IMG/VR virus record: IMGVR_UViG_3300047199_000011
Coordinates: 1-54,614 of that record
Strand: one strand, 5' to 3'
Source of the DNA: a virus
Lineage: Duplodnaviria; Caudoviricetes
Length of the DNA: 54,614 nucleotides
Part shown: positions 1 through 54,614 of the stretch, piece by piece
How positions within the stretch are numbered: the first letter of the stretch is position 1
How the letters are laid out: each line of letters begins with the position of its first letter
Made by a program: the position numbers and the translations under genes
Notes under the pieces: model-generated
What the model was told of the DNA's origin: nothing
Seen by the model: the letters and a program-made list of their open reading frames with translations, nothing else
The model's database searches: none

Positions 1-146
1 CCGCATGGGAGGACATTGAAACCAGGTACCCCCACCCTCCGTTGGCGAAGGAACTGTGCGCCGCTCTAATGAGCGGCTTACAGTTTAGATAAGCCAATTA
101 GCTAAGTGCTTGGGCTTGACAAGCACAGTATACAGGGAGGTGCAAC

Positions 147-374
147 ATGGAAGGTGTAGCAGCAGTAGCAGAGAACAGGGCTCGTGAGAGCGTATATCGT
201 TTCACTATCAACAGGGCTGACTTGCAGTTGTTAGCGAGTGCAGCGCAGCAAGCTGGGCATGATAAGGTTACATTTGAAATCAAGGCTCAGGGCTTTGTTG
301 CAGGTGAGAAAAGCAAGAGAGCTGGAGATACATTCCACAGCTGGGTTGCGAGGCATTGGGCACCTAAGGCCTAA
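147..374 (+). CDS. hypothetical early protein
   Basis: 75-aa ORF with GGGAGG RBS upstream of the ATG. Confidence 0.6.
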   Translation: MEGVAAVAENRARESVYRFTINRADLQLLASAAQQAGHDKVTFEIKAQGFVAGEKSKRAGDTFHSWVARHWAPKA

Positions 375-451
375 GGCGTACAGTCCTGAGCATGACTATA
401 AACTGCTCATATTTAATTACTAAATTGCTTACAACAGAGGAGAATAGGACA

Positions 452-775
452 ATGAAGATGAATAGACCACCCACAACTGAGGATAAGCACAATAGATTTA
501 ATGAGAGGTTTGCCAATGATGAGAATACTGGAGTCAATAAGCTTACTTCAACGGGCTGTATGAATAGGTTTAACATACACCGTAGTGAGATGATGCTGAC
601 TGATAATGAGAATCGCCAACGCAACTTTGAATATGCCAATAATGCAGAGAGAGAAGAACGCAGGATGCAGATGACCTTATGGAAGTGCTTTAACAAGCTT
701 GGGTATAAGCTATTGGATAATGAGTCAGCCGATGAGCTGATAGAAAGGGCTAAGCAAGATGGAAACTTGGATTAA
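452..775 (+). CDS. hypothetical early protein
   Basis: ORF track 392-775; GAGGAG/AGGAC upstream favours the ATG at 452. Confidence 0.55.
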   Translation: MKMNRPPTTEDKHNRFNERFANDENTGVNKLTSTGCMNRFNIHRSEMMLTDNENRQRNFEYANNAEREERRMQMTLWKCFNKLGYKLLDNESADELIERAKQDGNLD

Positions 776-912
776 GGCTATACTATTCTTGTTATGGGTA
801 GTAATGATGACTATATTTGCTATCCATACGATAAATGATCATAATCCATGAGGCGTCGCCGCTTTTATGAGCGGCTCCGCCGCATAGGTATGTACTATAA
901 AAGGAGGATATA

Positions 913-1170
913 ATGAGCTATATGAAGATGCTGGATGAGGTAATTGTGGATAAGGTGCAGTATGACCATGATACAAGAGAGAATGAGCACGCATATCTGC
1001 AATTAAGGGATGAGGTTAACGAATGTAAGCTGGTGAGCGCACATGGACAGCTCGAGATTGAACAGCTCTCACCAATAGCTCAAGAGTGTGTACGTGAATG
1101 GGAGAGCTTAATTGAGGCTAAGGCCCATCATGATTTTATTAACTATGCTGAACAACCGGAGGACTACTAA
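913..1170 (+). CDS. hypothetical acidic protein
   Basis: AAGGAGG RBS; stop overlaps the next start (TAATG). Confidence 0.7.
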   Translation: MSYMKMLDEVIVDKVQYDHDTRENEHAYLQLRDEVNECKLVSAHGQLEIEQLSPIAQECVREWESLIEAKAHHDFINYAEQPEDY

Positions 1171-1355
1171 TGGAAGAACTAAAGACATTCGTTAACTCAC
1201 TAGCCAAAGTGATTGATGTTATTGGTGAGAGGCTTGTAGCTAATCATGAGGCAATTATCACATTAACGAAGGTAATTGAGCAACAAGACAAGGTTATCTT
1301 GGGTATGTGGGATAGGATCCGTGAGCTTGAAAGGAAGGCGAACAATGAAATGTGA
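1170..1355 (+). CDS. hypothetical coiled-coil protein
   Basis: Translationally coupled ORF with a heptad-like pattern. Confidence 0.6.
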   Translation: MEELKTFVNSLAKVIDVIGERLVANHEAIITLTKVIEQQDKVILGMWDRIRELERKANNEM

Positions 1356-1548
1356 ACTCTGTGGCCGTGAAACCACTAAATTGTACCAAGTACCATTAGC
1401 AGATGATATAGAGCAGGATGAAGATGGGTGTATTTACCCACAATATGCAACTTATAACGTGTGTTCAGCCTGTGTGCCAGAGGAGTGTGTTGAGTTTATA
1501 GACGATGGACAGCAGATACTCCATAATTTGCTCACAAGGCTGCCATGA
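1345..1548 (+). CDS. small zinc-finger protein
   Basis: MKCELCG...VCSAC gives two CxxC pairs; AAGGAAGG upstream of the ATG at 1345. Confidence 0.6.
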   Translation: MKCELCGRETTKLYQVPLADDIEQDEDGCIYPQYATYNVCSACVPEECVEFIDDGQQILHNLLTRLP

Positions 1549-1666
1549 AGTTTCCATATAATAACCATATTAACTCGGATCTAAGTTACCAACGATTTGT
1601 TAACTCGTTGCGGCACAGTTAATCAACGGTGATTAGGCAATCTATTCTTATTATATTATACATTAT

Positions 1667-1703
1667 GTTGTAGGCGTTGTAGGCGTTGTAAGTGTTGTAG
1701 GCA
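1667..1703. repeat. tandem 9-bp repeat (GTTGTAGGC-like, about 4 copies) in an AT-rich intergenic region
   Basis: gttgtaggc gttgtaggc gttgtaagt gttgtaggc, flanked by AT-rich tracts. Confidence 0.85.
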
Positions 1704-1744
1704 CAGTAGTATCCTATTTATGATTTTATTATTTAGAATACGGA

Positions 1745-2005
1745 GTGAATATGCTCTTTAAAGAAGGAGATTTAGTTAGAAGCGTATCTGAACACGGGAT
1801 AATCAGGGTAGTAGTTATACCAAACAAGCACCTTAATTGCGAGAGCCATGAGAGCATTGGCGTAGCTGAGTGCGATGTATATGCCGGGAGAGCAGTAAAT
1901 ATAAGACAAGTATTTGTTTGGACGCTGCCTGCTTATTGGGAGTTGTTAACCGAAGATGCAATCATTAACAGAATCATTGAGGAAGAAGTAAAGAGGTGGA
2001 AATGA
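1745..2005 (+). CDS. hypothetical protein (SH3/KOW-like start)
   Basis: 86-aa ORF beginning FKEGDLVR. Confidence 0.55.
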   Translation: MNMLFKEGDLVRSVSEHGIIRVVVIPNKHLNCESHESIGVAECDVYAGRAVNIRQVFVWTLPAYWELLTEDAIINRIIEEEVKRWK

Positions 2006-2116
2006 TGTACCGTAAGCGGAAGAAGAAAGGGTTCTTTGGTGCTGTGTATCCCAAGAATCAAAGACTATATGAAGATGGAGAAAGCGATTTAAGCCGTTTA
2101 TTAGAAAGGAGAAAAC

Positions 2117-2251
2117 ATGACAAAGGCAGAACAGATGTGCCGGTCAAACATAGCTAAAGGCCGGTGGACTCCTGCATTGTGCATTGCGTGTAGAATCAAG
2201 GATACTATGGATTGCAGAACACGCAAGGCTATGATGAAGGAGAAGAAATGA
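2117..2251 (+). CDS. small Cys-rich protein (below ORF-track cutoff)
   Basis: AAGGAG RBS; MTKAEQMCRSNIAKGRWTPALCIACRIKDTMDC...; ATGA overlap with the next ORF. Confidence 0.5.
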   Translation: MTKAEQMCRSNIAKGRWTPALCIACRIKDTMDCRTRKAMMKEKK

Positions 2252-2427
2252 ACATGATTAAATGGGATAAGCCCATGCTCCAACGATTCAAGAAGAAATA
2301 TAACCAAGAGTGCTTCACCTTTGATGGAGATGAGCACGTATTTACATTTGAAGGCAATGAGTTTGTTGTAGGATACGCCAAGTATCTTATTCAACATCTT
2401 GAGGCCGCATTTAAAACAGTAAAATGA
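2248..2427 (+). CDS. hypothetical protein
   Basis: AAGGAG RBS; MNMIKWDK... Confidence 0.6.
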   Translation: MNMIKWDKPMLQRFKKKYNQECFTFDGDEHVFTFEGNEFVVGYAKYLIQHLEAAFKTVK

Positions 2428-2495
2428 GCGGCAATTCGCAATTGATCGCGAATAACGAGCGAGCGTGAACAATGACCGCGAGCGAGTGGTGCCGC
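2428..2495 (+). other. structured fold-back element A (G.A-mismatch stem, GAACAATGA core)
   Basis: Closing stem GCGGCA/TGCCGC; hairpin ATTCGC/GCGAAT; CGAGCGAGCG...CGCGAGCGAG pairs with two tandem GA/GA mismatches. Confidence 0.75.
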
Positions 2496-2503
2496 AAGGA
2501 GGA

Positions 2504-2659
2504 ATGATGGCTAAGGCCATGCGTAGATTAACTTACAGAGGCAAGAAGCAAGAGTATATCAAGAAGGATGCCATGGCCAATATCTTGGCTAAGATGGCTA
2601 GGTGGAATATCACACTCAAGGATTTACACAACGCAATACTCAGGATAGGAGGTGAATGA
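2504..2659 (+). CDS. small basic protein
   Basis: AAGGAGG RBS directly after element A. Confidence 0.6.
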   Translation: MMAKAMRRLTYRGKKQEYIKKDAMANILAKMARWNITLKDLHNAILRIGGE

Positions 2660-2910
2660 TGGCTACGTTATTCAGATTAAAGAAACCAGGCGACAAACGA
2701 GCGCATACGTGTGATGCTCGTTGCTACAATGCAAAGGGTACAGTATGCAAGTGTTTCTGTGGTGGTACTAATCATGGCGAAGGATTGGATTTTGCAATCG
2801 GTAACTGCAAAGCCAATATGCAGAAATTCATGAGCATGGGCTGCCAGATAGGAAAAGGATTAGCAGCAGCAATCAAACAAGCAGTAGCAGAAATAACAGG
2901 AGGTGTATGA
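2656..2910 (+). CDS. Cys/His-rich putative zinc-binding protein
   Basis: HTCDARCYNAKGTVCKCFCGGTNHG; AGGAGGT RBS. Confidence 0.7.
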   Translation: MMATLFRLKKPGDKRAHTCDARCYNAKGTVCKCFCGGTNHGEGLDFAIGNCKANMQKFMSMGCQIGKGLAAAIKQAVAEITGGV

Positions 2911-3149
2911 TGGACACAGGTGATTTAATTGGTGAGATAAAGAAGACCAACGTGGTTGTGACCAAGGTGCGCTTGACTGAGTTCAAAGGCCGCAAGTTCC
3001 TTGATATCAGGGATTTCTTCAAGCCCAAGAACTCTATTGAGTTCGCGCCTACCAAGAAAGGGATTGCTCTTGATGTGAGCAGGGTGACTGAGATTCTTTC
3101 CTTGATTGAGCAAGCAGAAGCAAAGATATTAGTTGACAAGAAGCAATAA
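2907..3149 (+). CDS. PC4/p15 (YdbC-like) ssDNA-binding protein
   Basis: VRLTEFKGRKFLDIRDF...PTKKGIAL matches the PC4-fold signature. Confidence 0.85.
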   Translation: MMDTGDLIGEIKKTNVVVTKVRLTEFKGRKFLDIRDFFKPKNSIEFAPTKKGIALDVSRVTEILSLIEQAEAKILVDKKQ

Positions 3150-3158
3150 CTTGCTACA

Positions 3159-3362
3159 ATGTGTAGCATGAGAACGAGGTGCATGATGCCGACGAAACAA
3201 GAATATGAGTGCTACTCCTGCGGCAAAGAAACAACGCAGGGACAAATGAGGGACTTGCCTTATGATGAATACATCGGGCAGGTCTTTCTTTGTTTAGAGT
3301 GCTGTAAGGCGGAAGACCGCTTAATGGAGGAGAAAGATGATGTGCCCATTTTGCGGGAGTAA
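3159..3362 (+). CDS. small zinc-finger protein
   Basis: ECYSCG...LCLEC; start uncertain. Confidence 0.5.
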   Translation: MCSMRTRCMMPTKQEYECYSCGKETTQGQMRDLPYDEYIGQVFLCLECCKAEDRLMEEKDDVPILRE

Positions 3363-3498
3363 CACCGTGTGTGATAAGTTCGGTGAGGAGTGGATCACAT
3401 GGTGTCCGTATTGCAACAAGGAGGTTATATTCGATGAAGATGACGAAGGGGACACCAGCAACATTCCCGGAGTTGAGGGGAAACCTAGCAGGGCTTAG
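3337..3498 (+). CDS. zinc-ribbon protein with acidic tail (below ORF-track cutoff)
   Basis: GGAGGAG RBS; MMCPFCGS...WCPYC...; overlaps the ligase start. Confidence 0.55.
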   Translation: MMCPFCGSNTVCDKFGEEWITWCPYCNKEVIFDEDDEGDTSNIPGVEGKPSRA

Positions 3499-4294
3499 AT
3501 GGCCTTGCTTCGCTGAGGTCAAGTATGATGGTGAAGCGTGCTTGATAGGCTATCACAATTCTGCACCAATACCAATCTTCACCAGTAATAAGTATGGAAC
3601 CATGCGGCATGAGTGGGGGAAGCTGGATAGTATTCAGTCTATCCTTGAAGACAATGATGTTGAGCAGGCAGTGTTTCTAGCTGAGTTATTCTATGGTGAA
3701 GGAAAGAAGGGTGACTTGTACAAACTGCTGAGTCATAAGGATGATGATACCCTTAATCTGATTATTTATGATGTAGGGCATATCACATTCAAGAACAGCA
3801 AGATGGCAGGCGAAGTAACACCATTGATAACGCGCAAAGAAATACTGAGTGAGCTGTTTCCTTCTGGAGCAGGATTCACTAGTTGGAGTATCAAACCTCA
3901 CATCGTTGAAGGCAGGCTTGAAGCAGAATCATACTTTGGTGATGTTACTGATGATGGGTATGAGGGAATCGTGCTTAAGCCTTTGGATGGATTCCTCACT
4001 CATGGGCCATGTGCTTGGGTAAAGATGAAGTTCAAGGACAGAAGCGAGTATAAAGTAATAGCCGTATCGAATACACAAGAACGAATCGAGATTGCAGTAC
4101 CAGTTCCACCAGCGCCAGGAACGCTTCAGTTGATTGCGAAGTATATCCCATGTGGCGTTAAAGTAACCAACAAACACAAAGCGAGCCTTCGACCGGGTGA
4201 TACTGTTGAGATTGAACATCAAGGAGTTCTTGATTCAGGCTCATTAAGGCATCCGGTGTTTATACGCAAGGTAGAAGGAGAAAGGAATGGCTAA
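3434..4294 (+). CDS. lig: minimal ATP-dependent DNA ligase (adenylation + OB domain)
   Basis: Motif I EVKYDG, IIIa IYDV, IV YEGIVLK, V WVKMK, VI LRHPVF; AAGGAGG RBS before the ATG at 3434. Confidence 0.9.
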   Translation: MKMTKGTPATFPELRGNLAGLRWPCFAEVKYDGEACLIGYHNSAPIPIFTSNKYGTMRHEWGKLDSIQSILEDNDVEQAVFLAELFYGEGKKGDLYKLLSHKDDDTLNLIIYDVGHITFKNSKMAGEVTPLITRKEILSELFPSGAGFTSWSIKPHIVEGRLEAESYFGDVTDDGYEGIVLKPLDGFLTHGPCAWVKMKFKDRSEYKVIAVSNTQERIEIAVPVPPAPGTLQLIAKYIPCGVKVTNKHKASLRPGDTVEIEHQGVLDSGSLRHPVFIRKVEGERNG

Positions 4295-5453
4295 TACCGT
4301 GCCACCTATTGATAGAATACCCGACGAAGAATTAAAGAAGATACGAGATCAGTTAATGGGAACTAGTACCAAGGTACGTGCTTGGCAAATCAAAGATGTG
4401 CTTAAATCCAAGAACATTGAGATGGACGAAAGCACAATCCGCGGGCGGTTCATTGAGATGGGACAGCCGTTGAGCGGTAATGTAGGAGAACCTGTGGCCG
4501 CCACTGTAGCAGAAACGCCAAAGGTTATGACTACTAAGAGGCAATATCCCGTGACTGCTGAGATGGCTCAATATGTCCCGCATGATGAAGACTTCACCAA
4601 TTATATCACAAGGGATATTGATAAGCGATTAGCAGCGCATCTGGATGCAAGCAGGCCTGGACATTGGAAATATCCTTTGTGCCAAGGCAAGCAAGGAACT
4701 GGAAAGACATTCTCAATCCAGTATTATGCGTGGATGAACAAGATTCCGTTCTTTCTGTATTCAATGTATGAGGATTTCAAATTGCCAAAGCTGTTTGGTG
4801 ATAAGACAATCCAGAACGGCAGCATCATGTTCCAAGAAAGTACGTTCGTTAAGGCAATTCAAGGGCCGTGTCTGATTTGCTTTGATGAGATAAACGCTCT
4901 GAGTAATGCAGGCACATTTGATTTCCATGCGTTTATGTGGAATAGAGAGCTGTTTATTAAGGATGCAGACAACGGACAAGGTAAAGTGTTCAAGTTGCAT
5001 GATGATTGCAAGATGGCATTTGCCCAGAATCCAAAGAGTGCAAAGTATATCGGTGGCAATATCAAGGCAAGCAATTTCCTTGGACGATGTACGTATCTAA
5101 CTTATCCAGAGTTCAGCAAGAAGGAAATAAGGTTAGCGTTGTTCAAGAAGTTCCCTACACTAGGCAAGGATGACTTGGATAAGTTCACCAAGTTCTATTT
5201 TGCGTGCCTTGAAACCATTGAGAAGGCAAACATCCCGGTTGATATCTCAATCAGGCAGTTGAATAACTGCATTGACTTGTGGATGCACGGGATGCCGTTG
5301 CAGTATGCAATCGAAGATGGTATCACCAGTATCATGGAAGCAATCAGCCAACCTAAGGCCAAAGAAGCGTTCTTTAGAATAGCGCAGGCTATTTGGAAGG
5401 AGCTTATGAGCCAGAGCGACAAAGAAAAGGTCGAGAAAGAGAAAGATGAATGA
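4287..5453 (+). CDS. MoxR/CbbQ/CobS-type AAA+ ATPase
   Basis: Walker A GKQGTGKT, Walker B ICFDEIN, sensor AQNP, SIRQL helix; lies near a vWA gene. Confidence 0.85.
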   Translation: MANTVPPIDRIPDEELKKIRDQLMGTSTKVRAWQIKDVLKSKNIEMDESTIRGRFIEMGQPLSGNVGEPVAATVAETPKVMTTKRQYPVTAEMAQYVPHDEDFTNYITRDIDKRLAAHLDASRPGHWKYPLCQGKQGTGKTFSIQYYAWMNKIPFFLYSMYEDFKLPKLFGDKTIQNGSIMFQESTFVKAIQGPCLICFDEINALSNAGTFDFHAFMWNRELFIKDADNGQGKVFKLHDDCKMAFAQNPKSAKYIGGNIKASNFLGRCTYLTYPEFSKKEIRLALFKKFPTLGKDDLDKFTKFYFACLETIEKANIPVDISIRQLNNCIDLWMHGMPLQYAIEDGITSIMEAISQPKAKEAFFRIAQAIWKELMSQSDKEKVEKEKDE

Positions 5454-5673
5454 AGAACGTAAGGATCAACTGGCTCACCTTTATTATGGGTGCCCTTATC
5501 GTGTTTGTTGTAAGCGGCGTAAGAAGATTGTTGATGCGCAAATCAGATTAGAGGAAAGGAGTAAGCAACACCGAAGCGAAACGGAGCCGGTAGCGGAGTG
5601 TGCACGCGGTTCTATTGCGAACGAGCGCGAACAGGCAACCCAGCGCGGAGCGGCAACCCGCGGTGAGCAATAG
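5446..5673 (+). CDS. hypothetical protein; 3' half runs into element B
   Basis: Overlaps the ATPase stop; C-terminal part may only be read-through of structured DNA. Confidence 0.35.
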   Translation: MNEERKDQLAHLYYGCPYRVCCKRRKKIVDAQIRLEERSKQHRSETEPVAECARGSIANEREQATQRGAATRGEQ

Positions 5674-5719
5674 AGTGCGTGCTGCGTAGCGTACGGCGTA
5701 GTGGAGCGTAAAGTGTTGC
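5565..5719 (+). other. structured fold-back element B (five GNA/GNA internal loops)
   Basis: GCAACAC/GTGTTGC, GCACGC/GCGTGC and TCTATTGC/GCAATAGA stems; periodic GAA/GTA, GAA/GGA, GGA/GTA, GTA/GTA, GGA/GTA loops between short WC blocks. Confidence 0.8.
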
Positions 5720-5727
5720 AAGACGAT

Positions 5728-5970
5728 ATGAAAATGAGAGCGTTTAGAGGAAGAATGGTGCCAATCAAAGGAGGCACAAACATCCAGCTATGTGCAAGAG
5801 AGATACATCAGCTTAGAGATTTGCTATCAGACAAGATGGCTGAACTCGAGCCTAAGGCAAAGAACAATAAGCTGTACTCTCTTGATTTAACCTATTTCCG
5901 TAGGATATACTCGAAGTTAACTAAACAATGGCGCTGTGTCCATTGTGGAGAGTGGGTGAATCATGGATGA
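5728..5970 (+). CDS. hypothetical protein
   Basis: ORF after element B; C-terminal CxxC. Confidence 0.5.
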   Translation: MKMRAFRGRMVPIKGGTNIQLCAREIHQLRDLLSDKMAELEPKAKNNKLYSLDLTYFRRIYSKLTKQWRCVHCGEWVNHG

Positions 5971-6160
5971 ATTACTTGAAGCATTAGAGGATATGGTGAA
6001 TCAGCATTGTACTGTAAACGGCAAAGAGTGCCCAGCTTATCTTGATTCAATGGCTCTTTCTGCAAATGCTTATGCTATGCGTGTATTAGCCAAACATAAG
6101 CGTATTGTTATCAAGAAAGAATACGGAAGAAGAATCATTGCAGATTGGAGTAACTCATGA
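5963..6160 (+). CDS. hypothetical protein
   Basis: Overlap-coupled ORF, ATGA junction with the vWA gene. Confidence 0.6.
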   Translation: MDELLEALEDMVNQHCTVNGKECPAYLDSMALSANAYAMRVLAKHKRIVIKKEYGRRIIADWSNS

Positions 6161-7560
6161 ATAGAGTAACCTTTGAAATGCTCGCCAAGTGGTGCGCCGG
6201 TAAGCATAAGGCGAAGGTTGTCTTTGATGCACAGGCAACGGGAGCAAGTTCCAGTCCTCAGAAGAATGAGATTTATATGCCCTGTGATCTTAAGGAGCAT
6301 AACATTCTTGGAGCGTTGGCGTTGCTGATGCACGAAGCCGGCCACTTGAAGCACAGTGGGAAGATACCAAAGGATGTAGCTGATGGCCGTGTAATCAGCC
6401 ACAATATCCTTAATGCGTTTGAGGATATCAGAATAGACAACAAGAACTTTCAGATCCTGGATAATATCCGTGGCTTCTACCAGAAGCTAGTTGACCAGCA
6501 CGTATATCCACGCAAAGAGGAGATGATGAAAGAGCATCTGATGACCAGGTGCTTAATCAACGGCATCCTGCGGAATGAAAGGTTCAACGAAGTCTATGAA
6601 GATGACGAAGCTATCAAGTTCAATCGAAAGCACAATATCCCTAAACTTATGTATCAAGCACAGTGGGATATCGAACAAGGTAACTGGCAGGCCGTTAAGG
6701 ATGCGATTAAGAAGGTAAAGACACTGTTTAAGATAAAGGAGGAGGATGATGTCCAGCAAACAGAACCTTCTGATGTGGGCAACACTGACAAGTTTCTTCG
6801 ACCCGGAGCTGCGTGGGATAAAGGACAAGGCATCAAGGGCCCGAGCAAAGATATTATTGGAGAAGCTGCGTTCCAGGATATTACCAAAGATTCCTTCAAA
6901 GAGCTCCTCACAATTAAGGAAAAGCGGACAGTATTTGAAGGAGCTAAGCTCAATACAGATGCCATCACGTCCTTCTTCACAGGAGATATTGACGATCTGT
7001 TCCACGAACAAGACATCCAAAAGACAAAGAAAAGCAAAATAGCGTTCTGTCTGGATGCTTCAGGCTCAATGCAATCCAGGATGATTGATGGAAGCGACAG
7101 GCAACAGCTATTAGTCAAGACAACCCGCAGCATAATCAATATCCTCAAGGAAATACAGGAGCAGGAAGGATTGAACATCAGCTATGATGTGTGGGCGTTC
7201 GATTATAATGCAGAGAAATTAAACCCAGAAGATTGGGAGCGACAGTATAGCGCGAGAAGAGGTGGCACAAATCTATATCAAGCGTTCCAAGATGTACAGA
7301 ATGACATCCTAGCTAATCAGGAGATCGATGGGAATAAGCTGGTTATCCTGATGACTGATGGTGAGGTAGGATGTGATGAGATCGAGAACCTAAGGAAGCA
7401 AATAATCACTCATGGCGCTGAAGTTAGGTGCATGGTGGTCGGGATAGGCGCTACATTAGGAGGCGCTTTCGTTGAAACAATCGCCGGTGAGAGTAATATA
7501 CTTGGCGAGGAGCACGCTGATAGTGTCATTATGGACACGATAAAGGCGATGCTGGAATGA
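6157..7560 (+). CDS. CobT-like protein: N-terminal zincin-like domain + C-terminal vWA
   Basis: HEAGH...NAFEDIRID; MIDAS DASGS...GGT...TDG. Confidence 0.9.
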   Translation: MNRVTFEMLAKWCAGKHKAKVVFDAQATGASSSPQKNEIYMPCDLKEHNILGALALLMHEAGHLKHSGKIPKDVADGRVISHNILNAFEDIRIDNKNFQILDNIRGFYQKLVDQHVYPRKEEMMKEHLMTRCLINGILRNERFNEVYEDDEAIKFNRKHNIPKLMYQAQWDIEQGNWQAVKDAIKKVKTLFKIKEEDDVQQTEPSDVGNTDKFLRPGAAWDKGQGIKGPSKDIIGEAAFQDITKDSFKELLTIKEKRTVFEGAKLNTDAITSFFTGDIDDLFHEQDIQKTKKSKIAFCLDASGSMQSRMIDGSDRQQLLVKTTRSIINILKEIQEQEGLNISYDVWAFDYNAEKLNPEDWERQYSARRGGTNLYQAFQDVQNDILANQEIDGNKLVILMTDGEVGCDEIENLRKQIITHGAEVRCMVVGIGATLGGAFVETIAGESNILGEEHADSVIMDTIKAMLE

Positions 7561-7682
7561 CGAGCGAGAAGCCGGATGGCGTGAGTGCTGGCGGCGAAAT
7601 AAGAGGTATCGAACAATGACAAAGCGAAGCGGGATAAATAGGACAAGGCCAGCACGGTCGCCAGAAGACTCGAGCGAAGTCA
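7558..7682 (+). other. structured fold-back element C
   Basis: TGAC/GTCA, TGGCG/CGCCA and GTGCTGGC/GCCAGCAC stems with GA/GA and GGA/GAA loops; inner CGAACAATGAC and GCGAAGC. Confidence 0.75.
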
Positions 7683-7695
7683 AAGAAAGGTGAAT

Positions 7696-8256
7696 ATGAA
7701 GAACGAAGTACCAGAAGCTACAAGTATGGTATCACAATACTGCCTTGATGTGCTTCCTGCAACGAAGTTTATTGAATCGTTGCCAAGGGGGATTGAAGTC
7801 AAGGCCATGAAGTTCTGCGGATATTACCGTGGATTAAGGAAGAAGTTAGCTATACCTGAATATCTCAAGCAAATGGGAGTTCATACAGCAAGAACAACTC
7901 CCGAACATTCTGAGATAAACGGGCACTTCAATAGCGGGCTTTCATCCACAAAGATGATTACTAATCTAAAGAGGATAGCTAAATCTTACGCTATCCCAGA
8001 GGCAAGGTTCCATATCTTGACCATCACTCTTGGATGTAAGAACGCAGCAGCTTCATTCAGAAGGCAGTACAAGCAGATCAGGCTTCCGAATGACAAGAGA
8101 AGGAAGAAACTCGTGCTTGGTATGTCAGGCATGGGAGTAGGGAATCATATCGCTTTGCTTGCTAAGTTATCGGCAAAGAAGATTACCTGCACACTCGCTA
8201 AAGTGGAAAAGACAATCGTGATGTGCTCAGAGGAAATGGTAATGAAAGGAAGGTAA
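7696..8256 (+). CDS. hypothetical basic protein
   Basis: GAAAGGTG RBS after element C. Confidence 0.6.
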   Translation: MKNEVPEATSMVSQYCLDVLPATKFIESLPRGIEVKAMKFCGYYRGLRKKLAIPEYLKQMGVHTARTTPEHSEINGHFNSGLSSTKMITNLKRIAKSYAIPEARFHILTITLGCKNAAASFRRQYKQIRLPNDKRRKKLVLGMSGMGVGNHIALLAKLSAKKITCTLAKVEKTIVMCSEEMVMKGR

Positions 8257-8257
8257 C

Positions 8258-8404
8258 ATGGCCAAGAAGCAACAGTGGACTGGCGTAAGGATAGGGCCTG
8301 GCATGTACAAGGAGTTGAAAGTCTTGTCCAAGATACAGGATGTCCCTATGTCCAGCATATTGAGGAAGCTGTGGAATAAGTACAAGAAGGAGGTGTTAAA
8401 ATGA
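8258..8404 (+). CDS. ribbon-helix-helix (Arc/CopG-like) DNA-binding protein (below ORF-track cutoff)
   Basis: MAKKQQWTGVRIGPGMYKELKVLSKIQDVPMSSILRKLW fits a strand-helix-helix pattern; ATGA-coupled to the next gene. Confidence 0.65.
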   Translation: MAKKQQWTGVRIGPGMYKELKVLSKIQDVPMSSILRKLWNKYKKEVLK

Positions 8405-9060
8405 GCTATAAGCTAGCAATCCAAGACAACAATCTCGGAGTGAACGCTAATGTTCGCTTTGAGAATCTCTCCAAGCTGGAGCGGCCTGAAGTAGTAGCCA
8501 AGACTCCTACTGGGAAGGTAGCCAAAGAGAAAAGCGTTGTCAACGGTAAGGTTATCCAGCAAGGTGAGATGACGCGCCAGTGGGTAGATGAAGACGGCAC
8601 TGTCTATGGCAAGACTGAACTCACGTTCTGGTATAACAATGAGCAGGTATCCGAGAATCAGCAGACCAAGACATTGGCAATCACCGGATATCAGCCGTTG
8701 GCGAACTATACCGACAACTATGTGATAGCTGCGTACTATGAGATATTCCCGGATGATAACGGGATGAAGAAAGACTTTGATAGGGACAGGGCAAAGGCGA
8801 GTAATCTATTCCAAATGAGGAAGCTCTGGGAGCATCTTGATAGTACCAAGCAGGTAGCCCGCGGTGAGTTCTGTACCAGTTCCCGTGGGTTCATAGCCAG
8901 CGATGGTTATATCAGAGCGGTATCGTTCCAGAATAAGTGGGGATTAGAGATTGGTGTGTTCAAAGAGGAGAAAGTCTTTGAGCATCTCAATGAAGGCCTG
9001 CCTCAAGAAGTCAAAGCGGCTGCACCAGAAGCCGGAAGGAAGAAATTGAAAATGGTATAA
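8401..9060 (+). CDS. divergent Ku-like DNA end-binding protein
   Basis: By-eye colinearity with the prokaryotic Ku core: GVNANVRF, QTKTLAITGYQPL...YYEIFPD, MRKLWEHLDSTKQVARGEF; basic C-terminal tail. Confidence 0.6.
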   Translation: MSYKLAIQDNNLGVNANVRFENLSKLERPEVVAKTPTGKVAKEKSVVNGKVIQQGEMTRQWVDEDGTVYGKTELTFWYNNEQVSENQQTKTLAITGYQPLANYTDNYVIAAYYEIFPDDNGMKKDFDRDRAKASNLFQMRKLWEHLDSTKQVARGEFCTSSRGFIASDGYIRAVSFQNKWGLEIGVFKEEKVFEHLNEGLPQEVKAAAPEAGRKKLKMV

Positions 9061-9179
9061 GCAGTACAGAGGGCTAGGGTCATCCGAAAGCGAACCAGCT
9101 TTGCTGGTGAGTACGAAGCGAGCGAACAATGATTGCGAGCGTTGGTGAACTTTCGGATGTCCCGGGCCCGTTGTACTGC
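9061..9179 (+). other. structured fold-back element D
   Basis: GCAGTACA/TGTACTGC and CATCCGAAAG/CTTTCGGATG stems; hairpin ACCAGC-TTT-GCTGGT; core GCGAGCGAACAATGATTGCGAGCG. Confidence 0.8.
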
Positions 9180-9194
9180 AAGAAAGGAGATAAT

Positions 9195-9455
9195 ATGGGA
9201 ATGGAAGTGTTAGCAGAATATCCGAGTAGCTCTAATCCAAGCAAGACGTACCATATCATACATGGAAAAGATGGTGTGACTTACTGCGATTGTATGGCAT
9301 GGAAGATGTCTAATCCGCACAGATGTAAGCATCTTGATATTTACTACAAAGATAGAACCGGTGGTAAAATCTATCCCAAGAATAAGACTTTCCCTGCAAC
9401 CTGGAGTGAACTAAGCGCAGCCATAGCAGAAGCAGTGAACACTATCAAGGGATAA
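9195..9455 (+). CDS. SWIM zinc-finger protein
   Basis: SSSNPSKTYHI...YCDCMAW...RCKHL = CxC-x(n)-CxH; AAGGAG RBS. Confidence 0.85.
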   Translation: MGMEVLAEYPSSSNPSKTYHIIHGKDGVTYCDCMAWKMSNPHRCKHLDIYYKDRTGGKIYPKNKTFPATWSELSAAIAEAVNTIKG

Positions 9456-9525
9456 AGGGTTGGTGCCCTTAAACGGCGCCGGTTAACCAGCCGTCCCGTT
9501 TTACCGACTTGAACGGTCAACCCCC
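9455..9525. terminator. hairpin cluster where the two arms converge
   Basis: AAGGG/CCCTT, ACGGC/GCCGT and ACCG/CGGT stems between convergent stop codons. Confidence 0.4.
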
Positions 9526-9529
9526 AAAC

Positions 9530-9664
9530 CTATCGCCACCTATCCGCTAACCCACCTATCACAGTAACAAAGAACAAGAATATCAACGCCAACGATCCAA
9601 GCCCAGCACATATCCCTCCGAAGAAACCGTATCCCCAATAGAAACCATCAAGAACTTCTTTCAT
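9530..9664 (-). CDS. small membrane protein (below cutoff)
   Basis: AGGAGG RBS; MKEVLDGFYWGYGFFGGICAGLGSLALIFLFFVTVIG. Confidence 0.55.
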   Translation of the reverse strand: MKEVLDGFYWGYGFFGGICAGLGSLALIFLFFVTVIGGLADRWR

Positions 9665-9730
9665 CGACCCTCCTAAAGATACAGAGAGAGCAACGGTACG
9701 CCGTTGTTCTTTCTGTTGACACCGGGCATA

Positions 9731-9898
9731 CTAACGGCTTGACCTCTTTGCATTTCTTACAATAGCATAGAAGCTTATTCCGTACAGCTTTAAAACCTTG
9801 TTTACGCATGACAGAACCTCTTTAATCTGGCCTATGTTTACTTGCACTATCTTTCCCTCTAACTCCGCTACCTGCTTTGCCAACGTGTTTAAATCCAT
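9731..9898 (-). CDS. hypothetical protein (below cutoff)
   Basis: AAGGAGG RBS; MDLNTLAKQVAELEGKIVQVNIGQIKEVL... Confidence 0.55.
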   Translation of the reverse strand: MDLNTLAKQVAELEGKIVQVNIGQIKEVLSCVNKVLKLYGISFYAIVRNAKRSSR

Positions 9899-10223
9899 TT
9901 CATTCCTCCTTCATGTTAACGTGCCATCTGTTGTTAATCCTCGATTCACCAAGCTGGTTCAACAGTTTGTACCAATCACCTATCTTCATGGTAACATACT
10001 GTAAGTCATCACCTGTCCGGTACACAGTTATTTCCAGGTGAACTTTCTTGGATTCTTCTTTCTTCTTCGGCGTCTTCCAACCGAAACAACTTCCAATTCT
10101 CTTTGTCCAAGTGCTTAACAGTGAGCGCATAGCCTAGGCTCTTTCCATCCCCCTCCGGGGATATAGCATCTCCGTGAACATAGCACCAGATATACTTACC
10201 GTACGCAGGCCTGCAATCTATCC

Positions 10224-10724
10224 TCATATCATCAGAGTAAGCGAGTTTACCATCATCAACGGTAACGTAGCACCGGTCGCAGCTCCACGGCCCATCTCCT
10301 CGACATCCACATTGCCTGATAGCGCTGAGATCCCACCCATCACCAACGCTAGGACGACGCAGTGGATTGCGTATCCCAGCCACATCCCAGTCATGATAGC
10401 GAACCAAAGTTTAACAACGCCAATCATGAATCCATGAAACCAGAAGTTATCGTACCCGAACACTTCATCCCAATACATCGACGTCATTCCCCATAACGCA
10501 CCGAACGTAACGACATAAATATACCAGGCAACGTGCGGGTAGAAGATTGCCATCCAGCCGGTCGTTACCAACGAACAGCCCGCGTCCCGCGTCTTCGAGT
10601 TGAACATCCACATCGGAACCCACGGGTACTTCACAGCTCCTTCCACACATGAGCAACCGCCGAATCTATATAGGTACGCGTTGACGATTGCTGCCAATGC
10701 AGCTCCTGCTAACATCCAAATCAT
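10224..10724 (-). CDS. multi-pass membrane protein
   Basis: Several hydrophobic segments; AGGAGG RBS. Confidence 0.7.
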   Translation of the reverse strand: MIWMLAGAALAAIVNAYLYRFGGCSCVEGAVKYPWVPMWMFNSKTRDAGCSLVTTGWMAIFYPHVAWYIYVVTFGALWGMTSMYWDEVFGYDNFWFHGFMIGVVKLWFAIMTGMWLGYAIHCVVLALVMGGISALSGNVDVEEMGRGAATGATLPLMMVNSLTLMI

Positions 10725-10921
10725 ATTGCCTCCTATTCTCTCGCCCACCACGCAGCTGCAATTACCAACGCCAATAAGAACACAACAAATCCCAATACTT
10801 CAACTTCTCTCTCTGACATCATGCCATTCCTCCCAGATGCACACGAATATACCAACGAACATTATCAACGGCAACATAAGAAGCACCCAGAATCTAAACA
10901 TGGGTGAACACTGCGAGTGTG

Positions 10922-11224
10922 TCATACCCAACTTAGCAGCCAACCCAACTGTGCCACCGGATGCCAACCCAGATGTACTAGTAACGCTAACCAACCGACC
11001 AACATGGACCCTAAAAGGACCCAGCTTTGCCAACGGTGAGTCTTAGCCCACGTCCAGAAATGCTGGCTGACTGTCTGACCGCTCTTTGCTTTAGCTATCC
11101 ACTCGACAACCCCGAAGCAAGCTCCGAATACCATGAACACGATAAACAACCACCACTGGCCGAAGATGGCGGCCGGCACAAGCAAAGGAAGGAATATCAA
11201 CGCTATCCCTAGAAATTGCATCAT
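10922..11224 (-). CDS. membrane protein
   Basis: Three Trp-rich hydrophobic segments; GGAGGAGG RBS. Confidence 0.7.
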   Translation of the reverse strand: MMQFLGIALIFLPLLVPAAIFGQWWLFIVFMVFGACFGVVEWIAKAKSGQTVSQHFWTWAKTHRWQSWVLLGSMLVGWLALLVHLGWHPVAQLGWLLSWV

Positions 11225-11412
11225 GTATCCTCCTCCACGCTTTTCAAGCCGCCTTCTTTGACATACGCTATTTGTTCATCAACGGTCATTGGAGTACCTA
11301 TCTTCTCAAGGAAGAATTGCAACATAGCCATACCCTGCCACTCATCTTCCGGAAAATACCCTCTGACTTTATCAAACTCCAAGCACAACGCTTTCAATTC
11401 TCCAGCGGTCAT
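11221..11412 (-). CDS. hypothetical protein
   Basis: ATGA-coupled on both sides; AAGGAGG RBS. Confidence 0.6.
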   Translation of the reverse strand: MTAGELKALCLEFDKVRGYFPEDEWQGMAMLQFFLEKIGTPMTVDEQIAYVKEGGLKSVEEDT

Positions 11413-11900
11413 AGGTGAACCTCCTTAGCTACATCGTTGATAACCTTATCTAGGTCCGGATCAGCATCATCTGCAATCGCACGGGTCAGATCCTTGTGTA
11501 TCTGGTCAATCTCCTCGCGGGTAATCTGAAGACTGAATCTAAGGCAGATTTTCTTGGCTACGGTAGGCCCAAAGTTGGCGATAAGATTGGCTACCTGAAG
11601 CATCATCAACTGTTTAAACTGAACTGACTCCGTTGATTCTACAGGTGAGTATGTATTTGGTGAGTATGTATTTGCAGTAGTCGTCCAGGTCATCGGGTTT
11701 GAAGAAGCTGTACCATACGCATTTTGTAACTGCGCATATCCAATCTGTTGCGCCCCGTTTGTCGATGTTGGATATTGCTGCGCCTGATTTGCATACTGTT
11801 GCTGCATCTGCGCCTGCTGTGCTGCCCACTTCTTATCATTCCACAACTTCTCTATAATATCCATGTTACCGCCAATAAACTCACTATCTGTTGTTCCCAT
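11409..11900 (-). CDS. hypothetical protein with Gln/Thr-rich low-complexity linker
   Basis: AAGGAGG RBS before the ATG at 11900; NTYSP duplicated. Confidence 0.6.
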   Translation of the reverse strand: MGTTDSEFIGGNMDIIEKLWNDKKWAAQQAQMQQQYANQAQQYPTSTNGAQQIGYAQLQNAYGTASSNPMTWTTTANTYSPNTYSPVESTESVQFKQLMMLQVANLIANFGPTVAKKICLRFSLQITREEIDQIHKDLTRAIADDADPDLDKVINDVAKEVHL

Positions 11901-12369
11901 TTTGTCCTCCTTGTTGTTGGTAAACATACTCAAGACTCTGCTTTTTAAGCTCATAGAACTCCTCCGTGAATTTAATGAACGGTCGGTACTTCTCTCGCAT
12001 AGTCTGATAATCTGTACCTAAATTATGCTTCACCCACGCATCCCGGAACGCTATGTACTCATCCACCTCAGACTTCAACCTATCTATATGACAATGAAAG
12101 CATAGCGTCATTCCATTGTCAACATCAAACGCACCGTTGTTACCGCATAACGAACGGGCGACAATGTGGTGGCCGTGGTGTTTAGTGCTGACGTTATGCT
12201 TACCGTCATGAAGACACCATTGGCACACGTAGTCATCGCGTTGGCGAACCACAAAGCTCCAGGCGGCGTGTAACTCTTTCTTGCGCGGGCCAGCCTTGAA
12301 CTTAGAAGTAGAGTTGTGCTTGCTTGCCGACCTTTTCTTCTTTGATTTCGATCTTCGCATCATAGTCAC
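11884..12369 (-). CDS. HNH endonuclease, NinG/Rap-like
   Basis: WSFVVRQRD..CQWC...HGHH...NGMTLCFHCH. Confidence 0.8.
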   Translation of the reverse strand: MTMMRRSKSKKKRSASKHNSTSKFKAGPRKKELHAAWSFVVRQRDDYVCQWCLHDGKHNVSTKHHGHHIVARSLCGNNGAFDVDNGMTLCFHCHIDRLKSEVDEYIAFRDAWVKHNLGTDYQTMREKYRPFIKFTEEFYELKKQSLEYVYQQQGGQNGNNR

Positions 12370-12604
12370 GTAATCTTTTGCTCACACACCCCGAATGGTG
12401 CGGCTTCATTTTCCCGGGATCGTCAGCATGACACAAGAAAACCGGCCACTCACTCGGATTACCCGCCAAGGAATCAGTCATCTCCCCACAGTAATAACAC
12501 AGGCCGTCTTCAGCACCAAACCTCATGCACTTGGGGCATACTTGATCGGCGCCTTTACGGTCTTTAGGCATTGGGTTTCCGCATTTCCTACACAAATGGC
12601 TCAC
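12302..12604 (-). CDS. zinc-finger protein
   Basis: CRKC, CPKC, CYYC and HHSGC motifs. Confidence 0.6.
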   Translation of the reverse strand: MSHLCRKCGNPMPKDRKGADQVCPKCMRFGAEDGLCYYCGEMTDSLAGNPSEWPVFLCHADDPGKMKPHHSGCVSKRLRDYDAKIEIKEEKVGKQAQLYF

Positions 12605-12933
12605 TTTATTCCGAATAAATCCGGCTCCTTTTCCTTAACTCCGCATATTCCATATACCCCACAGGTAAAACCGTGCATCCCTTTATGCTTCCCCATAAAC
12701 TTAATCTTTCCGCTTTTACTCAAACGAGTAAATGCCTGTTGCACTAGATTATATTTGCTTTCGTTACCAAGTAAATCCCCATTCTCTTTCAGTTTAGTAT
12801 GTAATTCCCGCGCATCCATGCTTTTCCCTTGCGCCTTCAATAAATTGAACACCTTCTGATCAACTATTTCAAAATAACCAACTCCGTTCAACCTATCATA
12901 AGCTTCTTTCGATTGTGCATATCCGTCCATCAT
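12601..12933 (-). CDS. putative winged-helix DNA-binding protein
   Basis: VFNLLK...MDARELH...VQQAFTRLSKSGKI pattern. Confidence 0.5.
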   Translation of the reverse strand: MMDGYAQSKEAYDRLNGVGYFEIVDQKVFNLLKAQGKSMDARELHTKLKENGDLLGNESKYNLVQQAFTRLSKSGKIKFMGKHKGMHGFTCGVYGICGVKEKEPDLFGIK

Positions 12934-13964
12934 TTACTCCTTGGCATATCCCTCTCTGGGTCAATAATCTTAGCTTGGAATAAGTCAATTATGTACTCTA
13001 GCTTCTTATCATCAACGATGTCAACGGTAGCTTCCTCCTTAACTTCGCCGGCGGCCGCAGACTGAGCGTCTTTGGGCATGAAGAACGTTGGCTGGTTAGC
13101 AGGAATTTCTTCAAAGCGGTAGTGCTTGGGAATGTATACCAACGGATGAACACCTGTCCTTCCGTTACGGTTCTTAGCTACGATTAAACTAAATGCGCTG
13201 TCATCACTCCCAGCCTTAGTGGCCTTGTCATATCCATCCCAATACAAAAGCATAACTACATCAGCGCTTTCTTCAAGAAACCCCGACTCTTTTAGCTGAG
13301 CCATTGACGGACAATGGTCTTTGACATTTTCAGCACCTCGGTTTATCTGCGAACATAGGATACCTGCGAAATCATACGCAAGGGCCATGTTACGGAAGTT
13401 CCTTAAGTATTCGTTGATGATCTCCCGGGTATCTCCTCTCGCCATCGAGATGTTCTGAACATAGTCAATGATGATCACATCGGGCTTATTTTCGCCAACG
13501 ATATCCAGCAGCTTGGTAATTTCTTCCCAACTCTTGCCGATGTCACAAGTAATCAGCAACTTGAGGCTGACCGCTTCCTCCCTGAATTTACGCCAACGAT
13601 TGCGTATTTCTTCATCCGTCTTAAACTTTCCTGACATGACCGCATAGTTATCTACGCTCATGGAGTGACAGAACAAGCGCTCTACAAGAGCATCGACTCC
13701 CATTTCCAACGATAAGAACCAAACCGTCTTCCCTTGCTTAGCTAAATCAGCAGCAACCTGTAGCGCAAAAGATGACTTGCCCTGCGAAGTCCTCGCCCCT
13801 ATTACTGTCAACGCCCTGCGCCTTAATCCCCAAAGCTTAGTTGATAAGGTGGGAAGCGTAGTGATCGGGAGTTCTGGTGCATCACCACGTTTCCATAGCT
13901 CTGCTTCCAGATCCTCCACCCACGCCTTTATATGTCTTACTCTGTAAAGTTTCTCGTAGCTCAT
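12930..13964 (-). CDS. dnaB: DnaB-like (SF4) replicative helicase, ATPase core only
   Basis: GARTSQGKS, FLSLEM, IIIDYVQ, SQINR, LKESGFLEESAD, KNRNGRTG. Confidence 0.92.
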   Translation of the reverse strand: MSYEKLYRVRHIKAWVEDLEAELWKRGDAPELPITTLPTLSTKLWGLRRRALTVIGARTSQGKSSFALQVAADLAKQGKTVWFLSLEMGVDALVERLFCHSMSVDNYAVMSGKFKTDEEIRNRWRKFREEAVSLKLLITCDIGKSWEEITKLLDIVGENKPDVIIIDYVQNISMARGDTREIINEYLRNFRNMALAYDFAGILCSQINRGAENVKDHCPSMAQLKESGFLEESADVVMLLYWDGYDKATKAGSDDSAFSLIVAKNRNGRTGVHPLVYIPKHYRFEEIPANQPTFFMPKDAQSAAAGEVKEEATVDIVDDKKLEYIIDLFQAKIIDPERDMPRSK

Positions 13965-14223
13965 CCCGCTCCTTCCGCAGTATCTTTAACGAATCCTCGG
14001 CCTGCTTACTTAAAACCTCGTTGGTAAAGAGGTGTTTAACCCTTAACTTCTCCATAGTATCGACTTGAGCATCAAGCTCTGACAGTTCCGCCTGCATATC
14101 ACCCACCATACCCATAATCAAATCTTTATGCGGTGTCTTCTGGATATCCATCAAGCAGTCCCAGGCTTCTACATCTTTAGGGTCGTCCATGTTCAGCTTC
14201 TTGCGCACTTCATCAACGCTCAT
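13882..14223 (-). CDS. hypothetical coiled-coil protein
   Basis: Coupled between the initiator and helicase genes. Confidence 0.55.
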   Translation of the reverse strand: MSVDEVRKKLNMDDPKDVEAWDCLMDIQKTPHKDLIMGMVGDMQAELSELDAQVDTMEKLRVKHLFTNEVLSKQAEDSLKILRKERDELRETLQSKTYKGVGGGSGSRAMETW

Positions 14224-14933
14224 AGTTCCCTCCCCTTCGGGCCAACAACCTTAGCCGAACCGGGTTTATAATCAATCCAATCCCGCCAGTTATTGAACCA
14301 AGTCTTAGCGTGTTTAATATACCTCTCCTCAGTAACCTCATCCTTTACATAAAGCAGGTAGTTAGCCAACGCTTTCTTAATAGCATTGACATCTTCATCG
14401 CTTTTAACGGAAGTAGTGAAATGTTTAAGCGCGGTAGTTTTATCAAGCTTCTTTGGATACTGTACCCATAACTCAGTGAATACATCTATGTACTTAGATG
14501 TACCCTTATCCTTATCCTTATCCTGTGGAGTAGGCCTAGTCTTAATTAACTCTTGACTAACTCTAACGAAAGACTTACCGTAGAGTTTAATTACCGTTGG
14601 CAAGAGTTGGTGTTGTCTTAGTCGCCTAATCACACCCAGTGTAAAGTTGCTATCTTCTGTTATACCATCGGGATACTGAAAAGCAAGAAACTTGGGTATA
14701 AACCAGTATTTTCCGGTGCATTTCACCCTGCCGTTGAAAACCTCTACGACCTTTTCCCAGTTGACAGGTGCACCAATGACAAATTCGGCGTATTTGTGGT
14801 TCACCTCCCACATACCGGCGCAGTCACAACTGTCAATCAGGAAAAGCCATAGAAGTTTTAGCTCAAGCGATAGGCCGGAGAACCATGCGTCTTGCCACTT
14901 CCCAGTATCTGTAAATCGCTTGTTTATCGCCAT
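14220..14933 (-). CDS. phage replication initiator / replisome organiser
   Basis: N-terminal KRFTDTGKWQDAWF...LLWLFL, DKDKDK linker, C-terminal FTELWVQYPKK...YIKHAKTWFN; upstream of DnaB. Confidence 0.8.
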   Translation of the reverse strand: MAINKRFTDTGKWQDAWFSGLSLELKLLWLFLIDSCDCAGMWEVNHKYAEFVIGAPVNWEKVVEVFNGRVKCTGKYWFIPKFLAFQYPDGITEDSNFTLGVIRRLRQHQLLPTVIKLYGKSFVRVSQELIKTRPTPQDKDKDKGTSKYIDVFTELWVQYPKKLDKTTALKHFTTSVKSDEDVNAIKKALANYLLYVKDEVTEERYIKHAKTWFNNWRDWIDYKPGSAKVVGPKGREL

Positions 14934-15038
14934 ATTTACTCCTTAAACTATGATGGAGAGGAGGGGGCGGAGTGACGTTTTCTCCTGAACTTTAAAACCA
15001 TACTCTTTCCCCCGAACGCATGGTTAACCCCCTAATGC

Positions 15039-15494
15039 CTATTCCTTCATTAGAAACTCCGGTACATCTTCGCCAACGCCAGTTGCCGGCCCTTGATCCT
15101 CGTCCACTTTGAAATCATCCACCTCGTTGCGCTCGCGCTGTTTGTTATCTAGCGTCACGAGAAGATGCCAATACGTTGTCCGACGGATGCACCTATCCAG
15201 CGCTTTGAAGAACGCGCCACTTCCTACTTCGCAGGCGCCAAGTTCTTTAAGGCTGATACCACATCCTTTAACGAGTCGGGCGACACGCCATAAAGCCTTA
15301 TCTGTAAGTGCAGTATGGACGGTGATTGGCTTTCCCACATAGTCGGTTGGCTCGAGAATACTGGCCTTCCATCTAATTTGCTTCGTACCAGTTGATGCCG
15401 TAGTTTCTTCGTAACCATTGATGACGACTTTGTACGTTCCCGCCGGGTAGACTTGGTATTCATTTCCGCCTTCTTTCTCCCAATCCATTTTCAT
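15039..15494 (-). CDS. DUF669-like ssDNA-binding protein
   Basis: YQVYPAGTYKVVI, acidic tail EDVPEF; next to Sak4. Confidence 0.75.
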   Translation of the reverse strand: MKMDWEKEGGNEYQVYPAGTYKVVINGYEETTASTGTKQIRWKASILEPTDYVGKPITVHTALTDKALWRVARLVKGCGISLKELGACEVGSGAFFKALDRCIRRTTYWHLLVTLDNKQRERNEVDDFKVDEDQGPATGVGEDVPEFLMKE

Positions 15495-15616
15495 TGCTGC
15501 CTCCTAGTATGTTAAGTGCTTCGTTAATGGCTTCCTCGATAGACCCCTTTGGGTAAGGAATCTTCTTTGGATGCCTCTTATTATGTGCTTCGATCTCACG
15601 TTCTAAAACCTTCCAA

Positions 15617-16360
15617 TCAGCTTTCACCGCCAACAACCTCTTTCGCAACTGCATAACTGTATGAGTAGAGTTTGTCAAGGATAGCCGGCATATCCGCAGG
15701 CTCGCCCGCATCAAGCCCCTTGAACTGCGACTTGGTAATGTACTGGTCACTAGGGCCGAACCTCACCCACCGCTTGCCGGTCTTCTCGTACACCTCCAGA
15801 TGGCCAACGACATCAACGATGCCGCACGCCTGCGGAGCCAGCTTCTTTCCAATCATGGGGAACGTTTGGGTTACAATGGCACCGTCGACATTCTTTATTT
15901 CCAATGGTATTTCCCAAGCGTTGAAGATAACCGTAATGTTCTGGTAGACTAAGTCCCTGAATAAGCGAACCCACTCCTTCATTTTGAACCCAACGTCCCC
16001 GTATTCCCTTAGCTCAGGGGTATCTTTCCCCCTGCGGAGAGTAAGGTTGAGTATCAACTGCTGCTCAAGCTCACTCATGTTGTCGATGATAACGTACTTG
16101 AACCCATGCTTCTCTGTGCGCAGGTGCTTGTAGAGGTCATCAACGACTTCCTCAATCTCGTAGCTCTTGATGGCCGCTGGCAGGTTGAAGACGACGTGCT
16201 TCGTCCCCATTAACGGCCCTATCCCGCCCTCCACATTTATAAAGAGGGTTTCTTCCGGCGGTAAGGTCGCGGCCAGCGTTGTCTTACCGACCCCAGGGTT
16301 GCTATAAATTATCATAGCGATACCCCGGCTTAATGTGTCGCTTATCGTATCAAACTTCAT
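15617..16360 (-). CDS. sak4: Sak4-like (AAA_24) recombinase
   Basis: IYSNPGVGKTT, INVEGG, VIIDNMSEL, DVVGHL. Confidence 0.8.
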   Translation of the reverse strand: MKFDTISDTLSRGIAMIIYSNPGVGKTTLAATLPPEETLFINVEGGIGPLMGTKHVVFNLPAAIKSYEIEEVVDDLYKHLRTEKHGFKYVIIDNMSELEQQLILNLTLRRGKDTPELREYGDVGFKMKEWVRLFRDLVYQNITVIFNAWEIPLEIKNVDGAIVTQTFPMIGKKLAPQACGIVDVVGHLEVYEKTGKRWVRFGPSDQYITKSQFKGLDAGEPADMPAILDKLYSYSYAVAKEVVGGES

Positions 16361-16545
16361 GTCACCTCCTCACGGGGCTCCTGTAAAATCATTCTTCCAT
16401 CAAGATTATTAAGTTGAGATTTTATCAGTTCCAGTGCAGATGATATGTCGTTAAGCCTCTGCTCATGTTTCAAAATAATCTGATGAAGTTTATTGAGATG
16501 TTCGCTTAAACTCAAAACTTTCCTGCCTTCCTGAAACGGCTCCAT
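16357..16545 (-). CDS. hypothetical coiled-coil protein
   Basis: Coupled ORF with GGAGG RBS. Confidence 0.5.
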   Translation of the reverse strand: MEPFQEGRKVLSLSEHLNKLHQIILKHEQRLNDISSALELIKSQLNNLDGRMILQEPREEVT

Positions 16546-16620
16546 TCATCCTCCAGTTTGCTTATCCTTCCGGCTAAATCCGTAATAGCCGTGGTTAACT
16601 CCTTGACTGCATCGAGTAAA

Positions 16621-17538
16621 TCACTCGGCTGTTTCTCCTGATTCTCGTCTGGCATCTTTCTCCTCCTTTCGATTAAAGTATAATTGAACTGTTAAATTGT
16701 CTGGTTTCTCAACGAAGCAAATGCGGGCATAAGGACATTCAGAACCAAAGTTCCAGCATTGGTCTTGATTCCGGTAGAACTTATCGATGTTAAACTTAGA
16801 CATTGTGGCGAGCTTAGCCATAATGTCCTCAGCGAGTAGCTTGGTATCTTCTTCAAAGTGGTAGAGGTCGACTGGTGTGCGGTAGGAGAAGTAACGGTTG
16901 TAATACAATTTGGGGCGAGCTTTATAATCGCCAACGATACGGCGGCCAAAATCATCTGCGGTTTCATTCACTCCCTTGCGGAGTAGAGGCTTCTTGATGT
17001 AATCGTAGAGGATGCCTTTGATGTCATAGCCGAGTTTGGTTTCGGCCCATACGTAGCCTGTACCCTGCGAGGAGGTCTGACAGCGCCCTTCAAACTGTCG
17101 TTGGGGAAGGCCGGTGGTCTTTAACTCACGTACCCACCACTTGTCATTCTGCTTCACCCTGCCGTCTATCCTTCCGACGAAGTTGACATTATCGGTAATA
17201 GGTACGGTGAACTTGTCTTCCGAGGCGATCTCCTGGTACTCACGCTTCTTGTAAGGATAGTAGAGCCACATCCCCATGGCCGTGTACTTGGCAATCAGTA
17301 GGTCTTCCCGATCTGCCGCTTCCTGCTTGGAGAGTTCCTCGTTGAACTTATCAAGGATATAGTCATAGACTTCCCCATCAGAACCACCCTTATAGAACAA
17401 ATCAAACCCCTCATGCAGCACCGCGCCAAGCGTTAGAGAAGGGAGCTTAGTAATAGGCTCAAGCCGCATGACGTACCGCCAGTAAAACTTCTTCTGACAC
17501 CCTCTGAACGTACTGCCGTTGTTGTATGATAGCTCCAT
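16621..17538 (-). CDS. PD-(D/E)xK exonuclease, Cas4/RecB-like with probable Fe-S cluster
   Basis: LSY...GCQKKFY, GAVLHEG, GRIDG...RELKT, QxxxY, C-terminal C-x6-CPY-x3-C. Confidence 0.85.
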   Translation of the reverse strand: MELSYNNGSTFRGCQKKFYWRYVMRLEPITKLPSLTLGAVLHEGFDLFYKGGSDGEVYDYILDKFNEELSKQEAADREDLLIAKYTAMGMWLYYPYKKREYQEIASEDKFTVPITDNVNFVGRIDGRVKQNDKWWVRELKTTGLPQRQFEGRCQTSSQGTGYVWAETKLGYDIKGILYDYIKKPLLRKGVNETADDFGRRIVGDYKARPKLYYNRYFSYRTPVDLYHFEEDTKLLAEDIMAKLATMSKFNIDKFYRNQDQCWNFGSECPYARICFVEKPDNLTVQLYFNRKEEKDARRESGETAE

Positions 17539-17606
17539 GTTACCTCCAAATTACGACGGGGACTCTTATCCTAGCCACTTCTACAGAGCTTAGCCGGTGA
17601 TACTCA

Positions 17607-17813
17607 TCATATAGTTTGGGTCGCACCGTAGGCGCCATTTAACGACACAGCCGGGGGAGTCCCCGAACTTAAAGTTTCAACTGCGTAATCTATCGCATCC
17701 TGCAATTTATCTTCTGGAGTGCCCTCCCAAATATCCTGAAGTTCCTCCTCGATAATCTCAACTTCTTCCCAAGAAGAACCCGTCCTATATTTCCCAACGT
17801 AAATTGGCCTCAC
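17607..17813 (-). CDS. hypothetical acidic protein
   Basis: 68-aa ORF, GTG start after GAGGAG. Confidence 0.45.
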   Translation of the reverse strand: MRPIYVGKYRTGSSWEEVEIIEEELQDIWEGTPEDKLQDAIDYAVETLSSGTPPAVSLNGAYGATQTI

Positions 17814-18082
17814 CTCAACTCCTCAACTGCCTTATCTATTGCGGCCTGCACCGGGTCTACGAGGTTATAGGTGTAAGTACAAGGATCGTAAGCATAATGC
17901 CATTCTGCCATATTAAGCTCCTGTTTAAAGTGGGTGTATAATTCTTTGGCGGCCTCTATCATGCTTGGGGGAACTAGTATGCGGATCAATCATAAAATGT
18001 CCCCGCTGGTGGCAACCTAACGAGAGAGGCATCTGTGACGATGAGGACCCCGACGAAAGAATCCCTGCCACCAGAACGGGGG

Positions 18083-18113
18083 AAAATAAAATGAGCGACC
18101 TTGTGAGTCGCTC
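18083..18113 (-). terminator. intrinsic terminator/attenuator in the replication-operon leader
   Basis: GAGCGAC-TCACAAG-GTCGCTC followed by ATTTTATTTT. Confidence 0.7.
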
Positions 18114-18182
18114 TTAATTAGTTTGGGCTCGCTCATGTGATATGCTCTCCGTCGGTATTAAGTGAATCCTTTTCATGCAGCC

Positions 18183-18211
18183 ATATTATCAAAAGAGCGA
18201 AAGTTTGTCAA
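18183..18211 (-). promoter_or_regulatory. sigma70-type promoter for the recombination/replication operon
   Basis: TTGACA-17 bp-TAATAT with extended -10 TG. Confidence 0.8.
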
Positions 18212-21200
18212 GGGTTTTTCTTAATGTTCTTAATTTGCAAGCGTTTTGTAGTTCGAGGAGAGAACATTTCTACAGCTCGTCGATTACGACGTTCTAATGT
18301 CCGGAAGGGATAATTTATCCCCTCCATGATAGTGCGTAATTGACCGGGATTCAATTCAAGTTCTTCCGCCACATCCGTGGGATCTTCGTAGTTATCACGT
18401 ATTCGTTCGCGGGCTCGCTTAAGAATATAATCGCGCATTTGGCCAGCCTGTTTGACTTCTCCGAACTCAGAAATTGGAGCGCCTTCTTCTGCTCGCGGCC
18501 CACGGCGCAATGTAATACCTCCTAATTGTGCCCTAGTTAACCACTTATCAGTAGTAAGTTGCGGCTGTTTTTCCACACCAAGCGGAACGGTTAAATTCTG
18601 TACGCCCTTACTTAAATCAATAGCCCAGCCTCCGATAATTTCACCTTGGCTATTTCTCATCAACGGAGGAACTGCCCCGTTCTCACGAAAGTAACTTAGC
18701 GCCCGGATTATTTCGCCAACGCCAATGTTTACTTTATTCTGGATGGTTTCTATCGGACGTTCTGAAAGCCCGTATAAGAGCTGAACCTCTCTAAAGTATT
18801 GCGGCTCAATAAAGTATGTAGCGTTATTAACATCCCTGTTACCTAACCACATGGATAACTTATACCCCTTCGGGTTCTTAAACATATCCTTATCATCGGG
18901 AGAACCACCGCGCAAAGACTGTACTGCGTATTGGATCGTCCAGTTAATCAGAATCTTAGCTGCAAATACCTTAATTAAATGCCATGCGTATTTCTTCCAC
19001 AACGTATCTAATTCGCCGGAACTCTTTTCTCCGTGCATAAGAGGGTTAATAAACTGCGTTGCTTTACCGGTTTTGAAAGCATATGCCTTCTGTATACCCT
19101 TCTCAACTGGAGTTCCTTTTACCCCAGGTAACTTAGTTATACCATACGCCGCTCCAGTCAAAATACGTATAGGAGCTGATACAAGATTTCGAGAGAAGAA
19201 CAAGAGCGACCATAACGGGCCAGTCCTGCCGTAAATCGCTGGATTAGGCATAAGCGAAGCATCGTTGATAAAGTCAACGGCGATTTTGGCAGCTTGCCTC
19301 TTATTCATTCCAGGATTCTTGCTCATAATAGAATCCATTTCCGCCTTAGTAACATCATATACGGATTGAGCAATAAGGTTATTGAATATCGCTGCGTTTA
19401 CTCCTCCGAAAGTCAAGAAGAACTCTTTGATATTCTCTGCTCTATCTTTACTAAAAGCAAACTTGCCCAAGTTCTTTGCATCAAAAGCGGCCCTAAGGGA
19501 CATCTCAAAACGTTGTCCTCCAACCAAGCCAAGTTCAATAAACAACGGAAGCTCATCATTTTCAGGTGACATGGGGGCATCGGCATACTCCCCTTTAAGC
19601 ATCTGTGCTCCCGTGCTGAATAGCTTAGGGCCTGTCTTAATAAGATTCTTCGCAAACGATTTATACACCTTACCATTCAAGCTCAACAACACCGGAGCAA
19701 GGTAGATGAGGTTTGTATCAAACGGGTTGATCGTCTTCCACCTGCGGATGAGGGTTAATACTTCGTTGGTATTACGCAGCATTTCCGTAGTATTAGAAGA
19801 AGCTCCCCTACCGTACATGGTTTCCAATATAGAATACAATGACTGGTGAATATACGGATTTTGAAAAGCTCCGCGATACCAGAGAACGAGTCCGGGAGCA
19901 TCTTTGGCCGCAATATAACCATACTTGGTGAACCATTTGTTCTCGGTTATACCTTCAGCAGCGGCCTTCTTAGACACTTCATGCTCATAAAGAACCAATG
20001 GATACCCGGCAGCAATTTCGATATTCTTGAGATACTTTAATGTTTCTAACTGATCGATAGTGAGCAGGCTATCAGTAACATACTGCTGCATTTGTGCGAC
20101 ATAATCATCTATAGGAACAAGCCCTTGGCCGCCAGCTTGCTGGCTTTCCGCAGGTGCAAGAGGCCCACGCTGTATCATCCACGGGCCAGTAGCCATAAGG
20201 TATTCTTCATATGTCCTATATTTGGCCGACTCTATCGCAGCACTTGATAGCGGCCCACCCATCCTTCTGGAAGCGGACATAGAACCTACTTCCTGCGTAT
20301 CGGCATATCTCCACACCCTGTTGATAAAGCCCTCCAAAATGTTATTAGCCATGTCGGCCTTATCAAGGATACCAAGCTCCATCATCCTATTAAGATGTGG
20401 AGTTTCAACCTCTGCCTTAACCCAGCGCAATAGTTCTTGTAACGTACCATCTTTACAAACGTTAGGATGAGCAAGCATCTTATAGAAGAAGTCCTCCGGA
20501 CGCTCCTGTGCTAGGTAGTCCTCGAGAGGAACACTAGTAGGTACGGAATAAATCTGACGCATCCATACTTCATCAACGCCAAGCCTCTGCATGAAGTATT
20601 TGGCCCTATTTACAAAGGCCACCGCTTCAGCGTTGGTATCATTACGGAATTGCCCTGGTTCGTGTATATGCTTCTCACCTATTTTAGTCCTTGCCCTATT
20701 GACCGAATCACCTTCTTTGCAATAAAACTCTACTCCGGCAGAAGACATAAGTTGTCGGATAAGCTCACTCTTATATTGCTTGTCGCTTTTCTTAAGCTGA
20801 GGATTATCACGCATGATGATATCGATGATAACCTTGTCCACCGGAAACATCTGGTCGTAGGATACCTTTGCCGCTTCATCAACTGACAATTTGCCTTCAT
20901 AAAGACGAGCAACAACATCTTGAGATACAGGTTTAGCTTTTGGTATGCGCCCGAAAAGCTGCTGTGTCTTCTTTGGTGAAACAAGCTTACCAATATGACG
21001 CATTATGGAATCTTTGGTTTTAGTAGCACGCATAAGCTCGAGAAGAACGCGAGCTTTAATCTTACGTTTGTATATCCATGGTTCATTAGGTTTCATGGCC
21101 TTACGCTGACCACGGTTGCTAGTAGCTTTCTGGGAGTTATATGCAGGCCTGGCCGACCAATCTATACCGAACATCACGGGGTTATAATAGGTAAACTCTA

Positions 21201-24200
21201 GCGGAGCTTCTTTGCCCGATTCACGTATCCTATTATTATCAACTAGCATCCGTTTTAACCTATCAGGAGTTATAAGGACATCGCCAATGCGATAAGCTAC
21301 CGCATCAGGGCTAATCCCCCCGCGCACAGTTCCATCTTCCATAACTGACTTCACTTTATAGTCGCCTACAAGGGTAACAGTTATAGCTAAACCGCTTACA
21401 GGATCAGTTCCTGTGATGGTAAATGGCTTCTTCGTTGTTATCCCAACATACTCCCCAGTAGCTTCAGTAGAACCATCAGCAACGCTTTCTCCAAATAGCT
21501 TGTTCTGTTCAGCCTTCAATCCATACTGTTGCTCAGGAGTCATAGACCGGTACATGGCGTCAAGACGGTCTTCATACTGCATCTTAACTATACCCACATT
21601 CGCTCCAGCACTTGTAGCTTCAACCATCGCAGCCTGTAATGCCATATAGTTAGAAATGACAGCCTTGTCTTCATCACTAAGAGTAGAAGGTTCTTCGTCA
21701 AAATCATCATCTTCTTCCCTTGGCTCAGTTACTACCTCAAAGTCATCATAAAGCTCCCTGGCTTCACGCACCATCTGCCCGCGCACCGCCTCAGATACTC
21801 CATAAGTACCACGCTTCTCTAAATCTGCCACAAGCTTCGCCAACGATTTAGCATCCCTGTCACCTATAAGGCCTCTTTCTTCATCGCTCATCCCAGCCTT
21901 AAGATCTTCGAGTAAGCCGTGGTATATCTTATATGTAGCATCGTTGATATCGATGCCCTTACTTGTTTCAGCCGCAATACGTGTGAGCCTGGCTATCTCT
22001 CGATTAAGTGATTCAACCTGTGGATTTAATCTCGAGTATGAATTGGGGTTCTTAGCATCCGTAAGCCAGTTAATCCTGTTCACCGCACTACGTAACCTTT
22101 CTTCATTGGTGGGGCCGTTGGTAACACTGACTTCCTTTGGGTCGCTAGACTTTAACCTACTAATAAGCTCTTTAAGGTAATCTATTTCCTCAGTAGTTTC
22201 CTGCAAGCGTAAAGCAAGGCCTTTAACACCTTTCCTTGTGGGATATAGCTTGCTATATGCCTCATCTATACGCTCTTGGATGCTTAACCTGGTAGCCTTA
22301 GAGGTCATGGCTTCTTCCATATCCTCCATAGTTTGCAGATAATTCTTTACAGCATAAGTGACTACCCCATGGATAGTATTCCCCTGCAAGTCTACCCTTG
22401 CTTCCGGGTCACGATACTTATTTCCCTCTTGCATAGCCTCAGGAATAGCATCCAGCGATCCATAATAAACAAACCCAGAAACTAACCTATTCACATCTTC
22501 TCTGCTGAACTCAATGCCAAGGAATCTCTTGAGCCATGTCCTCAAATCTTCAAGCAAGCTAATATACCAAGACTTCGGAGGTTCTGTATTAAATCTTTCA
22601 GACCAACGCGCAGCTAACTCCATGTAAAGACGAAGTTCTCCTCTCGGATCATCACGATCAAACCCATAATCTGCAACAAGCTGATCAAGAGAAGTGTGGC
22701 CTGTTGTACCTAAAAGCTCTGGAGCCGCTTCCATCAACTGAGCTTTTGCCCCTCGAAAGATATTAAGTAACTCCTGCGTTTGCCCTAAGTCATTAGCTAC
22801 CTGCGCTAAACCACGGTGAGTAATCTCATGCAGCACTTTCTCAATTACATCTTCTTCGTTCACATGATCCAAAGATATCAAAATCTTATCCATTACCGGA
22901 TCATAAGCAGCAAGAATATCCCTGGAAGTAGCAGAATAATATGGGCCAGAACGACCTGCAAGCCTTTCTTCATAACCCGCCATGAACTTATATTTGCGAA
23001 CCATTGCCTCTTTCTCAAGAGTAGGATACCTTCTGATATTCTTGGCCTGTCTTGTCCAATGAGGCTTCCTGCGGGGGACAGAAGGTACATCACGCTCTAT
23101 CCCGTACATCCCTGATTCTATCTTCTCCCTACCTGAATACTCGATCAGTTCTGGATGATCAGCCATCATTCTGAAGAATACAGGAAGGGCATAAGGAAGA
23201 TCTCTGAAATTATTGTTACGGTAGAACTGCGGATCTTTCTGCCGCCTCTTTAAGCTCTCAATATCAGATTTCCTATACTTAATACCTTCTTCCATATTTT
23301 CTCTCTGCCAAGTAGACAAATCTTCTTTCTGTAATTGTCTTTCAAGCCTGGTAATTTCGTCCTGCTTCTTAAGCATCTCCTGGCCATAAGAACGTACTGC
23401 AAAAGCCTTGTCCTTAGCGAGCTGTTGTTCTAATCTAAGGCTAATGTACGCATCATAGATATCCTTAGGCACATTACAAAACTCGGGATCTTCAGCAACT
23501 GAAGCAAAATCTCCTCCAGCATCGAGTATAATCCTACCTAAAGCCATCAGATTCTCGTACTCCTTAAGGAGCTTTTGGTATTGGAAATTACGGTTAGCAT
23601 AAAACTCAGCCCAGAACTCTGCCGGAGTTTGTTCAGCTCCGTAACCTACTGTTTCGGCTATTTTCTTATCCTTGAGTTCACGGCGGCCAAGCAGGTAATC
23701 AACGCTTTGCATTATAAGGCGCTTCCTCGAAGTGTCAAATCTTGCTCCCGTCATCTGGTCAGCAAGCTTTAATTCTGTCAATCCCGCTATCTGCTGGAAT
23801 AAAGCGACATCAGCTTCAGCAGTAAAGTTAGGCGCATCGTCTTCCCATAGCGCGTAATAAGGCGTTTCGTTACTTAAGAAAGGGATGCCTTCTGAGCTCT
23901 TTGGTCTTGGTTGCCACCGCGCACCTTCCAACGCTTCTTTCCAGCGTTCATTCATCCGCTTATTTTCGAGGATAACGTAGTAAGCATTGGAATACTGATT
24001 ACGCCTTTCCTGTATGTTAGTATAGATGGCCGCAGGGATATGCCTGTAAGGGATGTTGTTTTGACGGAGTAGATTATCCATCGCTTCTTGATTTACCGGA
24101 GCCCACATACGAGAATGGACTCTCTTGGTGAAAGTAAAATCATTGAGAGAATAACCAGCAAACAAGTTAGGCATGAGCGTATAGATTGCGCGGGTTAGAC

Positions 24201-27200
24201 TATCCGCACCCAACGCACGAACACCTTCTGCCATCTGCATCTGAGTGGCTATCTCAATTATCGTATCTTCCATCTCCTCCATCTGAGCGTTGATTCTTTC
24301 TTGCTCACGAGATTCTTCATAAGAATTATCAGTGAGGCCGCGGTCTTTAGCCCTTTTGGCCTTACGCAAACTCCTATCCGACCGCCAATCAATAGCTATG
24401 GAACTAAGAAAAGCAGTCACATCATCGTAATCATCAATGGGGCCGATTTCGGAATTAAACTTATTTGTCACTGTCCTGAGTTCATCACCATCTATTTCAA
24501 TGCCGGCAGTAGTTCCGTTCTTCCTGACAAGCACCCATTGATCATAACGAGAGATATAGTTTATGGCTGCCCCACGGCTGGTACACCAAGTCTTAGCAGA
24601 CAATTCCTCAAGCGCAAGAGCATCAGGAGAGTTCTCAGTGACTGCGGGATTCTTGGGAAAGAAATAGAACATCCCTTCTCCGGACTTAGAAAGAGTACCT
24701 TTACGCCCTTCAGTTGCCAACTTGACTACGATAGACTCATATCTCTTTTGTATACCACCCTGATTAGGATTTTGGTCATAATACTTCTTGACCTCATCCA
24801 CAGCTTTCCGGTTGAAAGAACGCATTGTGGGATCGACTGTCTTATCATCCATCAAGTCTTTAGTGACAACATCATACAGGAAATAATCAAACAAGCGGTC
24901 ATGTAGATTATGCCCAGCCCTTCCATCAAGGTAACTATTCCAGGCCATCAATCTATACCCCGCCCAATTCTGCAAGAAACCTGTTTCATCTGCATCATTC
25001 GCTCTCTCATCAATCTTCTCCGCAGCTTCACGCTGTCGTCTTAAAAGAGCGCCCTCCACATAAGACGTAAATTCTTCTTTGTTGGAATACTTCTCAGGAG
25101 AGATTTTCTCTCTCTGAACAAAGAACTGAGCATGACCTTCTGTAATGCCCTTATTTGCCAACTCTCCGGCCAACGCTTGATACAAACCGGGAGAATCCAT
25201 TATCTTATCAACAAATACAACATACCTGCGGGCCGCATCCTTAATGAACTGAGGAAGGTTGCTCTTTTCTATCTTGTCACGGAGCCTGTTTTCCTTATAC
25301 GCCATATTAAGCTTTTCAACAAGCTCATCTGTAGCAATATCACCGCCTGCATCTTTTGATTTAGGAGCAGTAAGATTACCTTGATTGATCACCACTTCAG
25401 AAGCGTTTTGCTTGGCGTCATCATCGATAGCTTCCTCTACCTCTTTATTTACTGCATTGGTTTGAAGCAATGCTTGCTTTTCATATTCAGCAGCAAAAGA
25501 TTTGAACACTGGTTCAGTAAGATTGACACCATCTTTAATCTCTGTCTGCGAAACCTTAACCGTGCTCAATGGTATGTTTTTAGTCACAAGGTAAGTAGCG
25601 ATATTCTTAAGAGATGTCTTAGCCATGAACGGACTAAAGAACGCTTCAGTACCAGTATCTATCCCAGCTTGCGCCTCAAGAGCAGACTTCTTATCAACCC
25701 CTGATATGAAAATGGTAGGCTGATTACGTAATTCATTGATGAACCCTTCGACATTAAAAGAATTACCAGTCCGCTCAGCAACAAGTATCTTCCCAACAAT
25801 GATATTACGCAGAGTCTGGTCAAGATCAGGAAATCCCATCTTCCTCCGGATGTTCCCTTGCTGCTGCACAAGATTTATCTCACCAAGAATACGATTAGCT
25901 CGAGCAGTAGCCCGCATATGCTCATCACCAGTAAACTCTGTCATAGTGTTCTGTTCACGAACAGTCCCTGCCTGAGATGTCGTAGTTATATTGCTTTTAA
26001 GTAAATCAGAGAAAGGAACAACTACATCCTGCGACTCAAGTTTAACCTTCTTCGCACCTAACCATTCTTTACGCTTTTCTTCAAGACCTTGTTGAGCCTT
26101 GGATATAATTTCTCCCATAGCCTTTTCAGCCTGTTCCTTCTTTGCTTCAGACCTATAAGTAAACGGAGCAGTAACAAGACCCGGGACAGAAAACGCAGCG
26201 AGTTCTACCAATAATTGTTCAGAAGAAGGAAGGGCCCATTTCTCTTGCCCAGTTACTGCATATCCTATATCAGCAATACGTTCTTCAAACATTTCTCCCG
26301 CTACACCATGCCATTGAGTAGTTTTGAATAAGTCGTTAATCTTCTTTGTCTTTACGAAAGGATTGACCTTCTTGATCGCGCGAGTGAAAGCATTATTGAT
26401 AACAGAAGCAGGAACATACTTTGATAACTCCTGAATTAAGCCGCCAGAACGTTCAGATACAGTTTCCACCCATCCCATTACCGCAGCGCTTTCAACTGCC
26501 CGCGATGGGGACTTACCAGGAGTAGTCCCAATGCTTCCATCTGACCGTATAGAGATATCTGGAGTACGTTCTTGGGCATACTTCTCAACCATACGAGAGC
26601 TCATAGCTACCGGAGCCTGGATAGTACCGGCCACAAGGCCTCTTGCTACTTTAGAAACAGTACCAGCAACGGTTTTCTTCGCAGCAGTAGGAATAATCTT
26701 ACTAGCGATTTGCGTAAGCCCTGCCCTTCCGGCAACCTCAGCAGCCTTACGAGAAAAGATGTTCTGTACTACCTTCCTAGTTCCTTGTTCAAGTATTGTT
26801 TCGCCAAACTTTGCTACTCCGCCAGTGAGGGCGATCTCTCCTGCGAAAGCGGGTAGATCTTGAACCACATTAGAAATCTTATAAGGGATACTCTCCTTAC
26901 GCTGTAGTTTATTGACTTCGTTCTGGATTAAGGAAGCATCTTCGGGGGTAAGCGGTTTATCTTTTGATAGTTTTGATACTGCTTGCCAGGTTGGAACTTG
27001 TTTGGCAATAGACTCAAGTGTCCCAAGAAACGGAACTTGTCTTAGGGGGCGTGTTTCTTTGAAAGACGTACCTAATGTAGCAGGAGCAGCACTGATCGGT
27101 TTGCCATAAAGCATCTCCTGGTTCTTCTTAACTATGGCTTCAATATCCGCTGTACCATAGACCTTCTTAACTTCCTCAGGAGAAAACTTTCCAAGATACT

Positions 27201-27324
27201 CACGAACAGAATCCCATTCAGAAGGAGCGGTAGCTTTAACGTTTAACTTTACATCAGAAACTGGCTGCCCAACTTGACGGATATTCGTTATAGCTTTACG
27301 TATATTCTCAACCTTGATAGGCAT
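18208..27324 (-). CDS. giant (3038 aa) virion/ejection protein, polyvalent-protein-like
   Basis: Last gene of the structural operon, after nozzle and ejection genes; zincin motif VLHEITHRG; KTWCT segment. Confidence 0.7.
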   Translation of the reverse strand: MPIKVENIRKAITNIRQVGQPVSDVKLNVKATAPSEWDSVREYLGKFSPEEVKKVYGTADIEAIVKKNQEMLYGKPISAAPATLGTSFKETRPLRQVPFLGTLESIAKQVPTWQAVSKLSKDKPLTPEDASLIQNEVNKLQRKESIPYKISNVVQDLPAFAGEIALTGGVAKFGETILEQGTRKVVQNIFSRKAAEVAGRAGLTQIASKIIPTAAKKTVAGTVSKVARGLVAGTIQAPVAMSSRMVEKYAQERTPDISIRSDGSIGTTPGKSPSRAVESAAVMGWVETVSERSGGLIQELSKYVPASVINNAFTRAIKKVNPFVKTKKINDLFKTTQWHGVAGEMFEERIADIGYAVTGQEKWALPSSEQLLVELAAFSVPGLVTAPFTYRSEAKKEQAEKAMGEIISKAQQGLEEKRKEWLGAKKVKLESQDVVVPFSDLLKSNITTTSQAGTVREQNTMTEFTGDEHMRATARANRILGEINLVQQQGNIRRKMGFPDLDQTLRNIIVGKILVAERTGNSFNVEGFINELRNQPTIFISGVDKKSALEAQAGIDTGTEAFFSPFMAKTSLKNIATYLVTKNIPLSTVKVSQTEIKDGVNLTEPVFKSFAAEYEKQALLQTNAVNKEVEEAIDDDAKQNASEVVINQGNLTAPKSKDAGGDIATDELVEKLNMAYKENRLRDKIEKSNLPQFIKDAARRYVVFVDKIMDSPGLYQALAGELANKGITEGHAQFFVQREKISPEKYSNKEEFTSYVEGALLRRQREAAEKIDERANDADETGFLQNWAGYRLMAWNSYLDGRAGHNLHDRLFDYFLYDVVTKDLMDDKTVDPTMRSFNRKAVDEVKKYYDQNPNQGGIQKRYESIVVKLATEGRKGTLSKSGEGMFYFFPKNPAVTENSPDALALEELSAKTWCTSRGAAINYISRYDQWVLVRKNGTTAGIEIDGDELRTVTNKFNSEIGPIDDYDDVTAFLSSIAIDWRSDRSLRKAKRAKDRGLTDNSYEESREQERINAQMEEMEDTIIEIATQMQMAEGVRALGADSLTRAIYTLMPNLFAGYSLNDFTFTKRVHSRMWAPVNQEAMDNLLRQNNIPYRHIPAAIYTNIQERRNQYSNAYYVILENKRMNERWKEALEGARWQPRPKSSEGIPFLSNETPYYALWEDDAPNFTAEADVALFQQIAGLTELKLADQMTGARFDTSRKRLIMQSVDYLLGRRELKDKKIAETVGYGAEQTPAEFWAEFYANRNFQYQKLLKEYENLMALGRIILDAGGDFASVAEDPEFCNVPKDIYDAYISLRLEQQLAKDKAFAVRSYGQEMLKKQDEITRLERQLQKEDLSTWQRENMEEGIKYRKSDIESLKRRQKDPQFYRNNNFRDLPYALPVFFRMMADHPELIEYSGREKIESGMYGIERDVPSVPRRKPHWTRQAKNIRRYPTLEKEAMVRKYKFMAGYEERLAGRSGPYYSATSRDILAAYDPVMDKILISLDHVNEEDVIEKVLHEITHRGLAQVANDLGQTQELLNIFRGAKAQLMEAAPELLGTTGHTSLDQLVADYGFDRDDPRGELRLYMELAARWSERFNTEPPKSWYISLLEDLRTWLKRFLGIEFSREDVNRLVSGFVYYGSLDAIPEAMQEGNKYRDPEARVDLQGNTIHGVVTYAVKNYLQTMEDMEEAMTSKATRLSIQERIDEAYSKLYPTRKGVKGLALRLQETTEEIDYLKELISRLKSSDPKEVSVTNGPTNEERLRSAVNRINWLTDAKNPNSYSRLNPQVESLNREIARLTRIAAETSKGIDINDATYKIYHGLLEDLKAGMSDEERGLIGDRDAKSLAKLVADLEKRGTYGVSEAVRGQMVREARELYDDFEVVTEPREEDDDFDEEPSTLSDEDKAVISNYMALQAAMVEATSAGANVGIVKMQYEDRLDAMYRSMTPEQQYGLKAEQNKLFGESVADGSTEATGEYVGITTKKPFTITGTDPVSGLAITVTLVGDYKVKSVMEDGTVRGGISPDAVAYRIGDVLITPDRLKRMLVDNNRIRESGKEAPLEFTYYNPVMFGIDWSARPAYNSQKATSNRGQRKAMKPNEPWIYKRKIKARVLLELMRATKTKDSIMRHIGKLVSPKKTQQLFGRIPKAKPVSQDVVARLYEGKLSVDEAAKVSYDQMFPVDKVIIDIIMRDNPQLKKSDKQYKSELIRQLMSSAGVEFYCKEGDSVNRARTKIGEKHIHEPGQFRNDTNAEAVAFVNRAKYFMQRLGVDEVWMRQIYSVPTSVPLEDYLAQERPEDFFYKMLAHPNVCKDGTLQELLRWVKAEVETPHLNRMMELGILDKADMANNILEGFINRVWRYADTQEVGSMSASRRMGGPLSSAAIESAKYRTYEEYLMATGPWMIQRGPLAPAESQQAGGQGLVPIDDYVAQMQQYVTDSLLTIDQLETLKYLKNIEIAAGYPLVLYEHEVSKKAAAEGITENKWFTKYGYIAAKDAPGLVLWYRGAFQNPYIHQSLYSILETMYGRGASSNTTEMLRNTNEVLTLIRRWKTINPFDTNLIYLAPVLLSLNGKVYKSFAKNLIKTGPKLFSTGAQMLKGEYADAPMSPENDELPLFIELGLVGGQRFEMSLRAAFDAKNLGKFAFSKDRAENIKEFFLTFGGVNAAIFNNLIAQSVYDVTKAEMDSIMSKNPGMNKRQAAKIAVDFINDASLMPNPAIYGRTGPLWSLLFFSRNLVSAPIRILTGAAYGITKLPGVKGTPVEKGIQKAYAFKTGKATQFINPLMHGEKSSGELDTLWKKYAWHLIKVFAAKILINWTIQYAVQSLRGGSPDDKDMFKNPKGYKLSMWLGNRDVNNATYFIEPQYFREVQLLYGLSERPIETIQNKVNIGVGEIIRALSYFRENGAVPPLMRNSQGEIIGGWAIDLSKGVQNLTVPLGVEKQPQLTTDKWLTRAQLGGITLRRGPRAEEGAPISEFGEVKQAGQMRDYILKRARERIRDNYEDPTDVAEELELNPGQLRTIMEGINYPFRTLERRNRRAVEMFSPRTTKRLQIKNIKKNP

Positions 27325-27325
27325 A

Positions 27326-27961
27326 TTACTCCTGCACTAAATTCCCATCAGCATCATACCAGTTGACTTGATCATTAGAGTAAACCTCTTGACCGTTATA
27401 CTCTCCAGAATATACGTGCTTAGTTTTTGTTGCAGGCAATTCGTTACTACCAATCAATGCGCTGTATTCCTGTTGCAGGCCATAAATATCTTTAGCAGCT
27501 TGTTTCTGCCAATCCCCTTGTTTAGGATACCTTTGCCAGAAACCAGGAGCAGTAATAGCAGCTTGAAATGCTGTTCCTGGAGGTATGGAAGGAGGAGCTT
27601 CCCTCTTTCTGATTGTAGACAACGTGTTATAATCAGCTAAACTTCTTATAGGAAAGTTAACCGTTGAACCACCAACATCCATTGGAACATTTAAGCCTCC
27701 GCTTGAACCATCCATCATCCAAGGAACTCCTCCAACTGTAGCATCAGGAGTTTCACCAGCTGTTGCCCTACGAACTCCGTTATTAGCAGCAAGAGTAGGA
27801 AATATAGCTAGCATTTCAGCTCGCTTAGCATCCTCTGTTTCTTTCTTCTTCTTGTAGTACGCCATCGCAGCATCAGCGGCATAGTCCATAAAGCCGCGAG
27901 GAGCCTGCATAGGTAACTCATATCTTACCGATTGAATATCGTTTGGCATTAGCTCCTCCAA
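27326..27961 (-). CDS. putative internal virion (ejection) protein
   Basis: Position between the nozzle and the giant protein. Confidence 0.5.
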   Translation of the reverse strand: MEELMPNDIQSVRYELPMQAPRGFMDYAADAAMAYYKKKKETEDAKRAEMLAIFPTLAANNGVRRATAGETPDATVGGVPWMMDGSSGGLNVPMDVGGSTVNFPIRSLADYNTLSTIRKREAPPSIPPGTAFQAAITAPGFWQRYPKQGDWQKQAAKDIYGLQQEYSALIGSNELPATKTKHVYSGEYNGQEVYSNDQVNWYDADGNLVQE

Positions 27962-28668
27962 TCATACTGCGAATTAACTTGGTTAAATCTGTCTGTCAAC
28001 GGCGTAGTTGAATAGTCGTTGCTCGTGTACGCAGAGTTAGCATAATCATTAACAAAGCTTCCTGAGCCCCCTGTCTTATTGAACATATCTCCTAACTTTC
28101 CCCAGGGGATATCTGCGTTTCCGATAATACTTCCCCACTGACTTTGTTGAGCTTCAGTACCGGGAACAGTATAGGGAGCAATCTGGAACGGACGATACCC
28201 ACCTATAGTTCCAAGATAATTCTGCTCAGCGTTCTGGAAGACACCCACATCTTGTTGACTAAGAAATTCCTCAATCTTACGTGACTCATCCATGTATTTC
28301 TGAGCAAGAGGACGAAGGCTCTTTTGTGTAGCTCCAGCTCCCAGCCCAGTCAAAGCCCCAGACTCCATGCCAGTCTGATAAGCACCGTATCTGTTACCAG
28401 GAGAACCATAATAAGCTTCTTGCTGACCAAGCACCATACCTTTCTTAATCTTAGGCCGCGCTGTCTGCCAATACTGGGGCATTTGACCGGTTGCAAGATT
28501 CTCTAACCCACGTGCAGAATAATCATATGCGGGCGTAGTCTGTGCCTGGATTATATCGTATCCGGTATAACCAGGAGTACCCGTTCCTTGCGTAGCTTGG
28601 CCAACGGCTCCGCCAATGCCGCTTTGAAGCATTGGACCTGCTAATGACATGATTGTACCCCAGTCCAT
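27949..28668 (-). CDS. putative ejection/pilot protein
   Basis: Gly/Gln/Ala-rich with a glycine-rich hydrophobic N-terminus; position. Confidence 0.55.
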   Translation of the reverse strand: MDWGTIMSLAGPMLQSGIGGAVGQATQGTGTPGYTGYDIIQAQTTPAYDYSARGLENLATGQMPQYWQTARPKIKKGMVLGQQEAYYGSPGNRYGAYQTGMESGALTGLGAGATQKSLRPLAQKYMDESRKIEEFLSQQDVGVFQNAEQNYLGTIGGYRPFQIAPYTVPGTEAQQSQWGSIIGNADIPWGKLGDMFNKTGGSGSFVNDYANSAYTSNDYSTTPLTDRFNQVNSQYDWRS

Positions 28669-28678
28669 AGTATCCTCC

Positions 28679-28915
28679 TTATGTAAGAGTGATGTAACCT
28701 ACAAATCCTCTACCAGTTTTGAAATAAACTCTGCGTATGCAACCATCATCGAAAAGAACCACCTTACCTGAATCGGCTAGGCTCGGCGCCTTAACCATAT
28801 CTTCTGTGTAAATTATCCCCATCGCAGAGTTATGTACATTGTCTAGGATACGTTGCATCGTATTCAAGTCTGTTTCTTTAAGCGAAGGAAGATGAGTGAT
28901 CTGGTCAATAGTCAT
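28679..28915 (-). CDS. small virion protein
   Basis: Coupled to the nozzle gene. Confidence 0.55.
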   Translation of the reverse strand: MTIDQITHLPSLKETDLNTMQRILDNVHNSAMGIIYTEDMVKAPSLADSGKVVLFDDGCIRRVYFKTGRGFVGYITLT

Positions 28916-31900
28916 TATATTATCAGTGGTTGAGCTGCATAGAATCCCTGCAACTCTTTCAACTTAAATGAGTATAAATCATTCTTGTAGAACTTCAACT
29001 TAATCTCTCTCCCGAACGCATTAGACGGGAAGAAACTATCCCAACGATTAGAATTGCTTAACAAGCTGATGTTGAATGTACCGGAAGCGTTCTCTGTTTC
29101 CCAGTACACTGCAAAAGAACCAAGGCTTCCTTCATGCCTACTGGCTAGCTTCTGGAATATCTTATCAATGGCCGGAGCATCAAAGTGCCTGAAACCCATA
29201 TCATAAACAAACTCTACCGCTGCTTCAGCCATAATAGCTCCCTTAGAATAAGAGAACTTGAGCAAGAATCCGTTAGCAGAATAGAGCTTTGGGTTACTAT
29301 CAGTAATCAACGTTCGGCTGAACTCAACCTTAACCTGCACCCATGACCCTACAGGTATTCCCACTAAGGATTGGGAGTTTGGATTAGTGAACCCGGCTAT
29401 TGGCTGCCAAGCAGCAGCAAGGCATAAGGCCTGAGTAGCTCCTACGCGGATGTATACTAACATATCAGAACCCGCGCCTAAAGCTTCATTCCACCAAAGG
29501 GACTTAAATAGCTCAGGACTAAGCTGTGCCGCAGGAGAAGTCCATGTACCTGCGGTAAGACTTGGTGTTTCCCACTCAGCGTTGTAGTCTTTCATCTTAC
29601 CTAGTTCCTTACGGAACAACCTGAAAGTAATGCTAGGAGGAACAACAGCAGAACCACTAGCACTCGCTGTACTCGCAATAGAGTGAGTATGGTCAACGGC
29701 AGCATGGCCGTCAGGGCTGCCACTCCCTTGATTAGCGCCTGAACTGCCTGTAGCTGATACTGAGAAGGTGTGGGTGTGCGCTGCATTAGAAGCTGCTCCA
29801 ACCGCCGGCGCTCCTGTTCCTATTCTAAGGAACCTACCTTCATAGGTAGCAGACTGATCAACCCATCCATTTCCGGGTGTACCTGCGGTGTAATAGAGGG
29901 CATAGGCGTACTTCGCGGTGCCATCCCACGTACCCTCCTCACCAATGCGGCGGATGAATCTGAATGATACGTAGTCAAGTTCCCACGAATCAAGGTTAGC
30001 CGTATCGGTAGTACCGGAAATGGAGTGCGTATGGCCAATACCTGCAAAGGTAGCCGCTCCTCCATCTGAAGATGTGGGGCCTGTGTTCTCTGCTGAAGTG
30101 TTCCCGCTATAGCTATGAGTATGGTCAGCCGGGTAAGGATAGCCTAAATCAGTTGTCTGCAACTTGATATAGTACCCCTCAGCATCAACCATCTCCCATC
30201 CTTCAGGTACCGCAGTCTGGTCGTACATCACAATCGCGCCAACTGGAAACTCACCCTCTCCTGTGACGGTAGCGTTCTTATAGAACAAGCGATATCTTAA
30301 ATGCTTTGGTTCAGCTATAGTAGAACCGGAAGTTATGGAGAAAGGATGGTAGTGAGAAGGGTTAGATCCTGAAGGCTGGTTATCATCAGGCCGCCCTTCA
30401 CTCCCGGGACCAGTAGAAGTGTTTCCTGCAAGCCCATGTGTATGACCCGTGCCCGCGTGTATCGTACCCTGCGTGGCTGAAATCTTTATGAAGTTGTTCG
30501 GTGAGGAAATCTCCGTCCACCCTACCCCGGGGTTGGTATCCTCTGAATCCCAGAAGATACAAATGTTCTGAGGTATATCTACGGCCGTAGCAATAGTCCC
30601 AATCTCCATGTACGGATTGTTCTCCGTACCTCCAACAAAGACGTTGGAGAGAGTTCCAGTGAGCGCATCAGTCTTAGTGGTAAGACGATAGTTGATATCC
30701 TCATTCACCGCTTGGTACACAAAGCCGTTGTTTGAAGCACCGTAATAGAGCTCTCCTGTTTCCTGATCTCCACGCTTTGAAGCGAAACAGTTAGCGAAGA
30801 TGGTATCATAAGACAAAGTCTTACGCTTGAAGTTATACCTCATAACCCTATCGTGTACCTGCGAACCGTATGAAAGGTCTGTGTAGGCCGCCAAGAACTC
30901 TGAATTGTCCCAGTGCGAAACCACGTCATAATAATTGGCGGGGAGTATCTCCCCTGTATCAAACTCATCAATCACCGGCTGCGCATTAGAACCATCGTAA
31001 AGATACCAATGATCCCAACCAAGGTAAACGATCCCCATAGGAGTCTGGCAGATAGAATACGCCGCAGGCGAACCGGAGAAAGAGAAGGGGTCTTCTGCGT
31101 ACCAATTACCTGTAGGCCCAAGAATAAATACCTTGCGGATAGTGTTCTTCTTAATGCACACTATGTTCCCCATAACTATGGGGATGCCCATGATCTCATC
31201 GTTGTCATCAGGAGATATCTCCAAATACATCAGTTGAGTATCCTTCTGAATATACCAAGGAGTATAGGGATCAGAGTAATAAATCGTGTTCGGAGCCGTA
31301 GGATCGCGGGTGATAAAGAGCCTCTCACGGTATATCTGAAGCTCTGCCCCGCGCGGCATGGAATCAGTAACTCCGGGCATGAGCGTGCCTGCGGAAGCAT
31401 CAGCGGTTGTGTCTGTGTAAGTCGTAGAGGTGTTGTTCGCCAACGTTGCTATAAGACGATATCCTCCACCGGTTTCGCTGGACTTACGGTATATCTTTCG
31501 GTTTACTGTTCCTATGGGCCCAAGAGGAATGTTAGAAAGGCTGATGTTCTGAGCAGTAACAATAGCAATCGTATTTGAAACTGCCCCGGGAACGTACCAA
31601 TCATCGTCCCAAGTGATAGCGTATGAGATTGCTGTACGAGTGATTGAACCTGCCGGACCTATCTTCGCCTTAGCTGAACCAAGCTCCCAAGTAATGTTAT
31701 CAGAAGAACCATCATAAGCGAAGATGTTATCGTAACCGCTTGAACCAATAAGGATGTCCTTATAGGTGACGAACTTGAACCGCTTGCCTGTTGTGGTTAC
31801 GGTCCGTATCAGGGTCCAAGTCCCAGTAGCGTCATCGCCAACGTATATCCCGGTACCGCTGGTAGCTATGAATTTAGTGATTCCTCCAGAAGTATAGTAA

Positions 31901-32112
31901 CGATACAGTGACATGATAGGGTTGCCATCTATGGCCGCCGTGTTGAAATAACAGATAGGTTCACGCTTAACTACCGCTCCTGGCATATTCTCAAAGCGAC
32001 AGTTCTGCGCTACTTCAACATACTGGTCTTGCAGTTCCTCCGGCTCGGACTTGTTGTTCATGCCGGGCAACCGCTTGATATAGAATGGTGTTGGCTGGCT
32101 TGAGAGTGGCAT
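28915..32112 (-). CDS. tail nozzle / tubular protein B-like protein with inserted collar-HxH repeats
   Basis: GMNNK...AQNCRF...VVKR start, beta-propeller-like body (YRERLF, TIYYSD), follows the adaptor; insertion at 29608-30576. Confidence 0.7.
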   Translation of the reverse strand: MPLSSQPTPFYIKRLPGMNNKSEPEELQDQYVEVAQNCRFENMPGAVVKREPICYFNTAAIDGNPIMSLYRYYTSGGITKFIATSGTGIYVGDDATGTWTLIRTVTTTGKRFKFVTYKDILIGSSGYDNIFAYDGSSDNITWELGSAKAKIGPAGSITRTAISYAITWDDDWYVPGAVSNTIAIVTAQNISLSNIPLGPIGTVNRKIYRKSSETGGGYRLIATLANNTSTTYTDTTADASAGTLMPGVTDSMPRGAELQIYRERLFITRDPTAPNTIYYSDPYTPWYIQKDTQLMYLEISPDDNDEIMGIPIVMGNIVCIKKNTIRKVFILGPTGNWYAEDPFSFSGSPAAYSICQTPMGIVYLGWDHWYLYDGSNAQPVIDEFDTGEILPANYYDVVSHWDNSEFLAAYTDLSYGSQVHDRVMRYNFKRKTLSYDTIFANCFASKRGDQETGELYYGASNNGFVYQAVNEDINYRLTTKTDALTGTLSNVFVGGTENNPYMEIGTIATAVDIPQNICIFWDSEDTNPGVGWTEISSPNNFIKISATQGTIHAGTGHTHGLAGNTSTGPGSEGRPDDNQPSGSNPSHYHPFSITSGSTIAEPKHLRYRLFYKNATVTGEGEFPVGAIVMYDQTAVPEGWEMVDAEGYYIKLQTTDLGYPYPADHTHSYSGNTSAENTGPTSSDGGAATFAGIGHTHSISGTTDTANLDSWELDYVSFRFIRRIGEEGTWDGTAKYAYALYYTAGTPGNGWVDQSATYEGRFLRIGTGAPAVGAASNAAHTHTFSVSATGSSGANQGSGSPDGHAAVDHTHSIASTASASGSAVVPPSITFRLFRKELGKMKDYNAEWETPSLTAGTWTSPAAQLSPELFKSLWWNEALGAGSDMLVYIRVGATQALCLAAAWQPIAGFTNPNSQSLVGIPVGSWVQVKVEFSRTLITDSNPKLYSANGFLLKFSYSKGAIMAEAAVEFVYDMGFRHFDAPAIDKIFQKLASRHEGSLGSFAVYWETENASGTFNISLLSNSNRWDSFFPSNAFGREIKLKFYKNDLYSFKLKELQGFYAAQPLII

Positions 32113-32795
32113 TAGTGATTCCCGTAGTAGTAATCGTTTCTATAATTCTTCATCGTGATGTCATCGTCTTCCTTCTCACGATGTCTTTCAACCTGGTAGT
32201 CATGGATCTTGGAGTAGTATTTCTGCCAGGCATCGTTGGCCTTGTCACCGAATCCACGCTGTTCGTAGCCGTTGGCAACGACGTAATCAACGATAGCAGG
32301 CTGAATGTATTCAGGCACTTGCGGAGATTCTGAGTCACCGTTGATATCAACGTGCGCCTTCGTGTAATAGAGTTGGCCATAGTTCGTACCGGCGTTGGTA
32401 ACGTCAGGCTTCTGGAACAGGACGAACGAATCTTCCTCCCTGTCATAGTAATACTCATGAGGGATGCCCGCGTCAACAGACTTCCATGTCGGGTTAGTTA
32501 GATCAAGCTTAGTCCTGGTGGTAGACTCCAGTTTCTGCCAGGTAATCCCTGTCTGCTTATAATAAACCTCATTGACAGATAGCACTGTTACCCCAGGTAT
32601 CAAGGCCGTCATGGTGTATTCACCTACTCCAGAAGACGTAGTGAAGTAACTCACCCCGCGCAGGCACTTCGCCCTGAAGGCCACATCAGTGCAGCCATCG
32701 TTGATCATCGTGTTCATCTCGGCATCTGACCAGAATGACGCGGTCGTTTCTCCGAGCCTCTTACGTATTAGACTTCTGATTTCTGAGCGCGTCAT
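32112..32795 (-). CDS. head-tail adaptor / tubular protein A-like
   Basis: MTRSEIRSLIRKRL...WSDAEMNTMIN...PEYIQPAIVDY pattern; position. Confidence 0.75.
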   Translation of the reverse strand: MTRSEIRSLIRKRLGETTASFWSDAEMNTMINDGCTDVAFRAKCLRGVSYFTTSSGVGEYTMTALIPGVTVLSVNEVYYKQTGITWQKLESTTRTKLDLTNPTWKSVDAGIPHEYYYDREEDSFVLFQKPDVTNAGTNYGQLYYTKAHVDINGDSESPQVPEYIQPAIVDYVVANGYEQRGFGDKANDAWQKYYSKIHDYQVERHREKEDDDITMKNYRNDYYYGNH

Positions 32796-32804
32796 TGTTC
32801 CTCC

Positions 32805-34598
32805 TTAAAGATTCAATCTCCATAATTCTATGTGTGAACCAATGGCAATTGCGTTAGCGTAATTTACAATACTTATTGAAGTGATATTGTCAGCAGTGTT
32901 ATTCCATGACCATCCCCATGTCGTTATATAACCAACAGCTGTTCCTGATATTCCATAAGTTGAGGAAAGCAACGCCGGTCTTATGAAACCTGATTTAGCA
33001 TAGATCAATAACTCACCCAAGCCAATGTCTGACAACACACTCGAAGAACTTAATAGGTAACCAGTGTAAGTAGTACTCTGAGCGGCTATGACACCAGTTG
33101 AAGTCCCTGTAAGCACTTGATATCCATAGTTACCCACCGTACCACCTATGCTGTCGTAATTAAGACAAACCCTAGCATTGGCTCCCCCATTGTATCCGTT
33201 TACTAATCTGCCTACTAATTTATACACTACATCCCTATTCCCATCGAGTCCTGTGATATCTATTTGAGTTGCCGCGCTGGTAAGGGTATTGTCATAGATT
33301 AACTGCCAATGTCCATAGGAAACACTGGCGCCTAATCCTACTGGGTCTATCTCACCTGTCTTCATGCCTGAAGTGATCTTACGCTTTCTAAGGAGAATAA
33401 TGCGCGTTCCTGCACCAAAGTTATTTCCATAAGTGCCCGCACCACCGCCTGTCCACACAGTAAAGACTATACTTGTTATATTATCAGTAGTGTTATTCCA
33501 CGAATGACCATACTCCTCAACTTCGGTAACGGTTTTACCAACGATCTGATCTGCGCTTTGCATCAAAGAAGTACGCACCTTACCGCTTTTAGCATAGATA
33601 ACGGTATCAGATAAAGCAACATTCCCTAAATACGGAGAAAGGTTTGCACCGCCTATGAACTGATATTGGTCAGTACCCCGAGATGCTCCTGCCACAGCAC
33701 CATAACCGTATATTCTTTGATATCCATAATTTGAACCTGCATCGTTATTGAATCTTATGTATGTATATGACGCTCCATTGAATCCATTGACATAATGGTA
33801 TATCAACCGATACTCCTCATCCGTGTCCCCATCCAACCCATCTATGACGTATTGCGTAAGAGGAGAGTCATAGGACGTGGTAGAAGGAGTAAAGTCGCTG
33901 GTCCAACGAGCAGTACCTTTGGAGATACGAATTTCATCCATATACCCATCAAGAGCAGCAGAAGAAGCAGGTTGATATGTTCCAATATACAACGGACCAT
34001 TAACGTCATCCCAGGTACCGAATGGAGTGACAGTAGTGACTGCTTGCGAAACTCCATCTGCAAACATTAAACAGGTAGAACCGCTACGTACCACTGCAAC
34101 ATGATGCCAAGTTCCAACCGTTAGCCCAGACCAGGCGTTAGTCATTATAAACGAACCGCCTGAAGATGAATCAAGAACAATCTTATTGGTATTCCCTATT
34201 TCTACATACCAACTTGTTCCTGCATACTGAGCTACAAATACGTGTTCAGTGTTTATAGAGTTGAGATTAAACCAGAAGTCTATTGTGAAATTACCTGTTC
34301 CGAAAGCCCAGTCTGCACTGTCTGCCGCAGTAATGTACTGCTTATTTGCTTTGACGAACTTGATACTGCTTACTCTGAACTTATAAGTTGAATTACTATA
34401 AACAGGTGTTCCGGTAGTCCCGGCCGCAGTCAACGTATGTGGAGTAGAAGCGTTATCATAGAACGTAGCCCCATTGTTAGGGCCGCCACCATGTATAAGC
34501 AATGTGGTGTTAGATGCTACCACACCAACCAGCTTATCATGGACAAGCTCCATAGTAGTATCAATGCTATCTGGTTTATCTAAGTCGCCATACTTCAT
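32805..34598 (-). CDS. LamG/ConA-domain tail fibre or receptor-binding protein
   Basis: FGTGNFTIDFW, WHHVAVVRSG, GYMDEIRISKGTARW; two copies of a NYGYQ...YAKSG...WNNT domain. Confidence 0.8.
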   Translation of the reverse strand: MKYGDLDKPDSIDTTMELVHDKLVGVVASNTTLLIHGGGPNNGATFYDNASTPHTLTAAGTTGTPVYSNSTYKFRVSSIKFVKANKQYITAADSADWAFGTGNFTIDFWFNLNSINTEHVFVAQYAGTSWYVEIGNTNKIVLDSSSGGSFIMTNAWSGLTVGTWHHVAVVRSGSTCLMFADGVSQAVTTVTPFGTWDDVNGPLYIGTYQPASSAALDGYMDEIRISKGTARWTSDFTPSTTSYDSPLTQYVIDGLDGDTDEEYRLIYHYVNGFNGASYTYIRFNNDAGSNYGYQRIYGYGAVAGASRGTDQYQFIGGANLSPYLGNVALSDTVIYAKSGKVRTSLMQSADQIVGKTVTEVEEYGHSWNNTTDNITSIVFTVWTGGGAGTYGNNFGAGTRIILLRKRKITSGMKTGEIDPVGLGASVSYGHWQLIYDNTLTSAATQIDITGLDGNRDVVYKLVGRLVNGYNGGANARVCLNYDSIGGTVGNYGYQVLTGTSTGVIAAQSTTYTGYLLSSSSVLSDIGLGELLIYAKSGFIRPALLSSTYGISGTAVGYITTWGWSWNNTADNITSISIVNYANAIAIGSHIELWRLNL

Positions 34599-35794
34599 GG
34601 GTAGACCTTCCTGTATAAAATAAACTTAGTGCCAACTCCCAAACCTTCATTCCCATTATAAGAAAATAAAACCAAAGATGAGATAGGAGCTGTCGTATTA
34701 TTCCAAGTTTGCCCCCACTCAGACAGGTCATCAACAGTCGTGGTTGCTCCATTGGTAGCTGATGTCAACGCCGTCCTAAGATAGCCACTCTTGGCATAAA
34801 TAATAGAGCTGGAAGAATAGAAATCTCCAACAACACTGGTAGCAGTCGCACCATACAAAATAAAGAAAGAAGATGTGCTCCTGCTAGCGGAGATTGTAAC
34901 ACCAGCCCCATACACCGTTTGATAACCATAGTTAGCCCCACTGTCATTGTTTAACCGCAATGCTGGATAAGTAGCCGCAGTTGAAATCATCACATTACTT
35001 AATAATTTATACTCCTCGTCAACATCACCATTTACCAGCGCGGTAGTCTTGAGCGGAGGAGTGAAGTCAGATGTCCAGCGGGCGATACCCTTAGAGATAC
35101 GGATGTCGTCAAGCCAGCCGTTAAAGAAATAGCTCTCAACTGTATTCACCACCAAATCACCAATCCTGAATGGAGTAGTTATATTATTAACAATGATGCC
35201 AGTTACATCAAGAGTACCGTCTGCAATTCCATCTATAAATAATCGGAGAGTGTTACCATCTCTTACGAAGGCTATATGATGCCATGCTCCAGCAGTAATC
35301 GTTCCTGTACTCGTAACCGCCCTGCTTCCTGTGGCAGTAATATAAATTCTACCAGTAACGTGGTTAGTATCATTAAACTCAACAAACCAACCCATCTGAG
35401 GACCAGTATTTCCATCCCCGCAACCAATAGGATACTGAAAGGTTCCATCTGCGTTCTTCCTTACCCAGAAATCTATAGTAAAATCTCCAGAGCCAAAATA
35501 CCAATCTGTACTGCTTGCCAGCGAGAGGTAGTCACCTGTGCCATCAAAGAGAACACTTGAAACACCGAACTTCTTCTGCGCCGTATCTATCTGGGCATTA
35601 CCGTTACACGTCACTGTGTGCCCACACTCATCTATGACTGAGGTAGAAGAATCTACACCTTCCCCGCTTATCATCAGCACATTATATGGATTGGTGATAG
35701 GAACAGTGGTAGTAGCAACAGTTATTTCCTTCTCCCAGAGTACCTGCCAGTGGTCTATGACTTTAGCTTGAGGTCTTATCTTTCCGTATTTCAT
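34595..35794 (-). CDS. LamG/ConA-domain tail fibre paralogue
   Basis: FGSGDFTIDFW, WHHIAFVRDG, GWLDDIRISKGIARW; MKYG start shared with its neighbour (alternative start 35833). Confidence 0.8.
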   Translation of the reverse strand: MKYGKIRPQAKVIDHWQVLWEKEITVATTTVPITNPYNVLMISGEGVDSSTSVIDECGHTVTCNGNAQIDTAQKKFGVSSVLFDGTGDYLSLASSTDWYFGSGDFTIDFWVRKNADGTFQYPIGCGDGNTGPQMGWFVEFNDTNHVTGRIYITATGSRAVTSTGTITAGAWHHIAFVRDGNTLRLFIDGIADGTLDVTGIIVNNITTPFRIGDLVVNTVESYFFNGWLDDIRISKGIARWTSDFTPPLKTTALVNGDVDEEYKLLSNVMISTAATYPALRLNNDSGANYGYQTVYGAGVTISASRSTSSFFILYGATATSVVGDFYSSSSIIYAKSGYLRTALTSATNGATTTVDDLSEWGQTWNNTTAPISSLVLFSYNGNEGLGVGTKFILYRKVYP

Positions 35795-35870
35795 AGCATC
35801 ATCGTAGCGGTTAAGAATAAATACAACAACCAAATAAATAAGACAGCTTCAAGAACAACTATCAACCATC

Positions 35871-36158
35871 TCATACTTCATCAAACATGATTCGTATTGT
35901 AGTGTTAGCATCGCAGGTTATCTTAACATCTTCATTATCCTCACCCTGCTTGTTGATCCCTACTGCTCCTGTCACTCCCCCGATTCCTTCAATGATCAAC
36001 CCAGAGGTGGGGAATGAAATAGTATACGCTCCTTCTGCTTCAACAATGATGCTCCAGATAAACACATAGTCATTATTTGAAGGAGTTATGATAGAGGTAT
36101 CTACTTGTGCCGTGGTAAATGTTTCGTGTAGTGATGTCGTTTTCTTAACGAGTCCCAT
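35871..36158 (-). CDS. small beta-rich virion protein
   Basis: AGGAGG RBS; beta-strand pattern. Confidence 0.6.
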   Translation of the reverse strand: MGLVKKTTSLHETFTTAQVDTSIITPSNNDYVFIWSIIVEAEGAYTISFPTSGLIIEGIGGVTGAVGINKQGEDNEDVKITCDANTTIRIMFDEV

Positions 36159-36167
36159 AGCTCCTCC

Positions 36168-38204
36168 TTATACAATATAAGCGTAACCCCACGTACCCGC
36201 GATAGAACCCCCGCCTGCGGTTACATAGGAACCTAGGTCAACTGCTACTGTGTTCGTAGCTCCGGTAATGCTGTCAGGTATGATCTGCTGGAAGTTGTTA
36301 TCAAAGATAGTAACCATAGCTGTGTACGGCGCCGCGAGCGCACCGCTGTGAGTAATAGTCAAGACTCCTGCGGTAAGGCTAGCGTTGGTGAAGGTAGCCC
36401 GGGTAAGAGAAGCTCCAGTTACAGGCGTATAGAACTCAAGAGCTGTTTCGCCAACGTTTACCCTTACGGCCTGCAATGAGCCTCCGGTATAAGCGGCCGG
36501 AGTATCGGTAAGCCCCAGGAAGGTAGTCGTACCTGCGGCAGACAGGGTATGGGTAGCTGTGGTATAGGTTAAACCTGTTCCTACGGTCACCCACTGCACA
36601 GAACCATCCGTATCGTCCCATATCATTAACCGGTCAGCGTTCGGATCAGCAAGGCTCTGTATGCCCAAATGGCTAAGGGAAAGGGTGCGGGTGGCAGAAA
36701 TGTCCCCTCCCCCTGTGAGCCCTGTGCCTGTAGAGATGCTTACGGCCGTATGGTCAACGTGCCTGTTGGCATCGTAGTTATTGAGAGAGTTGTGATCAAC
36801 GCCGGCTGGGAGAACTACTGCGGTGATATCTTGTCCCGCCAGGGTGAAGTCGACTGAAGTACTGTCAGTCACAGAAGCCGCAGCGTGCCGCGCGGCCGTA
36901 TTCAACGCTATATCAGCGTGGGTGAAGGCTAAGTTATGGGCCGTAACTGCTGAGCTTCCGAGGTCTGTATTCGTAACCTGTTGTCCCACAACACTGATTC
37001 CAGTCCCTGCCGTGGCGGCCACATGGTTATTCAACACAGCCTGGTACAAGGTTTCACCGTTGATAACCCTATTGGCGGCCATCCCAGCGGTATCAAGCTG
37101 GAGGCTAAAGCCGTCAGAGTTAATAGTCCAGGAATCAAAGGTCGTACCGCCGGCCACAACTGCGCCAACGATAAGGCCTGAAACGTTGATATTGGGAGTG
37201 TAGAGAGTGTCTGTCGCAGGGTTATAGTAGAAGGCCGCTTCTGAAGCTAAGCCACCAGCACCATTGTTGTACTGAAGTTCATTAGCCGCACCAGCTACTG
37301 TGAAATGTTCATTCGCAGCGTAATTTAACAGTTGGTCATGGTCAACTCCTGCCGGGAGAACCGCAGCGGTAAGGTTGATCCCCGCAAGGGTGAGGTCTAC
37401 TGAAGCCGTATCTGAAACAGTGAACCCAGGCGCAGTGGTGATGTCAAAGAAGTTAACCCCGTCATTAGAGAACTGCCAGGTGTTCGTCCCTTCGTTGTAC
37501 TCAATGGTCGGCCGGTTAGGATCGGCATTGTTAGCCTGAAGTTCCCCGCGGAACTCAGAAGCCCTAATTGGAGCAAAGGCGCTATCTGCCGCGTTCCTGA
37601 TATCAACGATAGTGGGAGTGAGATCATCAACCTTGATCTTAGCCGAATTAAGCGGGTTGACATTATTGAGCTGGAAGGTTTCATTATCGCTCCCCGTATC
37701 CGTATTCTGAACGTGCATAAGGATAACCGCGCTCGCAAGATCAGCCTCAGTCTGGGTGTACTGGTCAATGAGGACCTTGTTTGTGTGGTTATGGGTGTCT
37801 ACTGTCAGGGAGTTCAGGGTGGCCGCAGAAATGCCGTTTATTGAATCACAGGTGAGCCCAGCACAACGAAAGTCAGCGTAAGCAGTATCTAGGTTATTCC
37901 GCACTGATACGCCACTATTTCCCTTAAGAAGATAGCCAGAAGACCCATTCAGGTAGAAAGTAGGGCTGGCAGTACCCGCATCAGAGTTCTGTACATGGCC
38001 TCCTGCGCCTAATATGGCAGCCTCTAAACCCTCTAAACGATCCCTTACCGTAGGAAAGGAACCCTTAACGTTCGTACCAAGCTCTGTCTGTATGGCAATG
38101 ATCTCTCCCGCGGCCTCATTATGAATGAGGGTATGCTGACCCAGCAAGAGAGTTTCTGTACCATTACGGGTGGTATATGTGTAAATCGTATCTGGATAAG
38201 CCAT
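36168..38204 (-). CDS. tail/neck fibre protein
   Basis: Thr/Gly/Ala-rich; internal repeats D-x-x-SVD-x-TLAG...VLPAGVDH (x2) and HVQN-x-D-x-G (x2). Confidence 0.7.
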   Translation of the reverse strand: MAYPDTIYTYTTRNGTETLLLGQHTLIHNEAAGEIIAIQTELGTNVKGSFPTVRDRLEGLEAAILGAGGHVQNSDAGTASPTFYLNGSSGYLLKGNSGVSVRNNLDTAYADFRCAGLTCDSINGISAATLNSLTVDTHNHTNKVLIDQYTQTEADLASAVILMHVQNTDTGSDNETFQLNNVNPLNSAKIKVDDLTPTIVDIRNAADSAFAPIRASEFRGELQANNADPNRPTIEYNEGTNTWQFSNDGVNFFDITTAPGFTVSDTASVDLTLAGINLTAAVLPAGVDHDQLLNYAANEHFTVAGAANELQYNNGAGGLASEAAFYYNPATDTLYTPNINVSGLIVGAVVAGGTTFDSWTINSDGFSLQLDTAGMAANRVINGETLYQAVLNNHVAATAGTGISVVGQQVTNTDLGSSAVTAHNLAFTHADIALNTAARHAAASVTDSTSVDFTLAGQDITAVVLPAGVDHNSLNNYDANRHVDHTAVSISTGTGLTGGGDISATRTLSLSHLGIQSLADPNADRLMIWDDTDGSVQWVTVGTGLTYTTATHTLSAAGTTTFLGLTDTPAAYTGGSLQAVRVNVGETALEFYTPVTGASLTRATFTNASLTAGVLTITHSGALAAPYTAMVTIFDNNFQQIIPDSITGATNTVAVDLGSYVTAGGGSIAGTWGYAYIV

Positions 38205-38212
38205 GAGTCCTC

Positions 38213-38512
38213 CTATTTATTGTAAAGGTACGTGCCACAGAACTTGCACCCCCCGACATAATGTTCTCTATCTATATAATACCCGTTGAAGTGTACGGTA
38301 GCGCTATCGAATGTCGTGGTGGAGTCATCCATGGATATCTCATCACCATAAGTAAACCCCCAGCCCGCACGCGAGCCATAGGGGAGATGTACTTCCCTGT
38401 CTAAATTATTTATAAAGCCGCAGCGGGCACACCTAACGAACCTATCATCGCGGTATACTCCGAGGTCGGGATTACGCCCGCTGTGAATTGCTTCTGAATG
38501 AATTTCGCTCAT
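38213..38512 (-). CDS. zinc-binding hypothetical protein
   Basis: RCARCG...GCKFCG. Confidence 0.6.
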   Translation of the reverse strand: MSEIHSEAIHSGRNPDLGVYRDDRFVRCARCGFINNLDREVHLPYGSRAGWGFTYGDEISMDDSTTTFDSATVHFNGYYIDREHYVGGCKFCGTYLYNK

Positions 38513-38622
38513 GATCCCTCTATCTTCTTTATTATCCAGAAGATTGCTATTACTGCCGCAGAAGCAGCCAGAAAAGCAAGTATTAAACCTAACCCAAAAT
38601 AGAACCCTGTTAATACATTCAT
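38509..38622 (-). CDS. small membrane peptide (below cutoff)
   Basis: MNVLTGFYFGLGLILAFLAASAAVIAIFWII; ATGA-coupled at both ends. Confidence 0.5.
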   Translation of the reverse strand: MNVLTGFYFGLGLILAFLAASAAVIAIFWIIKKIEGS

Positions 38623-38807
38623 GGATTCACCGTAGTTATTTTCCTGTACAAGCCCTTACTCATAAGGACCCATTCAAATACAGGAATCGGAGGTTGGGTG
38701 TTAGGATTACCGGCAATCACCTTATCCGAGTCGTTGAAGTAAACGGGTTTTAAGCGTACACAACCTAAGGATGTCGAAAGTAACAATAGTAAGAGTATCG
38801 CTGTCAT
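38619..38807 (-). CDS. o-spanin-like lipoprotein (Rz1-like)
   Basis: MTAILLLLLLSTSLGC lipobox; Pro-rich; overlaps the 3' end of the upstream TM gene in another frame. Confidence 0.6.
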   Translation of the reverse strand: MTAILLLLLLSTSLGCVRLKPVYFNDSDKVIAGNPNTQPPIPVFEWVLMSKGLYRKITTVNP

Positions 38808-38958
38808 TCGCCGCCAATGCAATATCCCTCTTAACATAATCTGCCTCCAAGTCTTTGTAGACTTGATCGATCTGTGCATAAAGCTGACGACGGGGGTTAA
38901 GGAACCACGCAAGCAGAGTAGCAACAATCCCTATCACCCCCGTTATCAGTGTTATCAT
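38722..38958 (-). CDS. i-spanin-like protein (Rz-like)
   Basis: Single N-terminal TM helix followed by a helical domain with one Cys. Confidence 0.55.
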   Translation of the reverse strand: MITLITGVIGIVATLLAWFLNPRRQLYAQIDQVYKDLEADYVKRDIALAANDSDTLTIVTFDILRLCTLKTRLLQRLG

Positions 38959-38993
38959 TTCTTCTTCCTTTTCTTACACGCCATGGCAAACTC

Positions 38994-39296
38994 CTATGCT
39001 GAGTGCTCCATGTTAAGCAGGTCGAGCGCGTGGATCAACTTCTTCTCGATCTTGGCGATCTGTTTCACGGGAAGCTTTGCATTGATGAGTGTTGCGCCGT
39101 TCACTACCAGCAGGCAATCGATGGCATCCGCACCACCCACTCCCGACGGAGCAACCTTGACCAACTTCTCTAACTTCGAATCTTCCAGATAGCCCTTCAA
39201 CTCAACGGCCACATCATCAGGGCAATTCGTAATCTGGAACGTGGTCGTGGTCACTGAATCACCGGTCACTACTAACTTCAAACTAAAATCAGCCAT
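38994..39296 (-). CDS. hypothetical protein
   Basis: AGGAGG RBS before MADFSLKL. Confidence 0.6.
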   Translation of the reverse strand: MADFSLKLVVTGDSVTTTTFQITNCPDDVAVELKGYLEDSKLEKLVKVAPSGVGGADAIDCLLVVNGATLINAKLPVKQIAKIEKKLIHALDLLNMEHSA

Positions 39297-39549
39297 GTCT
39301 TCCTCCTGTTTATTTGGGTTTATCCACCCCATACCGTACACTACTCCGTTTACTACTGCTTTTGGTGCTACCACCCTTCTTTGACTATCCATGTGTATTT
39401 ATTCTTCTTGCCTTTCTTCAAACCCTGGAATATCATCCGGACACTACCGCAATCCCAGAAATCGTACATAGCTCTGTTCTTCTTACCATCATGCAATAAC
39501 CACTTGCACGTGGGATGCGGAAGCCAGATCATGTAAACCTTGTGCTCCA

Positions 39550-39732
39550 TCACACGTGCAATGTTTGCTGGTGGACTCCAAGATTCTTCCAGATAAGAAG
39601 GCAGCCAACAATGATAATAAGCGCATTGATGACATTCCTGAATAATGGTATGGTGTTGAATTTGTTGTTCACATACCATGCGCCTATCGCAACAGCGATT
39701 ACTACGATCAGACCAATTACGTTAATATCCAT
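39550..39732 (-). CDS. holin-like two-TM protein
   Basis: Two TM helices; AAGGAGG RBS; lysis-region context. Confidence 0.55.
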   Translation of the reverse strand: MDINVIGLIVVIAVAIGAWYVNNKFNTIPLFRNVINALIIIVGCLLIWKNLGVHQQTLHV

Positions 39733-39741
39733 ACATCCTCC

Positions 39742-39975
39742 TTAAAGTGGTACCCAAATTATCCATCCGGGATATGCTTCCCTCAGGAATTTGAATATCG
39801 CGTTTATCACGATTCCTGCTAAGACCATCCACGAAGTAGCTGGATGTCCACTCAACCATGCTACCAATGCCGGGATCTGGGCAACCAGTAGCCTCAGGAG
39901 AAGAAACACTCCCTCGTTTACTGATAACTTCAACCCGATACTAGCCGGTTGCTGTTGAAACGTCATTCTTTCCAT
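39742..39975 (-). CDS. holin-like two-TM protein
   Basis: Two hydrophobic segments ending IFKFLRE. Confidence 0.55.
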   Translation of the reverse strand: MERMTFQQQPASIGLKLSVNEGVFLLLRLLVAQIPALVAWLSGHPATSWMVLAGIVINAIFKFLREAYPGWIIWVPL

Positions 39976-40154
39976 TCAGCTCCCCCCTTTTGTACTATGG
40001 TTATTATCACTTCTTTCTTGGTCGGTATTTTCTTATCTACCTTCCTTCGCGCGGGACTTGTGAAGTCGCAGGCTGTACAATGAATCACATCGTTCTCCCT
40101 GTACACAAACCCCCTACATTCCTTACCATCGATAACATTCGGACACTCTATCAT
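39963..40154 (-). CDS. small zinc-ribbon protein
   Basis: ECP...EC...HCTAC. Confidence 0.5.
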   Translation of the reverse strand: MIECPNVIDGKECRGFVYRENDVIHCTACDFTSPARRKVDKKIPTKKEVIITIVQKGGAEWKE

Positions 40155-40486
40155 TTTCTAAACAGGCTCAGAACTGACAGGAGTAGGCCTAACACCGCCA
40201 ATCCGTAGGATATGTACACGCTAGCCATCGAGGCCTTCCCACGTAACTCAGCCCGCGACTCCCGTAAGTCCTGAATATCCTTCTGTAAGGCAGTGATATC
40301 TGCCTTGGTTATGAACGTTGACGCTTGGTCTTTGAGCGTAGCTCTAAACTCATTCATGCTTTCAAGGCGCTTGTCCATTGATTCTAAAGCCACAACAGTC
40401 GCCTTCTCCACTGAAGCTATCTTCGTTTCGATGTAATCCTTCAATGGGATGAAGTCAGTTTGTCTACGCTCGCCCACCGGGCCCAT
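40151..40486 (-). CDS. coiled-coil protein with C-terminal TM anchor
   Basis: Heptad region then SVYISYGLAVLGLLLSVLSLF. Confidence 0.65.
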   Translation of the reverse strand: MGPVGERRQTDFIPLKDYIETKIASVEKATVVALESMDKRLESMNEFRATLKDQASTFITKADITALQKDIQDLRESRAELRGKASMASVYISYGLAVLGLLLSVLSLFRK

Positions 40487-40488
40487 CG

Positions 40489-40893
40489 TTATTCACATTC
40501 TCCAGCCGGACCTTGTGGTCCTTTATCACCCTGAGGGCCAGTGGGGCCTTTAGGGCCAACAGGGCCTTGTACGCCTTCTGCACCTAAGGGACCTTGAGTA
40601 GTAGGGCCAATGTCACCAGTTTCACCAACGGGGCCTTGATCGCCCTGAGGGCCAACTAATCCTTGAGCGCCAGTAGGGCCACTCTTACCTTTTGTAACTA
40701 ATCCCACGGGACCCATAGGGCCGGTAGGACCCTTTTCGCCAACGGGGCCAGCGATACCTTCAGCACCCATCGGGCCTTGATCTCCAACAAAGTTCGCACA
40801 AGGCTCATTTGCTCTTAATCCCCCCACAGGAGGACACTTCGCACAACCTGCTACCAATAACACACCCAACAACACCAACCCCAACCTTCTCAT
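40489..40893 (-). CDS. collagen-like (Gly-X-Y) lipoprotein
   Basis: MRRLGLVLLGVLLVAGC lipobox; 31 GXY triplets. Confidence 0.85.
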   Translation of the reverse strand: MRRLGLVLLGVLLVAGCAKCPPVGGLRANEPCANFVGDQGPMGAEGIAGPVGEKGPTGPMGPVGLVTKGKSGPTGAQGLVGPQGDQGPVGETGDIGPTTQGPLGAEGVQGPVGPKGPTGPQGDKGPQGPAGECE

Positions 40894-40906
40894 GCTACCT
40901 CCTTTG

Positions 40907-41740
40907 TTATGTTGCTTTCCTTATTGTCCAGAAGTCATCTGCTAACGATGACATATACCTGAAGGGCATAGTAAAGTACCCTTTATTACCCCAGCCAGTT
41001 CCCCAAGAGTTCTTAACAAGGAACCTCTCTGTGGTCTTATCATATCCAACAGCGCATACGGCATGGCCGCCGATAACGCGCTCTGTGTAATCCGGTATTG
41101 GGACTTCTCCGGTTTCAGAAACTGCTTTCGATTCAAAGCTAGTGTATACCGTAAAACCAAATACGAACGGATAGCCTTCAGCCAAGCAGTTTAACATATC
41201 ATCAACGCTGTACAGCCGCAGGTAAGATGATATTTTATGCTTGCTCGCTTCTGCATAAGCGCTCGCGGGCGGTTCGACATTGAAGTTCTTGATGTCGTAT
41301 GACCATGCACTCTCATAGCAATAACCCTGGCTTACGAGTGTCTTTATCCCATCACGAAGAAACGCTCCAGAGTCGAAACATTCGTTCCCTTCGATGAGTC
41401 TTTCATTGTAGTAAATGAACAACCTGCTGACATCTGTGTGGATATTGTCGGGTACATTATCCAGGTACTCAAGATTACCCGCTATCGCAAAAGCCGTACA
41501 AGCACCCAGGTCACCCTGATGTTGGATCTCGGAACACTTGGCGCGCAGGTCAACCTTATCAGGTATAGGTATCGGGACTGCTGTTATCTTCTTCTTGAAA
41601 GGAATATCGCGGACATCCGGTCTATCAGGCATCCAACCGAAACGATGGTTCTTCATCTTAGGCAGAGCATTGTTTGGTAGGTTGCCATACTGCCGCTCAG
41701 GAATCTCGGGACAAACTTTCTTCTTCTTTCCCCAGCACAT
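40907..41740 (-). CDS. papain-family (C1A) cysteine protease
   Basis: QGDLGACTAFA (catalytic Cys), GGHAV (His), KNSWG (Asn), SRLFIYYN. Confidence 0.93.
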   Translation of the reverse strand: MCWGKKKKVCPEIPERQYGNLPNNALPKMKNHRFGWMPDRPDVRDIPFKKKITAVPIPIPDKVDLRAKCSEIQHQGDLGACTAFAIAGNLEYLDNVPDNIHTDVSRLFIYYNERLIEGNECFDSGAFLRDGIKTLVSQGYCYESAWSYDIKNFNVEPPASAYAEASKHKISSYLRLYSVDDMLNCLAEGYPFVFGFTVYTSFESKAVSETGEVPIPDYTERVIGGHAVCAVGYDKTTERFLVKNSWGTGWGNKGYFTMPFRYMSSLADDFWTIRKAT

Positions 41741-41748
41741 AAGCCCTC

Positions 41749-42117
41749 CTATACGTAAGAGTAAACTAAACTAACGCTGACTACTGCGGAAGCTGTTGTA
41801 CAATTTAAGACCAATGCTTTATTCGTTTCCGATTCATAGAGCCAGATACCCGGATACGCGCTGCGCGAGTAATACGAAGGAAATGCCGAACCAGAAAGAG
41901 TCCTGAAGAACGTTTCAGTCAACTGAGTTCCGCCCGCGCCATTACGGATGTAACAGTTCGTTCCTCCGATGCTGATGCTCACGGATAATGAGTAAATCCG
42001 AATCTTCTTGTTTGCTACTGCCGCAAGGATAACCGTAGACTGATCGCCTACGGTAGTGGAAGCATAAGCAACTGTCTTGGTGCCGACTATCCCGACATTG
42101 GTATCTAATGAGCCCAT
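41749..42117 (-). CDS. small beta-rich virion protein
   Basis: Beta-sandwich-like composition; structural operon. Confidence 0.55.
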   Translation of the reverse strand: MGSLDTNVGIVGTKTVAYASTTVGDQSTVILAAVANKKIRIYSLSVSISIGGTNCYIRNGAGGTQLTETFFRTLSGSAFPSYYSRSAYPGIWLYESETNKALVLNCTTASAVVSVSLVYSYV

Positions 42118-42447
42118 TTAATCTCCTAACGTATAGATTGCTATAGTAACAGTGCCTGATGTAGGCGCTACCACACAAGATGTTTTAATCTGTAAATACG
42201 GAAAATAACAACCACAATCCTGCACCATGTTAGTCGCCGAAGACAAAGGAAACGACGCACGAAGAAATGAATTTGACATATCTGCACTACGAGAACCATA
42301 AATACTCACAGTCACTTCTTGGTTGAGGGAGTTCTCGAATATCATAGTCTTAGTATGCCCCCAACGAATATCAGTGATAGCAGAATCGTGCGAATCCGTA
42401 TCGCGTATCGCTTCGTTATTGAATAAGAGTTTCTCCTCAACGTTCAT
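42118..42447 (-). CDS. small beta-rich virion protein
   Basis: VSIYGS...PYLQIK...PTSGTVTI jelly-roll-like pattern. Confidence 0.55.
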   Translation of the reverse strand: MNVEEKLLFNNEAIRDTDSHDSAITDIRWGHTKTMIFENSLNQEVTVSIYGSRSADMSNSFLRASFPLSSATNMVQDCGCYFPYLQIKTSCVVAPTSGTVTIAIYTLGD

Positions 42448-42449
42448 TA

Positions 42450-43016
42450 TTACACCTCATACCAGTCATATAACATTGTATAAGAGTTGCTACCCGAAGT
42501 CGAAGCCATCCGAATAAGATACTTAGTATTCGCCTTGAGTATTAAGTGATGGTCGTAATCACTCATCAATGACAACGCATCAGTTCCGACAGGATGAATA
42601 CTACCGAGTATAAGCGTTCCTGTAGCAGTCACCGTAGGTGTGTGATAAAATAATGTACTTCCTACCGTAGCTGAGTTCCTGTCCCTATTATAAGTTGTCA
42701 GTGCCGTGCCGTTATTAGACAACGTAGCACCTTCGTATATCTCCACCCTGCCTGTAGCAATCCAACGGATAGCAAATATCATATTAGCTTTGATGGTGGC
42801 ATGAGTAACAACAGCTAGGTCATAGTTCACTCCGTTAGCAAGTCCGCTAGCATAACGCCAGCAAAAGAACCTTTGCTGGTCGATTATCTTCTGATGGGAA
42901 CTAGAAGCACTACACACATCAAGACGCTCTTTCGAGTTGTCGGTTGATATGCTGACTGTCTTCGTCCCGTCATCGTTGCGTATCGTTACGTCTTGTGAAC
43001 CGTATAGGTCAGCCAT
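42450..43016 (-). CDS. virion protein
   Basis: LILKANTKYLIR...DWYE; structural operon. Confidence 0.55.
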   Translation of the reverse strand: MADLYGSQDVTIRNDDGTKTVSISTDNSKERLDVCSASSSHQKIIDQQRFFCWRYASGLANGVNYDLAVVTHATIKANMIFAIRWIATGRVEIYEGATLSNNGTALTTYNRDRNSATVGSTLFYHTPTVTATGTLILGSIHPVGTDALSLMSDYDHHLILKANTKYLIRMASTSGSNSYTMLYDWYEV

Positions 43017-43209
43017 TCTTCGCTATCCCAATTAAGTCATCCAGCCGCTTGACCACTTCAACCAAGTTACGGTTGACTTGAGCAAGAAGCTGAATGGTGA
43101 GGATAGGCGTATTGCCTTGGATAATCTCTACCTTGTCAGCGGGTTTCGGTGCTTCCTGAGGAGGTACTGTCCCCCCTTGAGTCTGGTATACTTGTTTACC
43201 CTTAGCCAT
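43009..43209 (-). CDS. hypothetical protein
   Basis: GGAGG RBS. Confidence 0.55.
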   Translation of the reverse strand: MAKGKQVYQTQGGTVPPQEAPKPADKVEIIQGNTPILTIQLLAQVNRNLVEVVKRLDDLIGIAKNG

Positions 43210-43229
43210 GCGCCTATCCTCCCTTTCAG

Positions 43230-44162
43230 TTACGGTAAGTTGTTACCGATTATTGTTGAGTACACGCTCTGAGCCGCGCCTTCGCGGTTCGTCATTATAA
43301 CGCGTACTGTTCCTGTCGATGCTACTGGAACCTCAATCGGAGGATCGAAGAACAACTGTTCAGTTCCACCCTGATGAGGTATGAACCCTACGGCCTTGGT
43401 CACTAACGTGCCGATAGGCCCTACTTGAACCTCTGCCTTCATGCCGCCAGAAGCTGCGAAGATAACGCTCCTGAGCAGGAAGGTTGTTCCGGTAACGGTG
43501 TAGTCGTTGTTACCAGTATCCACGGTTGTCCCGTAATCATGCACCTCAGTCGAAGAAGCAATGGCGCCTTCAACAACGGAAACATAGATCGGGTTGGTTA
43601 CGCCGTTAGCAGTGGAGTTAGCGCTAACCTTAACTGCGTCATCCGCGAGTGTTAGGTTGCGGATGTCCAGGTCAGAAGCATCAACGGTGATTGAATTTCC
43701 ACCGTCCGCTATTGTAACCGAACCGTCCATCGTTACCCACAGTGCGCCGTTGGCGTTTACGTAGACTTTCGACCAATCACCTTCAGCCGGAGTAATACCT
43801 GCAAGAGCATCATCCCTCTCGGCGAGCAACGTAGGACCCGTTGCTGGGTCGGCTGCCACAGCATCCTCCTCATAAGCCTGAGGAAGGTTACTGATGATTA
43901 ACCTACCATCAGCGTCCACTAACGGGACGTAATCAGTACCTGACCCATCCTTGACGGTGTTAGCGAAGATAAGGACATTGTCCTCACCTGCCGCAGTACC
44001 GGCGCGGAGGTCATCGATTGTTACAGTACCGGTGACATTGATAGCACCACCGGTTATTGTTATAGCACTTGTGCCGTCCGAAAGCTCCACGAATATCGGA
44101 TTTGCTACCGCATTAGCACCAGTGTCTTTTGAAACTAGGGTTGGAAAAGATCCATCAGCCAT
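43230..44162 (-). CDS. virion fibre/appendage protein
   Basis: Acidic Thr/Gly/Val-rich; internal repeat AN-x-V-x-NPI(F/Y)V. Confidence 0.6.
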   Translation of the reverse strand: MADGSFPTLVSKDTGANAVANPIFVELSDGTSAITITGGAINVTGTVTIDDLRAGTAAGEDNVLIFANTVKDGSGTDYVPLVDADGRLIISNLPQAYEEDAVAADPATGPTLLAERDDALAGITPAEGDWSKVYVNANGALWVTMDGSVTIADGGNSITVDASDLDIRNLTLADDAVKVSANSTANGVTNPIYVSVVEGAIASSTEVHDYGTTVDTGNNDYTVTGTTFLLRSVIFAASGGMKAEVQVGPIGTLVTKAVGFIPHQGGTEQLFFDPPIEVPVASTGTVRVIMTNREGAAQSVYSTIIGNNLP

Positions 44163-44172
44163 GTTAGCCTCC

Positions 44173-44415
44173 TTAACGTTCGTTAATCAGCTCGCCCGCT
44201 GAAATCTTGCGAGTCCGTATCTCCTTGAGCTCAAGCTCAAGAAGCATTATCTTTGCTTCCAGTTCAAGAATCCTGCCTTTCTTGAAATCTTCTATGTCCT
44301 GCTTATAGCGAGCGATACGCGATATCCGCTCCTGGATCTGTACCTCAATCCACTTGTCCTCGATCTCTTTAGTGGGTGAAACCAACCACTGTTGTCTTTC
44401 GCCAATGTCTGCCAT
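44173..44415 (-). CDS. coiled-coil protein
   Basis: Leu/Ile heptads. Confidence 0.55.
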   Translation of the reverse strand: MADIGERQQWLVSPTKEIEDKWIEVQIQERISRIARYKQDIEDFKKGRILELEAKIMLLELELKEIRTRKISAGELINER

Positions 44416-44418
44416 AGG

Positions 44419-44823
44419 TTAAGGTACTTCTTGATATCCTATAATGCACGCTTGAAAGTCAGCTGTCGTATCAGGCCCGTGATGGGTTGCCTTAACGTCA
44501 ACTACAGACGCCGCTGCTATCTTCAACGGTGTACTAAAGTCAAAGTCCACCGTCCTATCTGTCGTTCTCTTGGTCATCCTTATTACTGAATCTATGTACA
44601 CATCCCAGCGTGCGTTGACAACGCCGGTGCAAATAATCTTGGTCAGATACTTCTCTCCGTTTGAAGGAGCCGTCACTATGGTCGTTTCTGTATCCTGCGA
44701 TACGGAAGTTACCTCCCCGGTAAATAAGACCGAGTTATTAGTAAGTATCTCGTCGATTGTGATTTTACCACTCACATCTGCGAGTGAAGCAAGTCTTCCT
44801 TCTATGTATTCCGGGATAGGCAT
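44419..44823 (-). CDS. small beta-rich virion protein
   Basis: Structural operon; beta pattern. Confidence 0.55.
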   Translation of the reverse strand: MPIPEYIEGRLASLADVSGKITIDEILTNNSVLFTGEVTSVSQDTETTIVTAPSNGEKYLTKIICTGVVNARWDVYIDSVIRMTKRTTDRTVDFDFSTPLKIAAASVVDVKATHHGPDTTADFQACIIGYQEVP

Positions 44824-45180
44824 TTAGCTTGAACACACCTTGATCAATATCTCGAATGTGTCGTTAGGTATTACATTAAACAAATTCACGGTAAAGTTAT
44901 CTGTAACGGGGGTGGGCGTGACGTCATTTATCACCCCCGTACAGATTAGGAACTGGCGAATCATCACGCCGTTAGCGTCAATTATCTCGAAGTCGAATGT
45001 CGTAGTAGGGCTTGTAGAACGAACAACAATCTGGCGAATAAACTTCTCTCCAGTAATCCCGGTAGTGGTATAAGTCCACGAACCAGGACCCCCCGGCCCC
45101 CCTCCGCCAGTTGTGGTAGGAGTTTCGTGTATGGTTGTTGAATCAACGCAGATTGGCTCAGCCACCGCTCTACTAGGCAT
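44824..45180 (-). CDS. small beta-rich virion protein
   Basis: AGGAG RBS; Gly-rich loop. Confidence 0.55.
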   Translation of the reverse strand: MPSRAVAEPICVDSTTIHETPTTTGGGGPGGPGSWTYTTTGITGEKFIRQIVVRSTSPTTTFDFEIIDANGVMIRQFLICTGVINDVTPTPVTDNFTVNLFNVIPNDTFEILIKVCSS

Positions 45181-45189
45181 TGTGACTCC

Positions 45190-45480
45190 TTAATAGAGTA
45201 TGACTATAAGCACACCACTCGCATCGCTCAAAGTAACAGATAAGCCGTCAACGGAAGCTCCGTACCAATCAATTTGATTGATATCTCCTGCCGCTCCGGT
45301 ACTCGTAACCGCTATGACAGCTTTACCGTCTTTATCAGTGATAGTACAGGTATCTGCCGCGCCCGCTGCGGTGAAAGTAAAAGCCAACACCTTTAACCGC
45401 ATCGCAGTCACGGGAGTAGCATCCGTGCCGCCTGTTACCCTGAAACCGTATGAATTGCTTGTTACTGTCGCTAACGCCAT
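45190..45480 (-). CDS. small beta-rich virion protein
   Basis: Thr/Ala/Gly-rich beta pattern. Confidence 0.55.
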   Translation of the reverse strand: MALATVTSNSYGFRVTGGTDATPVTAMRLKVLAFTFTAAGAADTCTITDKDGKAVIAVTSTGAAGDINQIDWYGASVDGLSVTLSDASGVLIVILY

Positions 45481-45481
45481 G

Positions 45482-45928
45482 TTATTTCTCCCTTCGTAGA
45501 TTCTCTACGGAACGAGGATCTTCAGGGTTCAAGGCGCGTTGGATGTAACGGTAACGCTCGATTTTCGCAGCGTTTCTTGCAGACCACGCCATGTGCTTAC
45601 GAACCGCACCAGGATTCTTGCCCGGGAAGCGCATCTCATCACGAGTAGGCATACCTTCACGAAGCTCACCTTCAATTTGCTCCGCTTCCTTTACCATACC
45701 GTCTTTCTGCGCCCCGCGCAACCGAGGTGGTTCTCTGTCAGCTATGGCCTGATCTATCCTATCAATCTGCTTCTGGATGACCGCTTGGTCTATCTGAGCA
45801 GCAGGGGTTCCTTTACCGTACTCCACCGCTTCTTTCTGTGTGTCCTGAAGTTCACGCTTCGTGTCAAGCAGGCTTTCTTTCTCTGCCGGACTTAGGATTT
45901 CTTTTATCTTACCGCTTCCTCGTACCAT
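45482..45928 (-). CDS. hypothetical charged helical protein
   Basis: AAGGAGG RBS. Confidence 0.6.
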   Translation of the reverse strand: MVRGSGKIKEILSPAEKESLLDTKRELQDTQKEAVEYGKGTPAAQIDQAVIQKQIDRIDQAIADREPPRLRGAQKDGMVKEAEQIEGELREGMPTRDEMRFPGKNPGAVRKHMAWSARNAAKIERYRYIQRALNPEDPRSVENLRREK

Positions 45929-45995
45929 GCCTTCCTCCTTTTAAGTAGGCGGGTAAGGGGTGAAAGGTAAGCCGCCCTTCACCCGCCCAACTACG

Positions 45996-46661
45996 TTATG
46001 CTATTTTCAATAGCGAGATTGAACAAACAATCTCTGCTGTGTTCGTGGTACCTGCAAGCTGCAATGTAAGCGCAGCAGGACAGTTATCAGACCTTAAAGA
46101 AACTACCGCACCAGCACCGAGAGTAAGTAACGCTGTACCATTGATGTTCTGCGTACCGGCTCCGGTACCGAAACACGTACCGGCTTGTTTAGCCGCTCCG
46201 ACATACAGCGACATAGCGCCAGCTTCAGCACAGGTAATTTCCCAGTCGATCTTATACACACCAGCGTTAGTTACGGTGATATCGCCAGAATCAGCGACCA
46301 TCGTAAACCCGGCTGTGTTGCTGGCTCCGGGGCCGTGAAACAGCGCCTTGCCGTTATCTGCCGCAATAGTAGCCCCGACATCAGCTACCGTCTGGAAGAA
46401 ATTGGCATACTGCGTTATTCCAGATGTATCGGTATCAGTATCAACAGGAGCTCCAGCAGTATCAATCGTAAGAGCGGTAGGTTTCACCGTTCCATAACGA
46501 AGTGCGCCTGTTGAGCTTCCCCAGTAATAATAGGGAACCCCACCGATGTTCTGAATCAATACACCATCCTCATCAGCTACGAGGACTTCAACGTCGTTAT
46601 GGCCAACATACAGACCATGGACGCCACATACTTTATTGAAATGCGTGATTCCATGACTCAT
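45996..46661 (-). CDS. head fibre/decoration protein with BclA-C/C1q-like C-terminal domain
   Basis: DITVTNAGVYKIDW...GTALLTLGAGAVVSLR; directly after the capsid gene. Confidence 0.6.
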   Translation of the reverse strand: MSHGITHFNKVCGVHGLYVGHNDVEVLVADEDGVLIQNIGGVPYYYWGSSTGALRYGTVKPTALTIDTAGAPVDTDTDTSGITQYANFFQTVADVGATIAADNGKALFHGPGASNTAGFTMVADSGDITVTNAGVYKIDWEITCAEAGAMSLYVGAAKQAGTCFGTGAGTQNINGTALLTLGAGAVVSLRSDNCPAALTLQLAGTTNTAEIVCSISLLKIA

Positions 46662-46749
46662 GGCACCCTCCTATTTGAGGGCAGGGAGGAGAGGTTCTCG
46701 TTCCCCTCGATTAAGGATGGTATAGACACCCACCTCCCCACCGTTTTGT

Positions 46750-47646
46750 TTACGCTACGTTCATCCCGTAGATCCAAGTCCAGTCGCTAAAGCCGTAGCT
46801 GTAGCGGGTGTAGCAGGACCACTTCGAGATGTAGGTATCGAAATCCTTGTCTTTGTTGAACTCGACAGGGATACGATTGAACCACTTCAAGTACATCTTC
46901 GCCATGCGGCTATCGATAAGGAACCAGTTGTTGCTGTCCGTAAGATAGTCCCACACGATGATTTTGTACTTGCCTTTGCTGTAATTCAGATTGTTATCTG
47001 CGGTATCCAGCTTACCGGGCGTGCTCACTATTTCCCACGCCGTTTCCTCCAAGGCCGGAGGTACGAGGAGAGTATCTCCCCGCGCGGTCAAGAGGTTCCC
47101 GGTTTCATCCGTGAACTGCCTCATCAGTAATCGAGCTGCCTCGATTCCTGTCTGGGACAATGCGGTTGTACCGATATTGCTCACGGTTCCTGCTGTGCCT
47201 ATACGGGTATGAGCCGCATTGCACAATGACAGGCCGTCCCCACCGGTGAAGATGGTGGTGTTGAACGCGTTGTTAAAAGGTGATGCGGCGTGCTTCTCTT
47301 TGGTTCTCCGCGCCACCACTGCCAGCTGAGCCGGCCTCTTGTTGATGATGGAATACAGATCATCATCCACGAGCTTCCTCTCAACCTTCATGCCTTTTAC
47401 CCACTCTTTATGGGTGTAGGAAACCCTGTACTGTTGCTTGAAATCATCGTACGGGATTGTCCCTGTAAACTCCTCCAGATCGCCAATACCACCGATGCTC
47501 AGGTCGTATTCGGTTGCCTTGTTTGACGTTTCCACGCCATACAGAGCATCCAGCTGGCCTTCCGGGAGAGCATACTCATCCATAAATATCTTGCGAAGTC
47601 CTGGGTCGAGTAGATACCCAAAACCTTCACTCGTGACTATACCCAT
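46750..47646 (-). CDS. major capsid protein (HK97 fold, Mu gpT-like family)
   Basis: LLDPGLRKIF, LVDDDLY, GGDGLSLCNAAH, LLVPPALE, YLTDSNNWFL, RYSYGFSDW. Confidence 0.88.
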   Translation of the reverse strand: MGIVTSEGFGYLLDPGLRKIFMDEYALPEGQLDALYGVETSNKATEYDLSIGGIGDLEEFTGTIPYDDFKQQYRVSYTHKEWVKGMKVERKLVDDDLYSIINKRPAQLAVVARRTKEKHAASPFNNAFNTTIFTGGDGLSLCNAAHTRIGTAGTVSNIGTTALSQTGIEAARLLMRQFTDETGNLLTARGDTLLVPPALEETAWEIVSTPGKLDTADNNLNYSKGKYKIIVWDYLTDSNNWFLIDSRMAKMYLKWFNRIPVEFNKDKDFDTYISKWSCYTRYSYGFSDWTWIYGMNVA

Positions 47647-47658
47647 GGTACGCTCCTT

Positions 47659-48462
47659 TTAGTTCTCTTGCACGCCGAAGATGTGGTCTTTCAATAAGAC
47701 CTTGTAATAAATCCTCGGACCGTTTCCACCCTTCGCACCATCGAGGCTATTGTGACCCCTGAACATCGCGGGAGTCATAACCTCAAATCCAGCGTCCCTA
47801 TCGATGAAAGTTTCAACGATACGGATGTTGGTTGCTCCGTTGATGGCTGTACCGTCACCTGACGTGACATACAAACCATCAGCCGTTAAAGGATGGCTAT
47901 ATTTATACGCAGGTGAAATAATCACTGCGGTGTCAGTACCAGCTCCGGTACCAACTAGGGCTGTATCCATCGTCGCTGAACCAGCTGCGGCGGCGGTTAA
48001 CAACCTGAGTGAACCCTTTACTCCAGCTGCCGACAACGGGAAATAAACCCACGAACCATCGATATCATCCGGCAAGTTAGGAATCGTTACCGTAGTACCT
48101 AAGGTTGAGGTTAACGCCACGTCGTTGGCCGCGTCCATCGCCTGCTCCACCATATACACCGCGAACGGGTTGATGATAGCTTTCGCATAGCAGGGGCCGA
48201 TGACTGTTGAATAACCACTGGCCACGCTAATCGGTGAGGATGTAGTCACCGTTTCACACGAGATGCCGAGAGCATCGATTGCTTGATTGGCAGGAGTCGC
48301 ATTATAGGCGCTAATAAAGCTGTTCCCCTCATCCGTACCTGCATCAGGGTCAGCAGTGCCTTTCATGAGAAACTCACCATGAACAATCGTTGTCGCGTCG
48401 TACACCGGAACGTCACGAAGAATAATCTCCGCGCCGGTTAAATCATAGCTCCAATGTGCCAT
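47659..48462 (-). CDS. capsid decoration/cement protein
   Basis: Immediately upstream of the capsid gene; IINPFAVY. Confidence 0.55.
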   Translation of the reverse strand: MAHWSYDLTGAEIILRDVPVYDATTIVHGEFLMKGTADPDAGTDEGNSFISAYNATPANQAIDALGISCETVTTSSPISVASGYSTVIGPCYAKAIINPFAVYMVEQAMDAANDVALTSTLGTTVTIPNLPDDIDGSWVYFPLSAAGVKGSLRLLTAAAAGSATMDTALVGTGAGTDTAVIISPAYKYSHPLTADGLYVTSGDGTAINGATNIRIVETFIDRDAGFEVMTPAMFRGHNSLDGAKGGNGPRIYYKVLLKDHIFGVQEN

Positions 48463-48463
48463 T

Positions 48464-48724
48464 TTAGACTCCTTTTAGTTTGTTCTCCCTATAGGCAGCC
48501 GATTCTACAATCTTCTGCCATTTCGGTTGTTTGAAGGCCGCATACGGATGATTGAGAGAGCCGCTAATGTCATATTGAAAAGGCAACCCACATTTCCGGC
48601 AGCGGTACCGTAGTCTGTAAGGTGTGATATTCTCAACATAACGTATCGCATTGCTCCCACAAACGGGACAATTAAGATTGCCCCTATATGCTCCTGGATT
48701 ATTATCTTTCCTAAAGATCCCCAT
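48464..48724 (-). CDS. zinc-ribbon protein
   Basis: CPVCGS...YRCRKC. Confidence 0.65.
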   Translation of the reverse strand: MGIFRKDNNPGAYRGNLNCPVCGSNAIRYVENITPYRLRYRCRKCGLPFQYDISGSLNHPYAAFKQPKWQKIVESAAYRENKLKGV

Positions 48725-48725
48725 A

Positions 48726-49535
48726 TTAAACCTTTTGAATCCACTTGGCGTATTCCGCCTCGGGGACTCTCATGGCCGCTGCTGCGTTCTTCTGATCTTG
48801 AGTGAGCGTTACCGCTCCCTGTTGAACAGGAGGAGTTGAAACAGAACCAGGCGGAAGCATAGAAGCCATCTCGCCAGCTTGAAACTTCCTCATGTACTCA
48901 GATTCCATCTCACGCTGCTTCTGAGCTATAATCCCATCCACCTTCTGCCCGCGAATAAAGTAATAGGCGGCTTCAATGATACCCGGCCTGTTCCTTTGTT
49001 CGATAGGCATCGTGCGAATGTAGTTCATAACCTCAGGACGAATCGAGTTGAAATCAGCGTACTTATTGGAAATCTCAGCCGCTTGACCTTCCACTTCTGC
49101 ATCCACTCTATCACGCCATGACATCGCCGCATAAATCTCCGCCTGCACCGCTTTACGCGGATCAGTTTCCCAGAGCTTCTCTACCTGGGCACTGTAATCA
49201 GGCTGTTGAGGTTGCTGCTGATGCTGTTGCATTACAGGGTTTCCGTTTATATCAAACAGAACGTTGTTAGCCATAACCTTCTTCATGGCATCCAACTGCG
49301 ACTGTAACTCTTGGCGCTTGGTTCTTTCCTCATGCAACGCGGTAATGGGAACCGTTGTGCCCTCTTGCGCCGGGGCGGGCGGAACACCAGTTGGTTTCGC
49401 CACTGGAGGAGGCGTAGCAGGTGGAGTTTGTGCTGCCGGGGCCGGAGGCACCTGAGCTGCCGGAGCCGGGGGTTTTGCAGGTGCGGGTGCCTGCGGTGGA
49501 ACCGCCGCTGGAGGTACTACATTGGGATCTGGCAT
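48726..49535 (-). CDS. capsid scaffolding protein
   Basis: Pro/Ala-rich N-terminus, VPITALHEERTKRQ, C-terminal LTQDQKNAA...EAEYAK. Confidence 0.75.
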   Translation of the reverse strand: MPDPNVVPPAAVPPQAPAPAKPPAPAAQVPPAPAAQTPPATPPPVAKPTGVPPAPAQEGTTVPITALHEERTKRQELQSQLDAMKKVMANNVLFDINGNPVMQQHQQQPQQPDYSAQVEKLWETDPRKAVQAEIYAAMSWRDRVDAEVEGQAAEISNKYADFNSIRPEVMNYIRTMPIEQRNRPGIIEAAYYFIRGQKVDGIIAQKQREMESEYMRKFQAGEMASMLPPGSVSTPPVQQGAVTLTQDQKNAAAAMRVPEAEYAKWIQKV

Positions 49536-49609
49536 TATTATCTCCTTTGCAGGATGATACGGTCATCCTGAAACCGATACGTCCGTTAAGGCCGACGGCG
49601 CCGTATTAC

Positions 49610-49876
49610 TTATCTGCCCTTCTTGTGAAGCTTATGAACGTGAGTCTTCAGAACCTTAACGTGCTTCTTTGCTTCCTTCACTGCCTTTGCTGCTTCTGCT
49701 GCTGCTTCAGCTGCCTGTTCTGCTGCTTCTAAAGCTGCTTCTTTCTTCCCTATCCTGACGTGCTTCTTTGCTGCCTTTGCTGCCTTCAACACTGCCTGAG
49801 CCGCTTCATCTGCTGCTAACACTGCCGCTTCTGCTCTTGCTGCCACTGCCAATACCACTTCTTTGTCTGCACCCAT
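49610..49876 (-). CDS. Ala/Lys-rich small protein with internal duplication
   Basis: AAKAAKKHVR / AVKEAKKHVK; GGGAGG RBS. Confidence 0.55.
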   Translation of the reverse strand: MGADKEVVLAVAARAEAAVLAADEAAQAVLKAAKAAKKHVRIGKKEAALEAAEQAAEAAAEAAKAVKEAKKHVKVLKTHVHKLHKKGR

Positions 49877-49877
49877 C

Positions 49878-50078
49878 TTATTCCTCCCTTTCGATTACGT
49901 CCTGCGGTAGACGTTTCACCTTCTCCCAAATCTGTATTTCTAATTGAACTTTCTCCAACTCAGCTGGAGTACAAGTCCGCAGCTTCGATTCGAGAGATTT
50001 TATCCTGACATCTACTTCAGTACATACTTGTTCCCAAAGAACAGATGAATGGATCTCTTTAGCTTTCTCAATATCCAT
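49878..50078 (-). CDS. small helical head-assembly-associated protein
   Basis: GAGGAG RBS; downstream of the portal. Confidence 0.55.
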   Translation of the reverse strand: MDIEKAKEIHSSVLWEQVCTEVDVRIKSLESKLRTCTPAELEKVQLEIQIWEKVKRLPQDVIEREE

Positions 50079-50617
50079 TACGCTCTCCTCTGATTCTGCT
50101 TCATAGCAGAAGCAAGACTTAATATGTTCCGCGCGTATTGTTCCCACTGAGGGTTACGCGAAGGTTGCTGGTTATAATAATCAATCCCGGTATTATAGTC
50201 GCTCCCACTTTGAGTAGCATCATAGATATTAAGAAGATTTCCGCCAATACCGCTGGCTGAGTTCTGACCATAAAGTCCACCGGCTAACCCGAGATAGTCA
50301 GCCCAATTTCTCTTGATGCTGTTTCCAGAACTACCATACATCCCGGGATTAGTACCTGAACCCATTGCAGCCTGAACCTGGTTCATTGTAGGTTGCATTG
50401 CGTTAATGCGCGATTGAGATCCACTCAAACCTCTAGCTCTACCTTCCTGATATACATCAGACATTGTGGTCGCACCCGCATCAGCCGCTCCCATGCCGTA
50501 CGCAGCCCACCCAATATAAGGAATGTATTTAAGGATCGGCGCAGCTTTAGCCATCTCATTAGGAAGGGCTTTACCTATCCATTCCGCCATCTTAATATCC
50601 CATGGCATCTTAGCCAT
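50078..50617 (-). CDS. Gly-rich hypothetical virion protein
   Basis: Overlaps the portal stop; Gly/Ala hydrophobic segments. Confidence 0.55.
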   Translation of the reverse strand: MAKMPWDIKMAEWIGKALPNEMAKAAPILKYIPYIGWAAYGMGAADAGATTMSDVYQEGRARGLSGSQSRINAMQPTMNQVQAAMGSGTNPGMYGSSGNSIKRNWADYLGLAGGLYGQNSASGIGGNLLNIYDATQSGSDYNTGIDYYNQQPSRNPQWEQYARNILSLASAMKQNQRRA

Positions 50618-52400
50618 TGGCCGCTCCCTCTGGCTGCATTTCTTCAGGCCCCGGAGGAGGCCCGAGCATTTCCATCTTGATCTGTTCCGGGCTCGCCCCT
50701 TCAGCTAAACGTTGACGAACCATATCTTGCGCTCTAGGATCTAATCCGCCCGGCTTTACATCCGGAGGAGGAGGTGTAAGTAATTTCTGAATGTCCCGGA
50801 ATCCCATCAATTCAGCAATACGTTTATTTATTTCAACACGATTCACCGTCGGATCGTTCATCGTGAGTTCCTTAAACCTAAGAAGCTGGCCGATCTGCAT
50901 TTCTTTGTTGATTGTTTCAGACACGCCAGTAGGTAAGAACTGAACCTTAGCCTGGATGATCTCGGGCCTAACTTGCACCGGCTTACTCGCACCGTTGTTA
51001 CCAGTAACCTGTATCCACTCAGGAAGAACCATGAACTGTTGGAGCATAGAAAGGAATAGTTGCGCGAGCGAAGCAATGAAGTCGCTCTCCATCTTCCTAA
51101 GTACGGGCTTAAAGCGAGAACCTGCGGCGCCCTGAAGAAGACTGATTCCCATCGCTGTACGATGCTGTCCTTCTTCCGCCGGCATAAGCTGCATTGTTGC
51201 GCCGGTTGATTCGCGGAAATCCTGTTTTGCTATTTCTTCTTCTTTATAGGACGACGTCGTGACATCGGGGATATCCATCCACCTGATTGATGTAACGGTG
51301 TCTGATACTTTGTGCCACTGCCCCGGCTTTGATACTTGGAGTTTCTTGGTGTTGATGAGGGTGTCGTTTCCATTATAGAATCCTTGTTTGTTGAGTACGA
51401 GATCTACGTTATCAAGACGCTGGTTCACAATCTTGTTTAAGCGCTCTTGAGTGGGCTTACCGATTTTACCGATTCCAACGCCAAACCACGACGGGTTTGG
51501 ATCTTCAAACAAAGTGATTTTGCAATACGGAGGCTGTTGATGATTATAAGGATTGGGCATTGAACGGGCAAGAACCGCACGATTCACTACAATGATCCAA
51601 TGAGGAACTGCTTTCTTGATAACCGGCTTGTCATTCTTAAGATAGGTCTGGTCGTAACCTCCCCAGTAAGTAAGCAGCTCATATTTCTCGCGGTCTTTGA
51701 GATCCTGAGCGTGGCCATGCTCATCAAGAATTATGCTGGGGCTTGAAACGACCGATTTTGATTCTAAGGCCGCCGTAAGGTTATCGAACTTAAAACGCGG
51801 ATTTTCTGAAAGTTTCTTAAGATACTCCGCATCGCAGAACTGCCGACGAATGAGCGGAAGGCCATCATCCATGCGCAGCTTAGCCGGGTGAGGGAAAATC
51901 TCGAAGAAAGACACTGTTTTGCAATCCGGCCGGTTGTTAATGAGCGCCATGTAGCGTTCTTGGGTCATGGGATCAATCTGCCAGGCCCTTTCCACCAGCC
52001 AGGGCGCTTCTACGTACCCGGTACCGAACAAAGTGGTCTGAGTCATGCTCCTGAGCGCCTCAACCGACACGTTTGCCTGCCTAAACTTGTGTTCAAGCAT
52101 CCCTTTGATGATAATTCCCTGCTCCTCAGTCGCCGGCTTAAAGGTCAAAACCTCAAAAGGCGCGTCATTAGGAAATAAAGCTGAATGGAGCTTCGGAGTG
52201 ACCGTTTGCTCCGCTTCAACCATCATGGGAACGTGAACAGCGTTCTGCCAATCGAAATAACGCTTGGAAGGCTTGTTGCACCAGTAGTCATAAATGATCT
52301 TAGCCTCGTCAAAACGGTCTTTACAGGCCTTTTCATAGCGCCCGAACTCATCTACAATGAAATCTACAAGCTTCTTCTCGTTATCGATATTGTCCGGCAT
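50610..52400 (-). CDS. portal protein (podovirus-type)
   Basis: 596 aa after terL; LFGTG, NPYNHQQPPY, WFGVGI, QERLNKIVNQRLDN, RTAMGI. Confidence 0.88.
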   Translation of the reverse strand: MPDNIDNEKKLVDFIVDEFGRYEKACKDRFDEAKIIYDYWCNKPSKRYFDWQNAVHVPMMVEAEQTVTPKLHSALFPNDAPFEVLTFKPATEEQGIIIKGMLEHKFRQANVSVEALRSMTQTTLFGTGYVEAPWLVERAWQIDPMTQERYMALINNRPDCKTVSFFEIFPHPAKLRMDDGLPLIRRQFCDAEYLKKLSENPRFKFDNLTAALESKSVVSSPSIILDEHGHAQDLKDREKYELLTYWGGYDQTYLKNDKPVIKKAVPHWIIVVNRAVLARSMPNPYNHQQPPYCKITLFEDPNPSWFGVGIGKIGKPTQERLNKIVNQRLDNVDLVLNKQGFYNGNDTLINTKKLQVSKPGQWHKVSDTVTSIRWMDIPDVTTSSYKEEEIAKQDFRESTGATMQLMPAEEGQHRTAMGISLLQGAAGSRFKPVLRKMESDFIASLAQLFLSMLQQFMVLPEWIQVTGNNGASKPVQVRPEIIQAKVQFLPTGVSETINKEMQIGQLLRFKELTMNDPTVNRVEINKRIAELMGFRDIQKLLTPPPPDVKPGGLDPRAQDMVRQRLAEGASPEQIKMEMLGPPPGPEEMQPEGAANG

Positions 52401-52545
52401 ATTTCACCTTATACGGGAGGTCTTTGTTGATGGGCCTTCCGGTCACCAACGACACTCCGGTCCGTTCTTGGGCCATTTTGGCCGCTTCTTTGGGTGGTTT
52501 ACCCTCTTTTAACAGCTGTCTATAGATATTCTGGGCGTTTTCCAT
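52381..52545 (-). CDS. small hypothetical protein (below cutoff)
   Basis: TGATG overlap with terL; MENAQNIYRQLLKEGK... Confidence 0.5.
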   Translation of the reverse strand: MENAQNIYRQLLKEGKPPKEAAKMAQERTGVSLVTGRPINKDLPYKVKYAGQYR

Positions 52546-54077
52546 CAAAATCTCCCTGCTTTCGCATCTCCGCCTTCGACAAGAGATAAATACGAACCCG
52601 CTGTTGCCTGTTTAGTCGGATATTTCGTATATTCTCCGCTATATTTGATATCTTCTTCTTCAACTTCTTGTACAATGTATCTCGGGCCCCAGTTGTAAAT
52701 ATACCTCAAACAATCCATAAAGTGATCTGACTTCTTCTTGACCTGCTCTTTGAGCTCATATTCCTCTTTATTCCGCCTAAAGTTATCCCACACGTAATGC
52801 TGGAACTCGTAAATAGTCTGCGTGCACTCGCGGGATACCCGCAACTGAGGAATTTCGGTCTTTAGGAGGTTAGAGTATCGAGGTTTTAGGGCCGCGCGTA
52901 TCCTCGATTTCCCCAGTTGCGGGTCGCTATTGGCTCTTTCACAGTAAATTCCGTACTTCATGAGCTCTTTTCTGATGTTCATGGAGGCGAAAGTGCCCGG
53001 GTCTTTATCGTTGTGAGGGTCGATTAACCTCACTTTAGCCCTCAATTCGCCTTCCTGAACGTTGATTGCGTGCGCTATTTGCTCAATATCCATGTCTTTA
53101 AGCCATAATTCGTCATAAATCCAGTGATTATCGTTGTTATCAACGGCCATCCATAAAACTGCCGTTGGCATCCTTTCATGTGGATCTATGGCCATGTACC
53201 GGCTCCAGGTCGGTTTTAATATGGGCGGTTCACAAATGTGTATATTCGGGTTAAATTCCTTATATACAAGCCCCGTGAGATGCAGAAACCGCCCATGGAG
53301 TCTAGCTTCCTTTTCTTCTTCAGTAAGGTTTTGCTCAAACTCGCGTATTGCATCTTCACTTAGATGGGGGTTATCGCGGATATCGGTGGTCACTACGCTG
53401 ATCCGCTTGTTGTCTGCGGCCGCGTAAATGTCATCGTATATCCAAGGCTGTGTCAAAGGGGTCAGGGTGAGCCAGGCGCGGCCCTTGTAGTCAACCAAAC
53501 CTCTCAAGGTAGCAATATACTTGTCCCTTGGAGGGGGCTCGTCAAACCAGGCTATGTGCCCTTTCCACCCTTCAAAGCTATCTACGCTCTGTTCGTAAGT
53601 CAAGATGTCAAAGACCGACCCGTTCTTCATGAACCACTTGACGGGGATTGACAGCGCATTACGCTGTTTCTTCGCTATAAGGCTGTTATCCAGCCATTCC
53701 TCCAGGAAAGGGACGATTACTTCGCCAACGCCTTTCCCGTAATCTGTCGCCACGATCCGGCCCTTGATCGGATATGCGTACCTTTGGTCCTTCGGGTACC
53801 AATCCGGGTAGGCGCCGGTGATATGGAACAGGAACTCCATCCCACCACAAGTTGTCTTACCAGACCGGTTTCCACCGAAAATAGCCCTAATCGGGGTTTT
53901 CGACAGGTGGAAGTCCTTCAGTTTCGGGTTTGGCTGGTAAAATAGGATCTTCTGGCTCTTGCGCAGCAGCAACTCTTGGTCGAGGAGATACAGGTATTTC
54001 TCCTGTTCCTCCTTGGGAAGCGCCAGAAACTGCGCCTCGCTGAGATGCAATGCTTGTAAGTCGCTTAAACTCGGCAT
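52545..54077 (-). CDS. terL: terminase large subunit
   Basis: GGNRSGKT, AWFDEPP, TLTP, AIDPH, DHFMDCLRY; start at 54077 preferred (GAGGA), ORF open to 54161. Confidence 0.93.
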   Translation of the reverse strand: MPSLSDLQALHLSEAQFLALPKEEQEKYLYLLDQELLLRKSQKILFYQPNPKLKDFHLSKTPIRAIFGGNRSGKTTCGGMEFLFHITGAYPDWYPKDQRYAYPIKGRIVATDYGKGVGEVIVPFLEEWLDNSLIAKKQRNALSIPVKWFMKNGSVFDILTYEQSVDSFEGWKGHIAWFDEPPPRDKYIATLRGLVDYKGRAWLTLTPLTQPWIYDDIYAAADNKRISVVTTDIRDNPHLSEDAIREFEQNLTEEEKEARLHGRFLHLTGLVYKEFNPNIHICEPPILKPTWSRYMAIDPHERMPTAVLWMAVDNNDNHWIYDELWLKDMDIEQIAHAINVQEGELRAKVRLIDPHNDKDPGTFASMNIRKELMKYGIYCERANSDPQLGKSRIRAALKPRYSNLLKTEIPQLRVSRECTQTIYEFQHYVWDNFRRNKEEYELKEQVKKKSDHFMDCLRYIYNWGPRYIVQEVEEEDIKYSGEYTKYPTKQATAGSYLSLVEGGDAKAGRF

Positions 54078-54489
54078 AGATGTCCTCTGGTGAAAGGCCC
54101 TTCTGATAAACAAAACTCCCAATTTCGACATTGGGAGTGTATTTTGACACAGCGTTGGCAACGCTGACTATCGTTGGCATAAGCTTTCCGGATACTTTCT
54201 TACGCCTAGCTTGGTCAGTAAGCCAGTTGTCTATCAATAAATGTGTGGTTTTCTTGTTCTTCTTGATTAGTTCGCGGATTTCTTTATCGAGGCGTTTGCT
54301 GATTATGGAGAGTTCTGCGGAGAATTTGGCTTGTACCTGCGCGTTATCCTTGGCGTTTCCTTCTATAAGCTCATAGAAAGAGCTTTCGCCAATTCCGCAC
54401 AAGCGGGCGATTTCGCGATATGAATGATTTCCGGCTTCTATAAGTTGGAGAGCTTTACGATATTTCTCTGGTAGGGGCTTTTCTTGCAT
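53887..54489 (-). CDS. terS: terminase small subunit (N-terminal HTH)
   Basis: SYREIARLCGIGESSFYE HTH; upstream of and overlapping terL. Confidence 0.7.
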   Translation of the reverse strand: MQEKPLPEKYRKALQLIEAGNHSYREIARLCGIGESSFYELIEGNAKDNAQVQAKFSAELSIISKRLDKEIRELIKKNKKTTHLLIDNWLTDQARRKKVSGKLMPTIVSVANAVSKYTPNVEIGSFVYQKGLSPEDIYAEFKRLTSIASQRGAVSGASQGGTGEIPVSPRPRVAAAQEPEDPILPAKPETEGLPPVENPD

Positions 54490-54545
54490 AAGCGAATATA
54501 ATCCCTTGTGTCGTCGATACTACAGATATGTATTCGCTTAAGGTT

Positions 54546-54573
54546 AATATAGCACAAAATGATGATTTGTCAA
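54546..54573 (-). promoter_or_regulatory. sigma70-type promoter for the packaging/structural operon
   Basis: TTGACA-16 bp-TATATT with extended -10 TG. Confidence 0.7.
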
Positions 54574-54614
54574 GACATTTTATGCTCCAAACTGATTTCG
54601 GGGGATTTATCTAG

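What the first reader, a model, noticed from the sequence alone, without database searches (positions are those of the whole stretch)
2428..9179. Family of four dispersed G.A-mismatch fold-back elements with a shared GAACAATGA core punctuating the early operon
Seen: at 2428-2495, 5565-5719, 7558-7682 and 9061-9179 the + strand folds into long irregular stems. Their Watson-Crick arms differ in sequence, but the design is conserved. There is a closing stem; for A, C and D it begins at the upstream stop codon and ends right before the next RBS, and all four are followed by AAG. Internal mismatches are mostly GA/GA or GNA/GNA. The core is CGAGCG..GAACAATGA..GCGAGCG (complete in A and D, GAACAATGA in C, GAACA in B). 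Known: sheared tandem G.A pairs and GCGAAGC mini-hairpins are very stable in ssDNA, and CGAGCG-rich fold-backs occur in plasmid single-strand initiation/primosome sites. Inference: the complement would carry TC/TC mismatches, so the structure is selected on one strand only. Candidate roles are ssDNA signals (priming, ssDNA promoter, loading site for the PC4, Ku or SWIM proteins) or a new cis-acting mRNA motif/processing site. This is my best candidate for an undescribed system.
Basis: partly seen in the sequence, partly recalled or inferred. Interest (0 to 1): 0.88.

Follow-up and report, generated by a model that had tools for sequence, protein, structure and literature searches.

The report
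G·A-studded hairpins between phage early genes
An uncultivated freshwater-sediment phage and its relatives carry long sense-strand hairpins full of G·A mismatches between blocks of early genes, several capped by the same nine-letter loop; they are most likely RNA punctuation marks of a kind not yet catalogued, and their function is untested.

Summary
At 2428-2495, 5565-5719, 7558-7682 and 9061-9179 the + (sense) strand folds into irregular hairpins. Their internal loops are almost all GA/GA or GNA/GNA, and GAACAATGA occurs in A, C and D.

Folding energy beats shuffles clearly for D, modestly for C, and not for A or B. The G·A loop design does beat dinucleotide shuffles in all four, and it marks these four sites against the rest of the 54.6 kb genome.

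Relatives from metagenomes carry such hairpins in the same gaps, with different arms, compensatory changes and the same nonamer. Some relatives have nothing in the slot. The closest relative has a tRNA-Asn gene there.

No Rfam family, repeat family, recombinase, reverse transcriptase or virion RNA polymerase was found.

Best reading (0.45): structured RNA punctuation of the early polycistronic mRNA, acting as a processing or 3'-protection signal. It works like T7 RNase III sites or tRNA punctuation, with the nonamer as a recognition site. The rivals are an operator or decoy RNA, ssDNA signals, recombination linkers and passive insulators. All of them remain open because no RNA data exist.

Verdict: a real, uncatalogued motif family of unknown function. 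Interest 0.58.

The parts
2428..2495 (+). Element A. It has a 6-bp closing stem, hairpin 1, and hairpin 2 with two tandem GA/GA loops capped by the nonamer. It runs from the TGA stop at 2425-2427 to AAGGAGG and the ATG at 2507.
   Evidence: recovered as a non-seed hit of model R1 at 2418-2499, 35.9 bits, E 1e-8
2467..2475 (+). Nonamer GAACAATGA in the apical loop of A
5565..5719 (+). Element B, a 155-nt hairpin. Its lower helix consists of 2-4 bp steps separated by four GNA/GNA 3x3 loops. The apical three-way junction has a loop that begins GAACA (5629-5633). An SD-like AAAGGAG (5555-5561) lies 3 nt 5' of the element, and the ATG at 5728 lies 8 nt 3' of it with no SD of its own.
7558..7682 (+). 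Element C. The closing stem TGAC/GTCA includes the vWA gene's stop codon. The lower helix has GA/GAA, GA/GA and GGA/GAA loops. The nonamer sits in a purine-rich unpaired centre.
7611..7619 (+). Nonamer GAACAATGA in C. Its ATG opens a 25-codon basic ORF (7616-7693); coding is not established.
9061..9179 (+). Element D. It gives the most stable 120-nt fold in the genome. The outer stem has about 30 pairs with A/G, A/G and T/T mismatches, around a three-way junction.
   Evidence: (I1)
9084..9156 (+). Conserved inner domain of D. Hairpin 1 (9091-9111) is closed by C-G plus a tandem GA/GA. Hairpin 2 (9112-9147) has a GA/GA loop and the nonamer loop.
9124..9132 (+). Nonamer GAACAATGA in the apical loop of D

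Best explanation
The elements are cis-acting structured RNA 'punctuation' in the phage's early polycistronic mRNA.

Each folds on the sense strand into a long hairpin or three-way junction. It loops out of the message between the stop codon of one block of translationally coupled genes and the Shine-Dalgarno sequence of the next.

The inferred function is a processing and/or 3'-end protection signal. A host double-strand or structure-specific RNase (RNase III type) or another factor would recognise the helix and the GAACAAUGA loop. The upstream message would be left with a protective 3' hairpin and the downstream ribosome-binding site would be left free.

The tandem G·A and GNA/GNA loops keep the helix stable in the sense RNA. 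The same positions on the complement are pyrimidine mismatches, so the DNA palindrome is imperfect. They would also break up perfect duplex, as internal loops do in known RNase III substrates.

Shown: anatomy, strand bias, conservation, covariation and position. Inferred: that the active molecule is RNA, that it is cleaved or bound, and by what.
For: Position:
- The hairpin base lies 0-3 nt after the stop and 0-12 nt before AAGGAG-type sites in A, C, D and in relatives.
- The elements separate blocks of overlapping or coupled genes.

Strand:
- The + (sense) strand is more stable than its complement in 21 of 22 elements.
- Windows with 2 or more GA-type loops: 12 of 2179 on + against 1 of 2179 on - in the window, and 11 of 1519 against 1 of 1519 in four relatives.
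- None occurs among the - strand genes of the rest of the genome.

Conservation:
- All 22 elements in syntenic gaps have negative z. It is <= -3.0 in 19 of 22, with unrelated arm sequences.
- In the inner helices, 96.6% of cells are paired and 4 of 9 pairs show double changes in 7 sequences.
- In 10 sequences it is 95.1% and 6 of 9, against 6-46% in slid controls.
- Model R1 built from D-type cores finds element A at E 1e-8.

Slot:
- In L028, the closest relative, the D slot holds a sense-strand tRNA-Asn gene 4 nt after the stop and 3 nt before AAGGAGG. That is another structured, processable RNA.

Terminators:
- The elements have no U tract, whereas a canonical hairpin plus U-tract terminator follows the giant gene. 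They are therefore not ordinary terminators.

Known chemistry (passages of PMC1540722):
- Internal loops in RNase III substrates restrict cleavage and leave protective 3' hairpins.
- Coaxially stacked short helices can serve as substrates.
Against: - There is no RNA evidence at all. No RNA run holds the phage, so transcripts, ends and cleavage are unobserved.
- RNA and + strand ssDNA have the same sequence and cannot be told apart here.
- By energy, A and B fold no better than shuffles.
- A conserved loop is not a known requirement of E. coli RNase III.
- In C-type elements the nonamer is not in a helix-capped loop.
- Five of 22 elements in relatives show no GA-type loop.
- Some relatives lack any element in the slot, so it is dispensable.
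- The host, and hence its RNases, is unknown.
Confidence: 0.45

Rival explanations
1. Operator or decoy RNA. The GAACAAUGA loop is the binding site of a specific trans factor: a phage translational repressor of the T4 RegA kind, an Hfq-like protein, or the anticodon loop of tRNA-Asn. The G·A-zippered helices are the scaffold. The hairpins may be released as stable small RNAs that titrate that factor.
For: - The nonamer is invariant across non-homologous junctions: 15 intergenic elements in the window and its relatives, all sense strand (contexts read).
- It also occurs at three real-looking gene starts behind an SD (window 1345, 32795 on the - strand, L023 8917), so it looks like a start-site mimic.
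- AACAAUGA matches the Hfq SELEX motif AAYAAYAA at 7 of 8 positions (motif seen only in the search listing of PMC2887942).
- AACAA is complementary to the anticodon loop TTGTTAA of the tRNA-Asn that replaces D in L028.
Against: - No candidate RNA-binding protein was identified. The small early proteins have no family.
- B and several relatives' elements lack the nonamer.
- The Hfq and tRNA matches are post hoc and short.
- The ORFs opened by the nonamer's ATG are not conserved in length or frame (read by eye).
Confidence: 0.15
2. Single-stranded DNA signals on the + strand (priming or ssi site, ssDNA promoter, loading or recombination site).
For: - Sheared tandem G·A and GNA motifs are very stable in ssDNA (recalled knowledge).
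- The operon encodes a PC4-like ssDNA-binding domain, a Ku-like protein by fold and a ligase.
- D is also significant with DNA parameters, z -5.8.
Against: - No promoter-like hexamer pair lies inside any element.
- No Y1/HUH transposase, tyrosine recombinase or reverse transcriptase is present.
- The giant protein gives no RNA polymerase signal and resembles polyvalent proteins.
- Nothing indicates that this dsDNA phage exposes the + strand of its left end.
- With DNA parameters A, B and C are not better than shuffles.
- The exact stop-to-SD fit and the tRNA in the same slot point to the transcript.
Confidence: 0.1
3. Module-junction linkers or selfish palindromes. The elements are tolerated insertions at gene-block boundaries. 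Their shared core gives short homology for recombination and gene shuffling, as PeSLs do in T4-type phages. Alternatively they are MITE-like.
For: - The slot shows presence/absence. There is no element after the Ku-like gene in L003/L035 and many distant relatives, there are different hairpins in others, and there is a tRNA in L028.
- Genes next to the elements differ between relatives. D-type cores are followed by a SWIM-like gene in 5 of 8 cases and by other genes in 3. In L024 the upstream neighbour differs too (by eye).
- PeSLs are described as points of genetic exchange (abstract of PMC4122927).
Against: - The copies in one genome share no arm sequence. No direct-repeat family covers them.
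- No terminal repeat plus target duplication is evident.
- No transposase is present.
- No multi-copy family appears in 596 Gb of cellular genomes: 66 single hits, about what a rough chance estimate gives, and none with both the G·A design and the nonamer in a loop.
- Compensatory changes and a strand-specific G·A design imply selection on the fold itself.
Confidence: 0.12
4. Passive insulators. These would be purine-rich, C-poor, folded spacers that only shield untranslated intercistronic RNA from Rho or nucleases, or act as U-less pause or termination hairpins, with no specific recognition.
For: - The composition is G+A rich and C and T poor: A 63%, B 63%, C 71%, D 59% purine.
- There is no U tract.
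- The elements are dispensable in relatives.
Against: - It does not explain an invariant nonamer, or the exact GA/GA and GNA/GNA geometry. Of the loops, 19 of 27 2x2 and 15 of 19 3x3 have that geometry (hand tally).
- In most relatives the same gaps are only a few nucleotides long.
Confidence: 0.1

Closest known systems
RNase III processing signals between the early genes of phage T7 (R0.3 to R1.3; the R1.1 model substrate)
   Same: Both are irregular hairpins with internal loops in the intercistronic gaps of an early, host-transcribed polycistronic mRNA. Internal loops limit cleavage and leave protective 3' hairpins (passages of PMC1540722; the T7 gene layout is recalled).
   Different: The elements here are 68-155 nt. 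They have serial tandem G·A and GNA/GNA loops and a shared nonamer loop, and some form three-way junctions. Cleavage is untested and the host is unknown. There is no sequence relation.
tRNA punctuation of polycistronic transcripts (mitochondria; tRNA genes inside bacterial and phage operons)
   Same: A folded RNA fills the gap between two cistrons. In relative L028 a tRNA-Asn occupies exactly the slot of element D.
   Different: The elements are not tRNA-like: ARAGORN finds no tRNA in the window and there is no Rfam match. Processing by RNase P or Z is not implied.
REP/BIME, ERIC and Correia-type intergenic palindromes (MITE-like)
   Same: Both are transcribed imperfect palindromes inside operons. 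Some are known to stabilise upstream mRNA or to be cut by RNase III (recalled).
   Different: Those families are many near-identical copies with conserved arms. Here the arms are unrelated, and only the design and the core are shared.
PeSL promoter/stem-loop cassettes of T4-type phages
   Same: Both are short conserved motifs at the borders of variable early genes, and both are associated with gene shuffling (abstract of PMC4122927).
   Different: PeSLs combine a terminator stem-loop with an early promoter. No promoter-like site lies in or just after the elements, and the elements are much longer.
Integron attC sites
   Same: Each follows an ORF, the sequence is variable but the fold is conserved, and the structure is strand-specific.
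   Different: No RYYYAAC/GTTRRRY core sites are visible by eye. The genome has no tyrosine recombinase. The stable strand here is the sense strand.
Hairpin-bridged split ribosome-binding sites (T4 genes 25 and 38; recalled)
   Same: In B only, an SD-like AAAGGAG lies 3 nt before the hairpin and the ATG lies 8 nt after it.
   Different: The hairpin is 155 nt rather than a short stem. The arrangement is seen once and is untested.

Membership tests
Any Rfam 15 family (including hammerhead, twister, T-box, Y RNA, 6S, RNase-related motifs) | Covariance-model score at or above the gathering threshold | tested here: not met
   There were 0 hits in the window and 0 in 17 loci of relatives. At E<=10 in 2300-9400 there were only 4 weak hits. 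Three do not overlap any element. The fourth (GlmY_tke1, 2381-2525, 15 bits against a gathering score of 33, E 9.5) overlaps A and lies far below threshold.
T7-type RNase III processing signal | Intercistronic position on the sense strand of an early polycistronic unit | tested here: met
   The elements run from stop codon to SD on the + strand. That they are transcribed is inferred.
T7-type RNase III processing signal | About two turns of irregular duplex, possibly by coaxial stacking | tested here: met
   B, C and D have 25-45 paired positions. A reaches this only by stacking hairpin 2 on a 6-bp stem.
T7-type RNase III processing signal | Site-specific cleavage by RNase III | not testable with these tools
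   No RNA run holds the phage. The phage encodes no RNase III of its own.
REP/MITE-like repeats | Many copies with similar arm sequence in one genome | tested here: not met
   No direct-repeat family covers the elements. The arms of A-D are unrelated. The core pattern gives only single hits in 66 cellular contigs.
REP/MITE-like repeats | Partner transposase (RAYT/Y1) | tested here: not met
   PF01797 is absent from the window. A host-encoded enzyme cannot be excluded.
Integron attC | IntI-type tyrosine recombinase and R''/R' core sites | tested here: not met
   PF00589 is absent. The core sites are not seen at the element ends by eye.
ssDNA promoter (Frpo type) | -35 and -10 hexamers formed within the folded strand | tested here: not met
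   None of the 14 promoter-like sites in 1-10500 lies inside an element.
N4-type hairpin promoters | Virion RNA polymerase gene and 5-7 bp stems with 3-nt loops | tested here: not met
   The giant ORF has no polymerase hit, and its atlas neighbours carry LPD38/39 domains. The elements are 68-155 nt.
Kink-turn | 3-nt bulge followed by tandem G·A/A·G | tested here: not met
   The G·A pairs lie in symmetric 2x2 and 3x3 loops, not next to a one-sided bulge.
PeSL | Composite early promoter plus stem-loop | tested here: not met
   There is no promoter-like site in the elements or in the 8-15 nt that follow them.
Retron msd-type ssDNA | Adjacent reverse transcriptase | tested here: not met
   PF00078 is absent from the window.

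The most novel reading that the evidence does not exclude
The nonamer-capped, G·A-zippered hairpins are a new class of trans-recognised nucleic-acid module. They would be cut out of the early transcript as stable small RNAs (or act as + strand ssDNA). Their start-site-like loop GAACAAUGA, which also reads as two Asn codons, would engage a specific partner: a translational repressor, an Hfq-like protein, or the anticodon loop of tRNA-Asn. This would reprogramme host or phage gene expression early in infection.
Probability: 0.15. Interest if true: 0.8.

Novelty: new variant of a known kind. Interest (0 to 1): 0.58.

Why it matters
If these are RNA punctuation or processing signals, they show a new way to build such signals. 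Long helices are held together by serial sheared G·A and GNA/GNA loops, so they are stable on one strand only, and they carry a shared nine-letter loop.

That gives RNA structural biology a natural test bed for tandem G·A motifs. It gives phage biology a handle on how early operons of uncultivated phages are subdivided.

The nonamer and the tRNA-Asn found in the same slot offer a concrete, testable lead to a trans factor.

The family is small, being one clade of freshwater-sediment phages. The general importance is therefore moderate unless the partner proves to be new.

Tried and rejected
**Tools lost or closed**
- The script machine was lost. The loop tallies were therefore made by hand, and no further scripts were run.

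**RNA and read evidence**
- No RNA holder was listed for 2300-9400.
- Laying the contigs of four DNA runs showed no variation inside the elements.

**Collection scans**
- GAACAATGANNGCGAGCG in viral contigs gave 16 stretches. All looked like coding or chance contexts.
- The looser core pattern gave 5 viral stretches, with only L073 faintly similar. It gave 66 single stretches in cellular genomes, in line with a rough chance estimate of about 50. One of them had two GA-type loops, and none combined the design with the nonamer in a loop.
- Phage GenBank records hold nothing similar at the DNA level, and no relative of the Ku-like protein.
- Cellular genomes hold no relative of the Ku-like protein, so there is no host clue.

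**Readings rejected**
- N4-type hairpin promoters: no polymerase signal in the giant ORF.
- Y RNA with a Ro60 partner: the vWA protein gives no TROVE or Ro hit and carries an HEAGH motif instead, and there is no Rfam hit.
- Hammerhead or another known ribozyme: no Rfam hit, and the three-way junction has almost no unpaired core.
- Translated uORF from the nonamer ATG: stops and frames are not conserved among 12 elements read by eye. The C-type ORFs of 25-29 basic codons remain undecided.
- T4 gene 60-type bypass: the landing frame stops after 5 codons.
- A complement of the nonamer on the sense strand, which would allow loop-loop pairing within the transcript: none in the early region.
- A MAFFT alignment of whole elements did not align the outer arms. 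Covariation was therefore counted only for the inner domain.

**Literature**
- Searches found no description of such elements.


Full report
**What the window is**

The window is a whole IMG/VR virus record of 54,614 bp, rated 100% complete. Genes on the + strand fill 1-9,455. Everything else is on the - strand, and the GC skew flips at about 9.5 kb.

The + strand block encodes:
- a PC4-like domain (2907-3149);
- an ATP-dependent ligase (3371-4294);
- a MoxR-type AAA_5 ATPase (4287-5453);
- a vWA protein (6157-7560);
- a 219-aa protein (8401-9060) that has no sequence family but folds like Ku. The model has pLDDT 68.1, and the top Foldseek hits listed are all Ku chains or Ku-containing complexes, best E 1.6e-7.

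The - strand carries replication genes (a DnaB-like helicase, a DnaD-like initiator, Sak4, an exonuclease), a 3038-aa protein, and tail, portal and terminase genes. No phage RNA polymerase was found.

Sigma-70-like sites scoring 11 of 12 lie at 3133-3160 (+) and 54573-54546 (-). The phage probably uses the host polymerase. No cultured relative or host was found.

**Check of the observation**

Their internal loops are listed under the observation check and are nearly all GA/GA or GNA/GNA.

The nonamer GAACAATGA occurs 5 times in the window against 0.56 expected: in A, C and D, and at two predicted start codons.

Nearest-neighbour energy supports only part of the claim. RNA z-scores are -8.1 (D), -2.6 (C), -1.3 (A) and +0.45 or -1.7 (B, depending on the ends). 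With DNA parameters only D stands out.

The energy model gives little credit to 3x3 GNA loops, however, and the design itself is far from chance:
- Dinucleotide shuffles reach the observed number of GA-type loops in 2/300 (A), 0/300 (B), 1/300 (C) and 0/300 (D).
- Across the genome, 10 of the 12 + strand windows with two or more such loops lie on the four elements. Only 1 of 2179 - strand windows has two.
- D is the most stable 120-nt fold of the whole genome.

**Relatives**

Protein-guided scans with the Ku-like protein gave 5 viral and 44 metagenomic loci. The gap after the Ku-like gene holds one of three things:
- a D-type element with the nonamer or a one-base variant, in 9 distinct sequences (window, L029, L030, L031=L032, L034, L037, L039, L040, L036=L041);
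- another long hairpin, in 7 (L033, L038, L046 group, L061 group, L069, L025, L026);
- nothing, with the stop followed directly by the next ribosome-binding site. This includes L003/L035, whose Ku-like protein is 78% identical.

C-type elements follow the vWA gene in L023, L036 and L042. A B-type element follows the MoxR gene in L023.

All 22 elements examined have negative z. It is <= -3.0 in 19, and the three weakest are the window's A, B and C. The + strand is the more stable in 21 of 22.

Hand tally of the loops printed:
- 19 of 27 2x2 loops are GA/GA.
- 15 of 19 3x3 loops are GNA/GNA.
- 30 of 40 single mismatches are purine-purine.
- Five of the 22 elements show no GA-type loop.

For comparison, about 4-5% of 2-3 x 2-3 loops are of GA type in folds along the whole window.

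GAACAATGA occurs in 20 distinct contexts in 291,564 bases of window plus loci, 19 of them on the + strand:
- 15 are in intergenic elements;
- 3 are at start codons behind an SD;
- 2 were not examined.

**Anatomy**

In A and D types an outer stem encloses a three-way junction. The outer stem varies in sequence and has 6 to about 30 pairs.
- Hairpin 1 is closed by C-G followed by a tandem 5'-GA/5'-GA.
- Hairpin 2 has two or three pairs next to the loop, then GA/GA, two pairs, and often GA/GA again.
- Hairpin 2 is capped by the loop AACAATGA(N).

The pairs next to the loop covary. Read by eye, they are GCG/CGC, GTG/CAC, GCC/GGC, CCA/TGG, GC/GC and GT/AC.

On a MAFFT alignment of seven inner domains, 96.6% of cells pair and 4 of 9 pairs show changes on both sides, against 15-42% paired when partners are slid.

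A covariance model built from these finds non-seed members on the + strand:
- element A at 2418-2499, 35.9 bits, E 1e-8;
- an element in L024/L036, 40.9 bits.

It finds no further convincing copy in the full records of five relatives. Besides the L024 element there were only two weak hits, at 17 and 10.3 bits.

On the model-fitted alignment of ten sequences, 95.1% of cells pair and 6 of 9 pairs have double changes. That alignment leans towards the model's structure.

In C types the nonamer lies in a purine-rich unpaired centre, behind SD-like purines. It opens ORFs of 25-29 basic codons. Whether these are translated is open.

B differs in its flanks. The likely upstream gene is a 33-residue hydrophobic peptide (5450-5551) whose ATG overlaps the MoxR stop. 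An SD-like AAAGGAG (5555-5561) sits 3 nt before the hairpin, and the next ATG (5728) sits 8 nt after it with no SD of its own. An alternative 75-codon frame (5446-5673) runs into the element.

**Which molecule, and what it does**

The sequence cannot separate sense RNA from + strand ssDNA, and no RNA run holds this phage. The context favours RNA:
- The elements fit exactly between a stop codon and the next Shine-Dalgarno sequence.
- They separate blocks of overlapping genes.
- They occur only in the sense orientation and only in the early operon.
- In L028, the closest relative (Ku-like protein 85% identical), the D slot holds a tRNA-Asn(GTT) gene 4 nt after the stop and 3 nt before AAGGAGG. 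This was the only tRNA in 51 loci scanned.

A tRNA is a folded RNA that is cut out of transcripts, so the slot seems to accept structured, processable RNA.

The elements lack a U tract, whereas a canonical hairpin plus U-run terminator follows the giant gene at about 18113-18083 on the - strand. They are therefore not ordinary terminators.

I read them as punctuation of the early mRNA: processing and/or 3'-protection signals that work like the RNase III sites of T7. In those sites, internal loops restrict cleavage and leave protective 3' hairpins, and stacked short helices can serve as substrate (passages of PMC1540722). The G·A loops make the helix one-sided. The complement carries pyrimidine mismatches and is less stable by about 0.4 to 16 kcal/mol in 21 of 22 elements.

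Confidence is 0.45. The steps from 'is RNA' onwards are inference.

**Rivals**

- *Operator or decoy RNA recognised through the nonamer (0.15).* The invariant loop at non-homologous junctions and its occurrence at real gene starts speak for a trans factor. The resemblance to the Hfq motif AAYAAYAA rests on a search listing only. The complementarity of AACAA to the anticodon loop of the L028 tRNA-Asn is a post hoc lead.
- *ssDNA signals (0.10).* No promoter-like hexamers lie inside the elements. The genome has no recombinase, Y1 transposase or reverse transcriptase. The giant protein looks like a polyvalent protein and not like an N4-type polymerase.
- *Module-junction linkers or selfish palindromes (0.12).* Presence/absence and changing neighbours fit this reading, and PeSLs are a precedent (abstract of PMC4122927). 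However, copies share no arms, no multi-copy family exists in cellular genomes, and the fold itself is under selection.
- *Passive Rho or nuclease shields (0.10).* This does not explain the nonamer or the exact loop geometry.

**Comparison with the known, and novelty**

No Rfam family matches in the window or in 17 loci of relatives. Four literature searches found no description.

The elements work most like T7 RNase III signals or tRNA punctuation, but they are members of neither. They fail the defining tests of REP/MITE families, attC sites, ssDNA promoters, N4 promoters, kink-turns and PeSLs (see Membership tests).

I rate them a new variant of a known kind: intercistronic structured elements of phage early operons. 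Two features are unusual, the serial sheared-G·A / GNA 'zipper' and the shared nonamer.

The family is confined, as far as exact-core scans and one protein-guided scan can see, to one clade of freshwater-sediment phages.

**Limits**

- There is no expression data.
- The host is unknown.
- Outer-stem covariation was judged from independent folds rather than from one alignment.
- Neighbour-gene identities at junctions were read by eye.
- Loop tallies were made by hand after the script machine was lost.

Noticed in passing
L028 1247-1320 (+): A tRNA-Asn(GTT) gene sits in the slot that element D fills in the window, 4 nt after the Ku-like gene's stop and 3 nt before AAGGAGG. Its anticodon loop TTGTTAA is complementary to AACAA of the nonamer.
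   Followed up: partly
window 8401-9060 (+): The 219-aa protein has no Pfam, PHROG or PDB sequence hit, but its model (pLDDT 68) matches Ku chains, E 1.6e-7. With the ligase at 3371-4294 this suggests a phage end-joining module.
   Followed up: partly
window 60-77 and 858-875 (+): Two copies of the hairpin GCCGCT..ATGAGCGGC (2 matches against 0.01 expected) lie inside larger structured non-coding regions: 1-146 (z -5.2) and 776-912 (z -2.9).
   Followed up: partly
window 3133-3160 (+) and 54573-54546 (-): These are near-consensus extended -10 sigma-70-like promoters (11 of 12 matches, TG present), one inside the early block and one at the right end.
   Followed up: no
window 18208-27324 (-): This 3038-aa ORF has no Pfam, PHROG or PDB match. 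Its atlas neighbours are clusters carrying LPD38/LPD39 polyvalent-protein domains, and one 4787-aa homologue was found at 26% identity.
   Followed up: partly
window 5450-5551 (+): A 33-residue hydrophobic peptide ORF (MKNVRINWLTFIMGALIVFVVSG...) has its ATG overlapping the MoxR stop. It is shorter than the ORF list's cut-off. It competes with a 75-codon frame starting at 5446.
   Followed up: partly
window 6157-7560 (+): The vWA protein carries an HEAGH (HExxH) motif near residue 60, read from the DNA at about 6330-6345. This suggests a metallopeptidase-like N-terminal part. No Pfam hit was found for residues 1-298.
   Followed up: no
window 43085-43230: A long imperfect inverted repeat lies between two - strand genes. 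It lacks the G·A design and folds better on the + (antisense) strand: -66.8 kcal/mol (z -6.4) against -53.8.
   Followed up: partly
window about 18113-18083 (-): A canonical hairpin plus U-run terminator lies about 95 nt after the giant gene.
   Followed up: no
window 9194-9306: One DNA run (X2) holds a contig that skips 111 nt here, removing the start of the SWIM-like gene just after element D.
   Followed up: no
window 1667-1702 (+): Overlapping tandem copies of an 18-nt unit (a 9-nt period, GTTGTAGGC) lie in the 202-nt non-coding gap 1549-1750.
   Followed up: no
window 9195-9455 (+): The gene after D shows a CxC...CxH pattern (YCDCMAWKMSNPHRCKH) typical of SWIM zinc fingers. It has no Pfam hit at E<=1.
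   Followed up: partly
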